Shown piece by piece: positions 1 to 64,000 of a stretch of 64,000 nucleotides of DNA. The translations under genes and the position numbers were made by a program. The stretch is taken from the NCBI GenBank assembly GCA_002633005.1, contig NMRA01000730.1, positions 1 through 64,000 of the forward strand, given 5' to 3'. The notes below the pieces were generated by a model. The model had not been told where the DNA came from, made no database searches, and worked only from the letters and a program-made list of their open reading frames with translations. The DNA is from Phoronis australis (Eukaryota > Animalia > Phoronida). Each line of letters starts with the position of its first letter. Positions within the stretch are counted from its first letter, which is position 1.

Positions 1-2901
1 CTGTTTCCACAGCAATATTGAACATTTTGTTAAATGCAATTAGTGAATCCATTGAAGGTTTCTAATCAGTTACGCCACAAGCCAATTATAACTAAGGATT
101 TGTGATATTTGCTGGTTAGATTAAATTTTGAACAAATTGTAAAATTAATTCACCACAGAAATGAGTGTCAGTTCCAATTTCATGAAGATCATTTGACAAC
201 AAGTAAAAAATAAGTGATGACGTATATCAACATTTTTCATGACTGAATTCACAAGAACTCATTAGCTATGACGGATTTCTCCTTAATAAGTGGTAGGTGG
301 GAGGGTAGAGGAGGAGGGAATGGGGGGCACTGCTTATACATACTCCAGACTGGCCAAAGCAACAACAGAGTAATTGGATGATACCATACATAACACAAGG
401 CCAAATTTGACCAATTAGAGAAAATACCTTAAAGAGGTACAACCTCACCAGTTTTTGGACAACAATTTCCGAAATTGTCATTTTCTAAATTTTCAAGGGC
501 AAGGCCTTCAATCCCCCAATATTCTGCCACTTTCCCCTCTAAAAATTTAGAAAAATCACGCGAAGAGTTAGAAAAATCCCAATCGAGGTTTGAATCACTT
601 GTAACTAACACAGGTGACATCGGAGTGCAAAATGTTAGTTTTGGCTGCTTGAGGGCTTGAGGCGGAGCCTACGAGGGCTTGGCAAGAGGGTGGGCAGGAG
701 AGGGGGCAGGGGGGTGCTATTGATGATGATGATTGGAGGTAGAATTTTCCCCTCACCGCCAAAAGATTCCCCTCTTAAAAGGCACAGGCACCTTTCCCTC
801 TGATGAACGAGGGCCCTGAAGGGCTTCAAACGCTATTGAGAATGACAAACAATTTTTAAAATACTGCCTGGTGGTAGCTATAGTACAGAATTACCACTAC
901 GAAGAGCACAAATCGGACGGTACATATCTTTTCTGGAAAAAAAATGAAATAATGAAATTTCACTTGTCTGCCATATTGTGAGTTAAATAGGTCAGATTTT
1001 AGAAATACTAACCAGTGAGGATGAAATAACCTCTCCAATTAGCGGTACATCCCTACTAATTATAGTAAACATTCTTCATTACGACAAAACTTATTACTTC
1101 AGTCAGCATGTTTCTATTGTTCTGCAGCTCATCACATTGCTGTAAATTTTACCAAATGTTGTTTGGTGACACATTTTGTGAAAAGTAGGGTAAAAGCAAA
1201 GTAAAATTTTTTTAAGTCATAAACCATAAAAATTCGCCATTTTGGAACAGTGAATATTTAATATTTTGCTCATGGTCGCAGCTTGTACAAAATTTCAGAA
1301 ATAGACCCATTAGAAGTCCCAAATTCAAGAATAAAGATTTAGATCATTCATCTACATGGACACATGAAAAAATTGAAACGGCATTTATTTTCTAAAATTT
1401 TATGAACTGCTAAGTTTATTTTGAGACTATTAGAGCAGTGTATTTGATGAATGCCAAAGTCACCCGTGTAACAATTTTCGGAATCAACAAAAATCAATTT
1501 CTGCTTGAACTTTGATGTCCCAAATTTTAGAGACTGCCCAGAATTTTTGGCAGATTGCTGAGAAATTTAACAAAATAAAAATTCATCTGCCTGTTATATT
1601 GTGTTCCAAACTGAAGAATTTTTATCATACGCCCTCACTGTTCAGGACATCCAAAAAGTAATCAAATAAACTCCATTTCCACATCACAATGGCTAACTCC
1701 ACTAGAGTAAAAATTATAGTAATAACTTTGAGAAAACGTTCCCCAGTAAAGTTCTCCTTGTTCCTGTCCGTGGCACAAAGCTACTAGTATGCTACGACAA
1801 TGAATTTCAGTTGTTGTCGAAGTCCTCGACGGAACTCTGAACCGTTTTATCTCATTGCTTTTAAGGGGCGGATCCAGGATTTTTAAAAGGGGGTCCAAGT
1901 CACTCAGCTTCGTCTTCCATTTGTAGAGTTCTTGCCAAGCATTTTTGACAATAGTTCAGGAAGTGTAAATGCAAAATTCAAGCTACAACTACCAACAAAC
2001 AATAATCAGCAGACGTACATGCAGGAAATAAAACTGGCTAACCGCCGCTAGTGACTAGTGTTGTTGTCGTTCCTGAGCCTGGCACACCATAGGTGGTGCT
2101 GGTTCAGCTTGTGCGCAACACCACAGATCTTGTGCATTGAAGGTAAACAGCATTGGCCATCCATGTATTGCACTCTATGATTCACATCTGACAAGATTCC
2201 AAAATGAAAAAGCATGATACCACAAGGGGAGCTGTCTTTAGACTATGTTATTTGTTTTGATTTGAAGTGAAATGTGTTATCAAAAGGAACAGGAGTTGAC
2301 AGTGTGAACAGCTATACATTAGCATTACAGCAAGTGCAAATATTGTTCAGGGAAAGCACAACACTTTGATGATGATGCTGCAGTACACAGCTTCCAAAAG
2401 CGGTACTAGTTGGCAACTATCGGATTGGACTTTTCACTAATATTGATAATTTGATGCACATATTTCACCTGTCTGTCAAAGCACAATGCACATCAACTTA
2501 TCATATATTGAATTTATTAAATGCACGACACTTTTCATAGTTCACAGTCTTTATTCTGTTACGTTTGTACTTTCGGAACAAAATATATTCACTAAGTTTG
2601 TGTCAGATGCACACACCGTAATCACTTATGTGTCACACTGTGGACAAGAGTGTGACTCCTACCACCAGAGGGCTGTCAACTCGCTAACTGTCGAGTGAGC
2701 GTTTAGTCGATTGACAAACAACTCGACCGACGAAACGACGCTTGTTAAGTGACATTCATGCGAAATTAGTCACCAGAGAACACACGAGTGTAGAATTTGT
2801 TAGAATCTGGCATGAAGATGTCACTTATTATTCCCTATCGGCTAATTCACTGGCAGTTGTCTTTGACCGTAGGCCTACTCAAATCAAATCATCGTACTCA
2901 C

Positions 2902-3074
2902 CGATTTCCAAACTGGAAAGGTCCAAATACTCCACCACTTGCAGTGGCTTTTTCGCTCTCGAACGGATAACCTGAAATACGATAATCGTAGTAAGAAACT
3001 TTGACGATTATCAGAGTACAATGTCACAGTATTCCGTGCAAAAATCATTTACAAACCTGAGTGGTCAGCCGCAT
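2902..3074 (-). CDS. First two coding exons (3074-3057, 2971-2902) of a probable leucine-rich-repeat protein; later exons not identified and may lie left of the window
   Basis: ATG at 3074, donor CAG|GTTTGT, acceptor TTTCAG| and donor G|GTGAGT splice in frame to MRLTTQ-VIRSRAKKPLQVVEYLDLSSLEI. This resembles an N-cap helix plus a first LxxLxLxxxxI repeat, as in CFAP410/LRRC6-type proteins. Confidence 0.6.
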
Positions 3075-3142
3075 GGTAACGCCATCCTGAGTTCCATCTT
3101 CAATGTTTGGGTTGCGGACTGTTTACGGTGCCTGAAAATTGT

Positions 3143-3157
3143 GTTTCCGCGAGCAAC
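3143..3157. promoter_or_regulatory. RFX X-box-like motif
   Basis: GTTTCC-GCG-AGCAAC is close to GTNRCC-N(0-3)-RGYAAC and lies ~70 bp upstream of the ATG at 3074. Confidence 0.45.
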
Positions 3158-4920
3158 GTTGACACCAACTTCAAACTAAGTAAGTTTTAGAAAGTGAATA
3201 AGTGTCTTAGCTATTCATATAATATAATATGGAAATTTTGGAACACTGGCCATCTCCAACAAATTTTGGTGTCGTTGATATTAAGCAATCTTTCAACTTT
3301 GCGTAGCGATTTACATTCTAGGGTCAGTAGGTCAAACATTTATAAAGTTTTTTATTGCCCGATAGAGGGTGCTACTGTCAAATGTGGGAAGCTTAGACAT
3401 CTTATGTGATGTCTGTGGTGGGAAGGCTACGAGTTTCAGTGCCAAGACCATAGACATCATATTAGTATTCGTGTCCGATAGGAAAGACACTCCGAAGCAC
3501 TAGACTTACCTGTCTACCAATGAGTGCGCACGAAATTCTTACCTCACACGCTATTACCCTCTCATGGACACATATTCCCCCTCCTGTACCCAAATCAACA
3601 TTTGGCTTTGATACAAATCGAGAGTGAATTAATTCCACGTTGAATTTTCAATATTATCCAAATAAGGAACGTTTCCATCTGCCAACGGTTAACACACTTT
3701 AAGGACTGAGTCCATATGTGTTTTCAATGAACTCAGGGCTCACTTTTCAAAGAGGAGTTATTAGTAATGAAATGACAGAAAACGATTTCGCCTGAGTAAA
3801 TAAAGGCACAAATACGCAAAATGATTTAGGGAACTATATTTGGGACATGTAACCGATCGCCGACTGGGCCCCTTTTCACGCCGTCTCGCGGATATATCGT
3901 TTTGCTCGTGGCACGGTGCACCTTGTACGCGCACAAATTCCTTCAGTTCAGTGCCCGCGAAAGCCATTTTATTCTCTTACACCGCTCCATTCTCTCGGGC
4001 CACTGTATATAAACTGATAAAAACTTTTACGCACAAATCAACTGCTTGCACATTCCCGCCAATTCCCGATTTTGGCAAAACAGCCGCTACACTAAATGAG
4101 AGCAGAAAAATAGTTATTTGATTTCACGATTCAACCTTTTTATTTAAAAAATGAAACAGTAACGGCTAGGACTATACTCCCAGGTATAAGACACGAAAGT
4201 ATAATCCAACAGCTCGGTCGACGAGGTCGTCCGCGAGCACTGAGGGGAAATGGCATCGGGGTGAGGCTAATTAATATGTGCCGCCGTGACTCAAGTTGGT
4301 CCGAGCGCTGGGAAGGCAAACAAGGTGACGAGACGCGAAAAAATGGCCCATGAGTGGGAAATGTGCGTCCGCAAAAAAGGGAATCATTGCGCAAGTGAAG
4401 AATTTCGTGTGCATTTAGACTGGAGGCCGGCCAAGTGCTTTGCTTGAACGGTTTTGATAGCCGCATGCCATGTTAGCTGGCCGTTACCGCAGGTGTTCCG
4501 GCTCGAGCTGCACACCGGATCGGCGTGGGAATTAACACCTGCCATTACTAAAAATTCATAACCGATAAAGATTCCGTTTTTTGGAGATCTGCAGTTCTTA
4601 TAGCATTGCGTCTAGTTAGGGAAAGCTGATTGGTCAAACGATCAAAATAGGCCTAGCTGTGAACTTTGTGTGACAGGATTGCAGTTACGATACTTTGCAC
4701 TTATTTGAAACCGAATAGGCCTCCTGCCGGAGTACATACGCATCAACGGTTTACCAGCCTAGTTAAAAACGATGTCTTTTTTCACACCAACCGGTAACCA
4801 TGACCAAAACGTGCATCACTCCGTCGAGTGTAATATCAGTCGTTCGGTTGTCCATTAAGCTACATGTTGCCCAGCTCGGCGGCCTCGTCGCCACGCGGGG
4901 ACCCGTTCTTGTAAGACCAG

Positions 4921-5251
4921 GGCTGTACTCGAAACTCTAAATTTATTTTTGGCAATACAACTCAAGATAATTGGTTATTAGACTGTGCTCGAATACATTA
5001 TAGTTTACGCATATGAGTTGCTAGTCCATGTTTGCACTTTTTGACACTTATATTAGTACTACAAACTCTAGTAAAAGCCTTAATGTTGGTTTATCAACTG
5101 CAAACTAGGACTAAAAAATTATCCACGTAAGTCATTATGTACTCCAGCATAGAATAATAGACATTTATCTTGAGTTCGCACAAAAATAGAGTAGAAAATG
5201 ACAAACATAATTTCGAGTTCCATTTCGAGTAAAAAAATTAGAACCCAGACC
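4921..5251. mobile_element. MITE family A copy (PIF/Harbinger-like), opposite orientation to the 44663 copy
   Basis: Shares blocks such as AACTCAAGATAA and TTTCGAGTTCCATTTCGAGTAAAA with 44663-45062; flanked by CAG/CTG. Confidence 0.7.
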
Positions 5252-8200
5252 CTGGTCACAAAAGCGTGGCGAAAAGACAGGTGTCGAAACTCTGGTTTAT
5301 TATCTTTGTACCAAGCGCTCAACGTTGATGTCTCCAAAAATAGTTCAAACTCGCAAACTATCGTAGTGAATCGTAGTGAATTCGTTGCAAAAGCCTTCTA
5401 CTTCGTTTCAATTTCAGACGATTGTGATGTCTTAATCGAGAATAAATCAAGACATCAATCTTGTCCATTGTTAAGAGTTCCCGTAGTCTTTTGTACGGTT
5501 TCACAACACACGGACCCATTATCTACCACGGATAACAGAGTTACAGCCATTCGTCAACCATTTATTGTATTTCTGCGGGTAAAATGAGCCTTTTTCAAGT
5601 GATTCAGTTTCAAAAGCTAAACAATTCTAGAAATTCTAAGTTTTAGTTTCCTATATATCAATTCATTTTAGTCATCGCAAAGGCGGTAATTGATTTACTT
5701 CACATAATGGGAACATTAGTTGGATTTTCTGTTAATGAAAAGGTACTTTGACAACAGCAGGACCTGTACAAATCTGTATTGACAAGTTGCCGTAAAATGG
5801 ACATCATCTTTGCTCATCTTTGTCAGAAACCAACTTGGAAATCTTTTCTGTGCCATTGCATTAGTATAAGAGTTTTTTGTGTGGCTTTTTGTACAACAAT
5901 TTCATTGCTCGTTAACCCGATCCATTTTTGTAAACAGACGTATTCTTTCCTGGTTTTGTTTACTTGTTTCTTGCAGTTTTGCTTCAGTCCAATCAGAGAG
6001 CACGATTATGCATGAAACCGACACTTCAGCTGCACCACATGCAAGTCGATATTTAATACACAGCAGGGATTTCATAGTTGTGAATGATTGATTAGTGTAC
6101 GGTGTAATGTACGATAACAAAAAGTTAAAAAGAGCTCAACATTGAGCCTATATACTTAATTACGCCTATGGTCATGGCGTCTGTCATTTGCCTAAGTGTT
6201 CAATTCATTAGCCAAAGCACGACACTCGCCGCCAGTTTCCATCCGTAGATGAGTATCGGCAGTCTTTTGTTAGAAAGATCACTCTTTCTAAATCGCGACC
6301 CTTTGATTTTTGAAAAACTTTATCCTTTCCATTTGGCAACATTTGGTACATTGGCGATAGAAGGCATCTAGGCCTGATGTAGTGAATAATGTTGCATGGG
6401 GGACTCCTTGACACCACAGGAGTTGGCATTGTTCATACAAATACTTTTAAACGTTGTCTGATTTTTCGGTGTCACTTTCGGAGCTACAGCACATATGAAT
6501 AAACCTTTTCCTATACGTTTCTTAAAACATCTATATTTCACAATGGGCATTTTTGATAATAATAAAAAAAATCCTGCCCCGATCGTCCTTTGGAAGGATA
6601 CCAAACTCGTTCAAAAACGACATTCACACATTAGTGGCGCAACACTGAAAAGGGGGGATCTATAGCANCCCGGCAGCACACTATGATGCGTCGCCAATGT
6701 CACACCCAGTTCTCTTAAACAAAGTATTGCTCTGTGGATTTCGACAACCCTCAAACGGTCGGGGCAAATTAGAAAGGCCTTACAAAGTCTGCTAAACGTG
6801 CAAGCGTGACCTAACCCATAACTCTTCACGAGAGCTCCAGCCATGGAATGCCAACACACGCATGTGACCTACGTAAGAACCCTATTCTATTATTAGAGCT
6901 TGCCACCCATAGTCTAGCCGCGAGAGTTTGCAATGAAAATTTCCGGCTACCTGCTCGACTGAGCTTTGATCGAGAGTTGTAGTTATCAAATCAAGCCTAA
7001 TTTCATTGCTGCATTTTCATTTTGTTATCAATGTTCATCAAGTGATACTCTTGAGGTACGGTTCTATATAATCAGCGTTTTCTCTACAAAATTAGTTAAC
7101 AAACCCGACAATTACACTGGTCATTCACCTACCTTGGGTGGATGCCGAGGATGGTTTGGCCCCTGATAACTTTTCAGCTCCAGTCGTAGAACCACGTTCG
7201 ACAACCTATCATACTGAATGCCAGGTGTTTTCAACAAGACATTTTTAGGTGTTAAAATTATGTTACAGTATTTTACGGAAAGAAGTTACATTTGGCCCAA
7301 CTGAAATGTTTAGTCCAAAAAACAGGTGTATTTAGGTAACTTTGTTACCTGTTGTATTTAGCTAAGACTACTGCTATCAGTAGTATTTGTCGACTATAAA
7401 AAACAACAAAAACACCCTCGGGCATTTTGGGTGTTACGTCTCCCGTTCGACAAAAAATAACGCTGTCGGTGCGTCTTAATTTTGTGTGCTGCAGTGAACG
7501 TTTCACACTTATATTTTGGCTTAGACCCAGATGTCCCGCTTTTCAATCCAGTTGTTCCGTTTTTCGTTCTTAAATGTTGGTCGTGAAAATAATGCAACAG
7601 GTGTTCAAAATACCTTTGTCTCTTTTTATGAATGTTGTTATTTTTCAGAGTCCATTTTTGTAACATAATAATCGTAAAAATGTGTTCCATTGTCTCTTGT
7701 TTTCAAGCTACGCGACAGATGTTTGCCGATTTTTGTCTATCAGAGATCCTTTATCTGCAAATTTTGGATATATACTCGGAGTAATTTGTCGCATTTTAGT
7801 AAAGATAACTGGAATCTGATTTTTTACTCAAGAATGTAATTGTCACAAACGGCACCAAAGGTCCAATTAGTTATGATATATAAATATATAAAATTTTGGA
7901 TGAACGCTTGACTAAATTAACCACAGCAAGTGTGAGGGATCCATATTCTAAAACTTTTGTCTTTATATGGTAGAAATCTTTTGAATCATTGAAATCATTT
8001 CCCTAATGGCTTAACTAGCATTCATATAACCTCTCTGGTTCATTTCCTCTTTTATGTTACTATTACACGCTGTTATTTTTCGCATTTTGGTAAAAGTTAA
8101 ACAGGATTAAAAGATTTTTAAAGTAGTCAGGTATGCGAAATGGTAATTAAATGATGTATGTTGTGATTCTGGTATAATCATCAAGAACTGACAGCATGTG

Positions 8201-11200
8201 GAGAATTTCTCGCTTACACTGGTCACCGCTCAGATTCCCTTAGCCCCAGACAGCGTTACGATGCCTATTCAGCGCGCCCTTTGTAATGATGTGGATCTGA
8301 GCTAATGAAGTGGAAGGTAATAGCTGGCATTACTGTCTCAACAATGGTTGTTGTTAGTACTCCAAATTTGGTTTTCTCTAGCATTCGCAGAGTTACAGCC
8401 TGCAACTCTGTAGAGTAGTTTTAACTCGGTACATTATAAATATTAAAAAATGACTAAAAAGGTTAACTTGTGTTTATCTTCACAAAGGGCCACTTCCCAC
8501 AGGAACAATATGTTTCATATTGGTTTTCGTTATTTAATGTTTAATGCTTCTGCCCACTTGTTTATTTTCTTACCGGGAACGGGTTGATAACTTTTCATCT
8601 AAGTTTTAAACTTAAAGTACCAAAACAGTGGTAGGTTTTGATCGCCAGCGAAACTTAATTAGTTAAGTTCATTTTGAGCCCATCCCTGAACTTTCCACAT
8701 TGCAGGTACACTAAACACTTCACGTGTCATAATTTAATCTTCATTAGAACTAAAATCATAAAATATATACAAAAGTGCAAATGTGATGATAACCGAACTG
8801 AAGACTTGGAATCTCTGGACAGTTTCGGTGACACTGACTATATAACTATTCTAGCTCTTTGTCGGTAAGAAAAAATGAAAAGTGGGCACAAGTTAAGTGC
8901 AACTGTTTCCTGGTCAAAAATCTGGTTAAATGAGATATTAAAAAATGAATCCATGTGACATTGTTAACTCTGATTAGCGTTTGTATATCCACCGAGTATT
9001 TCAATATGCGCGGTAGTTTATCTTCAATCGTACCCAATGATTGTAGTTTTTAGATTATTAGTCCATCGATTGTTAAAAATCGAAAACCGTACTTGATTGT
9101 TTTTTTCCAGCTGAATACCGCCGTAGTGTTCGTTTTTAACGAAAATAAGTGACAATGGCGCACATGAAGTAATATCCCACGACACGAGACATTAATGTCG
9201 AGTGGGATCTTACTTACGCCAATCGAGATACGTTTTGTATTTATCCCATACGCTTCAAATTCCTAAGTTTCTTTATTTTTTTCCACAGATTTTCGAAATA
9301 CTTCATTCAGACTGTTCACGTGGCGGATCGCATCCTATGTGCATGTACTTGCGCGTTAGGTTGCAAGTTTTCTCCAGTAAAAGAAACAGTTTTCAATGTA
9401 ACGATATATTACTTGAAAAGAGATAACAGAGAGGAAACCAACAGCAACTTAGCACTGAACTTGTAACATCTCCTGAAAATAACTAAATAACAACAATATT
9501 TGATATTGTAGTTACCGAGGAATCGGCGCCTGAGTTGCAGACGATATATTTAGCAAATGAAATCTGAGACAGAACTGTCATATAATGAACAGTCCTGTTC
9601 CAGATGTTACGACTGAGACCTGGTTGCATGTTGAGTGTTATTTACACTGCTACAATTGTGTCACTTTAAACTATTTTCGGAAAGTTTGATGATCTAATCA
9701 GCCTCAGATAGACTGTTTTATATATCTGAGAATCAGCTAAGGACGTCTAGTCGACATTGCCCTACTTTTTGAACTTTCCGTGTCAGAGGTCACTGTTAAA
9801 GTAATGCGGGAGGTGAATACGGAAAAAATTATTCCATGACCGTATTTCCCTCCACAGATTCATCGCTTATGGGATAAATCCCAAGCAAGTACACACATTG
9901 CAGCAAAATAATGCAAACAACTCGCACGCATACGCGGCGCAACCTCAGCGGCGGCGAGATTGGAATCGGCATTTCATGGGGGCTGGAGTTCTATGATTAG
10001 AGTAACACGACTGAAGACCGGTCACTCACTAAAAACGAAAACGTTCAGCCCGTGACACATAGAGAATGAGTTTTTAGTTGAATCCTGCTTCTATCACTCA
10101 AGTGGGATCAGCAAGTGATAGAAAGAGGGTTGTTTGAAACCATCCGCGCAGGATTTAGTACCCTATTCACAATACATTTGCCAGAAGTAGCATTAATAAG
10201 TCTGTCAAAGTAATTACAGGGGATTAATATTATAATCAACTTCAATTCAAATAAAGGATAAGACTGCAATCGCATTTATGAAGAAAGCTTATGCTTTAAC
10301 ACCAAAATATTGTTTATAGAAACTTTCTACGTTCAAGCTTTGTGAAGCACCTGACAGAGAGAAATATTCCTTCATAGCAGATGCCCCTCTTAAAGAAAAT
10401 CAAGCCTGGGTCATTTTGATTACGTCAGAAAATCGGTTTCAAAAATGTCCTGCCATTGTCAGACAATATACATGCAGAATTTAAGGGGTTTTTAAGTGTC
10501 AAGATCATATTGCCTTAGTTCGCTTAATCACTGGGTGGGGAATGAACTATAGGCTTAGATGCATAAAAAATCACAAGTAAAGATGTTTTATTCTGTTTTG
10601 AATTTCGACTAAAATGGGAACAAAGTTGCATGGCACATTTTGCGGTGCAAAACATTGAGACACCTTCGTTCCCATTTTTATGCAAAGAGGTCCACCTCAA
10701 AACAAGTACTAAGGAGTCTCAAGACGTAGAACGCATTGTTGTTTTCAGTGATGGAAGGAAAGGATATCTTTGGCTTTCCCGACCAGTAACAGCTACATGC
10801 AAATTAATAAAAAGGCTTTATTCAGTCCCCACTTGAACCGAAGGGAGCTCCGTGGAAGGGGACAACACACAGAGGGAATTCTACCAATAGCGTTTCCGTA
10901 ACTGGGAGAATATTCTTCTTTACCAACTGGTACATGTAGCTGAATCCCACAATATCATGTAACACCCCTTTTTGACATGCGTAAATTCAGCATATTTCTT
11001 GACTTCACTGTTTGAAAGTGTATAATACCGCCCTCTTTTGGGGTGTTCACCAAAACCCGGGAATAGTTCCGCACACGCAAGAATCTCGTTTAGGAAGCTA
11101 GTGTGATCACGTGCTTTGCTCATAGTGGCGAGATTCTCGCGTCTGCAGAACGTACACATGGTTTTGTGACCTGCCCCTTTAGCTGTTACTTCAGCTTAGT

Positions 11201-14200
11201 GAGTAAATCAGTTTTAAACCAAGACACTTTCCCACTGCGTATTGAAGTAGGCTGTCTTTCCTGAAAGTGGTCATGAAACTAGCCTAAAGCGTTAGTCACA
11301 CACTTGCCGGTTCAGTAAACTTATGAGACTTGACATCATCAACAGGGCTTTGTTTGTTTAATTTTAAAGATTTGAATGAACAAGTCATATATAACATCTG
11401 TTAATAGACCAAATCCAGATTTAGTTTCATTTTAAATAAACTGATAGTGGAAAGCAAGATCACGGAACACCCAGTGACCTCATCTAGCCGAAGTCGCTTA
11501 TGTGATTTTCACAACCGCTGTCATCAACCCGTGAAGACCCTGACAAATATTAGAGTTCTCGGTTTATCTCAGTGTCAACTACTCTTATAGGTGATATACC
11601 GATTTACGTATGGCGAAGTCCCAGCAACTGCGTGTAAATGGACTAATTTATTCATTCGAGAGATTAAGTTGTGACATGAAATTCCTAGATATACAAATGT
11701 GATGCCCTTGCCGACTGAATCAAATTCGTACAGCATTTGACAACCAGAGGCTTCAGAGATCATGTGATGAAGCATTTGTTCGTGACTGAAGTGGCGAATT
11801 CAGGATCATGGACAGAATTAATGGTACATTATAGTACTCCATTACAATAATACAAGCGCGGCCGATCAGTTGACTTGGACCCTGCTTCTCCCCTATGGAC
11901 CGCACCCAGGCAGTTGTGATTCTCAATTCTTTTTTACTAACCTTAATATTTGATACAACTCAGTGTGAGATTGTTTTGTGATACACAAAGTCGTCTATTT
12001 CTAAATCGCGCCATATGGAGCCGCATGCTGTCGCTAACAGCCTTATATTTTTGTTTATTGGAACATTAAGCTCGCAACATGCCCCCCCAACTCTTATGAT
12101 GATGAGGGTCTTCAGTTAAGTACGCTATCAAATTATCTTTGTTTTAAGAAACTGTTATTTAGCAGGGGAGATAAACTGCGACAATATAGACAACATGCAC
12201 GTTCGAAAAAATGCTTTGAATATAACCTCGTGTAACCAACGGGGTCTTTCCAAGACACGGTAAGATCACATAAGTTTCGGAAACAATAGCACCAAATTTT
12301 GCGTGTTGGTAGATATCATATAAAAACATGAATTTAGTAAAGTATCAATGTAGTATAATATATTTTATACAAAAAAATGGAAAATAAAATTTCAGCTGTA
12401 GCCATTGTGTGCCCTTAATTGTTAAGATTTTGCCATAATCCTAATACGTTCTCTACACAAATTGAAATATAACTCCCTCTTTGACGATTAGCATTGAGTT
12501 TCCTTGGAGACGTCTTTAAAATGTTTAGTCGACCATAAGTACTGGTTTCTTTTGAGTATTTTAATTGTCAATAAAGGTAACATATAACAAGTCTTTATTC
12601 TTTTATGTTTATGAAATTTCAAGCTCATTGATTTAATAAAATAAACATTCTTATTACACGCATAATAAGACTAGAAACTGCCTCATGCCTCGGGGTCAAC
12701 TTCATTCAAATTTTGTGTACAACAATTTATATAACTTGTCGATTTATTTCACTCAACTACAATGGGTACATACGCAACTCCTTCAACATTTTATTATGCA
12801 TAATAAACATTGGTATTTATTTCCGAAGTTATTCAATAATCGGCCCGTTAAAGTTACTTTGATCTTGAGGGCATACGCAGTGATGTAAAAGGGCTCATAC
12901 TGTAAACGTAACACAAGGAATTTCTGTTCTAAATTCTCACAAAAAATATGAAATTTCCCTTCAAGGAGCATTCCATCACACAATTCATTGAAACCTTTTT
13001 GGCTCGGCAGTTGAATTATTGTATGACGTCACAGCATTTTTGACAAGGAGTTTTGGAATATGACGCAGAAAAAATGTTTAGCAGACGACAGTCCGAAAGC
13101 AGGTCAATCAGATGAATACTTTTTATCATGGCGTACTCATTTTTTGTTGTCTGATGAGAATCACATCCTTCCGGACAAGACCTCAAGCTTCCTTCAGAAA
13201 TTTCAGTCATCGATTAGTGCTGCTCGTTAGTTATTTTTTCTGAATATTTTACTGGATTTTTAAAGTGTTTTACCTGTTTCTACATTGTCTAATTTTATCC
13301 GGTTTCAGCATATGTAAGTTTTGAATTATTGAAAATGGGGTTTACGTCAATAATTGTGAGATCAAACAATATAAAATCAATGTGATTCACTTCAAGCGAT
13401 ATCCAAAAGAAAACCTAGGAATGAGTTTTTCAGTTCTTCGAGAAGGTGATTTTGGGATGTATATTATGAAATCGTTTCATAAAAATATCATCTACAGTAT
13501 ACCATATAAACATTATTTGACCGATTAGATCGTCATACCTGTTGAAGTGATATCATTTTAAACAGTATTTTGTGTCGTATAATCCTCTCAAAGTGATATG
13601 CATCGGTATAATTCCACGTATAATCTATACCCACAGTTTCACTGAGTGCAACACCGGCTAGTCAGACTGAGGAAGATAAGATAAAAATGACAAACGTTTA
13701 GGAATAAAAAAAACGAAATAGTTCCATTCAGGCAGCAGTTTAATACAAAAAATAAGACCTGATTTAACACGATCCGATTTTTGTGTCTTCCGCAGACTTT
13801 ATCGAAGCATTCGGCACTTGCCATTGTGTAAAATAGGGTGTTCCAGGGTAATAACCATACATGTATAACCTTAACAGCGCCCAATGCGTGACGGCGTTAT
13901 CGTCCGCAGCATTTATTTGATTTGGCCGACATTACACTATGGGAACGATACTGTCATCAGAATTCCACTTGAATTTTTTGGGAACCGATACTCAAGAGAT
14001 CAACAAGTTGATCCCCTGTATCAGGAAATTCACATCTCCGTGACATAGATACATGGTATCTTCGTGGAATAAATCACACAATGTATCCTAATTTTATTCG
14101 TGTTTCAACTGAAAGTTATGCAAGAAAAATATTCATTATTTTTGTTACTAGGTTGTGATATACCTTAGCCCCGTTATCATTTTCAGGTGGTCCGTAACTA

Positions 14201-14817
14201 ATTATAAGAATTTTAATAATTAAACATTTCAACCTAGATACCATAACAAAGTTTGCCTTTGCGAGTTGTTTATTTTGTTGAGCACAGTTGTTGAGTTTGC
14301 GAACTAAGACAAATAGTTAGCCTTTAGACGCAATTTTAACCTAATCCGATATTCAAAGCACGAGATTAAACAAACGAACAACGTTGATAACAAGGCAAGA
14401 GTCATAGGCCTTCGTTGACGCGGTTACAAGTAAACAACTGAAGACGTGTTTCGTTGTGAACAATGTTTTAGATATCTCTCATGTAATTGATAAGGTCTCT
14501 AGGCATACAGGTATTTACTAATTCGAGTGTAAAGTTTAAAAAATGAACTACCTTAACTAAAGTACTCGAAATCACAAGTTTCGATATTCTTAAACGAAAT
14601 TCTGGACACCTGCTGTGTATATACATGAGAGCTAGAGCATGCGACACGATTTATCACTGAGATGCCGTTTTTTGTAATTAAACTAAGTTGTTGGATTTTT
14701 TAGGGCTGTCATAGACGTAATTTGGTAGATAAACGTTTGTGTGGAATTGCTTCGTGTTGTTAAGAGCATTGCCGTACAATTCGGGGGCACACACCTGTAT
14801 CATAGCTAGTCAATTAA

Positions 14818-15125
14818 AGGGGAAGGAAACCGTCTTTTGATGTAACGTTTAGTAAAAATATTGATCCTCAAATATTTTGGAGATTCGCATTTCCGTGTTA
14901 ACTATTGTTCCCATGGCGAGTATGTACTATCCACGGAACTGTAGAAGGTGACGTAAACAGCCCGACTGAGAGGGCTCTCACTAAAGCCCAGATGCAAGTC
15001 CTCAACATTTTAGTCAACTGTTCTATGGGTACTAAAGCAGTCGACGTAGGTACAGTATGTAACACAAAAAACATGTTTCCAAGATAATCAGAATCTGTAT
15101 TTTTACCGAACGGTTGCCTTCCCTT
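14818..15125. mobile_element. Non-autonomous DNA transposon, Kolobok-like
   Basis: TIRs AGGGGAAGGAAACCGT / ACGGTTGCCTTCCCTT with TTAA on both sides (14814-14817, 15126-15129); related internal fragments near 60875-60925 and 61520-61665. Confidence 0.7.
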
Positions 15126-16707
15126 TTAAGCGGAGATGTAGCAGTATTCTACTAAAATGGGCCATCTTCTGATTTAGACCAGCAACTGCGTTAAAGCATC
15201 GCAACATCTCCCACACTCAGATTAGAATTGATTTCTCAGGTCTTTAGTTCTTGAGATCAGTCTCATGCACCAGACCCCTGAAATTTAGTCTTGTGTTCTC
15301 AGTTCATAATTAACCTATCGCCAGGATTTTGAGCGACGTCTTAACTGACCAATCAGAACGCATTTTTCTTGACACACCTTCGTTTACAAGACGCCATTTT
15401 AGCAGACAAACAACACGTTGCCGGGTAAAACTTGTTGATTTTTGTCGACTTTACACAAGGGGCGGAGGTTGCGATAGGTCAATTGCTTAAAAAAGGATTT
15501 AGCCAAGTAGCTATGAGTGCAATACAATCTAGAAATAATTTGTTGAAATTATCCTTTTAAGAAGCAGTTACGTGTTTTTTCGCAGAGATTTTGCACCTAT
15601 GCCCACTGAGATTTAACTTTTTTTTTCAGAAAAACTTGTGTGGAGCGTAATGTATAATTTCAATCTTGAGTTTTAAGTCGCTTTTTATGAAACAGATCTC
15701 TGGAATCGAGGAATAACTAAATGACAGTTCAGCCCATGTCAATGTTTCACATCTAATCTGAACGGGAAAATTTAGAGACCAAGTACCTATCGGTGAGCAC
15801 TCAAAGGTGGGTTCTTAGAAGCTTTAAGTCCTCCTTTTATTTGTTTTCAACTCCTGAAAAATGATACCAGAACATTTTCTATTAACCAATAGCAATACTT
15901 TCAAAAGTATGTGCGTGTTTGTATGCGTGTGTGTAAAAATACGTTTAGATTCGCTTAACTTTATATTTAAGACAAAACGTAGCACCATGACATTTGCAGC
16001 TCGGAAAATTGTGAACCCCCTGGAGCTGCATTCAAGAGAAGTTAAAAATTAAAATATTTTTGCAACACAGTAACCACAAGGCAGTTAGTTGTACTACGTA
16101 CTACAATCGAGTAGCCAGACACAATTTGTAGTGGAACACCTCAGTGTATTTTCGTTGTCTCAAATTTGACTTTACGAAAATAGTCGAGGTGTCCCGAATG
16201 TGCAGTGACGCGGGATTTCATTGTGTCCGGTTAAAGCTGCATTTTCCCCCGTTAACCTGGTTAAAACAAATACTATTGATATCTTAACCGACATGCTTTG
16301 CGATTAAAAACATTACCACGCTGATCCGATCTTGAACTGTCGCCGAATAAGCCGGCAACTCAAGTCACAGGCAATGAGATTGGTCATTTTCGAATTTGAA
16401 ATTTTTCGGTTGGCCAACTGCAGTAAACTCCAACTGAAGCTTTTTCTTGGATTACTGATGGTTTCGATGTTCTTGGTGGTAACGGAAATAGAATTCTATC
16501 AAGGTAAGATATGCATGCATGAGTGTAAAAGGCTGAATTCGATTTTTTTTTCTCCAACTAAACGGGGCTGAACCGGACTTTACGAATTGTTTCGAAAGAA
16601 GACATCATTTTGAAATTGGGTAACGTGAAAACAATATTTCGAAACGCAATACTTGTTAAGCTCGATTCCAGGGTATTTAGTACGGATGGAAACGATTTTG
16701 GTCAGAA

Positions 16708-17720
16708 CTATGAAATTTTCAAGTAATCCACATTCTGGGCTAATTTAGCACATGGAATATCCCACATAGGCGCTATACATGGAGTCGTCTCCATGGCAGC
16801 ACCATTCGCCATATTCCAAGCGTAGATCTTCTGCTTTGCTTTTGTCAAGCTACGCTTTTCTATGGTTACTTCCCGAGGTTGGTGTCCGGCAGACTTAACA
16901 CGCAATGCATGACTTGTGTCGTTTGGAAATATAAAACCCGATGACGCTTCAACGTGTCCATAAGATGGCGTCGAGAATGGCCGCTGCCGTGCTTCCGGAA
17001 TAATCCCATGCTTACACGGACTTGTGAGAATTCTGTTGGCGAATACTTCCGGTAAAACAAGAGGTTCACTAGCATTAGAGGCTTCAACGGGCTTCGGCAG
17101 TTTCTTTGTCCGACTTTTTTGAGCTTTTAATTCTGTTTTATGAGAAACAGGTTCAAAGGTTATAACCTTAGTCCTGTGTTTATTGCCACTATCGCCGCTG
17201 TTTCCTGTTGGAGGAGATTTTTGTTTCTTAGGTTTGTCGCGATCCTTCTTAGCACTCGCTCGTCTACTGCCCCGGGAGTTCCGATCTTTGACTGGGGCTA
17301 CCCTGAGTTTGTCAGAGATGTCATCAGTTAAAAACTGTTTAACAGAGACCTTCTTCTGACGCATTGGTTTGTCTTCGTATTTTTGCTCAATCGACTCTTT
17401 TGCTTTTCGTAAGCTCTGACTAAATTGCTTTGCCGCCTGTTTACTGATTGACCTGCTACTAAATTCACTGCCGTACACGTTCGTTCCAGTGATCTCGGCA
17501 ACAATACTTAAACTGCGCCCTGAGTTTTTGTTGCTACACTCATAGCGCCTGGGGCTTTCAACCTTCGCAACGGCTTCCATTTCCTCAATGAGCTTTTCTG
17601 GGTCACACGGCACCAATTCCTCTTCAAGTGGGATCTCGTCACGCGACGGGATTTCACGAATGCTGACAAGTTCTTCATCTGTAAGAGGAAAGCTAACTCG
17701 CTTTTTGAGTTTGGAGTGCC
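16708..17720 (-). CDS. Large terminal coding exon of the RVxF-containing uncharacterised protein
   Basis: The 302-aa ORF in the track extends open upstream to a good acceptor at 17721-17722. An alternative in-phase acceptor exists near 17680. Confidence 0.8.
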
Positions 17721-20700
17721 CTAGATTGGAAGAAATAAAGCAATATTACATCAAATTGAAGTAACTCAGAGGTCAGCGATTGGCTTAAATCACAATGCAA
17801 GCCACAGACCTACATTTAACTTACAATTACCAACAAAAAGACACCTCAGTACCCAACAACTAATTATGACACGTGGATATGCTGCCTCGTTCGATTTTCG
17901 GCGATGTACGCATAATGTCAACTTTCACTTTGAATATTTAAGCGGTTATTAACCTGCCTTCCATCCCAATGAATTTTTTTTTTATTTTGACCACTATAGC
18001 TTAAAATGGCTTTAGTATATTCTTTTGAGTCAAAATAGATGTGAATTCCTAGCTTGAAAAGAATTAGTAGTCTTTTATTGTTTAATATTAGGCTCTAAAC
18101 TTTGACTTGTGTCGGCGTAGTGTCATTTTTATTCGCCGAACATGATTTTGAATAATTATAACGAACTGACACTTCTCATCTGAGAAAGGAACACGATCAG
18201 ACCAGGGGAGCGTTACTGAACACAGGGGAGCTATCTATAGCTATGATTGGTCAAAATCGATAGTTAGTTTTTTTACGGAGACGGGTTTACAGCAGTTAAA
18301 ATGCTACCGCCCACTGACAGTGACTGGGTTATTTTTGAATTTTATAACTCAGCAGGCACCGATGTAGAGTGAAGTGAAAGAGCCATTGTTTTCAATAGGC
18401 CCATTCTGAGTTGGACTCTTCTCTTTCTCGGAGGTTTAACTGAAAAATGTACTACATGACTGACCGGCTACTTTTCAAGATGTCAGACAGTCCTGAGTTG
18501 ATCAAAATCGCAAGAACAGAACAATGCATATTCAGCACTGATATCTGTCATTTTTGCCAATTTCGTGGCATCAGCATTGCAACTCAATATACAGTGCTGC
18601 ACGCTTGCCTCCATTACAATTGCTTAGTAATTAGAATGAAGGAGTTAGTGACTGGTAGCACGTGAAGAAGCGAGACAAGTGCTTGACATGTGTGTTGCAT
18701 TATGGGAATGAGAGAGGTGCTGTTTTGTTTCAGGACAATCCTATTAGGGCCAACAATGATATTGATCAGGCAATATAGAAATGGAGACAATAGTCAAAGG
18801 GAAAAATAAATCACACAATTACATGTATTAACTCAGAGCGAGTGTCTGTCAAGCTATCCTGCGGAAAATGCGGTCGTGTTTTGATCAATGGTTGGGTGGA
18901 CTGCTACCGATTTTCTCTATACTGTCCTAAAGTTATACGCCCTAGTTAATCATTATCATCACACAAGTGCCTTTTTATCGTGTTTTGTGGAAACAATTAC
19001 ATGACAGTAGATTTGGATTTAATTACAACAATAAAAACATTTTCTTTGACCTCACTAATCTACTTTTCAGTGGTGTTACTTAAAATGAAATCCACGTCAC
19101 ACTAGAGTGACTGCCCATGTGTTTTTGACGTGTAAATCTATCTAATCAAAACCTTGAACGAGCATTTGTACTCTGATTGCACCCCATGCCATTTATAATG
19201 TACAGCAACTGAGCATTACCAATAATTATCATTGATTACTTGTCGTAATCAATGACTCGGTGAAATGATTTGAGGTTCACCACAAAAAAATTACACCACA
19301 GGTACAGAAGTGAATTAAGCCAACTAATCGGCAATGTTGAATCAGTGGTGGTTTTACCTCTACGGTCTCTGGTAATAACAATACTCTTAGTTTTTTAATA
19401 CTTTCTCTTCATGAAACTTTAATTGTGTAAACGCGTCCGGCGCGAGCACAAAAATGTTGTGGACGTAAACACGTGCACACGTGTTTTTATGGCTATGGTG
19501 ACTTAGATCTTTTTGTTTCCGAACATTACAGTTTGACTCCAATGTCAAATGTCAGGGATATGTACTTTGAGAAAAATGTGTCGACCAATTTCCGCTTGGT
19601 TCCAAAACAGATACAATGTTACAAAATTACACTCAATATCTTTAAATTTTGACACCGATCGAGTTTTGTATTATTATTTTAAAGTTCTCCTATTCCACGT
19701 TTTACGTGTTCACGTTTTACAAACATCGTCATCAACGTTCTAACACAGTTAAATTGTTTTTAGAAAAGTAGCCTCTCTTTCGCTGGTACCCGGGGTAGAG
19801 TTAATAAGTTGCTGCCGCGGGTACAAGAGTACATCTCTCCAAAATCTGGCTATGACGTAACATCTGCTTCAATTCTGTGTTGGGAAATCGTCTACGTCAT
19901 TATGTTTTGTAGCACATCAGTATAATCTGTGTTCACTCATCATTTTATGAAAAGAACTTCCCATACCTCTCCTTGGAAGATCAACACAATACATGAGATA
20001 CGAATTAGAACAGCCATTTCAAAAGCTTTTAACAAAATTACATAGTGTAGAAAAAATATTCCAGCCTCGTTACTTATCTCCAATTCATGCCCGCCGCTTA
20101 TTTATTGAATGTTGAATACACTTGACAACTGGATAGGGAGAGATTTCATTTTGGTTTGGCTGAGAGAAAACCTAATTTGAAACCAAAACCGGTGCGTTTC
20201 AAAAATTATAGTTTTCGACATTTCACAGTGACATCCACAGTTAAAAGTGGTGCTCAAAAATAGATAATTATGCACCTTATTCACACAGCCGGAATTTTAG
20301 TAGTGAGCCTTTTTTTAGGTTTTAAAAACATTGCATTCTGCACTTAATGACAGCGCAAATCGTAATTTTTTCGCGTGCCTCGTAATATTTATGTCTCAAT
20401 TGCATGTTTTTTTAAACCTAAAAAGAGGCTCATTACTAAAATGGTGACTGCATGAATAAGGTGTATACACATAATATATCACGTAAAGATATAGGAATAA
20501 GAATAAAAGAAACAAAAATTACATTGCTGTTTAACCGACTTCTTACGTGAAAAAAACATAAAATGTGTTATTCTGTTAATCTTAGAACTTCCTTTCAAAA
20601 TTGTGAAATATAAATCTGAATTTACTACGTCACAACCTTTTTTCTCATTAACATTTGAGATGTTAACAGGAACTAAGGTTAAATCTTAGGATGTTCCCCA

Positions 20701-21215
20701 GTTCATCGTTTTTGGCTTACGAATGGAGAGTCGATCAATTTGCGAAATAACTCTGTATAGATTCTAATAAAAACTTATGTGAACCGCTTTATAAATGTAG
20801 CACGCTGGCAGAGTCTTCTTACTTACCGTGTTCCGGTTATAAAATTTCATCAATAGTTTTTTGTTTTGTCTGAAACGAAAATTCTCCCTGTACTAGATCG
20901 TTTGAAAAAAGAAATTCCAGTTAACTTCCAGATTGCGTTTATTGGTTGCTATCTGTATTATGATCCCAATGGCCATTTGTGTATCGCGCGTTTGTGCTAT
21001 ATACAACTTGCTAAATTCATTTAGCGATGTGGTGTCTACTTACCTCTTTCGTGGCACTGTTCCTCTGGATCCGTCAGTGGACTCACTGACTTCAGACTTT
21101 CAAAAGGTGTCACGCTCTTGTCTACGAGTGTCCAGGTCGACAAGGTCTCCACGGGCGACGTGCACGTGCTGGATGCAGAGTCGGAATCCGTGGACATCTC
21201 TGCTCCCTGTGTCAT
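16708..21215 (-). CDS. Two-exon gene (21215-21044, 17720-16708), ~394-aa basic/Ser-rich, probably disordered protein with an RVxF motif
   Basis: Exon 1 MTQGAEMSTD...EEQCHER ends G|GTAAGT (phase 1); the acceptor TTTATTTCTTCCAATCTAG|GG (phase 1) opens a 1013-bp frame to TAG at 16708. Contains KLKKRVSFPLTDEELVSIREIPSR. Confidence 0.75.
20271..20465. mobile_element. Palindromic MITE, TA-flanked
   Basis: ~70-bp imperfect inverted arms (TGCACCTTATTCA...TAGGTTTTAAAAACATTGCA / TGCATGTTTTTTTAAACCTA...TGAATAAGGTGTA). Confidence 0.65.
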
Positions 21216-22780
21216 CCCGCGTCCAGGATCCGATTGTGACTAGCAGCTGTTATCGTCAACCAAAACTACTACTGTTTGTTGTCGATAACCTTATTGGCAT
21301 AGCACTGGTTATCGATTTGTATTTTCTATAGTAAGGCGCGCCGAAATCATCTGATCGTGGTGAAGTTCAATCTAATATCCCTGAACATCGCCCTCAGTAG
21401 TTATGGCGCCCGCGACAACTCGTCGTCATTTATATATAGCCTCTCGTGTCCAACTCATAAACTTTCAGTGATATTTGCTTATCAAGCTACGTTATCACGT
21501 TTCTGAAGTCTCCTATGAGTTCTAAAGCACGCATCTGTACGCTTAATACACATTGTAAAATCCCGCTTATCTTACATCTCCGACTTTCAATGTGGTTTAC
21601 GTTACAAAGCTCGAAGTTACAATACTAGTAATTTTGGTTGCTACACTAGGCTTTTCATTATCCATCATGCCCTCACGACCCCTTTTAGAAATTACGCATT
21701 CGATTGCGAATTCAAACCTGTTGATCGTCTCAAAGGCAATACAAAAGAACTTGAGTAGTTCACCCGTTCACGCACAATAGGCTTGTTATGTGATTTTGCT
21801 GACAAATAGGCCTGCCATTTCAGTTATGACACAAAAACAGGTTCTTTGTAATATAATAACACACTCCTTGTTGGTGTCTATTCGGGCATACGTGCAAAAA
21901 TTTGGTGGTTGAAAAATTGAGACCCAATATGGATGATAAAAAATATTCTCATAAAATAAAATTGTTTAGTATAAATTGACGGCGACCTTGCAGTAAGGTG
22001 CCTCATGAACACTGTCTCGATTGAATAAGTTATTAGCATCCACAAAAGGAGGGCTTTTGCCACTTTCGCCAATGAAAATATCTCAGTATCTGCAGTTCAA
22101 TATAAGCTACTTCTGAAGAAAAATGAAAACTTTAACTATCTTATTCACGTCTCACATATTTTATAGCGAACTTTTGTTGCCTGTGAGTAATGATTTTTTC
22201 AGTGCGTACATTATTTCTTATTAAATATCTAACTTCATATCGGAGAAATTTTTGTGCTTTTTGAAAAAAGGCGAATTCAATACTGGGTTGCAATTTATGT
22301 AATCAAATATAAAATTGCCAGTACTGAGAAGAAAATGCGGTGCTCCTACTAATGTTTCGTACTCGCTGATATTTTTCCGAGAATTAAGTCATAAAAAGTG
22401 GTTTAAATGATTCGTAATCTCAATGACTTAAATACCTTCAAGAATTAGTGTACTTGTAGATGTTTACAGACTGTGTGTGAGAGAAAACAGCCAAGCTAAA
22501 ACAAGCCGGTTGCATTTATTTAAACCAGGAAGACAAGTACCAAATGTTACAAACAAATGAGCTTTTACGTCTACTTTAACCAGCTGACTGCTTAGCAAAA
22601 ACAAAATTTTGCACGCGTTTATTAGTTAAGTCAAGGGGTTGTGATGGTTGAATGATTCCTCGTAACAATGGCTCAATTCTGAAAATTAAAAATTAATCCA
22701 TACCATTCAAGGATTGTACATTCGTTAATAAATGTTGGCAAAAATGACTCTAACCACACGGAGATAAAAAATGAAATAAT

Positions 22781-22909
22781 GTCACGTGACCGCCGACTTG
22801 GAAATTCCCAGTCGACAGGTGGCGAGACTGGCGCTATCGGGCTTAGTCGCGTAACCGGGAAATTCCCACATCTCACAAGAAACAGGAACAGAGCGTCTTG
22901 AAAGTAAGG
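22781..22909 (+). promoter_or_regulatory. Probable promoter and non-coding first exon of the UBL/death-domain gene: E-box, two NF-kB sites, splice donor
   Basis: GTCACGTGAC at 22781-22790; GGAAATTCCC at 22800-22809 (reverse complement GGGAATTTCC); GGGAAATTCCC at 22857-22867; donor AAA|GTAAGG at 22904. Confidence 0.6.
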
Positions 22910-23969
22910 CAAGATTTCGGTGCATTTTTACCACCAAAGCCCAAGAAACTGGCGGCGATGCTTGGGTTCGGCGCTACTTCGGTGCTGTGTTTCCTGTGCC
23001 GATGACAGCCACAACTGAAGGCTCTGTATAAAATTGACGGGACCCCACCACGTAGTCATCGCATAGGGGCCTTCGTCAGTAGGCCTATCGACCGAAGAGT
23101 GTGTATAATGTAGGATCCCGGAGATACAAAAATGTGGCGATCGGAGGGAGGGGGGAGGCGTAGATTTAAAATTGTGGCGACCAGGAACTAATCAGTTATA
23201 GAGGGGCACAATTTTTACGAGCCACTTTTCAGTTACACTTGTGTGTATGGCCCTTGATGTTGTCCCGGGAACCGCCTCTGTAGGCCTTCCCATCACGGAC
23301 TTTCTCACTAGAGCCGGTTTAGTGGCAAAGTGTGTTCTCTTGCCAGGTATCGTCTCCAGTGGATATTTGGTACTCGTGTACTCAGTCGCGAACAGGCCGA
23401 TTCATCTTGCACTTAGGGTGTAACATGCAGTGGCGATAGCGAGCCGGTGAGAAAGTTTTGACCTGGCCCTCAAAGCTCACTGCAGGGAAGAGATCTCTAA
23501 TAAGAGAGGGGCGCCGCCAACTTGGGTTGGACCTTTTCTAACCGGCACTATCGGATGGAAGATGGTAAAACAAGTCATCAAAAGTGGGGATCGGTCGGCC
23601 AAACGGATTTTACCTTTTTTCCACTTGAGTGAGGAGCCCAGTTCATATACACCCTATCTTCCCAAGCCTAACAACTATGCCAGTTTTCACTAGACAATAC
23701 GCGAAACGACCTGTCCCAATTACGGTAATTCTTCATTTAATTTGCACAAAATAATCATTCCAATATTGTCATTTTCCCAATTCCAATTTCCAATTTTCTA
23801 AGGCTAAACTACCATGCTGCAAGCAATGGAAACTTAACCAAATGTTATTTTATCACATCCACACAGTGCAAACCAGGCTAATAATAGGCAAAATATTCTT
23901 AATCTTTATCTTGTGCAGTAATTTGACAAAATAGTATTTAACTTGCCGGCCATGTTATGTGCTAAACAG

Positions 23970-24119
23970 CCTCCCGTTCAGTAACGCTAGGACCTCGCTA
24001 AAAAGCAAAACTTCGTGAGATTATGTGCGATATGGCCGTGTAATTTAAATGAAAACACGTGACTTTGGCTAAATTTTAGCTAGATCCTAGCGTAGGTCCT
24101 AGCGTTACTGAACGCACGT
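23970..24119. mobile_element. MITE family B (PIF/Harbinger-like, CAG TSD)
   Basis: Inverted repeats CGTTCAGTAACGCTAGGACCT / AGGTCCTAGCGTTACTGAACG with CAG on both sides; a close copy is at 54931-55076 and a diverged inverted copy at ~39488-39605. Confidence 0.8.
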
Positions 24120-24311
24120 CAGGTAAAGAATTACAGTAATGGCCAGGTCCCTCATTAGTTCGGCCTACTCAGGTACGGTCCATCGCGTCTCTTTACGATG
24201 CCCAGCGAATATCGTTTGAAGTGGAACTTTGTGCGTTTCTCACGCCAGCCGGTTGGTGACATGTGCACGGTGTCAATTTGTACCATGACCAGTTGAGCTT
24301 GTATTTACAGT

Positions 24312-27300
24312 ATGACAAGCGTGGGCACTGAACACGAGAGAGACGACGAAAGCGACACCAGTGACAGCGACCAAATGGACAAAGAATTAATGGGAAATTT
24401 GCGTAGTCAGGACGATGTCTTGAAAACGACGGATTCAGGAGTCGGGGAGCAGCTTGTTATTGAACGAAACCAATCAGATGCTGAGTATTATGATGCATCT
24501 GACCGTCTCGAACATGAGTCCATGAATCATCTCCACGATGAAGAAGGTAGGGTCCATAACTGCAAATAAGCGTCGCACTTACGAATACCGTTCAAAACGT
24601 TCGGAGTTTTACCCGACCAAAAGCAAGAACTTTTTTAATGGTTCTTATTCATCAATAGTCCTTTTACGAGTTAATAACAATAACGCGAAATTCTGTGAGA
24701 CTCAACTGTGAAGTCACCGGAAGTAGGGCAAAAACTTGTCGTTTGGCCATTTGCCCCATACGTTAGTAGAGTGTATTCTGTTCAGTTTACTTCGAGTTTT
24801 TAATTTTTTAATGCGAAAAATGCCAAACAAGCATTGCTGTTTTGGGAAATGTAACTCAGATTCTCACTACAATACGTCCCATCTCGTTCTCTACTAGTTT
24901 CGTCCCCGGTATTTTAAACGGGCGGTAGGCGAAATCCGCACAGTGATTAAGAGTGTTCACCTCGTAAAAAATACATGAAACGTCCATAGACGCTTTGCTC
25001 AGAGTTTAAAATTGGGTTGCTTCATACAGTTGGCTACGCATTAATTACTTTAAACTTTGCATCAAGCAATTGTTCCACTATAGTACTACTTCATTAACAG
25101 GACAAGATGATAGTGCCCGGCGCTTTGGTGAACGCCAACTCGCCAAATGCGACTAAGCGAAAATCTCAAGTCCGTTGCCAAATTACGTGCAGTAGGCCTA
25201 CCTCTCCCATTTCTTTCGCAGCCAAACAATTCCGACTTTCTTCTGTTTACGTGATGTTGTAATTTGAGCCCCTGCTTGACATGTGCTGAATGGTCAGAGC
25301 GGCAAATGCACTGATTTCACGAAATAAACGGAACAATTGTGAACCAATTGATTCCAGCAAAAATATTATTAATTATTATTCAAACTTAGGAAGTCACCAC
25401 AGATTTTGAAGGGAATTTCGGGAGAATTATTTTCTGACTTTGCTACTCGCTGTGGAGACTTGGAATATTTCCACGGGTCGCCAAATACAATCTGAAGTCG
25501 CCAAATCGAGCACTGAGATATTTATCAGTGGCTTTATGTACGGAATCCATAGCATTTCCCTTCAAATTGTGAACTGCCGTGTACGTGCGTATTTAGACCC
25601 TTGCGCCTGTATGTGACGTTTCGTTGAAGCCAATATGTGAAACGCTGAAAACCAAAGAAAATTTTTTAAAGATGAATTATGACTTATTGACTAAAAAATG
25701 GCACACATTGATGTGTAATTCTAAAATGGACAATACACTCAGTAAGACATTTACATCAGCAGGGTGGGCATTCACGTGGGTTTATGGGAAATTCGTGATT
25801 AAAATATTCAAAATCATCTTATTTTGGAGAGAGGCCCGTAACATATATCTACGATTACAAATGTCATTAGGCTTCTCAAAGATTATATTGGGATGCCCGC
25901 ATCAGCGGAAAGTATAGTATAGAATTTTGAATATTGAAGGAATTTTTCCCCAGTAAAACATTTGTATTTTCTGGGCTAGACAAAAGTCGGGCGTCGCAAG
26001 CTCGTTTCCAGAGATAAAAAGGAGAGGAAGGATGGCATAAAATTGTTCATTAGTTATGACTGACTACAATCTGAGTTGTACAATAAAATGTAACGTGAAA
26101 TACCCTTGAGAAGGGGCTGCAGTGGGAAGGAAAAACGGAGAACTCGCACGTCTGTGTTGCAGGAATAAAGAAATAGCAGTGAAACGTGATAGTAAGACTA
26201 AAAGAGATCCCTAAGGTCACGTGACAATTATGGGCATGAGAGCCGTGAGCTGACCAAACTCTAAGCCCATGGACGATAAGTCAATCGGGAGGCTGGTAAC
26301 AATTATAATCCTGCACATAAAATCTAGGGACCAGGCCAGATGTTGAAAGGGGTATAATGTTGGTGTGTCCACATAAATATATTAAACGAGTAAAAGACTG
26401 CACTTGCTTGACTTCGAAGGTATGGCTGGTCAACCGCCTGAGACTTAATTCCGATTGGTTTACAAGTCGGAAGTCGTCATATAAAGCCAATCAGACGCTT
26501 TAATCGGTTGACCCGACACCTGACTAAGTCAATCAGGAGCAGCCACTGATGTTGAAATACAGCATACTAGAAATGATGTGTACATGAATACGTTTGGTAT
26601 TTATGTTTAGTAAACTGACAACGAACCGTGTTTCAGAGTCCTTCGAAATACGACACAGAACTCAAAGTGGTGAGCGCATAGTGTGGCGAGGTCAAGGTAA
26701 TTAACTGTAGGGGGGGGGGGNNAGGGGGGGATTTTTACTTGAAATCAAACTCACAATTATTTGTTGTTACATTTTCCGTTCCACTTTTGTGCGAGCGCAC
26801 GATAAGTGCGTGTCTCTGATCTTGTACTTGAGTATATTATGGTTTACGTGGATGACTGTCTAATCCTAGTTTGCACTTGATGACCTCAACGTTAAAGCCA
26901 TAAGCAGGGACCTGAACTCGAAATTTCGAATTTTTATTTAAAATTTCAATTTTGTAGTTAAGGTTGCAGCTTAAAGCTAGGGGTCAATAAATGCGAACTT
27001 GGACCAGGCCTACTAGATGCTCATCTCAGTGCGTAATCCTATTATATGCGAGCACTCAAAAATAAACACTTTTCCAAAGCAGAACTTAAAAGTTACCCGC
27101 TGGTTCGATTTTGAGTACAGAGATTAGAAACCAGGCCCTGGTGACGTATCTCTTAGATTTCTAGTTTGAGGTAACCTTGGGGTAACATGGAAAATAAATC
27201 TGAAACTAAAAGAGGCAATCCAGATCCTTTAAAGAATACTATTATTTGACGAAATGTAGTCTATATATATGTATATATGTATATGTATATATCAAAGTAA

Positions 27301-30300
27301 ATAAAACAATAATAATGGATCTGAAATTTTCAGATATAATAACATCCTTTGTCAACAGAAAAAGAAATAAAGTAAAATCAAACACCATATGACAAATGAT
27401 ATCTGCTGTTGCAATGAACATGATAAATTGTTGCGGAAAAAAGTAAAAGAAATCGTTTAAGAAGTCTTTGTGTTTAATCCAGTGGGTTCAAGTGTATTAA
27501 GCTTATTTATCCAAAACTGATTTCTTTTGAGTCTGTGAGGGGTACTGGGGTATTGGGGTTTTTCTATTATTTGAAAAGAAAGATCTTGTAGATTATGGAT
27601 TTTGGAATTGAAATGATTACCTATTGCACCAGAAATGTTTTTTAAATATTATGTTAAATCTATGATTGGGAAACCGAGTTTGTAGATTATGTTGAGTTTG
27701 TCCTACATATTGAATGGTACACTTACTACATGTTATTAGGAAAATGATATTGTTGGTGGTGCAGTCAGAATGATATTTCATTTCGAAGTGTAACTTTATC
27801 AACGACAATACTTTCTTCCAGTCTTCTCAAACCAATGAAAACTTCGAAATAAAATATTATTCTGACTGCACCACCACCAATATCATTTCCCTAATGATAT
27901 GTAGTAAGTGTTCCATTCAGTATGTAGGACAAAATCAACATAATCTACAAACTCGGTTTCGCAATCATAAATTTATCATAATACGTAAAATTATTTCTGA
28001 TACTATAGGAAATCATTTCATTTTCAAATAACATAATCTTGAAGATTTTTCTGTTCAAATAATCGAAAAAGTCCGATACCCTATTACCCCTCACAGACTC
28101 AAAAGAGAACAATTTTGGATGCATAAGCTTAAAACACTTGAACCCAATGGATTAAACATATAGAATTCTTAAATAATTTCCTTTACTTTTTCTGCAACAA
28201 TCTATCATGTTCATTTCGCCAAATATCAGTTGTCATTTGTCATATCGTGTTTGGTTTTACTTCATTTCTGTTTCTGTTGACAAAATGTTATTATATCCAA
28301 AAAATTTCAGTTGATCCATTATTGTTGTTTTATTTACCTATATATAGTTTGAGGTGAATTTCCAACAAAAGTTATGTTGAAAACGAGGAATAGATTAAAG
28401 TCGATCAATAAACAACTAACAACGAAACCCACTTTAGAAAGCAAAATTAAGAGATGTTTTGTGTTTTCTATCTTCAGATGACTGCGTGACTCCTTCAGAT
28501 TATTTTTTTCACGTTCGTGTTCCCGAAGTAGTAGTTTCCATATGTGATTTACGACACAAAGAACATGGAAGATTTGACTCAGGGGCAGTAGTGATACAAA
28601 TGTCAGAATTTGAAAATAGCTCAGATTTTCTAACCCTATTGAAAAAGTCGTCTAACATTCACTTCAATCCGCCACTGACCGACACCGATGACGTCACAGC
28701 ACACCAAATGTCAAGTCGCGTTCAATCTGGAAGCCTAAGGGAGGAGTTCAAGAAAGTACAGTTAAAAGAAATAGTCAGTAGTCGCGTCCTCCCTCAAATT
28801 CTGTTTGTTGTAAACAAAAAAGATGAAGTACACAAAAAGCTTTATTTTGTGTCAGACGACAGATTTTACAAGTGCTTGAAGTTGAAAGGAACCGACACCA
28901 TTAACGACCTTATCAATATCTTTACCGATGACAAAAGTCGGCCAGAGGATGACGGGACACTTTTCCAAAACAAGTCTTTGTTCGCGATGTTCTCTTCATG
29001 TGCTTTAGATCCAGAGAAAACAATTGAGGCGTGCCAATTCTCTGAATATTCGGTAATTCATTTATTGCCAAAAATATCGCTACAAGCGCGTGGAATAAGA
29101 GTTCGACAAAAACAGAAAATTTATCACATTGTACAGTGCACAAATGCCGATTCAGTTGCAAAATTAAAGGATAAATTTGTTAGAGAAATAAATAAAAGTG
29201 AAGGTAGTTTCTTGACCTGTGACCAAATTTGTTTGACATGCAAAACCAGGGATACCACGTGCGTTTTGAACAGCGATCAATCTGTAGCCTCAGCCTTGGG
29301 CACGATCGGTCGACTTGGATACACCATGAATTCTGCCACAGTGATATTGGAAAACCTGTGGATTCATGTTTTGCAACCAGACAGTTTTTCAGTCCGTGTT
29401 CGAGTCCAATGCAGGAACGATAGCTTAATCGGTAGATTTAGTGCCGCTGGTCTACTTTCGCCCTTTAACGATGCCATGCCAGATGTTGCACAAGTAATTT
29501 GTAACAAAGACACAACTATTAAACAAGTTAAGCTGGACATTTCTGCCCAAACTGAGAGAGACGAAGACTCTTTGCAAATATATTGCAATCAATCTGTTCT
29601 TCACGACGGGTTCTGTATGGGAGATCTTAGAACACCGCTGCCTACTTTGACCTGTGTCGAGCAAAAGCCAACTAGGGTTCAGGTTAACGTAACCTTTGAC
29701 AATTTTACAAACAAAATAGTCAAGGACGTTTTGGATGTCTATGATCACTCCACATGCCAAAGAATGCTTGAAATTCTTGTTTTGAGGTTAAATATGCAGG
29801 ACGACATGAAATTGGACCTATTTCTTGATGGCACGGACACGCCCCTGGATAGAGAAAAATCGCTGAAAACATCAGGGGTATCTGAACATCCATTTGTAAA
29901 AGCAATCTATTATCCAAATCGCATTGCCGTTTTTTTAAAACTCAGGGAACACCCCTTGAGCAGACTAGTAATTGACCGTCCTACGGACTTCACTGTAGGT
30001 CAACTTAAAAGCTACGTTATGCAAAAGTACCCTGTTATTGCAAGTGCTGCTGTGAGCGTTGTCTGGAACGGCCAGTGTTTGATCGAAGGTCAGACCATTG
30101 ATAGTTGTGGCATTAAGCACGAAGACAAAATTTTCGTCACTTCCGGCTCAAAAAAGATTCCTCCTTCCCCGTTTCTGACTGTGTTTTGTGCCCATTACAA
30201 TGACGACTCTGTGGATGTTGAAGAGTGGCTCGCCCTACCACCCAAAGCAGGGGAGACTGCGCGGCCATTCACATGGATTGCAAAACGTGAGTACCTTCAT

Positions 30301-33300
30301 ATCTTGTGCCCGGCTCACCTCTCAGAGACTGGCACTTTGAGAGCCAGATATTGTGGGATGCAGATAAGCGCTGAGAAAGTTTGTTCTGCACCATTCCTTT
30401 CGCAGACTGATCTTGTGTAGTGAAGACTAACAAAATAGACATTCATCTAATGCAACAAAACTAGGATTATTGTATTTTATCCCGTTCCAAAGTTTCCGTC
30501 ATCTTGAAGGAGCTTCTAACCATCTCTCCCAACAAATCGACCGGAGTCTGCGGTATTAGCGGACGACTGGTAAGAGCTGTCGAGTTTGTCACCCTGGATC
30601 CACATCTTTGACTTATCCTTGAAAATAACATATTGGGTCTTTGGACTTGAAGCAGGTCAATTTTAAGGAGGGTAGTAAACCCTTTTGTACCAATTACAGC
30701 TCGATATCCGTTCTTTCTGTCTTCATAAAAAAGTTCAATAGGTCTGTTTGTAACCAGGTTTATTAGTATTTACAAACCTACAAATTGTTGACGCCATAAC
30801 AGCCGAGTTTCAAAACAACTTATTCTTCTGCCACTGTTCCAGTTGATTTTTGTTATCGTTTTCTTCCTGGTTTGGATAGCGGAGGGGTATCTGGAGCCGT
30901 GTTCCTGGACCTGAGGAAGGCCTTCGATACCGTGCACCTCCCCTAGCTCTTTTCCAAACTGGAGACCACGGACATCACTGTAAATGTGTAGGCTGGGTTT
31001 AGTGTGCCCACGTGAACCAAGTGTTATCTGATATTTACCCCTTATTCTTGGTGCCCCACAAGGGCCCATTTTGAAGTCACTAAAACATGAACGGTCTAAT
31101 AAATTTACTCCAATCTAAGATAGCAGTATACGCTGTTTTCTGTGGTTTTAAGAAAATCGATGAGGTCGAGTGTACCCCAAACGAATACAGGGTACATGCG
31201 TTGTATAGCAATTTGTGTACTTCTATAACCAAACCTGTTTCTGTACCAGCTGAAGCCGCGCAAATAGCATAATACTCAATCACATTTGAATAGAAAGGTC
31301 GTCAGTAGAATGTGTAAAATAGGTTATTATTTAGGTGTTATTCTTAATATATATTTGACTTTTGATAAGCATTTGTCAAGCATATCGTCCAAAGTGAAGA
31401 GCAGAACCGTTCTTTTAATAGTAACCAATTAAACATTTTGTACAAATCTTCTGTCTTTCCAATCATTGCATACTATAATGTTGTAATGTTCATCATACAG
31501 TATATGTTTTTGTTTCATCTTTTCAATGTTATCATTTCTGCTGAATTGCCTTTACTTTATTTCTAATTTTAGAATTATCTATTTTTGATTTAGTGTGCAC
31601 TGTCTTTTCGTGTCTTTTGTTTGTTGTCCAGTGTTTATTTTACATTGTTTTATGTGAACCCTTGGGTGAGCAATTAATTTTAATTAAAGGTACAACAACC
31701 GAAAAGACAGTTTTCAAATATGAATAATTAAGGTCGTCATAAACTTAAAGTGTTTCCTTGCAGAATATGTGGGTTGGTTCCCTTCGTGTTACAAAGGTAT
31801 CTGAAAAAACCCAAGCTGATCTAGATAACGAGGTTGCCTCCGTAATCTTGAAGCAACCGGAAATAACACCAAAACAAGTTCACTTCTACGTAAGAACTAA
31901 CTGACAAAATGTCAGCATGTACATGTATAACTTGTGATTACTTTCATACTTCTCAGTGGAAAAGGATAACGAGGATGAAATAATGAACGCATTTGCCTCG
32001 ATCACGGAAAGTAATGTTCCACGCAGCCAATCACGTGACGGGATGGAACAGACGCACCAAAAGAGCTCACCGGCTTTAAGGCGTACGTATTGGCTTAATT
32101 ACGAAGAATGCTGTCTTGCAAACCGCATGCGAACTACATATTATAATCATCCCTTATCAATAGTAAAACTATCAGATATCTGTCTCTGGTAAGGACGCTG
32201 TCATTACTTTTGCGTTCATTAAGTCCTTGGGAGTTGTATTATCAAAAACGTATAAGCAACCGTAAGGTAAGCTCGAAATTTTCAATTAAATTGACTCATG
32301 TGTGGCGCACATTCTAGCGTATGAATAATGAATTCACCGCAACCAAGGCGTATGCAATGCGCGACACTGTTTTTCGTTTTTGCGTATGGTGGAGTGTCCA
32401 GTGCGCAAGCCAAGAGCATTCCGAACGCAAACAGCGTGTAAACCGCATGCCTGATGCTTTTCCGACAAATGTTAAGCACATTCCGTGCAGCATGACCTCG
32501 TCGCACGTCTGTGCTCGTGCCCCAATTCCTTTTAAGTTACGCAATGACATTTCCACAATCGTACGCGCAATGTGCACTTTACGTGTTTCTCAACAGTTTT
32601 TGCTGTACGTACACAGGTATGCGCACTGAATACCCAGTGACGCCTGACAGTTTAGGGCATGCTCAGACGCATGCTGCGTGTGCTATTTTTCGCAAATTGT
32701 ACGCCACAAATACGCAGCGCATCAACGCTCAACTCATGAAACTTAATTGTTACATGCAGAAGCACGAAGACCCTCAAACCACAAAGTTTGATTACGGTTA
32801 TAACAATGACGAACGACGAAGGTGACTGCAAACACATTGAAATAAAAAGTAATTCTTTGATCTTGCAGAAGAAGTTGTCAGACCTACAATTTTAACTGTG
32901 GATAGTCCACACAGAAAATCATCATTTGAGGACGAACCTGTTCATTCAAATGACGACAAAGCGAACGATAAGAGAAATGAGATGAAGAACCAGTCATTAC
33001 GTCAAAAAACGATTGAAAAACCTGACCAATGCGTAGGATTGAACGTCACTGGCCATATGTCTGAAAGTTCAGAAGCAGGTCAACACGTGATCAGACCCAC
33101 GTCTCTTCCCGCGGTAGTTGCCAGCCAAAAGCACAACGTAGCGACAGACGTGCTCAGTGAAACGACCCAGATCGTAGCAACATCTACAACAACAGTATCA
33201 GGTACTCTCGCGGCAGCCAGGTGTTCGCCGCTGACCAGCATCGGTAGAGCGTCGCCAGTCGAAAATGACACCTCGTGGTGCAAAACGGAAGTAACTAAAA

Positions 33301-34492
33301 CTACACAAAAATGTTATGAGCATCGAGATACAGGGAAAGTGTATGTTTCGGAATGTACGAGAAGAGGACGTGTTTACCAGAATCGAGAACACTATCGGTG
33401 CAGGTCTGCTAGTCGCAGTAGTTCCTGCTTGACTTCTGAGGACGACGCTCACATTTCATCGCCCGAGAGACCAAATGGCAAGTCTTATCAGTCTAGTTCC
33501 ACCACTGGTGGATTCACATACGATTACTGTCATTGTTATCGATACTGCCACTACCTACCGCAGTATATATACTACCGCCGCCGCCACCGCTTCTGTCATG
33601 TTGAAAGGGTATCATTAGAGAAATATGTTTTAATGAGGCTCATTGGCTTTAAAATTCATTTTGTACTGATCGAAAATGAAGCCGAATGGTTGTATCCTGT
33701 ACAGTTTGATTTCTGTACAGTTTGATTTGTGGCGTGGTTAGTTGGGTCACGTGACCATGTCTTTTAGTCAAATTTAGCAAAAAAGAAAGACACAGTGATA
33801 GAAAAACAGCAGTATCAGTAACAAGGTCAAATTTTGTTTGATATAAATATTTAAGATGGAAAGTTAGCTAAATTTGGACATTTTTCTAAGGTCCTACATA
33901 ACCTTTAAAACTAACACGGTGGTGTAATTCATATAATTATGCGCGCCCAGGCCCCACTACATCGCTGCCAATCAATGGGCAACACACAAGAGTTACGGCC
34001 ATCACTGCCATACGCTCTTTGTTATAGCTATGCTGCATGACTGGTGTACTAATTGGTTGTATTACTTGCCGCACAAATTAAGATCATTTTGTGACAACGC
34101 AACTAGACCCAAAATTGAAAAAAAAAAAACACGGCGAGTCAGAGCACTGTTTGCAACGTGCTGAGGAAATCTTGTCTCATGCAACTTTTGAAACACTGTG
34201 TTTTTCAGATGTTAACGACGCAACAGTGATAGGTGTGGGTCACGAAATAGGTAAAGAGTGGAAGTCACTTGGACGACAGCTTAAGCTAAGTAATATTGAA
34301 CTGGAAAACGTCGATGATTCTAACCACAAGTTACAAGAGAAGGGCGTTCAATTACTGTACTACTGGCGAAGCAAATATGGTTTGGAGGCAACCAGAGAGA
34401 GGCTGGGACAAGCATTGGTCAATTGCAGTCAACGTCGGCTTGCCGAGGAGTTTAATCTAACTTGCATGAGTGCTACGAGCGAGAACGAGTGA
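24312..34492 (+). CDS. Multi-exon gene: acidic N-terminus, tandem ubiquitin-like domains, low-complexity linker, C-terminal death domain
   Basis: Phase-1-compatible exons 24312-24546, 28478-30286, 31957-32082, 32869-33477 (probable GC donor) and 34209-34492, plus an unresolved exon at 31764-31796 or 31764-31889. Acceptors TTTACAG, TATCTTCAG, TTCTCAG, TCTTGCAG and TTTTTCAG are canonical. Confidence 0.75.
25111..25514. mobile_element. Degenerate non-autonomous DNA transposon (possibly hAT-like)
   Basis: Imperfect termini TAGTGCCCGGCGCTTTGGTGA / TCGCCAAATCGAGCACTG and repeated TCGCCAAAT subterminal motifs; no clear TSD. Confidence 0.4.
26800..27137. mobile_element. MITE family A, diverged partial copy
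   Basis: Ends TTTTGAGTACAGAGATTAGAAACCAGGCC|CTG and contains GAACTCGAAATTTCG, like 44663-45062. Confidence 0.6.
27297..28337. mobile_element. Inverted pair of Penelope-like retroelement 3' fragments (GIY-YIG endonuclease), forming a fold-back
   Basis: Arms 27297-27789 (-) and 27841-28337 (+) with a 51-bp spacer. The right arm translates to DCTTTNIISLMICSKCSIQYVGQNQHNLQTRFRNH...RLKREQFWMHKLKTLEPNGLNI with one stop. TA-rich microsatellite on both flanks. Confidence 0.85.
28478..30286 (+). CDS. 1.8-kb exon encoding ~5 tandem diverged ubiquitin-like (beta-grasp) domains
   Basis: Repeated ubiquitin-like patterns, e.g. DTTIKQVKLDISAQTERDEDSLQIYCNQSVLHD, TPLDREKSLKTSGV and FTVGQLKSYVMQKYPV...SVVWNGQCLIEGQTIDSCGIKHEDKIFV. 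No terminal RGG motifs. Confidence 0.8.
30480..31480 (+). pseudogene. Decayed non-LTR retrotransposon reverse transcriptase (CR1/L2-like)
   Basis: Frameshifted motifs in order: TNYSSISVLS, GAVFLDLRKAFDTV, GAPQGPIL, MNGLINLLQSKIAVYA (YADD region), YLGVILNIYLTFDKHLSSISSKV. Confidence 0.85.
34209..34492 (+). CDS. Death domain exon (terminal)
   Basis: VIGVGHEIGKEWKSLGRQLKLSNIELENVDDSNHKLQEKGVQLLYYWRSKYGLEATRERLGQALVNCSQRRLAEEF matches the death-domain pattern seen in RIPK1/FADD/ankyrin. Confidence 0.92.
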
Positions 34493-34610
34493 AACTTATT
34501 CTCTTACCACCCAGTCTCCTGGGGATGTGGCAAGACGGTGTTAATGGAAAACAGTGCAGCCGAATACTGTAATGAAATACACTGTAACCAGTAACAAGCT
34601 AAGTGAGGAG

Positions 34611-34672
34611 GCAGTGTGGCCTGGTTGATAAGTGCCCGCTTGAGGTCGTGGGTTCGAGCTCCTCAGCTCGGT
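34611..34672 (+). mobile_element. tRNA-derived SINE head fragment
   Basis: A-box-like TGGCCTGGTTGAT and B-box-like GGTTCGAGCTCC; too short for a full cloverleaf. Confidence 0.45.
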
Positions 34673-37600
34673 TTTAACCATACATAATAAAGCAAAAAAT
34701 ATTTACGGGAGATCAGTGCAATGGGCCCACATGTGAGGCCTGCGCACGTCTGGTACAACGTGTATACGCAGACCGTCTGCAATTATATATAACAAGCTAA
34801 GTGCACGAAACAACGAGAAATTATCGGTACTGCCCACAAAGCCACATTTCGCCTTATTAAGCTTACCGAAAACGAAAATCGCATTAGGCCTTTTACTCAA
34901 ACAAAATCAGTCTCAATATATTCCTTGTGTTACCAAATATAGCATCGAAACCCATCAGCGACTCTCAGAATTTATTAGAGTTGGTTAAACCTGAAATTGC
35001 GAATTCGAAAATGGCGAACCTAATTCAATTTTCGGTTTTAGCCAGCTAAACAGCGCGAAGTGAAACTTAAAATGTCATGTGGAATCAAGAAATATGCACA
35101 CTGAAGAAGGGCTCACCGCCCACAACGTTGGTGGCTTTTTAATAAATACCCCGACACTAGTGTCGTTTTGATAAGACATTGTACTTAATTACATTCCTTT
35201 TTAATATATGTTATCAATCTGGACTTTGACATAATCCGTACTATGATGGAATCGTTTTTTAAAATTAACATTCAGTTGTCACTGTAAGAAAGCATACAAG
35301 AACAGCGCACCTGAAGAAAGGAGATTGTTCGGACACTACGAATCAGTATCAAGCTTTCAAACAAAAAGTTTAGTCATGATTTCAATGAAGTCTCAGGTAA
35401 CAGTGAACAATCAGAACTTTTGCCGGGTCCATCCTGCAATTGAATTTCAAAAAACAAGTGATCAATTTTCACTGTACTTATAAGTACGACACATTACTTT
35501 CAAAACAATATTCGGACACCGTGTTCCCTTACACGCAACAACGTTTATCTAAAAAGAGTACCGTTATCAAATGACTCGTAATTTATTTAAAAAAATAATC
35601 ATATTCAGTCCTAACAGAAGTCTGCCCCTCATTATAAGCTGCACGAAAAGTAAAAAACGGAAACAATTTGATAAATGCGTGGTGCGACCTGATTCGTGAA
35701 CATCTCGCTACGAGAGTATTCAAGGAACATGAAAAACTGGCAACTTGAAAACAGCGCAATCTCGTGGCGTTCATCGAAATTAATTCCTGGCTGCCACAAT
35801 GGAGCCTATGATAATACATAGGCGAAAATGTTTAAGATTCACGTTCACGAATAACGTTAGTGAATTGCAAAGGATACTGCCACCATGGCCAACCACAGCA
35901 CCTTAGGCGTGGCCCTGGAAGGTCCCTAACGTAATTAATGAAAAATACTGAAACCGCTTCAGGAAATTATGGAATGAAAAAAGCAGAAAATTTATTTGCA
36001 CCCACCATAAATTACAATAACAATATCTCTTATTGTTAGCAAAATGGCAAACTGACATTCTTACAAGACAATGTTGGACCAACAAAGCAGGTTTTAAACA
36101 TATACAATATTCAAAGTAACCTCTCAAATTGGATGAACTGCAGATCTATGATTTCAACAACAGGTTTTCTGAATCAACAGTGCCGTTTTTGTGCTTTATT
36201 TTGGTCAGACCTCCTGGAGGGGAGGGGGGGGGGGGTTCAACCCCATAACCCCACAGATCTGCCACCTTATACTTCACAACTGCTTCATACTGCTCATAGG
36301 CAGACCACAATGTCCAAACTTAGCAGCAAAGTAAGACAAAATCACTATTTTGTTGGGTAACTAGCATACCGTCTGTCCACCTGCACATGTAAAACCAGCA
36401 TGACGTGGAAAAAACCTCATCTCAATTCCCACTGTGCAGTAACAGGTTAGCATCATGACGCCACAGGAAGTGGCTCAAAAATTCACCGTGCTTATCTGGC
36501 AAAAAGATCGAATAGTATGATGGCCAAAATGCACTGAACTGGTACGCTTAAGACCGGCACAATGCAAAGACTTTGTCTACATGGGGAAATTTTCAGTTGG
36601 CAAACAGCTTTATCATAAACAGACCTCACAGTGAGAATATGTATCCTTCCGAAAGACATCGATGCTCATTCCGAGAAGTACATGAAAAATCCTAAAGCTC
36701 ATCTTCATCTAAAGCAAAACACGATCAATGTGAAGTATGACATCATAATGCAAAATCAAATGATTGTGGAGTTAAAGTTGTTTCAGCTCCACAGGGGGCA
36801 CCATTGTTGCCAAAATAGGAAGGGACTGACATGTATTTTGTTCTCTAACAAAAAGTCAACAAAACATGTCAGTGGTTACCCAAGGAAACCTACCGACACA
36901 AAACAAGAATTCTAGACACAAACGTGGAACCTAACAAGGGTCATTACAATTTGCCGAGTCAAAATTCTAATATCACATCACTCTCTTTACAAACAAAAGA
37001 ACATTTCAATATTTGCAATCCAAGATAAACTGACAGCCAGGTTCAACATTTCTTAACTTCAGAGCCAGCGCAAATGGAGAGCTATTCTATTAGCTCAGCT
37101 GGCTGCCTCAAGTGAAATTAACCTCATGACATTGATACATGCACAGTGAGGCAAAATAGTCACTGATCCTTTAACCACAATCATAGTTAACAGCATAAGT
37201 GCAGTACAAACAGTTACCACTGGCCAGCGAAACTTGTTTTGTTGAATTTAATAGATGATGCAATAATTAATTTTCATTGGCTATGAAAAGTAATTGGGAG
37301 AATGAAACAAGTATGTTTCGAAATATCACGTGTCTTTTAATTATGTCGATATGTCAGTTACTGTATCTATGTTCAGTTGAGAGTAGAGTTTTGTTCCGAA
37401 AGTATGAACGCAACGGAATAAAGACTGTGAACAATGAAAAGTGTCGTGCATTTAACAAATTCTGTATAACCGTAAACTTGCTTCCGAAGTACAGTCAGTT
37501 CAACACATTGCAAGGCATTTTGCCACAGAGGCGAGCTGTGAGCATGCGAAGTGCCTAACTCTCTGTATTCGTGGCTGTTATCTAAGCAACAGGCTGAATG

Positions 37601-39170
37601 AACTACTTGTGACTACTTCACTTGTAGTGAGTCGTATTTTTACGTGTCAACATGAGCTGTCTGCCAGATGAGCTTGCAACTCTAGGTTTGCGCTGGCTCT
37701 AAATGTACATATTAACAATAAACCTGAGATGACAAAATGATTAAAGAAACAAGAGCTGTACCAACATGCTTTTATAACTATGTTACTAGTTACTCTGTCT
37801 AGATGACTCTTACTATCTATAATACACACACAAATGATGGCAATGTTTTGAGTGTGCTTAAGAAACTATAGTACAATGCCTCACTTATCAAACAAAATCA
37901 AAAAGACGCCCATTGGCATCAAGATCGTATTCTCAATAATGAGCACTGCTAAACTTGGAAAAATCAAAAACTATCACACAGGGCTATCTCTCGCTTCGAG
38001 GGAGTGCGTCTGTGTCTTCTGAGTGAAGGACTTTGGAACCACTTCTCTACGACAAGGTAAATCTTTCAATATTTAAAACCCCCACAACCATTTTTGGCAC
38101 TGATATTTAGCTCCAAAGACAAACCATCAAGGGCCCTGTCCCAACACATCAGTAATGGATCACAGGCGCGGTGCATTTACACGTGCCTAACACTTGCATG
38201 ACCTGTTTATGAGCATAAAAAATTTTTCAAAATAAACTGGGCCTATTTTGGAAGACTGCTGTCAGAATTTAACAAACTTAAGACACAATTTACGACAATT
38301 AATTGCAAAAGGGTGATCCTTATGTAGTTAGTCGACCACTAAAAGGAGATCCTATTTAGTGAGTTCTACCATTGAATGGGAGTAGTACTGCATTACACTG
38401 ACAAAGAACATTATCTAAACATAACTAGTTGCTGCCATCCTCTCATAACTAACTGTACAGTGGTTTTCAATTATCACCCAAGATATGTCAAAGTTTCAAA
38501 AAGGAAAAGCAAATGGAGAACAGTTAAACATCTATCCAAATAGATTAATTGATTTTACTCAGGATAAATTTCTTCAAAATCATACAATTAATGCTTTTGT
38601 ATGACAACATTTACAAGAATGGTGTCTATCAGCCTTCTGTGACAAAAGACGAAGCAGCTTGGAAACGACTGTATCAAATTAAACACTGGCGACTCAGATT
38701 TGTCAATGTTTCTTCTTGGCAGGGCTTGTAATGACCAATGACAAAAGACAAAAAAAACGAAAATTTTCCAGGTGACATATTATTCTACAAACAATAAGGA
38801 TTATGTAACAGAAATATTTTTGTCTTGTAAAATTTAACTGTGAGAAATGTTTTTGCATGAATAAAGTTCAAATAATTATAAAAAAGAGACAAAAAGAGCA
38901 AACTTGAAATCAAAAAAAGAGGATATTGAAACCAAAAAAGAAGGAAATTGTCTTAAAGTGGAAAATTCTAAACGCTGGCTTATCCGTGTTTTCTAACCAG
39001 CAATTTAGACTTGACATTTATTCCCCAACTGTTGCTTAAAGATGGTGGACGTTCTTGCCGAAAAATGTCATGATCAAAACACTCTCTCCATCTCTTCATA
39101 TTGAGTGAAAGTAAGCGCGCAGTACACAGTCACAATTATTGCACAGCAGGCTCTGGCAGCTGTCGTAATT

Positions 39171-42100
39171 TTACGTGCCACTCTGTTCGCTTTCTATCAT
39201 GAACTGTTCGAAAGCTTCAGCAATTTCATCTTCATCAGCGTCCTCGTATACATCTAACGATCTGCAAATCAAAGAAGATGTCGGGTACAGATCGAGGTGA
39301 GCAGCCTTCTCCACTCGCAGACAAAAGTGCAGACTACATGTGGCATTCAAGGTGAAAACAAACATTAATTAATTGGTATTACCTTTAAATGTCTAGGACC
39401 TTATTAACTACGCATGCAGTCAATAGTCAAGTTACGTGAACGTTACAGTGAAAGGTTACGTTATTGGAGGCAGTGTTGTGTATTTGAGCTCAGCAATGCT
39501 AGGACCTCGCTAAAATCTAGCCAAAATCACGTGTTCTCATTTCAATATCACGCGTAATTTTTGCAAAGACTTGCTTTTTAATGAGGTCCTAGCAGTGCTG
39601 TACTCTGTCCAGGCCTCAAGAGGGATTCAAACCCATGACATCAAGGAGGGTGCAGCGTGACGCTTTCCAAGTAGAGCTAAAAGCTAACGCAGCAAGTAGC
39701 CGAGTATTTTAAAGACTATGTAGGACTAAAAAACTGTCCAACACCATATCTCAGAAATGGCTGACTGTATTCATATGAATCTGTCAGATATCATGCGTTA
39801 TACACTGTTCTCTAAAACACTGTTAGCGATTGCTTCAAAAATGTTCCACTTTTGCATGATGGGCTACCAAAAAGGGACTTTCATGGTTCTCATAAAAAAA
39901 TGAAAAAAGATAATTTAGAAAACAGTAAATTTTTTTGAGATTTCATCCTGAACATCTATATCAAACAAAGTCATGTGCTATGTTGCCACGGATGTACATT
40001 TCCTTTTTGATAAATTTCATAAAAAGAACATGGTCACCAAACCCAGTTAGTACCATATTGGTGTGAAGTCAAACATCAAACTCTACAGCTTTTCTACTTT
40101 CACATACTTTTTCAAAATTAAAATCTGTCGTTTTGTAAAAGCTTGGCTTAATACACAGACTAGGCGATGAAGTCCAACACAATCATGACTCGTTCATTGC
40201 CAAGTTTTAGAACTGCATTTCTCAGTGTCGTATTGATGTTGAGGTTATGTATAACATAGCTTTCAAACAAAAACAAGAGCAACGCGGAGCGTTGAAATGC
40301 GCCCACAATTGCACCGCATACGGTATCCTTCTAGGGTTGTTTATTGGTACCATAAAGTGGCCAGTAGAGGGCATACTTTGCAAAATGGAAAGGCATGGTC
40401 ATTGTCTCCTCAATAGGCTAGGGGCAAAATGTGAGTAATCTTCATAATACAAGCACATCCTATACACCAGTTGCTTAAAGCACCACAGAAACATANNNNN
40501 NNNNNNNNNNNNNNNNNNNNNNNNNNNNNNNNNNNNNNNNNNNNNNNNNNNNNNNNNNNNNNNNNNNNNNNNNNNNNNNNNNNNNNNNNNNNNNNNNNNN
40601 NNNNNNNNNNNNNNNNNNNNNNNNNNNNNNNNNNNNNNNNNNNNNNNNNNNNNNNNNNNNNNNNNNNNNNNNNNNNNNNNNNNNNNNNNNNNNNNNNNNN
40701 NNNNNNNNNNNNNNNNNNNNNNNNNNNNNNNNNNNNNNNNNNNNNNNNNNNNNNNNNNNNNNNNNNNNNNNNNNNNNNNNNNNNNNNNNNNNNNNNNNNN
40801 NNNNNNNNNNNNNNNNNNNNNNNNNNNNNNNNNNNNNNNNNNNNNNNNNNNNNNNNNNNNNNNNNNNNNNNNNNNNNNNNNNNNNNNNNNNNNNNNNNNN
40901 NNNNNNNNNNNNNNNNNNNNNNNNNNNNNNNNNNNNNNNNNNNNNNNNNNNNNNNNNNNNNNNNNNNNNNNNNNNNNNNNNNNNNNNNNNNNNNNNNNNN
41001 NNNNNNNNNNNNNNNNNNNNNNNNNNNNNNNNNNNNNNNNNNNNNNNNNNNNNNNNNNNNNNNNNNNNNNNNNNNNNNNNNNNNNNNNNNNNNNNNNNNN
41101 NNNNNNNNNNNNNNNNNNNNNNNNNNNNNNNNNNNNNNNNNNNNNNNNNNNNNNNNNNNNNNNNNNNNNNNNNNNNNNNNNNNNNNNNNNNNNNNNNNNN
41201 NNNNNNNNNNNNNNNNNNNNNNNCCTCTACATAGTAAGCACATACATGCCAATTTTCACAATCATCCTTTGAGCGGTTTGGTTGATAGAGGGGTGGAAGC
41301 ACAAAAACAGACTCGAAAACAGTAAAAATGGCCACTAGGTGGCGCAAACTATGTCGAATCCATCCGAAAACGGCAGGATAGCGTCATCTCACTACTAGGT
41401 GCCTACATACCAAATTTCATGAAAATCCGTTCAGGACTTTTGAAGATACAAAGGTAAGCGTAAAAAACTAAAATTGCCACTAGGGGGCACACCGGTAGTC
41501 GGATCCATCCGAAAGTTCGCACATGCCGTCCCATTCATGAATGGAACATATGTGCCAAATTTCATGAATGTATGTCAAAGGGTTTTGGAGATAGAGCAGC
41601 GGACGCCGGACGCCGGACGGACGCCGCCCGGACGGACGGACGGACGGACGGACGGCCGGCCGGACGGACGGACGGCCGGACGGACGGACAGAGATGACGG
41701 CATAATGCGTCCACATATAAATATGTGGGCGCATAAAAATGCTAGAAAATCATTATTTATTGGCGGGTTGTTATGAACTTTCAGGGCAAGATGCACACAC
41801 ATCATTTAATGATACGTGTATACTAAGGTAGAGTATTCAAGATGTTCGGTGGAAAAACACTATCAATGGTCAATGAAGGGATTTGGTTCAAAGTCATACC
41901 CTGACGGTCCCAGTTCATATATCGTCTCTGATCCTGTATCGGAAAATTTCAAATGTATAGATAGGCATATCATTGAGTGCAAGTAAGAATTTGATGCCTA
42001 TCACAATAAAAGTACGCCACTGGCGCAAAAACACATTCTACTTTGATTTGTGACGATGTTGACTGAAAGTGTAATCACAAGGTATGTTAAAGTCTACCCC

Positions 42101-45100
42101 TCAAAAACGTGATGCATGTGGATAACCAGAGTCACTTTGAATAGGAACAACTGTTGACCAGGAATTACATATCTCACATCTGATCAGACCACCATGATTA
42201 CTTACGCCTCACTCCAAACACCATAGTCATTGTCTGCACTAGACTCATCAGGTATATACAATTGTGCATCATCATTGCTGGCAAACCCTGCCTCCTCTCG
42301 AGTAATCACTTGTCCCTTGTCATTGTAGAACACTGGCTCAGTCTAGAAAAGTGTAAAAACATGGCTGTCTTTATCATATACAATGGCAACTAATATAATC
42401 TGGGTTAATGCCAAGGGTGTTTAAATTGGCAAAGTCAAAAATTGTTTCGGAAGGGAGCACTCATGAGCATTCGCTCCCCCTTCATGGCTTTAAAAACGAA
42501 AAATCGAAAAATCATAAAGAGGCTAATTAACACCGAGTCTGTTCTCAATCTTATCCAAGCCATGACAGCAATTGAGTTGATTTCTACAAGGCGGGTAAAT
42601 CTTGGAAGGATTGGCCTACCCTGACGAAACTGAAAGCATTTTCAAATTGGTTCTTCTTTACTTGCCCTTGATAATTTGTATGCAGATGAAAATTATTTTT
42701 ATCATGGCATTGAAAGATTTGAAACACACTTTGTATGGATAAATAACCTTGGTTCAGGATTGAAGCCCAAGAAGCATGGTTGGTTCTGGTCTGTGTTTTT
42801 TTTTTCTAAGAAATCGTTGTACTGCTTTGTGCGTTTGCTCCATTCATAATCCCTTGGCACCATGTCAACAACGACATGTGAAAGCTATTGCCAGAGATGT
42901 TTATTAGATACCTGACTGAACGGTGATGGAGTCCTGAACTCGAAATGTTCGCTGGTCGTCGGCGACGGCGTCGACGTATTACGGCCCCAGTTATTACTCC
43001 TCAGATCTACCAAGTTTGCAATTATTTCTTTAGTCAAACTGAAAAAAGAAGAAAAAACTCATCCCTTGCTAAATCTTCTGGGAATATGATCCAGTGGGAC
43101 GACAGAAATTCGAGCTTAGATCTACCACACGAGGTACATTCTGTAGATTCAAGGATCTTGCGACAAAAAATCAAGATCACGCAAGACCATACAACACCAT
43201 GTGACTGAAAGGCGAATGTTTCGCGAGCATGCTCGCTTACCAGTATATTCCAGCAAAAAGATGACCATTGAAATGATTGGTTGGTGAGGTTCAAATGTTG
43301 ACTTATGGGACAAAACTTCATGTTTCTGTTCCATAACCAAAGATTGTTTGAGTCCACGCGAACCAGACCTGGTCTTAGTTTTTCCTGCTCCACGAGTTTT
43401 CCATGCATAAAAGTATTTGTTTTTTTTCCAGGTCATGTGAAAACCTACTAAATGTAGCAACCACCTTGTTGAAAACTGAATATTCCATAAATCTTATACG
43501 GTTATTTCCGACAACATGGTGGGCTAAATCAAAAAATATGTGAAGGCAGGAGGAATTCAGCCTCCCTCTTTGCCTAAACACACATTTGCATCCCTGACAG
43601 AGTGTGACATTTGCTACAATATCGCATTAGTTGGTTACCTGCTAAATTTCTCAAGCATAACTAAACGAAGTAGTTCAAACAGATTGTCCAGTCCTGTCGA
43701 GTCACCCGCTATCCTTAAGTCATCTTCTATAGCCGAACCACAGAACTGTAAAAATAATTTCGGTTCTGATGAAAGCAACTACACATAGATTCACCTGCAA
43801 TAAGGAGAATAATTGTCTGTCAGGGCCCTTGATTTTAATACCGAGCGCTGTCATCATTTCCCTTCTAAAGAACTATCTAAAAATTCCCTTCATTGAGTCA
43901 CAAAATTTCCTTCAAACGATGAGAAAGTCCCTCCTAAATCAACATCCCAAAACTAAGAAACTCAAAATACAAACAACATGCTCAGCAGCAGAAGAGTCTA
44001 CTTCCGCAGGGTTTCATGATTAATTCGTGGAACAGGATATGGAAAAGTTCATTACAAGTGCGGGGGTGATTAGAGTCTCAAGAACAGGAATACTCTGGGA
44101 TTTGCTGGTACAGAAACTGATATCCCTACCAAGCTGGAGGAAGCATTGAAAGATCAGGTCAGTGGGTGGTACAATTGTCTCAGTACGCAGTGCTTTGGTT
44201 GACCTAATTACCGGAAAATTGGATATGACAGGGTGGTGAAAAATAAAATGCCTTTTCTTAATGTGAGTTTGCAACCTGGAACATTACACATTGAACAGGA
44301 GCAGTAACGATAGATTAAGCAGGATTGGTAAACAGATACAGTGAACACTATTCTAAAAACAATAATCCGAAATGATGGATGTATTTTTGTGGCAGGAGTT
44401 TTAAAAATTCTCCGGAAATGTTTTACCTGTAACTATCCTTTACTAATTAATGTCTCTGTTTTAACCAGGTTTGGAACTTTTTAGCACCCCCCCAGAAACA
44501 GCTTTTTAGCAATCCCCCATAAATCACTTTCACATTGTATCCAGGTTCTCAGTCACTCCCTTGCATAAATTCACTATTAAGACCCGAGATCAGAGGAGTA
44601 AGAGACCTACGTCTACCAGTAAAGCCAAGATTTGAGTTTGGGTCTCCCAAGTGCTAGTCCTGGGCCTGGTCTCCAATCTTTTACTCGAAATGGAACTCGA
44701 AATTAGGTTAGGTATTCTCAACTCTACTTTTGGGCGAACTCAAGATAAGTGTCTATTATTCTGTGCTCGAGTACACAATAACTTACGTAGATAATTTATT
44801 GCCCTTAGTTCAGAGTTTGTAAACCCAATATTAAAGCAATAAGTTCGAGTTTGAACTCGAAATTTCGAGTTTTTACTCGAGTTTGTAGCACGAATATAAG
44901 GGTCTTCAAGGGCAAACTTGAACTAGAAACTCCTATGCATAAACTAGAATGCATTAGAGCACAGTCTGATAACCAACTATCTTAAGTTCGTACAAAAGGA
45001 GCAGAGGAATTGCCAAAAATAGTTTCGAGTTCGTTTTGAGTACAAAGATTAGAGACCGGGCCCTGAGCTCTTACCACTGAGCCACACTGTCTTCTCCTTG

Positions 45101-48100
45101 GAATTCAAATGAAAACCAACAGTCATTAATGGATAAAATTCATACACATTCAGGTGCACAGCATTTTTTCAGAGGCTTAACACGTAGTTGCAAATGGTCA
45201 AAAGTTCATCAAATTTCGTTTGGAAATAGCCACACCATACAAATCATGTTGTAAGCAAAGTAAATTTTCCTGGAAAGTTATTTTTGTTGAGAGCTTTCAG
45301 AAAGAATGAAACTTCAGCTGTCCACCATATTGCGTCCCAAGTCAAGATTTTTTTTACCATAGTTTCATCAAACTTCAAAACACGGACGGCCACCAATCTG
45401 ATGACCAGATCCTTCACACTGTCTTTCCGAGGTTATTTCAGTCCACAAAACGACCTTGGCATTCACACTGCTGTGTCTGATGTTCTTTTATCATTACCTT
45501 AAGTGTTTGTACAACACATTTAATGTTGCCATCAGTGGTGGGTAAAGTAGATAGTAGAACTAACAGCTCTAGGATCTTCGTTTGTAAAATTGCAACCCTC
45601 GCTGAAGAACCATCAGCCTTTTTAATCTGGAAAGGAGACAGTTGTAAAGCAAGGTACAAATACAAAGCCCACAGTTTGGGAAATTCATAAGCTTAACTAA
45701 GCACATAACGAAGTAAATCTTTCAAATTAACCCAATGGTATTAATGTATGCTAGCTATCACTTAAGCTAAATTACGAATCCGTTGCTAAATGACCTCTGT
45801 TGCCACGTTAGCGTTGGATTTGGAAGTCAAAAAGAGGGTGCTGTTATTATTGTGTTGTCGCATGGAATTTCGTCCAATTTCCTGTGCCCTATTTCCTGTG
45901 CCTGATCATTAGGTCATATTGGTTGTCTAGTGTTAAATCCTTCTGACATTTTTATTATCATCAAATTTGGTATCACACCCTTCTTACATCTTGATATTAT
46001 CAAGTCTGGTATCACATCTTTCTGACATCTTGATATTATCATCAAGTCTGGTATCACATCTTTCTGACATCTTAATATTATCATCAAGTCTGGCATCACA
46101 TCCCTCTGACATCTTAATATTGTGATCAAAACTGGTGTCACATCTTTCTGACATCTTGATATTATCACCAAGTCTGGTATCACATCCTTCTTACATCTTG
46201 TTATTATCATCAAGTCTGGCATCACATCTTACATCTTGTTATTATCATCAAGTCTGGTGTCACATTATCTTAACATATAGATATAATCATCAAGTCTGAC
46301 TAGCATCACATCCTCCAGACATCTTTATATAATCATCAACCCTGGTATCACATCCTTCTCACATCTTGATATTAACATCAAGGACTTATTAAAGCCATAA
46401 CTAAATAAAATTTCCAGTCCATGAAAATGTCCCTAGAAATTAACCACCATACATTCACAGGCAAGTACCGCCAAGCAATTTTGGTTACAGGCGATCAAGG
46501 GAAAAAATCAGTGAAGGCACACATGGTAAAGAACGACAATAAATTATTGCAAAGTCCACTTCTGGTTTCCAAAATGCCTGAATTTCAATAATTGATTTTT
46601 TCAACATAATGGCATCTTGCTATCAATGTAAGGATAAAAAATTGGCAAATCATTGCAAAATCGCGAATCGGAATTGACCTCCAAAAATAGGTAATCTATC
46701 ACTTACCAATAGACTCAAGTAAATTTCTCCAATAAACTGGGTAAAGCCGTAGACTTTAGAAACTGTCTCGGGGGATTTTAAGTTGGCTGACGCTCTGTTG
46801 AATTCATCATGACACCTGAATCATATATTAGTAATTGGTGATGGCTAGCAAAAGACTGCCTCAATTTTTTCAGCAACTATGTGGTTCCATAATTAAGGTC
46901 TTCATTACACTGAACAAAGCAAATATCAGACAAGCAATGACAATTACATAGAATAGAGTCCTTAAACACAAGCACATACATACGCGTTTCGACAAGAGCA
47001 CCATGTGCAAACAGCTGTTTAACTATAATCTTGTTTAACTATAATCTATAGTACATGACAAAAGGAGCCATGACCACTAAATCTGTTAAAAGCAAAAATG
47101 ACTAGTAACAACTATTACAACGACAAACTTCAAAATACAAAATGGGTTAACCACCTTACTAAATGTTTTTTTTTGTTCACCATTCATTCTCGGTCATGAG
47201 CAATGACTACTCTGACAATAAAATTTGACTTCTGTCATGATGGCTAATTTTGTCTGAATACGTTCACCATTCATTCTCGGTCATGAGCAATGACTACTCT
47301 GACAATAAAATTTGACTTCTGTCATGATGGCTAATTTTGTCTGAATACGTTTGCCAAATACTGCAAACTTTTTATACTGACCTTCACACACACACACATT
47401 TGTAAGCATGTTACTATAAATTTAAAGTGGCCAGTTTATCGCGATTTGACACGGAATCATGCTCTGACATGTTCCCACCACCTTTAATAGCCCAGGATAT
47501 CAAACTTCGGAATTCAAATTTCCCTCAAAAGTGAGCATATAGAAACCAAATGGTTTCCCTGAATATAAAAGTTGTTAGATACATTAGACCAGAGCATCAT
47601 GCATTCAAGTTCAATTGGACAATTATCGTTAAAGCAGCTGCCTTCTCACCTTAGCATAGTTCAGTAAAAGCTTGCGAACAGACAGCAGTCACGTGACTTG
47701 TATAACAGCATAGACAATATGCATAATTATACCATTGATTGTTTACCGACTGTTGTTTATAAAAAAGTTATAGGCACCCGAAATGGCCTTTCACGAAATG
47801 ATGATTCAAAAAACTGTGAACACAATTTTATGTGTCTATAGAGAAGGGTAAACTGTAAATAATTACTCTTCTTCCACGCCATACGTTGGTTAAATCACTG
47901 AGTTATCAGAACCACTGGGTACTAAGTGCTGAAAAGCATTAACTTCCTTGTTTCGATGAGCGACTACACTGGCAGCATCNTTGTATAACAGCATAGACAA
48001 TATGCATAATTATACCATTGATTGTTTACCAGGACTGTTCTTTATAAAAAAGTTATAGGCACCCGAAATGGCCTTTCACGAAATGATGATTCAAAAAACT

Positions 48101-51100
48101 GTGAACACAATTTTATGTGTCTATAGAGAAGGGTAAACTGTAAATAATTACTCTTCTTCCACGCCATACGTTGGTTAAATCACTGAGTTATCAGAACCAC
48201 TGGGTACTAAGTGCTGAAAAGCATTAACTTCCTTGTTTCGATGAGCGACTACACTGGCAGCATCATTCAACCTTCCTTTATAGCACAGCATATTACAACA
48301 ATATCCCACAAATGAGAAAATACAAGAAAAATGACTTTACTTGAATTTTTTATCTACACAGACATGAGAGTGACGTATAAATTCACCCAGTGCCAGTGTT
48401 TCCATTACAAATTGTGACATACCGTTGCTTCTCCGATATCCCACGGGAAACTGAATAGAGCCACAGCGTGCTCAAATACTGAGCTGTCACAACCGTCACA
48501 AACCCAACTCCTTAACAATCTTTACTATATCATAAACCATAGGAAGCAGTATCTAATGACTTTTCACCCAAACACAATGGAGAATTCATCATACTGTGAT
48601 GGGTTGTCACCATTCTACATAAGACGTATCGACCACTAAATGCCTGTTTGTCGTAACTTGAGATCAGCCAATTCACATACCGTCAGTGCTTGGGGATGTT
48701 GTAATTTGAAAGCTGATCGACTGGTGAGTCGTTTATAAGCATTTTTGATATGGAATTAGCGGTTAAACACTTTAAAATTCCAGTCAGCTGGTTAGCATCA
48801 AGTCCTGGTTCGAGACTCGGTCAAGACTGAGATCTTTTCAGACTTAAGTTATGACGTGACCAACATGTAATTCCTACAACATTAACGTGCCTATTTACAG
48901 CCCAATTATAAACTGTTAATGGTACACCAAAATCCCTTTTTGGATGAACCCTTCCTTTCCAAAGCCAATTCGAACTAATTTGTTTGTAAATTCCAAATTT
49001 AGAAATAACATACCTTTTCATCAGGTGACTTCGAAAGGTTCCCAATCCTGAATCACACACTGCTACTAGTGAAGTACACAGGTGACTGCATAGACGAGCT
49101 GCAGAGTAACGTATATTCCTATCTGAAATGGCCTGAAATTAGACCATCAATCAAATAGATTTGTTTCTTATCAAACATAAAGATTCTAGTCCACTAAAAT
49201 TCAACAATTCTAGCCACAAGTCAACAGACGTGTTAAAGAAATCACTCATGCTCTCTAAAGGTGGCGCAGTGTTTTTTCATGGCATGCAGCACGTTATCAT
49301 TTAAACGGACCTGTGGCACAATTCAGCATAAAAAGTAAGAAAATTGCAAAATCATTTTATTTTCAAAGTAAAACAGAATTTTCTAACCTACAAAACAGAA
49401 CAAAACAGAATTTGATGTTTGTTAAAACAGATTTCATTTTTTAATGGAAAACCACAGTCTTGGCTAGGCGCTATGGGCACCCTAATGTTGGTGAACAACT
49501 TTCTGTTCTTAATATATTTCAAGAAAAGGAGGATCCATTTTTTAATAAGCACTATTTTGTAACTGACTTTCAGAGTGTCTGGATGTCAGTTACCCTGGGA
49601 AATGTCCAATTTTGGCCAACTTTGGAACATTGTATCTCAGAAATGGCCAATCAGGTTCCCACAAAACTTTCAGATACTAGGCGTTCTACACTGCTCTAAA
49701 AAATGCTACTGCGAATTGTTTTTAAAACGTTCCACTTATGCATGAAGGACTTTTATTATATTTATAAAAATGAGTTACATTTAATGAAACCAAATAAAAA
49801 TTTACAAAACTGTAACATCGTTTCTTAGATTTCATCTTGAACTTCATATCATACAGCAGTTGAAATAAACATTTATGGGTGGTGATCTTCACAAGAAATT
49901 TTAAATTATGGGTGGTCCTCCTTGAAAGAAGTTATAAAACTGGATGGTGTTTTTTGTCCTGTTAACTTAACAGGTGGGTATTTTCAGTCAAACACATCTC
50001 AAAAGAAGCCAAAACTCACCAAAAAATCACTTGAAAGATATCAAAAAATCTATCTAAACAAAAAAACCCATGTTGCTAGTGTACAGAGTGCAATACGTAC
50101 ACTATGCTGTTAATCTAGTCATGGGCAACTTGATTACAACCACGTGTACTGCAGTCACAATAGAATGAAAATTACTGCAACGCTAAACTGGTGTTAACAC
50201 ATCTAAGAAAATTGCTAATTTTTTAAATAAAAAGCATGAGGAGTCAGATAGCCAAGTTCCAATTTTAACTTGACATAGCAACCTTAAAGCGTTCGTGGAG
50301 ACAGTTTGAGATTCATAGATCCATGAAATTGAAAAAATCTTATTGAAATTACAGACACATGGTGCACGGAGACATCTGGTGCCTGCTTAAAGTATTGCTC
50401 ACAGGTGTCTTTGAAAAACATACAAGTTTCTGGTAACTGACATGAGTAAGATCTCACATGGAAACTTTCTGTACCCATAAAAACTGTGGTCAGTCCGTCT
50501 GTAATTATCATTTCTTGTCCAACAAGAATCGCTTGGCAGATCACGATGAAATTTGATACAGAGGTACTTGGCAGGGATGAGCCAGCTCCAGTCGAATTTC
50601 AGGCGGATTTGGCTAACTTGGTACCCCATGTTGGCTGCTTTAGTTTTCGACAAGCCATTCCTTGTGCGTCAATTATCTCAAAAATTGCTCGATGGATGAC
50701 GATGAAATTCGAAACAGAGGTATATGGCAAGAATGTGCCGGCACCAGTCAATTTTGGACGGATTCATCAACTGTGGCACCCCCTGTTAGTTTTGGACTGC
50801 TCAAACCATTGATTGAGGTCTTGAAACCGCTAAACGGATCATGACAACATTTGGCATAGCGATAGATGGCTGGTATACACCAGCACCAGTCGATTTTCGG
50901 ACAGATTTGGCTATTGTAGCACCCCTGTTGGCCATTTTAGTTTTTGACAAGATTAACACCTCAAAAACTGCATTTTATATTTCAACCTAATTGAAAATTA
51001 TGGGTCATGGGTGGGAGAAATAAGAGAAAAATAAGGGCGGTGGGTAAGAAATGAAAGTGCTCCCCCACCCCCTTCCATACATTTTTACTGGAACAGCCCT

Positions 51101-54100
51101 GACCTATCCAGTGACAGATTGGTATTATAAAATCAAAACTAAAACTCTCCAGAAATTCTGCTTTCAGAAAATATATAGTTTTGGAGAGTTCGTTTTGTAG
51201 ATATTTAGCTTTAAGTGTACAGACAGGTCCCACAAACCTAATGCTATGGTAATAGAATGAATTATTAAGATCACTGAATATCTAACACACTATATTCTGC
51301 ACGTCATAATTTGGATATAAAAACCACGCGACACAGAAAATCCTGAACGAAACAGGGAATTGTTCAAGGCAATGTCAGATTCTCGTTTCATGAACTGCGC
51401 AGTAATTAAGGCGTTACCATTCCATGAGTTGCTCACTCACCTGCTGTACAATTAAATCTATCACAGACAACAGCACGCTGTCATTGGTTTGATAAGCAGC
51501 TAGCGTCTCCCTTAGCGACGACGCGAGATAGTCGAGAGAGCTGGGACTGGATGACAGCTGGCTCAGAGTGTACTGAACTTGTTCCACAATGAACACGCAG
51601 TCTTCTTCGAATCCCTGAAATTGTACCGCCCACAATTATCAGATCGATTACTGCCACCAAACTGGTCTCATCTCGCACCACATGTTCGGATCTTTTTTGA
51701 AAAACGATGCGAGGGGCAGTATTTTTCGTAGCTCAATTTTTCAAAAAATAAGATCAACCTGAGACAAGGAAAAATTATGCAGGTTTCTTTTACTCATCCC
51801 TTGACAACTCACATTTCAAACCTTTCTTACTCTTTCCTTCATGCCTATGTACAATTTTGAAAAAACACAAGAGTCTGCATTAAACAGATGTGAGTGGACA
51901 GACTGGATCAAAGGTCTTAAAGATGAGTTAGGCACATATCTGAGCCAACTATGGTTTGTTTTGGCATTAGCCACATCAGAAGGGATTTCGGGGGTTATGA
52001 CGAATTGACAGCTCCCTGTTACGCAACAAGAAGTTGAAAAAAGACACAACAATCAGGACGTACATACTAAAAAATAGGTAAGTTTAAATTCTGGCAGGTC
52101 AAGTTCATTCTTAATTAATCGTATTACTACAATATACGCACACTTAAATTCGAAGTGTCGCTGGCTTCCCCATCTCCTGCGGCTATGTTTTTACGTGGAA
52201 CAAATTCTTGAGCATCTGCTGACAGTGGTTTAGGGATAAATTCAGGAGCATCTGCAGACAGAGATGTATTTTGTTTTGTGTTTTGTGGGACAAAGACATC
52301 AGCGTTTATGTTTAGAGAACTCGTCACAGATTTTGACGATTCTTGTGTTGGATCTGAGTTTTCGGTACCACATGGTGAATCATCGTAATCTCGGTGAGTT
52401 AGCTGTCTACTGGGACTGTCTGCTGGTGAGCTGTGACTGGACTGTTCAGCGTCTGAAAGCAAACACAAAGTACACATCAGAAAGACATGAATATTAATTA
52501 AGGATATCAGTAATCTCAATAATAAGTGGATTTAGTCAAATATTTACAAAACCATTGATGGAAATTAAATCCAAAAATATAGAATTTTGAACATAATACC
52601 AATTGAAACTGCCCATTTTTACCTCAAATCTAGCCTTTACAAAACAGAAAAACAAAAAATAAATATAAAAATAACATGTTTATTGATAAAATGTCATTTG
52701 ACGAGGATAAGAGGAAGGACTTTTGCACACCTTTCAGACACAAGCTCACCCTGTGTTATATATGGTGAAAGAGTTTAAGAGTTAAACGGCTCATAAACAA
52801 TGAAAATGTGGCTATAGATGAATACACAAACATATATAAAACAAACCAGTATGGGAATTCTTATCTAATACATAACATAGTGCAATAACACTATCAAAAA
52901 ATATCTAAACTGACAATGTAACAAAAAATAAAAATTCAAATGACAGTCGAGTTCTGTTTATCTCTAGGATAATACCTCTAAGGACATTCATACATACCAC
53001 TCCATTTATCCGCATTTGTGTCTGAAGTATCTGTTAGAATTGTGCGAATATGAGGTTTTGAGTATAAAATAGTTAAAAATAGGAGGATTTTGTGTCACTA
53101 CTTTGTTGTGTGATAAATGAGCAAAAGTGTGAGTGTATTAATGGTTGCAAATTAATTTGCGATTAAACTTGGGTTTTTAAAAAAATCTATAATTCTCAAA
53201 ATTGCATGCACTGAGCTTTGATGGATTTACTCAAAAGTGCTTACACTGGTTCCCAGAAAGCTCTATCACAGGTGCATTAGTAGAACACACGGGTAAAGTC
53301 TGCATCTCCTCAACTCAATAAGGACAGCGAAAAGTTTGGAAGGGTGAAAGGTGTATAATAAATTTCTTTTATTAGTTTTTCATTGTAACAATTACTTAAG
53401 GGCCCAAACTTAGCATGTGTTAGTGCAAAAGTTTGCATAATAGAGTTTTTAACCTAAGCCTTATTATAAGTGTCATAATTAATTACAAGAAAGTCGTTAC
53501 TGCCCATGGTAAGGGGACCACATTATTTCATATACGTGAAATTCATTAAAGCGCAAAAACCTCCTACCCAGGTGCAAACACAAAGTTAAGAACAGTTGAA
53601 ACAATATTCTAGACCAAACCATGGGGGTAAAATTAACATATAAGCAGCATATCTGTTTACTAGTAGGTCAGTGACTTTGTCCAGTTCAGGCACTTTCCAA
53701 ACCAGTATCTTTTAATATTAGTTTAAATTGGCAACCTCAGATCTTAGTCAGGTAGTCAAAGGTGACTTTGACGATGACTATATGTGTATTGTCAATGCCA
53801 TTGACATAATTGTCCAAATCTCATGTTAAAAATGTGAAACAGCGCTCATGGGATGTTTGACATAACAGTTGGCTGCAAACAGTAATTTTATAGATATCAG
53901 GTCCTCAGTAGCTCAGTCGCCAATGGTAAGAGCACTAGACTCGCAACCTGTGGTTCGATTCCCAATTGGGGTTCGCGATTTTTAATGCTTATTTGATATA
54001 TTTCACTATTGCCAAGCTCAGCATCTATGTATTCATTGGTATATCAGTATAAGAATACTGTATTTTTGGAATCAACATATGGGTAGGATTAGGAAAATAT

Positions 54101-55233
54101 TAATATCAAGTGGCTATACTTTTGGAACCAAGTTGTACACAATAACCTAGATTTGTTCAAAGAGCAGTAATTGCCGAGATCACCCAACCCAGGGACCAAC
54201 CTCAGTCACTGAGTCAGTGAACCCGATACAGTTACGAGACCTGAGTACAACCAGCAAGACTGCTAACTGTAGTAAGAGCCAAGATTACCCGACCCGGGAA
54301 TCGAACCAGCGACCCCCATAAAACCGGCAAGTGTGCTAACCATTCAGCTAATAGGCAATTGCCCGTTAGCGAGTGGCTAACAGAGGCTCATATATGATTC
54401 ACCAGAAGCACGTCTACAACATTCCCCCCTTTCCTACGGAACGGGCACGCCACCAGGAAGGTGAACACCAGGATGTCTCCCATACGTAGGTCATCAATGT
54501 CTCTTGGTACTTTTACCAACACAACACACAGGTGAACACAACGTAGTCTCTCATACACAGGTCCTCGACTCCTGCAACCTTCCATGCGCACTGTCCGCGG
54601 GTACTAGTTGGCAGTACTTCATCCGTTTGCCGACTACGCCACTTGTAGTAATAGCCGAGATTACCCAACCCGGGGATCGAACGAGGGACCCCCATAAAAC
54701 CAGCAAGCGTTCTAACCATTCAGCTAATAGGCAATTGCCCGTTAGCGAGTGGCTAACACAGGCTCATATATATGATTCAGCGGAAGCTCGTCTACAACAT
54801 AACCATTCGGCAAATAGGCAATTGCTCATTGGAGAGTGGCTGATAGAAGCTAGTATGATTTACCACAGTCACGTCTACAACAACAGTTTGCTTACACTAA
54901 CCAGGCAGTAATGAGATGAATACAAACCCGCCTCCCGTTCAGTAACGCTAGGACCTCGCTAAAAAGCAAGACTTCGCGAGATTATGTGAGATACTGCATT
55001 TTAAATGAGAGCACGTGACTTTGACTAGGTTTTAGCTAGGTCCTAGCGTAGGTCCTATCGTCTACTGAACGCACGCCTGAACTTCGACTCAACACAGATT
55101 CATAGGAAAGAGACGAACCTAACTTGGCGACAGTTTCAGGATGAGGTGGTCTAGGTTTCATCATTCCTCGCCCTCGGCCTCTACCACGACCAGCGCTAGG
55201 CGTGGTATCGCCAGGAGAATCTGTGCTTGACAT
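39171..55233 (-). CDS. PAIP1: Polyadenylate-binding protein-interacting protein 1, 10 coding exons, 472 aa
   Basis: Exons 55233-55119, 52452-52142, 51614-51441, 49132-49014, 46815-46707, 45626-45498, 43745-43639, 43038-42912, 42342-42206 and 39261-39171 splice in frame (1419 nt, all GT-AG). Contains PAM2 motifs, MIF4G segments (YSAARLCSHL, FTQFIGEIYLSL, LVDLRSNNWGR), TEPVFY and an acidic C-terminus DEDEIAEAFEQFMIESE. Confidence 0.95.
39620..40250. repeat. SINE-like head (- strand) followed by an interspersed repeat shared with ~49560-49900
   Basis: GGGATTCAAACC...TAGAGCTA are tRNA-like boxes on the minus strand. TATCTCAGAAATGGC...GTTCCACTT(T/A)TGCATGA recurs at ~49630-49745. Confidence 0.5.
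40272..41739 (+). mobile_element. Non-autonomous Helentron-type (HINE/Pearl-like) element spanning the assembly gap
   Basis: AACAAGAGC...GCGCCCACA 5' end; internal ~140-bp diverged repeats (GCCACTAGG...CCAAATTTCATGAA); (GGAC)n microsatellite at 41600-41690; terminal hairpin ATGCGTCCACATAT-AA-ATATGTGGGCGCAT. The hairpin recurs inverted at ~57129-57165. Continuity across the gap is assumed. Confidence 0.65.
40496..41223. other. Assembly gap (N run)
   Basis: Run of N. Confidence 1.
44663..45062. mobile_element. MITE family A full copy (PIF/Harbinger-like, CTG TSD) inserted into a tRNA-SINE head
   Basis: TIRs GGCCTGGTCTCCAATCTTTTACTCGAAA / TTTGAGTACAAAGATTAGAGACCGGGCC with CTG duplicated. The flanks rejoin on the minus strand to GTGGCTCAGTGGTAAGAGCTCAGGACTAGC. 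Confidence 0.85.
45940..46382. repeat. ~42-bp minisatellite, ~10 diverged copies, in a PAIP1 intron
   Basis: Unit ACATCTTGATATTATCATCAAGTCTGGTATCACATCTTTCTG. Confidence 0.95.
47175..47348. repeat. Exact 87-bp tandem duplication
   Basis: GTTCACCATTCATTCTCGG...GTCTGAATAC occurs twice, identically. Confidence 0.9.
47698..48264. repeat. ~283-bp tandem duplication across a single N, likely an unmerged haplotype overlap
   Basis: 47698-47979 and 47981-48264 are near-identical and separated by N at 47980. Confidence 0.85.
50485..50960. mobile_element. Diverged Helentron-type element remnant with three ~140-160-bp internal repeats
   Basis: Recurrent ATGAAATT...CCAGTCGA(A/T)TTT...GCACCCC(C)TGTT units following a GTCAGTCCGTCTGT microsatellite remnant. 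Confidence 0.5.
52142..52452 (-). CDS. PAIP1: PAIP1 exon 2 with three PAM2 motifs
   Basis: SSLNINADVFVP, TSLSADAPEFIP and KPLSADAQEFVP. Confidence 0.92.
53901..53985 (+). mobile_element. tRNA-derived SINE head or tRNA pseudogene
   Basis: TAGCTCAGT...TGGTAAGAGCAC...GGTTCGATTCCC; the D and anticodon arms are disrupted. Confidence 0.55.
54163..54882 (-). mobile_element. Older diverged LTR of the TRIM family, split (54163-54267 and 54800-54882) by the younger TRIM
   Basis: The left half AGCAGTAATTGCCGAGATCACCCAACCC...CCAGCAAGACTGCTAAC and the right half TAACCATTCGGCAAATAGGCAATTG...GTCTACAACA align to successive parts of the TRIM LTR. Confidence 0.75.
54268..54799 (-). mobile_element. Complete non-autonomous miniature LTR retrotransposon (TRIM) with tRNA-like LTRs
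   Basis: LTRs 54799-54644 and 54421-54268 (TGTTGTAG...ACTACA); PBS TGGCGTAGTCGGCA (54641-54628); PPT AGGAAAGGGGGGAA (54435-54422); 4-bp TSD TAAC; A box TAGCTGAATGG and B box (G/C)GTTCGAT(T/C)CC in each LTR. Confidence 0.9.
54931..55076. mobile_element. MITE family B copy in PAIP1 intron 1
   Basis: Close copy of 23970-24119; flanks CCG/CTG. Confidence 0.8.
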
Positions 55234-55239
55234 TCGCAA

Positions 55240-56550
55240 GATATCGGGGAATTATTTTCCAGACACAATTGACTTACAAGGATTGCTTATGAGATGTTGT
55301 TCTGAGACGGCCGGAAATACCCACAATTCTAACTAACAGCCCAACTTCCCGTTTTCAACATTTTTTTTACTTGACGAGTTTATTACTTAACTGTGTTCAC
55401 AAAGGATTAGGAAATATATTTTCGTGTTCAAAAAGGAAAATTGTATGTTCGAAGGATTTTTAAGAGAATAAAGTAGCAGTAAGAGTGTCTTTTTCAAAAG
55501 TCCTGTTTGGTGAATCACATTTTAGTACAAATTGTTGCCGCAAGGGATTTGGTGTGTGGGACCTCTGCTTAGTTGCGACCCTGAGTCTCAAATGATAACG
55601 CACCCATAGATCTATTTTAATTCCAAGAAATAAAAGTATTTTATCTTATGGGTGTAATTGTAAAAAGTGATCGCAATGCTGCAACTTGTGCAGTAACAAA
55701 CGTGCAACATTGTGACACCGTCAGTGGCAGCCGCCACCTTGGCTCTACATAAATAGTAATTGACAATAATGAAAAATATAGTGGAACAGAAATCTAAAGT
55801 AATTTTGTCCACTTAAAATATAAAATGAGTACAAGTTTTATGTATACAATTGTTTAATGTAATGGACTATATAAAAAAATAAATTAAATTTAATGTTTTT
55901 TTATTAATGCTTAGTGTCAAATGGTCATTATTATAATTCTCCTATGCGCGGGAAAATGCGCAGGACATTGTTTTGACTGAAAGAAGAGATAACGTGCAAC
56001 CCGTTGAGTTTGTGGTGAAACCTCCACACAGATTTATCTATAAAAAGGTGAGTTACTTTGTGATACAGGAGTAGTACCTACGAGTAAAGTCATCATATCT
56101 TCGAAACAAACTTGTTTCATTTCACACACAGTGCGTCGTTTACAGCTGTTTGTTTACAGTACACGACTGAAATTGAAAAGCTCGAGTCGTTCAGTCAACT
56201 CGGACTCGGTGTCAGTGGAAGCTCCTCTCATCCGACTTCCGCCGTTACCCCCTGGTTACCTTCTTACTTACGCTGCTTCGTTGCGGAATTACGTCTTGGC
56301 TTGATTTTGAACCTTCACACTGTGTTATTAGCACTGTAGTGAAGAACGCGATTGTGACCTGTCGTTCCATGTGACTCTTTGCACTAGTGTAATACTATTA
56401 CACTGTAATAGTATTACTTTTACTATCAGTGTGGCTCTGGTAGGATTGGGTTGGGATTTAATTGAGAATTCTTCTGATTACTGTATCACAAGACTAAGGA
56501 TATCTTCCGAAGATGTCTCTTAACATTTCTTATGAGTATTTTGACAAAGG
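55240..56550. promoter_or_regulatory. Divergent PAIP1/ELOF1 promoter region with probable ELOF1 5' non-coding exon(s)
   Basis: Head-to-head genes; ETS-like CCGGAAAT (55311) and ACTTCCG (~56235); + strand donors AAG|GTGAGT (~56048) and AAG|GTACGT (~56550). The ELOF1 ATG lies 2 nt after an acceptor, so an upstream exon is required. Confidence 0.55.
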
Positions 56551-57865
56551 TACGTCTGTTGGTTGGGGATGATTACTCAGATTATTATCCAGTTTACAGG
56601 ATGAATTATTACGACAGTAGTCGCATGAACTTTTAGTTCAGTTCACTGGTGGGATATAGTGTCTCCTGAACTAGAGAACAAGTTTCACCCATTGAATAAT
56701 TGGCCTGTTATTCTGTGATTGGCTGACTCTCTTAGCTAGATGCCACTGTATCCATCCAGTGCCATAGTGTATAAAAATTCGCATACTGACATCAAGTATT
56801 GAGCTTCTGCCACCGGTGGGAGAGTCAAGTGTCCATACTGTTTGACCATGAGGCAATGGCCTATAGACAAGTGATTTGTAGAGGCTTTATTCAACTGTGC
56901 ATCAAAACCTGGAAGTCTCATGTTACAACAGCAGTCATAGACAGGTTGCCCGTCTTTGCTGCCGCCTCGTGACTTGGCTTACAGGCAGGTGACCTCTCCA
57001 TAACCTTCTGTACAATTTCATTTGATCTTGAGCACATGAAGTTTAGTTTAGCCAGAGTTAAGTGTAATTTGCTGAAAATCAGGCTTTCGGACTTTATTAG
57101 GATATGCATCATACAGCTGTCACTAGTTATGCGCCTACATATTTATATGTGGACGCATTATGCCATCATTTTGAGAATCTGGCACTCACGGAATAACTCC
57201 CGATTTACACTGGATGACACTGCTTGACATTCCTGGACCTGTAGTACACAACAAAGCCATTTAAAATAAATAAGGGCAAATAATGATAGAAACTCTTCAT
57301 TTTCGTGAGTTCAGCTCACGCGCTTGATTGTACCGGGTTGGCTACTTTTTAATGGGAGAAATAGCTTGTGGAAAACTGGAAAACTTGTAAAATGAAAACC
57401 CTTGGAGTGGATGGAATTTGCATCAAGTAAAACTTGGAGGTAATTGCTGTTTTCATGCGGGTGGTGTACAGTAGAGCTTATTGTTATTTGCATTGCTGTT
57501 ATCTCTGTCCGGGTGTCCACATCTGATGAAGGTTTTATCTTTTTAACAGCTAGCAGGGCCTAATAAATTAGTCAGATGTACTTCTATTAAATTGGTAACA
57601 GATGGCTATGATTTCCAGCTTGATCAGACTACCGCTGTGCCCTCAAGTGGATAATTTATTTTTTTCAGTTGCCTTTGTATTCGCAGTTCTTTTGTCTGGA
57701 CAAATAGGTTTCTGCTAGTGAGTACTAAATTCATACCCAGACATGAATTAAAACTACGTATTTAGTGTTCTACTCGAACTTTGTTGCGATCTCAGTGTTT
57801 TCATGGCATTCTGCGCTGAAGTATGTGCACTTTTCTTTGAATAAATACGTTAAATATTTTCAGAA

Positions 57866-62074
<4,209 letters not shown>

Positions 62075-64000
62075 CAAGACGCCTGAACACCAATCGTGGT
62101 GTCATCATACATTGACCAGTTCATGATAAGTTATTTTTACTCGCATCAGCCATTATATTTTCAATTTTGTTGTGAGTTCAGCCTCCTTTGTCTCGGCAGT
62201 TTCTTTAATTCACAAATGTAATGCAGTACTTTTTGTGACAGAGAGGCCGTGTTGTGAAAATTGTAGTTTTTCTGACAAGTATTTTTGAAATGTGAAAATG
62301 TCCACATTGAAAACATTCTATGTTAATTAATGATTGTAGTCAATGTTTGCTATTTGTTGAAATCCTTAACAACTTGCTGACTGAATTGAAATGTGTATTT
62401 TTTCTGTTGTCTTGATCATTGTCATGATCCGTTGAATTCTTTTACAACTTACTGACTGAATACATATAATTTTGTGTTGTATCTTGACTTGGACATATGA
62501 TTTTCATACTTGTCATTGAATGACCTATTGTTGGCAGGGTTCTTACGAAGATGGTTTTTAATCAAACACTTTCCATGTTCATGATGGTGTAAGAGGTGAT
62601 GGGTTTAAAGAAAAACGGCTTTAAGGACCACGATATGTAGTGGACAGTTTCATACATAAAATTTGATAAATGTTAATTGCTCATTATGTTTTGAAAATTT
62701 ATTTAAGTTGTAAGCCTTGCACCTATGCAGCAACACAGGTATAGCACATTTTTAATGTTATGTAATGTTACTGTAAGACATTTGTATATCTGTACTAGAA
62801 CACTATATCTGATATACTGCAGTGACTTATAAGTTTGGAATTGTTGAGCGCAGTATACTCTGTGTTGAATGACTGCTATTTGCAAAGTCAAATCAATATA
62901 CTTATTTGGAGTACGTTTTATCGTTTACTTTAGAGTTGACAATGGTCTTCAAATTTGCCATACGAAACACGTACATGGCTCTTGGTTCAAATAACAATTA
63001 AGTAATATGTATTATCTGTCTGGGTCGTACATGTAGTATAATTGTACTTCATTCTATTATGCAATGTAAACATTGAAGTTTCCCCAGTCAGAGTTGCTGG
63101 TAAGACACCACCCCACCCCCAAATATCCCTGCATATCTAAAGTGCTGACAACAGAAGCTGACCCCTCCTGGTTTATTGTGAAAAAGAAACATGTTATTCA
63201 TCTCTGGATAAAACTTGGCACCGAACCCTGTTTAGCGCACAATATGGCAGAAAAGTGAATTTTTATTTTTGTAAAATTTCTGAAGAAAAATTAAGATTTA
63301 AGAAAATTTTAGTCTGTTGGCTTGGTTTGTACTGTCTACTCGGTAAGTTTCCATTACATTGAATTTAGTACACCGCACTCCCAGTTTTAAGGGCCCCCTA
63401 TGGACACGAACAAAGAAAGTGATGCTGGCGTGCCATTTTTGTTTTCTGCCAACATTTATCCTTAGAAAAATCTGGTTGGGCCTCCTCACTCAAGGCATGT
63501 TAGATTTGCCACGTATGCAAGGTTACAACGTAAAAGTTTGAACCACATGTCAGTATGAGTAAGACGTTCTTCACAAAAACAAATTCCGATTTAAACCAGT
63601 TGCTGTTATGAAATTGGTTTTTAAATTTTCCCTGGCCAAGTTTGAGGTGATTTCAGAGCTTCACAAGAACTGACAGTTTGTTATTCCTCAAGACCAGGCT
63701 CTACAAGTTGGCTTGTTATTGCGTGTTATTCAATGCACAAAACATGGTCTCAATGAGTAACAAACTGTCTATTATTAAATAACCCAGAAATAACTGCCCA
63801 TCTGATAATGAACAAGTAGAGACCAATTTTATAGGAGCATGTGGTCTACACCAAAAGTTTCCCTTCCTCGGATTGACCACTCATGAGCAAATCGTATGTA
63901 CAAATACAACTTAGCAATGCAGTGTTCGCCCTACTCTTCCAAAAAGTGGGGTTCAATGGACCCACCAGTATTTTTGGGGTCCATGAAACTTAGTCCCGAA

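What the first reader, a model, noticed from the sequence alone, without database searches (positions are those of the whole stretch)
54268..54799. Miniature LTR retrotransposon whose LTRs contain a tRNA-like Pol III promoter
Seen (minus strand): 156- and 154-bp LTRs with TG...CA ends, a PBS TGGCGTAGTCGGCA 2 nt after the 5' LTR, a 222-bp non-coding interior, a PPT abutting the 3' LTR, and a TAAC TSD. Each LTR holds a TATA-like CATATAT, a GTTAGC-CACTC-GCTAAC hairpin and a tRNA-like segment with A box TAGCTGAATGG and B box GGTTCGATTCC. Established: the PBS is complementary to the 3' end of a tRNA-Ser (...UGCCGACUACGCCA), and plant Cassandra TRIMs carry 5S-derived Pol III promoters in their LTRs. 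From memory (unverified), tRNA-bearing TRIMs called Ajax were reported in molluscs. Inference: a SINE/LTR hybrid transcribed by Pol III and mobilised by a Gypsy-type partner, possibly a new family or host range.
Basis: partly seen in the sequence, partly recalled or inferred. Interest (0 to 1): 0.85.

Follow-up and report, generated by a model that had tools for sequence, protein, structure and literature searches.

The report
New Helenus-type tRNA-promoter mini-retrotransposon
A 532-base gene-less jumping element in an animal genome carries tRNA-gene promoter boxes in its end repeats and sits inside an older relic of its own family; it is a new family of the known 'Helenus' kind, likely copied by RNA polymerase III, with a self-pairing stretch predicted to join the two ends of its RNA.

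Summary
The element is real: 156- and 154-bp LTRs (141 of 154 identical), a 14-nt PBS matching tRNA-Ser(AGA), a 14-purine PPT and a 4-bp TSD. Related copies are abundant in DNA contigs of one sample. It meets the stated definition of animal Helenus (Kojima 2024: tRNA-like LTRs, 4-bp TSD). No published family has this PBS. This scan has already found Helenus-like elements in fungi and diatoms. Correction: only the 3' LTR has a canonical B box. Two things were missed. (1) The element is inserted just after box A of an older solo LTR of its own lineage. (2) The small hairpin is part of a 49-nt stem (z about -4 to -5) in which U3 is antisense to box A around a loop-less palindrome. It is predicted to pair the RNA's 5' and 3' ends. 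By eye, the same core precedes box A in 54 of 76 published non-insect animal Helenus LTRs and both Ajax LTRs; the paper's text does not mention it. Pol III transcription, the Gypsy partner and the host taxon were not shown. Verdict: new member of a known kind, with one testable structural lead.

The parts
54644..54799 (-). 5' LTR, 156 bp, TG...CA
54268..54421 (-). 3' LTR, 154 bp, TG...CA; 141/154 identical to the 5' LTR, K2P 0.090
54422..54643 (-). non-coding interior, 222 bp, with a 37-nt internal direct repeat (78% alike)
54628..54641 (-). primer-binding site, exact 14-nt complement of the 3' end (with CCA) of tRNA-Ser(AGA)
54422..54435 (-). polypurine tract, 14 purines, abutting the 3' LTR
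54800..54803 (+). target site duplication TAAC, copy beside the 5' LTR
54264..54267 (+). target site duplication TAAC, copy beside the 3' LTR
54716..54726 (-). box A of the 5' LTR (full match to TRGCNNARYGG)
54673..54683 (-). box B of the 5' LTR, off-consensus at its first base in this copy
54340..54350 (-). box A of the 3' LTR
54297..54307 (-). box B of the 3' LTR, canonical, 32 nt after box A
54766..54774 (-). TATA-like CATATATAT in the 5' LTR (CATATAT at 54390-54396 in the 3' LTR); function untested
54334..54382 (-). 49-nt self-complementary stretch of the 3' LTR: U3 arm antisense to box A and D-arm, loop-less palindrome GGCAATTGCC at its centre (54354-54363)
54710..54758 (-). the same self-complementary stretch in the 5' LTR (palindrome 54730-54739)
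54320..54323 (-). T4 run between boxes A and B (also 54696-54699); the only T4 runs on the element strand; candidate weak Pol III stop, inferred
54800..54882 (-). 5' part of an older related solo LTR, cut just after its box A by the insertion; 69 identities, 13 mismatches to 3' LTR nt 1-85
54163..54267 (-). 3' part of the same older solo LTR, about 33 extra bases and a decayed end; flanks CTGT/CTTT are a possible decayed 4-bp TSD

Best explanation
This is a gene-less miniature LTR retrotransposon of the animal Helenus kind, inserted with a 4-bp duplication into an older solo LTR of its own lineage; it is likely transcribed by RNA polymerase III from the tRNA-type boxes in its 5' LTR and likely copied and integrated by a Gypsy-type helper using tRNA-Ser as primer. 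Shown: LTRs, PBS, PPT, TSD, boxes, nesting, many related copies. Inferred: TFIIIC binds boxes A and B and Pol III starts near LTR nt 55-62; the RNA runs through PBS, interior and PPT into the 3' LTR; helper Gag-Pol packages it, primes at the PBS and PPT, and integrates it. Predicted: the RNA's first 32 nt pair with U3 and the palindrome of the 3' LTR, closing a panhandle that would bring the two short R copies together for first-strand transfer or let two RNAs dimerise. This particular copy is not young (LTRs 9% apart) and its 5' LTR B box is off-consensus, so it is probably a weak template.
For: Anatomy. PBS equals the start of antisense tRNA-Ser oligos in two papers and of a tRNA-Ser(AGA) gene called by ARAGORN in L123. 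Helenus definition and 4-bp TSD for animal members, Ser primers in 5 bivalve families, Gypsy partner inferred by the author. Repeat family: summed contig depth 64,116 and 216,002 over two 3' LTR bins and 1,424-11,419 over interior bins against about 40 in unique flanks (X1; one sample, not a copy number); contig X8 record 1 covers 54287-54692, i.e. parts of both LTRs and the whole interior, with 27 other letters and 28 gap letters. B box canonical in about 98% of depth at 54683. Nesting: flank alignments score 101 and 59.5 against maxima of 38 and 47.5 in 2000 shuffles each. Long stem: -24.1 kcal/mol, z -4.9, 0 of 500 shuffles; z -4.05 and -3.54. End-to-end pairing of 24-28 of the first 32 nt in 19 of 20 start/end choices.
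Against: No direct sign of a Pol III transcript: in 3 RNA runs (18-19% of each read) the 3' LTR bins hold more antisense than sense reads (113-237 against 43-74 over 54270-54383), few reads are 99% alike, and the two listed pile-ups of ends (5 of 9, 10 of 35) lie beside mismatches of this copy. A TATA-like element is present, so Pol II is not excluded. No autonomous partner was found; no genome is held. TSDs of other copies were not seen. The stem folds nearly as well on the opposite strand (-20.0 against -24.1 and -20.3; DNA -7.4 against -7.6), so an RNA-level role is not shown. The truncated 5' part of the older copy does not fold better than shuffles (z -0.34). The T-run that precedes box A in many published families is only TATT here.
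Confidence: 0.85

Rival explanations
1. An ordinary Pol II TRIM whose LTR once captured a tRNA-SINE head. The boxes are passengers, the CATATAT element drives Pol II, and the long stem is a leftover inverted duplication.
For: TATA-like motif about 30 nt before the likely start; no Pol III-type start seen in RNA reads; Kojima states that Helenus promoters are not validated; stem has little strand bias.
Against: Box A is a full match in both LTRs and box B is canonical in about 98% of depth from other copies while the cloverleaf is lost. TATA elements also serve Pol III genes (own knowledge). No AATAAA in the LTR (sequence).
Confidence: 0.12
2. The family moves mainly as a short SINE-like Pol III RNA, or the locus is a chance tandem of SINE copies rather than an LTR element.
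For: LTR sequence is far more abundant than interior in DNA contigs; each LTR alone looks like a tRNA-SINE head.
Against: Exact TG...CA ends, PBS 2 nt inside, PPT abutting the 3' LTR, 4-bp TSD, no A-rich or repeat tail. An excess of solo LTRs is reported for Helenus.
Confidence: 0.03
3. On the nesting only: the helper integrase prefers Pol III-bound DNA, so new copies land in or beside older tRNA-box elements.
For: Clean insertion at the 3' edge of box A of a related LTR. In the relaxed scan of the window, 2 of 3 A/B box pairs lie within 450 bases here. Ty3, a Gypsy element, targets Pol III genes (search listing).
Against: One event. The site lies about 25 nt downstream of the predicted start, not at it as for Ty3. 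A very abundant MITE-like repeat sits in the same intron, so the place may simply tolerate insertions. The host's own boxes are decayed.
Confidence: 0.2

Closest known systems
Helenus, animal families (TRIMp3; Kojima 2024, PMC10886601), nearest in look: bivalve Helenus-2_MyGa, -2_MoPh, -2_LimFor and Helenus-5_PeMa
   Same: Under 1 kb, no ORF, tRNA-type boxes A and B in the LTR, PBS and PPT, 4-bp TSD. Helenus-2_MyGa has the same first ten LTR bases, a Ser primer and a 226-bp interior. By eye the self-complementary core before box A and the T-arm region resemble bivalve, nemertean and fish families.
   Different: PBS is the tRNA-Ser(AGA) type; 0 hits for it or for four LTR motifs of this element in the paper's supplement (line breaks can hide motifs inside LTRs). 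No T-run after box B; T4 lies between the boxes. Host taxon unknown.
Ajax (Kojima 2024)
   Same: TRIM with a Pol III-type promoter. By eye both Ajax LTRs carry the same palindromic core followed by a box A-like stretch.
   Different: Ajax has 5S rRNA boxes A/IE/C, 5-bp TSDs, a Leu-type primer and is known from two nemerteans. None of these holds here.
Cassandra (plant TRIM)
   Same: Pol III promoter inside the LTR; transcript starts in the 5' LTR and ends in the 3' LTR with an 18-bp repeat; whole elements are modelled as a super-hairpin through LTR self-complementarity (PMC7215508 section 2.4).
   Different: 5S-derived, plant, Met primer; Pol III transcription is shown for Cassandra and not here.
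Ty1 PAL1/PAL2 dimerisation palindromes (PMC6844567)
   Same: Self-complementary palindromes near the 5' end of an LTR-retrotransposon RNA, needed for dimer formation and mobility (passages).
   Different: Functional analogy only; Ty1 is an autonomous Pol II Copia-type element and no homology is claimed.

Membership tests
TRIM | under 1000 bp, two LTRs, no coding capacity | tested here: met
   532 bp; LTRs 156/154; no Pfam hit in 4 frames scanned
TRIM | PBS after the 5' LTR and PPT before the 3' LTR | tested here: met
   14-nt tRNA-Ser(AGA) complement; 14 purines
Helenus | [quoted passage not shown] | tested here: met
   TAGCT..TGG in both LTRs; GGTTC in the 3' LTR and in about 98% of depth from other copies at the one deviant base of the 5' LTR
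Helenus (animal) | 4-bp TSD | tested here: met
   TAAC on both sides of this copy; other copies' TSDs not seen
Helenus | interspersed family with solo LTRs and other full-length copies | tested here: met
   high contig depth over LTR and interior, one other LTR-interior-LTR contig, an older solo LTR at this locus
Helenus | does not encode a functional tRNA | tested here: met
   no ARAGORN or Rfam tRNA call; no cloverleaf in the predicted fold
Helenus (animal) | PBS shared with an autonomous Gypsy element of the host | not testable with these tools
   no genome held; collection scans found no partner
TRIMp3 | transcribed by RNA polymerase III | tested here: inconclusive
   RNA-seq reads from the family lie on both strands with no clean start; also unvalidated for published Helenus
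A published Helenus family | sequence identity to one of the listed consensus sequences | tested here: not met
   motif searches of the supplement gave 0 hits for the PBS and four LTR motifs; all non-insect animal entries read by eye; no alignment run
Ajax / Cassandra | 5S rRNA-derived promoter in the LTR; 5-bp TSD (Ajax) | tested here: not met
   no 5S hit in Rfam at E up to 10; TSD is 4 bp

The most novel reading that the evidence does not exclude
Pol III-driven TRIMs of animals share one ancient working module: a U3 arm antisense to box A around a loop-less palindrome whose letters turn over while self-complementarity is kept. It closes the short genomic RNA into a panhandle or dimer, which solves strand transfer with a very short R. 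Fish, coelacanth, bivalve and nemertean Helenus, 5S-bearing Ajax and this family would then descend from one ancestor rather than from separate SINE captures, and the family may also home into its own Pol III boxes.
Probability: 0.3. Interest if true: 0.65.

Novelty: new member of a known kind. Interest (0 to 1): 0.42.

Why it matters
The kind is described, so the element by itself adds one family and one primer type. The lead worth following is structural. Kojima 2024 proposes separate births of Helenus in fish, bivalves and wasps, and leaves open how a Pol III RNA gets its terminal repeat and is recognised by a helper. A self-complementary core shared across those groups and Ajax would argue for common descent or a strong common need, and gives a defined 50-nt target for covariation analysis and RNA probing. 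Self-nesting, if general, would be a first sign of Pol III-site targeting by an animal TRIM helper.

Tried and rejected
Whole-genome search: no genome held. Host taxon: three homologue searches found nothing; the search of representatives gave one weak hit, a plant ubiquitin-like protein at 28%, which says nothing on the host; the Atlas did not answer. Only 'an animal' is inferred (Death domain, PAIP1-like exons). Copies or partner in public collections: 0 in viral contigs for LTR end plus PBS, 0 in metagenome contigs for an LTR motif; 120 loci with the bare 14-mer and 3 metagenome loci share at most 23 aligned bases with the element, so none is a relative; a tRNA-Ser end motif gave 0 in viral contigs. 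No RNA holder was listed for the stretch. RNA end pile-ups at 54750 and 54682 rejected as start sites: one run each and beside mismatches of this copy. The 86-88% of RNA reads that run on into unlike sequence are mostly from the neighbouring MITE-like repeat and were not used for the TRIM. The 10-bp palindrome alone is not rare (82 in the window); only the long stem is. A general T4-terminator model was set aside because LTR-11_DR, read by eye, has no T4. Self-priming is not needed: the PBS is a perfect tRNA match. The 148-aa frame on the + strand has no Pfam hit.

Full report
1. Observation. On the minus strand, 54799 to 54268 is a 532-bp element: 5' LTR 156 bp, interior 222 bp, 3' LTR 154 bp, both LTRs TG...CA, 141 of 154 aligned bases identical with one 2-nt gap, K2P distance 0.090 (6 transitions, 7 transversions; not calibrated to years). 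A 14-nt PBS begins 2 nt after the 5' LTR, 14 purines abut the 3' LTR, and the four bases on each side are the same (TAAC on +). Box A matches TRGCNNARYGG fully in both LTRs. Box B is canonical only in the 3' LTR; the 5' LTR differs at its first base. ARAGORN and Rfam call no tRNA or 5S RNA, and the segment does not fold better than shuffles (z -1.05 and -0.69). The PBS is the exact start of antisense oligos to human tRNA-Ser in two papers (one passage each of PMC3299991 and PMC13478228) and of the reverse complement of a tRNA-Ser(AGA) gene in L123.

2. It is a repeat family. No genome is held, so I laid public data on 53700-55400. In four DNA runs of one sample, which may be the source of the assembly, summed contig depth in X1 is about 40 in unique flanks, 64,116 and 216,002 over two 3' LTR bins, and 1,424-11,419 over interior bins (the tool warns that this is no copy number). 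One contig bridges the 3' junction with one difference. At the deviant B-box base, 9768 of 9971 depth in X1 carries the canonical letter. A 416-nt contig of run X8 spans parts of both LTRs and the whole interior with 27 other letters and 28 gap letters, so at least one other LTR-interior-LTR copy exists. TSDs of other copies were not visible.

3. Nesting. The flanks are the two halves of an older LTR of the same lineage. Upstream 54882-54800 aligns to LTR nt 1-85 (69 identities, 13 mismatches; score 101 against at most 38 in 2000 shuffles) and downstream 54267-54165 aligns to nt 84-153 (57 identities, 12 mismatches, 34 gap positions; 59.5 against at most 47.5). The break falls at the 3' edge of the host's box A, in the same orientation. 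The host's flanks match at 3 of 4 bases, a possible decayed TSD. All of this lies in an intron of a PAM2-motif gene, with a second tRNA-box repeat and a MITE-like repeat within 500 bases. One event cannot separate targeting from a tolerant intron.

4. LTR nt 40-88 fold into one 20-pair stem (-24.1 kcal/mol; z -4.9; 0 of 500 shuffles) in which U3 is antisense to box A and the D-arm and the centre is a palindrome with no loop bases to spare; a homodimer is predicted 11 kcal/mol more stable than two monomers. A 49-nt window over it ranks 15th of 17,996 sampled, most of the better ones being a microsatellite. For a transcript starting at 5' LTR nt 55-62 and ending at 3' LTR nt 72-154, 24-28 of the first 32 nt pair with the 3' LTR in 19 of 20 cases. 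Against over-reading: the opposite strand folds nearly as well, 10-bp palindromes are common (82 in the window), and the cut, decayed host half shows no significant fold.

5. What is known. Kojima 2024 (PMC10886601; I read parts 1-4 and 6 of 6 of the text and parts 1, 5, 6, 7, 9, 10, 11 of 11 of the supplement) defines Helenus as TRIMs with tRNA-like LTRs, with 4-bp TSDs and inferred Gypsy partners in animals, and Ajax as 5S-bearing, nemertean, 5-bp TSD. Five bivalve families use Ser primers of other sequence. The PBS and four LTR motifs of this element give 0 hits in the supplement; its first ten bases occur once, in Helenus-2_MyGa. Searches for Helenus with TRIM or tRNA terms list 3 papers each, and for TRIMp3 one relevant paper; subscription journals and Repbase were not searched. 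This scan has noted Helenus-like elements in fungi and diatoms (unchecked notes).

6. The shared core. Reading the published LTRs by eye, a self-complementary core directly before box A is present in 18 of 18 chordate, 33 of 51 bivalve, 3 of 3 nemertean, 0 of 3 brachiopod and 0 of 1 ctenophore entries, 54 of 76 in all, and in 2 of 2 Ajax LTRs. Central four-mers differ (among them ATAT, CCGG, CATG, TGCA, TTAA, AATT, GTAC, GATC, TCGA) but mostly stay palindromic; some cores have a one- to three-base centre. Wasp and fungal entries were not tallied. This tally is not computed and needs a proper alignment. The paper's text has 0 occurrences of hairpin, palindrom- or nested. The idea has precedents: Cassandra elements are modelled as super-hairpins through LTR self-complementarity (PMC7215508, passages and section 2.4), and Ty1 RNA dimerises through 5' palindromes (PMC6844567, passages). 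Bivalve biv-TRIMs have hairpins in the interior, not the LTR (PMC6934838, passages). Passages of the Cassandra preprint 10.1101/2023.07.14.548913 added nothing on nesting.

7. Mechanism. Shown: the parts, the family, the nesting. Inferred from standard LTR-retrotransposon and tRNA-promoter biology: Pol III starts upstream of box A in the 5' LTR, the RNA reaches the 3' LTR, and a Gypsy-type helper primes with tRNA-Ser and the PPT and integrates with a 4-bp stagger. Predicted: end-to-end pairing or dimerisation through the palindromic stem. How the RNA ends is open; the only T4 runs on the element strand lie between boxes A and B, about 10 nt after the long stem, which forms in full only in the 3' LTR. 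RNA-seq does not settle the polymerase: the library looks stranded from a neighbouring exon, 3' LTR bins are mostly antisense, interior bins lean slightly sense (16, 26, 17 against 12, 10, 3 at 54498-54554), and no clean start is seen.

8. Verdict. A real, moderately old copy of a new Helenus-type family; new member of a known kind. The host could not be placed beyond 'animal'. Interest 0.42, carried by the shared self-complementary core and the self-nesting; the bolder reading has probability about 0.3.

Noticed in passing
window about 53811-54005 (+): A second repeat with tRNA-type boxes (box A-like at 53909, box B at about 53952), 300 bases from the finding on the other strand; summed contig depth 7,600-10,300. 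By eye it resembles the bivalve Helenus type that lacks the palindromic core. No TG...CA pair with a TSD was found, so it may be a SINE or a decayed solo LTR.
   Followed up: partly
window 54930-55077: A MITE-like repeat with 20-nt inverted arms and very high depth in DNA and RNA; further copies at 23969-24118 and 39498-39593.
   Followed up: no
window 39623-39679 (-): Degenerate A/B box pair beside the MITE-like copy at 39498-39593.
   Followed up: no
window about 42200-55300 (-): Exons of a gene with PAM2 motifs (PF07145, E 1.5e-11) that looks like PAIP1 by eye (name recalled). The finding lies in its intron after the exon ending near 55120, in the sense direction; that exon is covered by RNA reads of one strand.
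   Followed up: partly
window 28438-30420 (+): A 660-aa single open frame with several ubiquitin-like stretches and no close relative among 1.84 billion representatives.
   Followed up: partly
window 34082-34492 (+): Death-domain exon (PF00531, E 1e-10).
   Followed up: no
window 27620-27826 (-): Weak GIY-YIG hit (E 7e-4, below the curated cut-off), possibly a Penelope-like relic.
   Followed up: no
window 41607-41689, 45937-46382, 47697-48264: CGGA microsatellite, a 42-bp minisatellite of 10.7 copies and a 285-bp tandem duplication at 98%.
   Followed up: no
PMC10886601 supplement, Ajax-1_NGe-LTR and Ajax-1_LiLo-LTR: Both Ajax LTRs carry, upstream of the 5S part, a palindromic core and a tRNA box A-like stretch like those of nemertean and bivalve Helenus (by eye). 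Ajax may be a Helenus whose box B half was replaced by a 5S promoter.
   Followed up: no

What the first reader, a model, noticed from the sequence alone, without database searches (positions are those of the whole stretch)
54163..54882. The TRIM inserted at the A-box of an older LTR of its own family (self-targeting)
Seen: the flanks are the two halves of a more diverged copy of the same LTR. They are split at GCTAAC|CATTC, the 3' edge of the tRNA A-box/D-arm, with TAAC duplicated. Another tRNA-like head lies ~200 bp away (53901). Established: Cassandra elements are known to nest in their own LTRs, and Ty3 targets Pol III promoters via TFIIIB/C. Inference: integration is guided by the Pol III promoter or a specific sequence, so each insertion creates new target sites. 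One event cannot prove a preference.
Basis: partly seen in the sequence, partly recalled or inferred. Interest (0 to 1): 0.75.

Follow-up and report, generated by a model that had tools for sequence, protein, structure and literature searches.

The report
Mini-retrotransposon nested in older family copy
A 532-base non-coding retrotransposon with tRNA-like promoter boxes sits inside a decayed older end-repeat of its own family, but other copies have mixed neighbouring DNA, so this is likely a one-off nested insertion rather than an element that aims at its own promoter.

Summary
The structure is real. A 532-bp TRIM on the minus strand (54268-54799) has TG..CA LTRs, a tRNA-Ser-type PBS, a PPT and tRNA-like A/B boxes in each LTR. 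It is flanked by an exact 4-bp TAAC duplication and splits an older solo LTR of the same family (54163-54882) in register, at the 3' edge of its A-box. It fits the Helenus group (PMC10886601) and looks like an unlisted family.

Self-targeting is not supported. In contigs of the same organism the family has hundreds to thousands of copies. Flanks at the LTR ends are heterogeneous (43 and 19 contigs, agreement 0.41 and 0.39). None of the joints shown (15 of 27; 15 of 97) repeats this junction. The site lies inside the tRNA-like unit, not upstream where Ty3 and Tj1 insert. The host LTR was already diverged (K2P 0.31 against 0.09) and its boxes are now degenerate.

A weak bias remains open: individual flanks were not visible, rare junctions can drop out of contigs, and no assembly was available. 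Verdict: ordinary nested insertion, new member of a known kind.

The parts
54268..54799 (-). Complete TRIM (Helenus-type), 532 bp
   Evidence: Two TG..CA LTRs, PBS, PPT, 4-bp TSD
54644..54799 (-). 5' LTR, 156 bp; A-box 54716-54726, B-box 54673-54683 with one core change
   Evidence: box positions by offset from the 3' LTR
54628..54641 (-). Primer-binding site, 14 nt, 2 nt after the 5' LTR; complementary to the 3' end of tRNA-Ser
   Evidence: same letters begin the human tRNA-Ser template oligo in PMC3299991
54422..54435 (-). Polypurine tract abutting the 3' LTR
54268..54421 (-). 3' LTR, 154 bp; A-box 54340-54350, B-box 54297-54307, 32 nt apart
54264..54267 (+). Target-site duplication TAAC, left copy
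54800..54803 (+). Target-site duplication TAAC, right copy; overlaps the last base of the host A-box
54163..54267 (-). Host solo LTR, B-box/U5 half; degenerate B-box at 54192-54201; copy-specific extra segment of ~32 bp at about 54203-54234
   Evidence: alignment; single-copy depth 44.8 over 54208-54251
54800..54882 (-). Host solo LTR, U3/A-box half; degenerate A-box 54803-54813
   Evidence: 80% over 85 nt to the young LTR
54159..54162 (+). Host LTR's own TSD, left copy AAAG (right copy ACAG at 54883-54886; 3 of 4 match)
53824..54020 (+). Separate repeat with a tRNA-like head (A-box ~53909, B-box 53952); ends approximate; solo LTR of a second Helenus-like family or a SINE
   Evidence: summed depth ~10,000 against ~42 single copy over 53844-53965

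Best explanation
A complete Helenus-type TRIM lies inside a decayed solo LTR of its own family with a 4-bp duplication, and it likely got there by ordinary integrase-mediated insertion without aiming at the A-box. Shown: precise TG..CA ends, PBS, PPT, 4-bp TSD, in-register split of the host, host much more diverged than the inner LTR pair, heterogeneous flanks at other copies. Inferred: the RNA would be made from the tRNA-like boxes by Pol III, primed by tRNA-Ser, and reverse-transcribed and integrated in trans by a Gypsy-type helper, as proposed for animal Helenus. It landed in a repeat-dense patch (four repeat elements within 1.3 kb) where insertions are tolerated or regionally favoured.
For: Anatomy. 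Flanks in DNA run X1 (table 7): 43 contigs end at the 54268 terminus with loose-letter agreement 0.41, and 19 at the 54421 terminus with 0.39. Their majority letters show the PBS side or mixed sequence, not the A-box context. An unrelated dispersed repeat next door gives 0.34-0.45. Joints: 15 of 27 shown and 15 of 97, each a single contig per run, none joining an LTR end to the A-box site, while PBS-to-LTR joints were detected (table 5c). No LTR-end joint into the neighbouring tRNA-like repeat was among the 15 of 97. K2P is 0.09 between the inner LTRs and 0.31 to the host, so about 0.22 predates the insertion; host A- and B-boxes are degenerate and 65 nt apart instead of 32. Same-family nesting is reported for Ty3/gypsy in plants and attributed to shared niches (PMC6911290 passages). 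TRIMs are described as insertion hotspots (PMC6934838 passages).
Against: Under uniform insertion the chance per copy of hitting a family LTR is only about 4e-5 to 2e-3, and 0.01-3.7 such nests are expected per genome for assumed, unmeasured genome sizes and copy numbers. So the event is not trivially expected. The flank test saw only majority letters, and 12 and 82 joints were hidden. The window's own right junction was not among the listed joints, so sensitivity to single-copy nests is unproven. In RNA run X5, 22 reads (18 starts, depth 325) carry a 4-bp duplication within 1 nt of the same LTR site (table 4).
Confidence: 0.72

Rival explanations
1. Weak bias: the helper integrase prefers the neighbourhood of Pol III-type boxes or family LTRs (chromatin niche or loose tethering), so a small minority of copies nest in LTRs or near tRNA-like repeats, at no fixed base.
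For: Low uniform expectation; a second tRNA-like repeat ~300 bp from the insertion point; same-family nesting known for Ty3/gypsy; Pol III-gene targeting evolved in gypsy-type Ty3 and Tj1.
Against: Host boxes are degenerate today (timing of the decay unknown). No recurrent joint to LTR or neighbour repeat among those shown. PMC6911290 reports that LTRs are not commonly targeted.
Confidence: 0.18
2. Site-specific self-targeting at the A-box edge: sequence or TFIIIC guides insertion to this base, so each new LTR is a new target.
For: One clean event at the A-box edge in the same orientation. A 4-bp duplication within 1 nt of the site in RNA run X5. A-box targeting exists in Dada DNA transposons.
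Against: A dominant site would set the majority letters of the loose ends or give multi-contig joints; neither is seen. The position does not match Ty3/Tj1 or Dada nt 8-13. Contigs matching the old LTR start rejoin the LTR's other half with no LTR end listed between, as expected of uninterrupted copies (joints 54190 to 54361 and 54193 to 54370; letters between not given). The X5 duplication is AACC, not TAAC, has 0 contigs in X1, and fits slippage in one transcribed copy.
Confidence: 0.06
3. Not an integration but a recombination product (LTR circle or ectopic exchange) or an assembly artefact.
For: No listed contig spans the right junction; depth over 54820-54880 is low (24 in X1, 0 in X4).
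Against: Both inner ends are precise and the host is split in register with a 4-bp duplication, the family's TSD length. Homologous recombination with a 1- or 2-LTR circle would leave complete chimeric LTRs and no TSD (inference). The left junction is spanned in 3 of 4 runs of one sample.
Confidence: 0.04

Closest known systems
Helenus (TRIMp3), Kojima 2024, PMC10886601
   Same: Under 1 kb, non-coding, two LTRs with tRNA-like A and B boxes, tRNA 3'-end PBS, PPT, 4-bp TSD as in animal families, solo LTRs, hundreds to thousands of copies. By eye, a short hairpin before the A-box as in listed bivalve and nemertean LTRs.
   Different: Of 10 short motifs searched in its supplement, 8 were absent, including both PBS motifs; the 2 hits are unrelated families. 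Its PBS type is not in Fig. S2. The paper does not mention nesting ('nested' 0).
Cassandra TRIMs (plants)
   Same: Pol III-type promoter in the LTR of a TRIM.
   Different: 5S-derived and 5-bp TSD. Pear copies are distributed nearly at random with a weak base preference. Self-nesting was not found in the papers searched.
Ty3 and Tj1 (gypsy-type, tRNA-gene targeted)
   Same: Gypsy-type integration in relation to a Pol III unit.
   Different: They insert upstream, within a few bp of the start site (Tj1 5-11 bp before the mature 5' end), sparing the boxes. This insertion is 18-21 nt inside the unit and separates the host's A-box from its B-box.
Dada DNA transposons
   Same: Some families insert in the tRNA A-box.
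   Different: Transposase-based, TSD at tRNA nt 8-13, recurrent at one site; here an LTR element at nt ~19-21, seen once.

Membership tests
Helenus (TRIMp3) | Under 1 kb (up to ~1.3 kb), non-coding, two LTRs | tested here: met
   532 bp, LTRs 154/156 bp, internal 222 bp; no ORF of 90 aa or more within the element's sense strand
Helenus (TRIMp3) | tRNA-like sequence in LTR with TRGCY..YGG A-box and GGTTC B-box | tested here: met
   TAGCT..TGG and GGTTC in the 3' LTR, 32 nt apart; B-box of the 5' LTR has one change. ARAGORN and Rfam call no tRNA, consistent with a non-functional tRNA-like unit.
Helenus (TRIMp3) | PBS complementary to a tRNA 3' end, and PPT | tested here: met
   14-nt match to tRNA-Ser 3' end; purine tract at 54422-54435
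Helenus (TRIMp3) | 4-bp TSD (animal families) | tested here: met
   TAAC/TAAC; host AAAG/ACAG
Helenus (TRIMp3) | Transcription by Pol III from the LTR boxes | not testable with these tools
   RNA run X5 shows no pile of read starts and both orientations; untested in the paper too
Helenus (TRIMp3) | Mobilised by a Gypsy-type helper | not tested
   No assembly; inferred from PMC10886601
Ty3/Tj1-type Pol III-targeted elements | Insertion just upstream of the Pol III start | tested here: not met
   TSD at nt 18-21 inside the tRNA-like unit
Site-specific (self-targeting) element | Most copies share one target site | tested here: not met
   Agreement 0.41 (43 contigs) and 0.39 (19 contigs) at the termini; no multi-contig A-box joint in 15 of 27 and 15 of 97 joints shown
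Site-specific (self-targeting) element | A minority of copies enriched at LTRs or tRNA-like sequence | tested here: inconclusive
   Individual flanks not visible; contigs drop rare junctions

The most novel reading that the evidence does not exclude
The helper integrase of this Helenus family has a minor preferred site at the A-box/D-loop edge of tRNA-like units, including its own LTRs. The nested copy here and the 4-bp duplication within 1 nt of the same site in another individual's RNA would be two hits on that site.
Probability: 0.07. Interest if true: 0.65.

Novelty: new member of a known kind. Interest (0 to 1): 0.2.

Why it matters
As it stands it adds one Helenus family with a PBS type not listed before and one clean example of same-family nesting, which is minor. 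If a preference for Pol III boxes in its own LTRs were shown, it would be a self-seeding safe-harbour strategy and a targeting mode unlike Ty3 (upstream) or Dada (DNA transposon). Target choice of Helenus is not treated in the defining paper.

Tried and rejected
No whole genome is held, so flanks could not be extracted one by one. Exact-motif scans found no copies in metagenome contigs, viral contigs or prokaryote genomes. ARAGORN found 0 tRNAs and Rfam only an unrelated weak miRNA match at 20269. No other copy of the LTR lies in the window. Host taxon was not determined: two protein searches gave no hit, and the Atlas and Pfam attempts returned nothing usable. Earlier-findings look-ups were empty. 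Expression: no RNA holder was listed for the stretch. In X5, 562 reads of 12.75 million were laid, 1 at 99% or more alike, none on 54010-54251, 83% running on into other sequence. This says nothing about this copy and is not used as evidence. Binomial upper bounds on the targeted fraction are not used, because individual flanks were not visible. Summed depths give 557-6652 times single copy along the LTR and are only an order of magnitude. Several 'goes back' joints (54353 to 54294, 54388 to 54318, 54391-54393 to 54277-54287) have unknown letters between and cannot be read as nests or as diverged whole elements. Kalendar 2008 and Maiwald 2021 were not held and may bear on Cassandra self-nesting.

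Full report
Observation. The window shows a 532-bp element on the minus strand at 54268-54799. Its LTRs are 156 and 154 bp, begin TG and end CA, and differ by 13 substitutions and one 2-bp indel (K2P 0.09). Two bases after the 5' LTR is a 14-nt PBS identical to the start of an antisense oligo for the human tRNA-Ser 3' end (PMC3299991, one passage). A purine tract abuts the 3' LTR. Each LTR holds an A-box and a B-box 32 nt apart; ARAGORN and Rfam call no tRNA. TAAC flanks both ends and does not extend to 5 bp.

The flanks. Both sides align to the LTR better than all of 2000 shuffles (scores 45 and 78 against maxima 25 and 28) and continue each other in register across one TAAC. The host is a solo LTR at 54163-54882 with its own 3-of-4 TSD. 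It is 75% identical to the young LTRs over 152 columns (K2P 0.31), has degenerate boxes now 65 nt apart, and carries a ~32-bp segment at single-copy depth. About 0.22 of the divergence predates the insertion (inference from 0.31 minus 0.09), so the target was already old or of another subfamily; when its boxes decayed is unknown. The TSD overlaps the last base of the A-box, at nt 18-21 from the notional tRNA +1.

What it is. All tested features of animal Helenus are met (PMC10886601: text parts 1-4 of 6; supplement parts 1, 6, 7, 10, 11 of 11). Eight of ten short motifs from this region are absent from that supplement and the PBS type is not in its Fig. S2, so the family appears unlisted; the full consensus set was not aligned. 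Pol III transcription and Gypsy-type help are inferred from that paper. The host taxon was not determined.

Test of targeting. No assembly is held and collection scans were empty, so contigs of public runs of the same organism were used (four DNA runs, one sample). Summed depth shows a family of hundreds to thousands of LTRs. I laid X1 on a stretch with one LTR only. At the 54268 terminus 43 contigs have loose ends with agreement 0.41, the last majority letters being those of the PBS side. At the 54421 terminus 19 contigs have agreement 0.39. Neither shows the A-box context, and the values match an unrelated dispersed repeat (0.34-0.45). Two further groups (23 contigs before 54282, 45 behind 54393) show the LTR end followed by other letters. 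Of 27 joints 15 were shown, all single contigs, none from an LTR end to the A-box site; PBS-to-LTR joints were detected. In one search, 15 of 97 joints were shown, again none of that kind and none from an LTR end into the neighbouring tRNA-like repeat. A dominant self-target is therefore unlikely.

Limits and contrary results. Only majority letters were visible, many joints were hidden, and the window's own right junction was not listed, so single-copy nests may be missed. Uniform insertion gives only 0.01-3.7 expected nests per genome under assumed sizes and copy numbers, so some regional bias or the scan's selection among very many windows is needed. RNA run X5, another sample, has 22 reads (18 starts, depth 325) with a 4-bp duplication within 1 nt of the same LTR site, absent from X1. 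One slippage allele explains it most simply, and the neighbouring tRNA-like repeat also has a D-loop indel, but it is unresolved.

Comparison. Ty3 and Tj1 insert just upstream of the Pol III start and spare the boxes (PMC4600332, passages). Dada targets tRNA nt 8-13 but is a DNA transposon (PMC8869645, passages). Same-family nesting occurs in some plant Ty3/gypsy families, with LTRs not commonly hit (PMC6911290, passages). Pear Cassandra copies are nearly random with a weak base preference (PMC4079214, passages). 'Nested' does not occur in PMC7215508, PMC4079214, PMC10853983, PMC6934838 or PMC10886601. Passages of PMC12859917, PMC13570524 and PMC10946416 add nothing on targeting. Ten searches listed no report of Helenus target preference; subscription papers are not covered.

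Verdict. A real nested insertion of an apparently unlisted Helenus family into an old solo LTR. Non-targeted nesting 0.72, weak bias 0.18, site-specific self-targeting 0.06, artefact 0.04. Interest 0.2.

Noticed in passing
window 54337-54341 (LTR coordinate), RNA run X5: 22 reads with 18 starts (depth 325) carry a 4-bp duplication within 1 nt of the nested TSD site; 0 contigs in DNA run X1. Probably one transcribed copy with D-loop slippage.
   Followed up: no
window ~53824-54020, + strand: The 'other tRNA-like head' belongs to a repeat whose multicopy depth starts ~75 bp upstream of the head, and the head's lead-in resembles oyster Helenus-3 LTRs by eye. It may be a solo LTR of a second Helenus-like family rather than a SINE; ends and TSD not fixed.
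   Followed up: partly
window ~54920-55080; also 23964-24118 and 39486-39605: Very high-copy MITE-like repeat with internal inverted repeats (summed depth up to 910,000 against ~42 single copy), 40 bp from the host LTR.
   Followed up: partly
window ~54203-54234: Copy-specific ~32-bp segment in the host LTR next to its broken B-box, containing a short inverted repeat; origin unknown.
   Followed up: partly
window 54318-54321 and 54696-54699 (approx.), - strand: A T4 run lies between the A- and B-boxes of both young LTRs; it could weaken Pol III read-through (recalled terminator rule).
   Followed up: no
window 54456-54566: Two ~37-nt imperfect direct repeats (78%) inside the TRIM's internal part.
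   Followed up: no
window 27288-28346: About 1-kb element with long inverted arms (83-91% complementary), foldback or MITE-like.
   Followed up: no
window 28438-30420, + strand: 660-codon stop-free frame with no relative found in one protein search; looks ubiquitin-like by eye only.
   Followed up: partly
window 41249-41736 and 57127-57169: Repeat with a GGAC microsatellite and sub-repeats, resembling Helitron-derived non-autonomous elements (label recalled).
   Followed up: no
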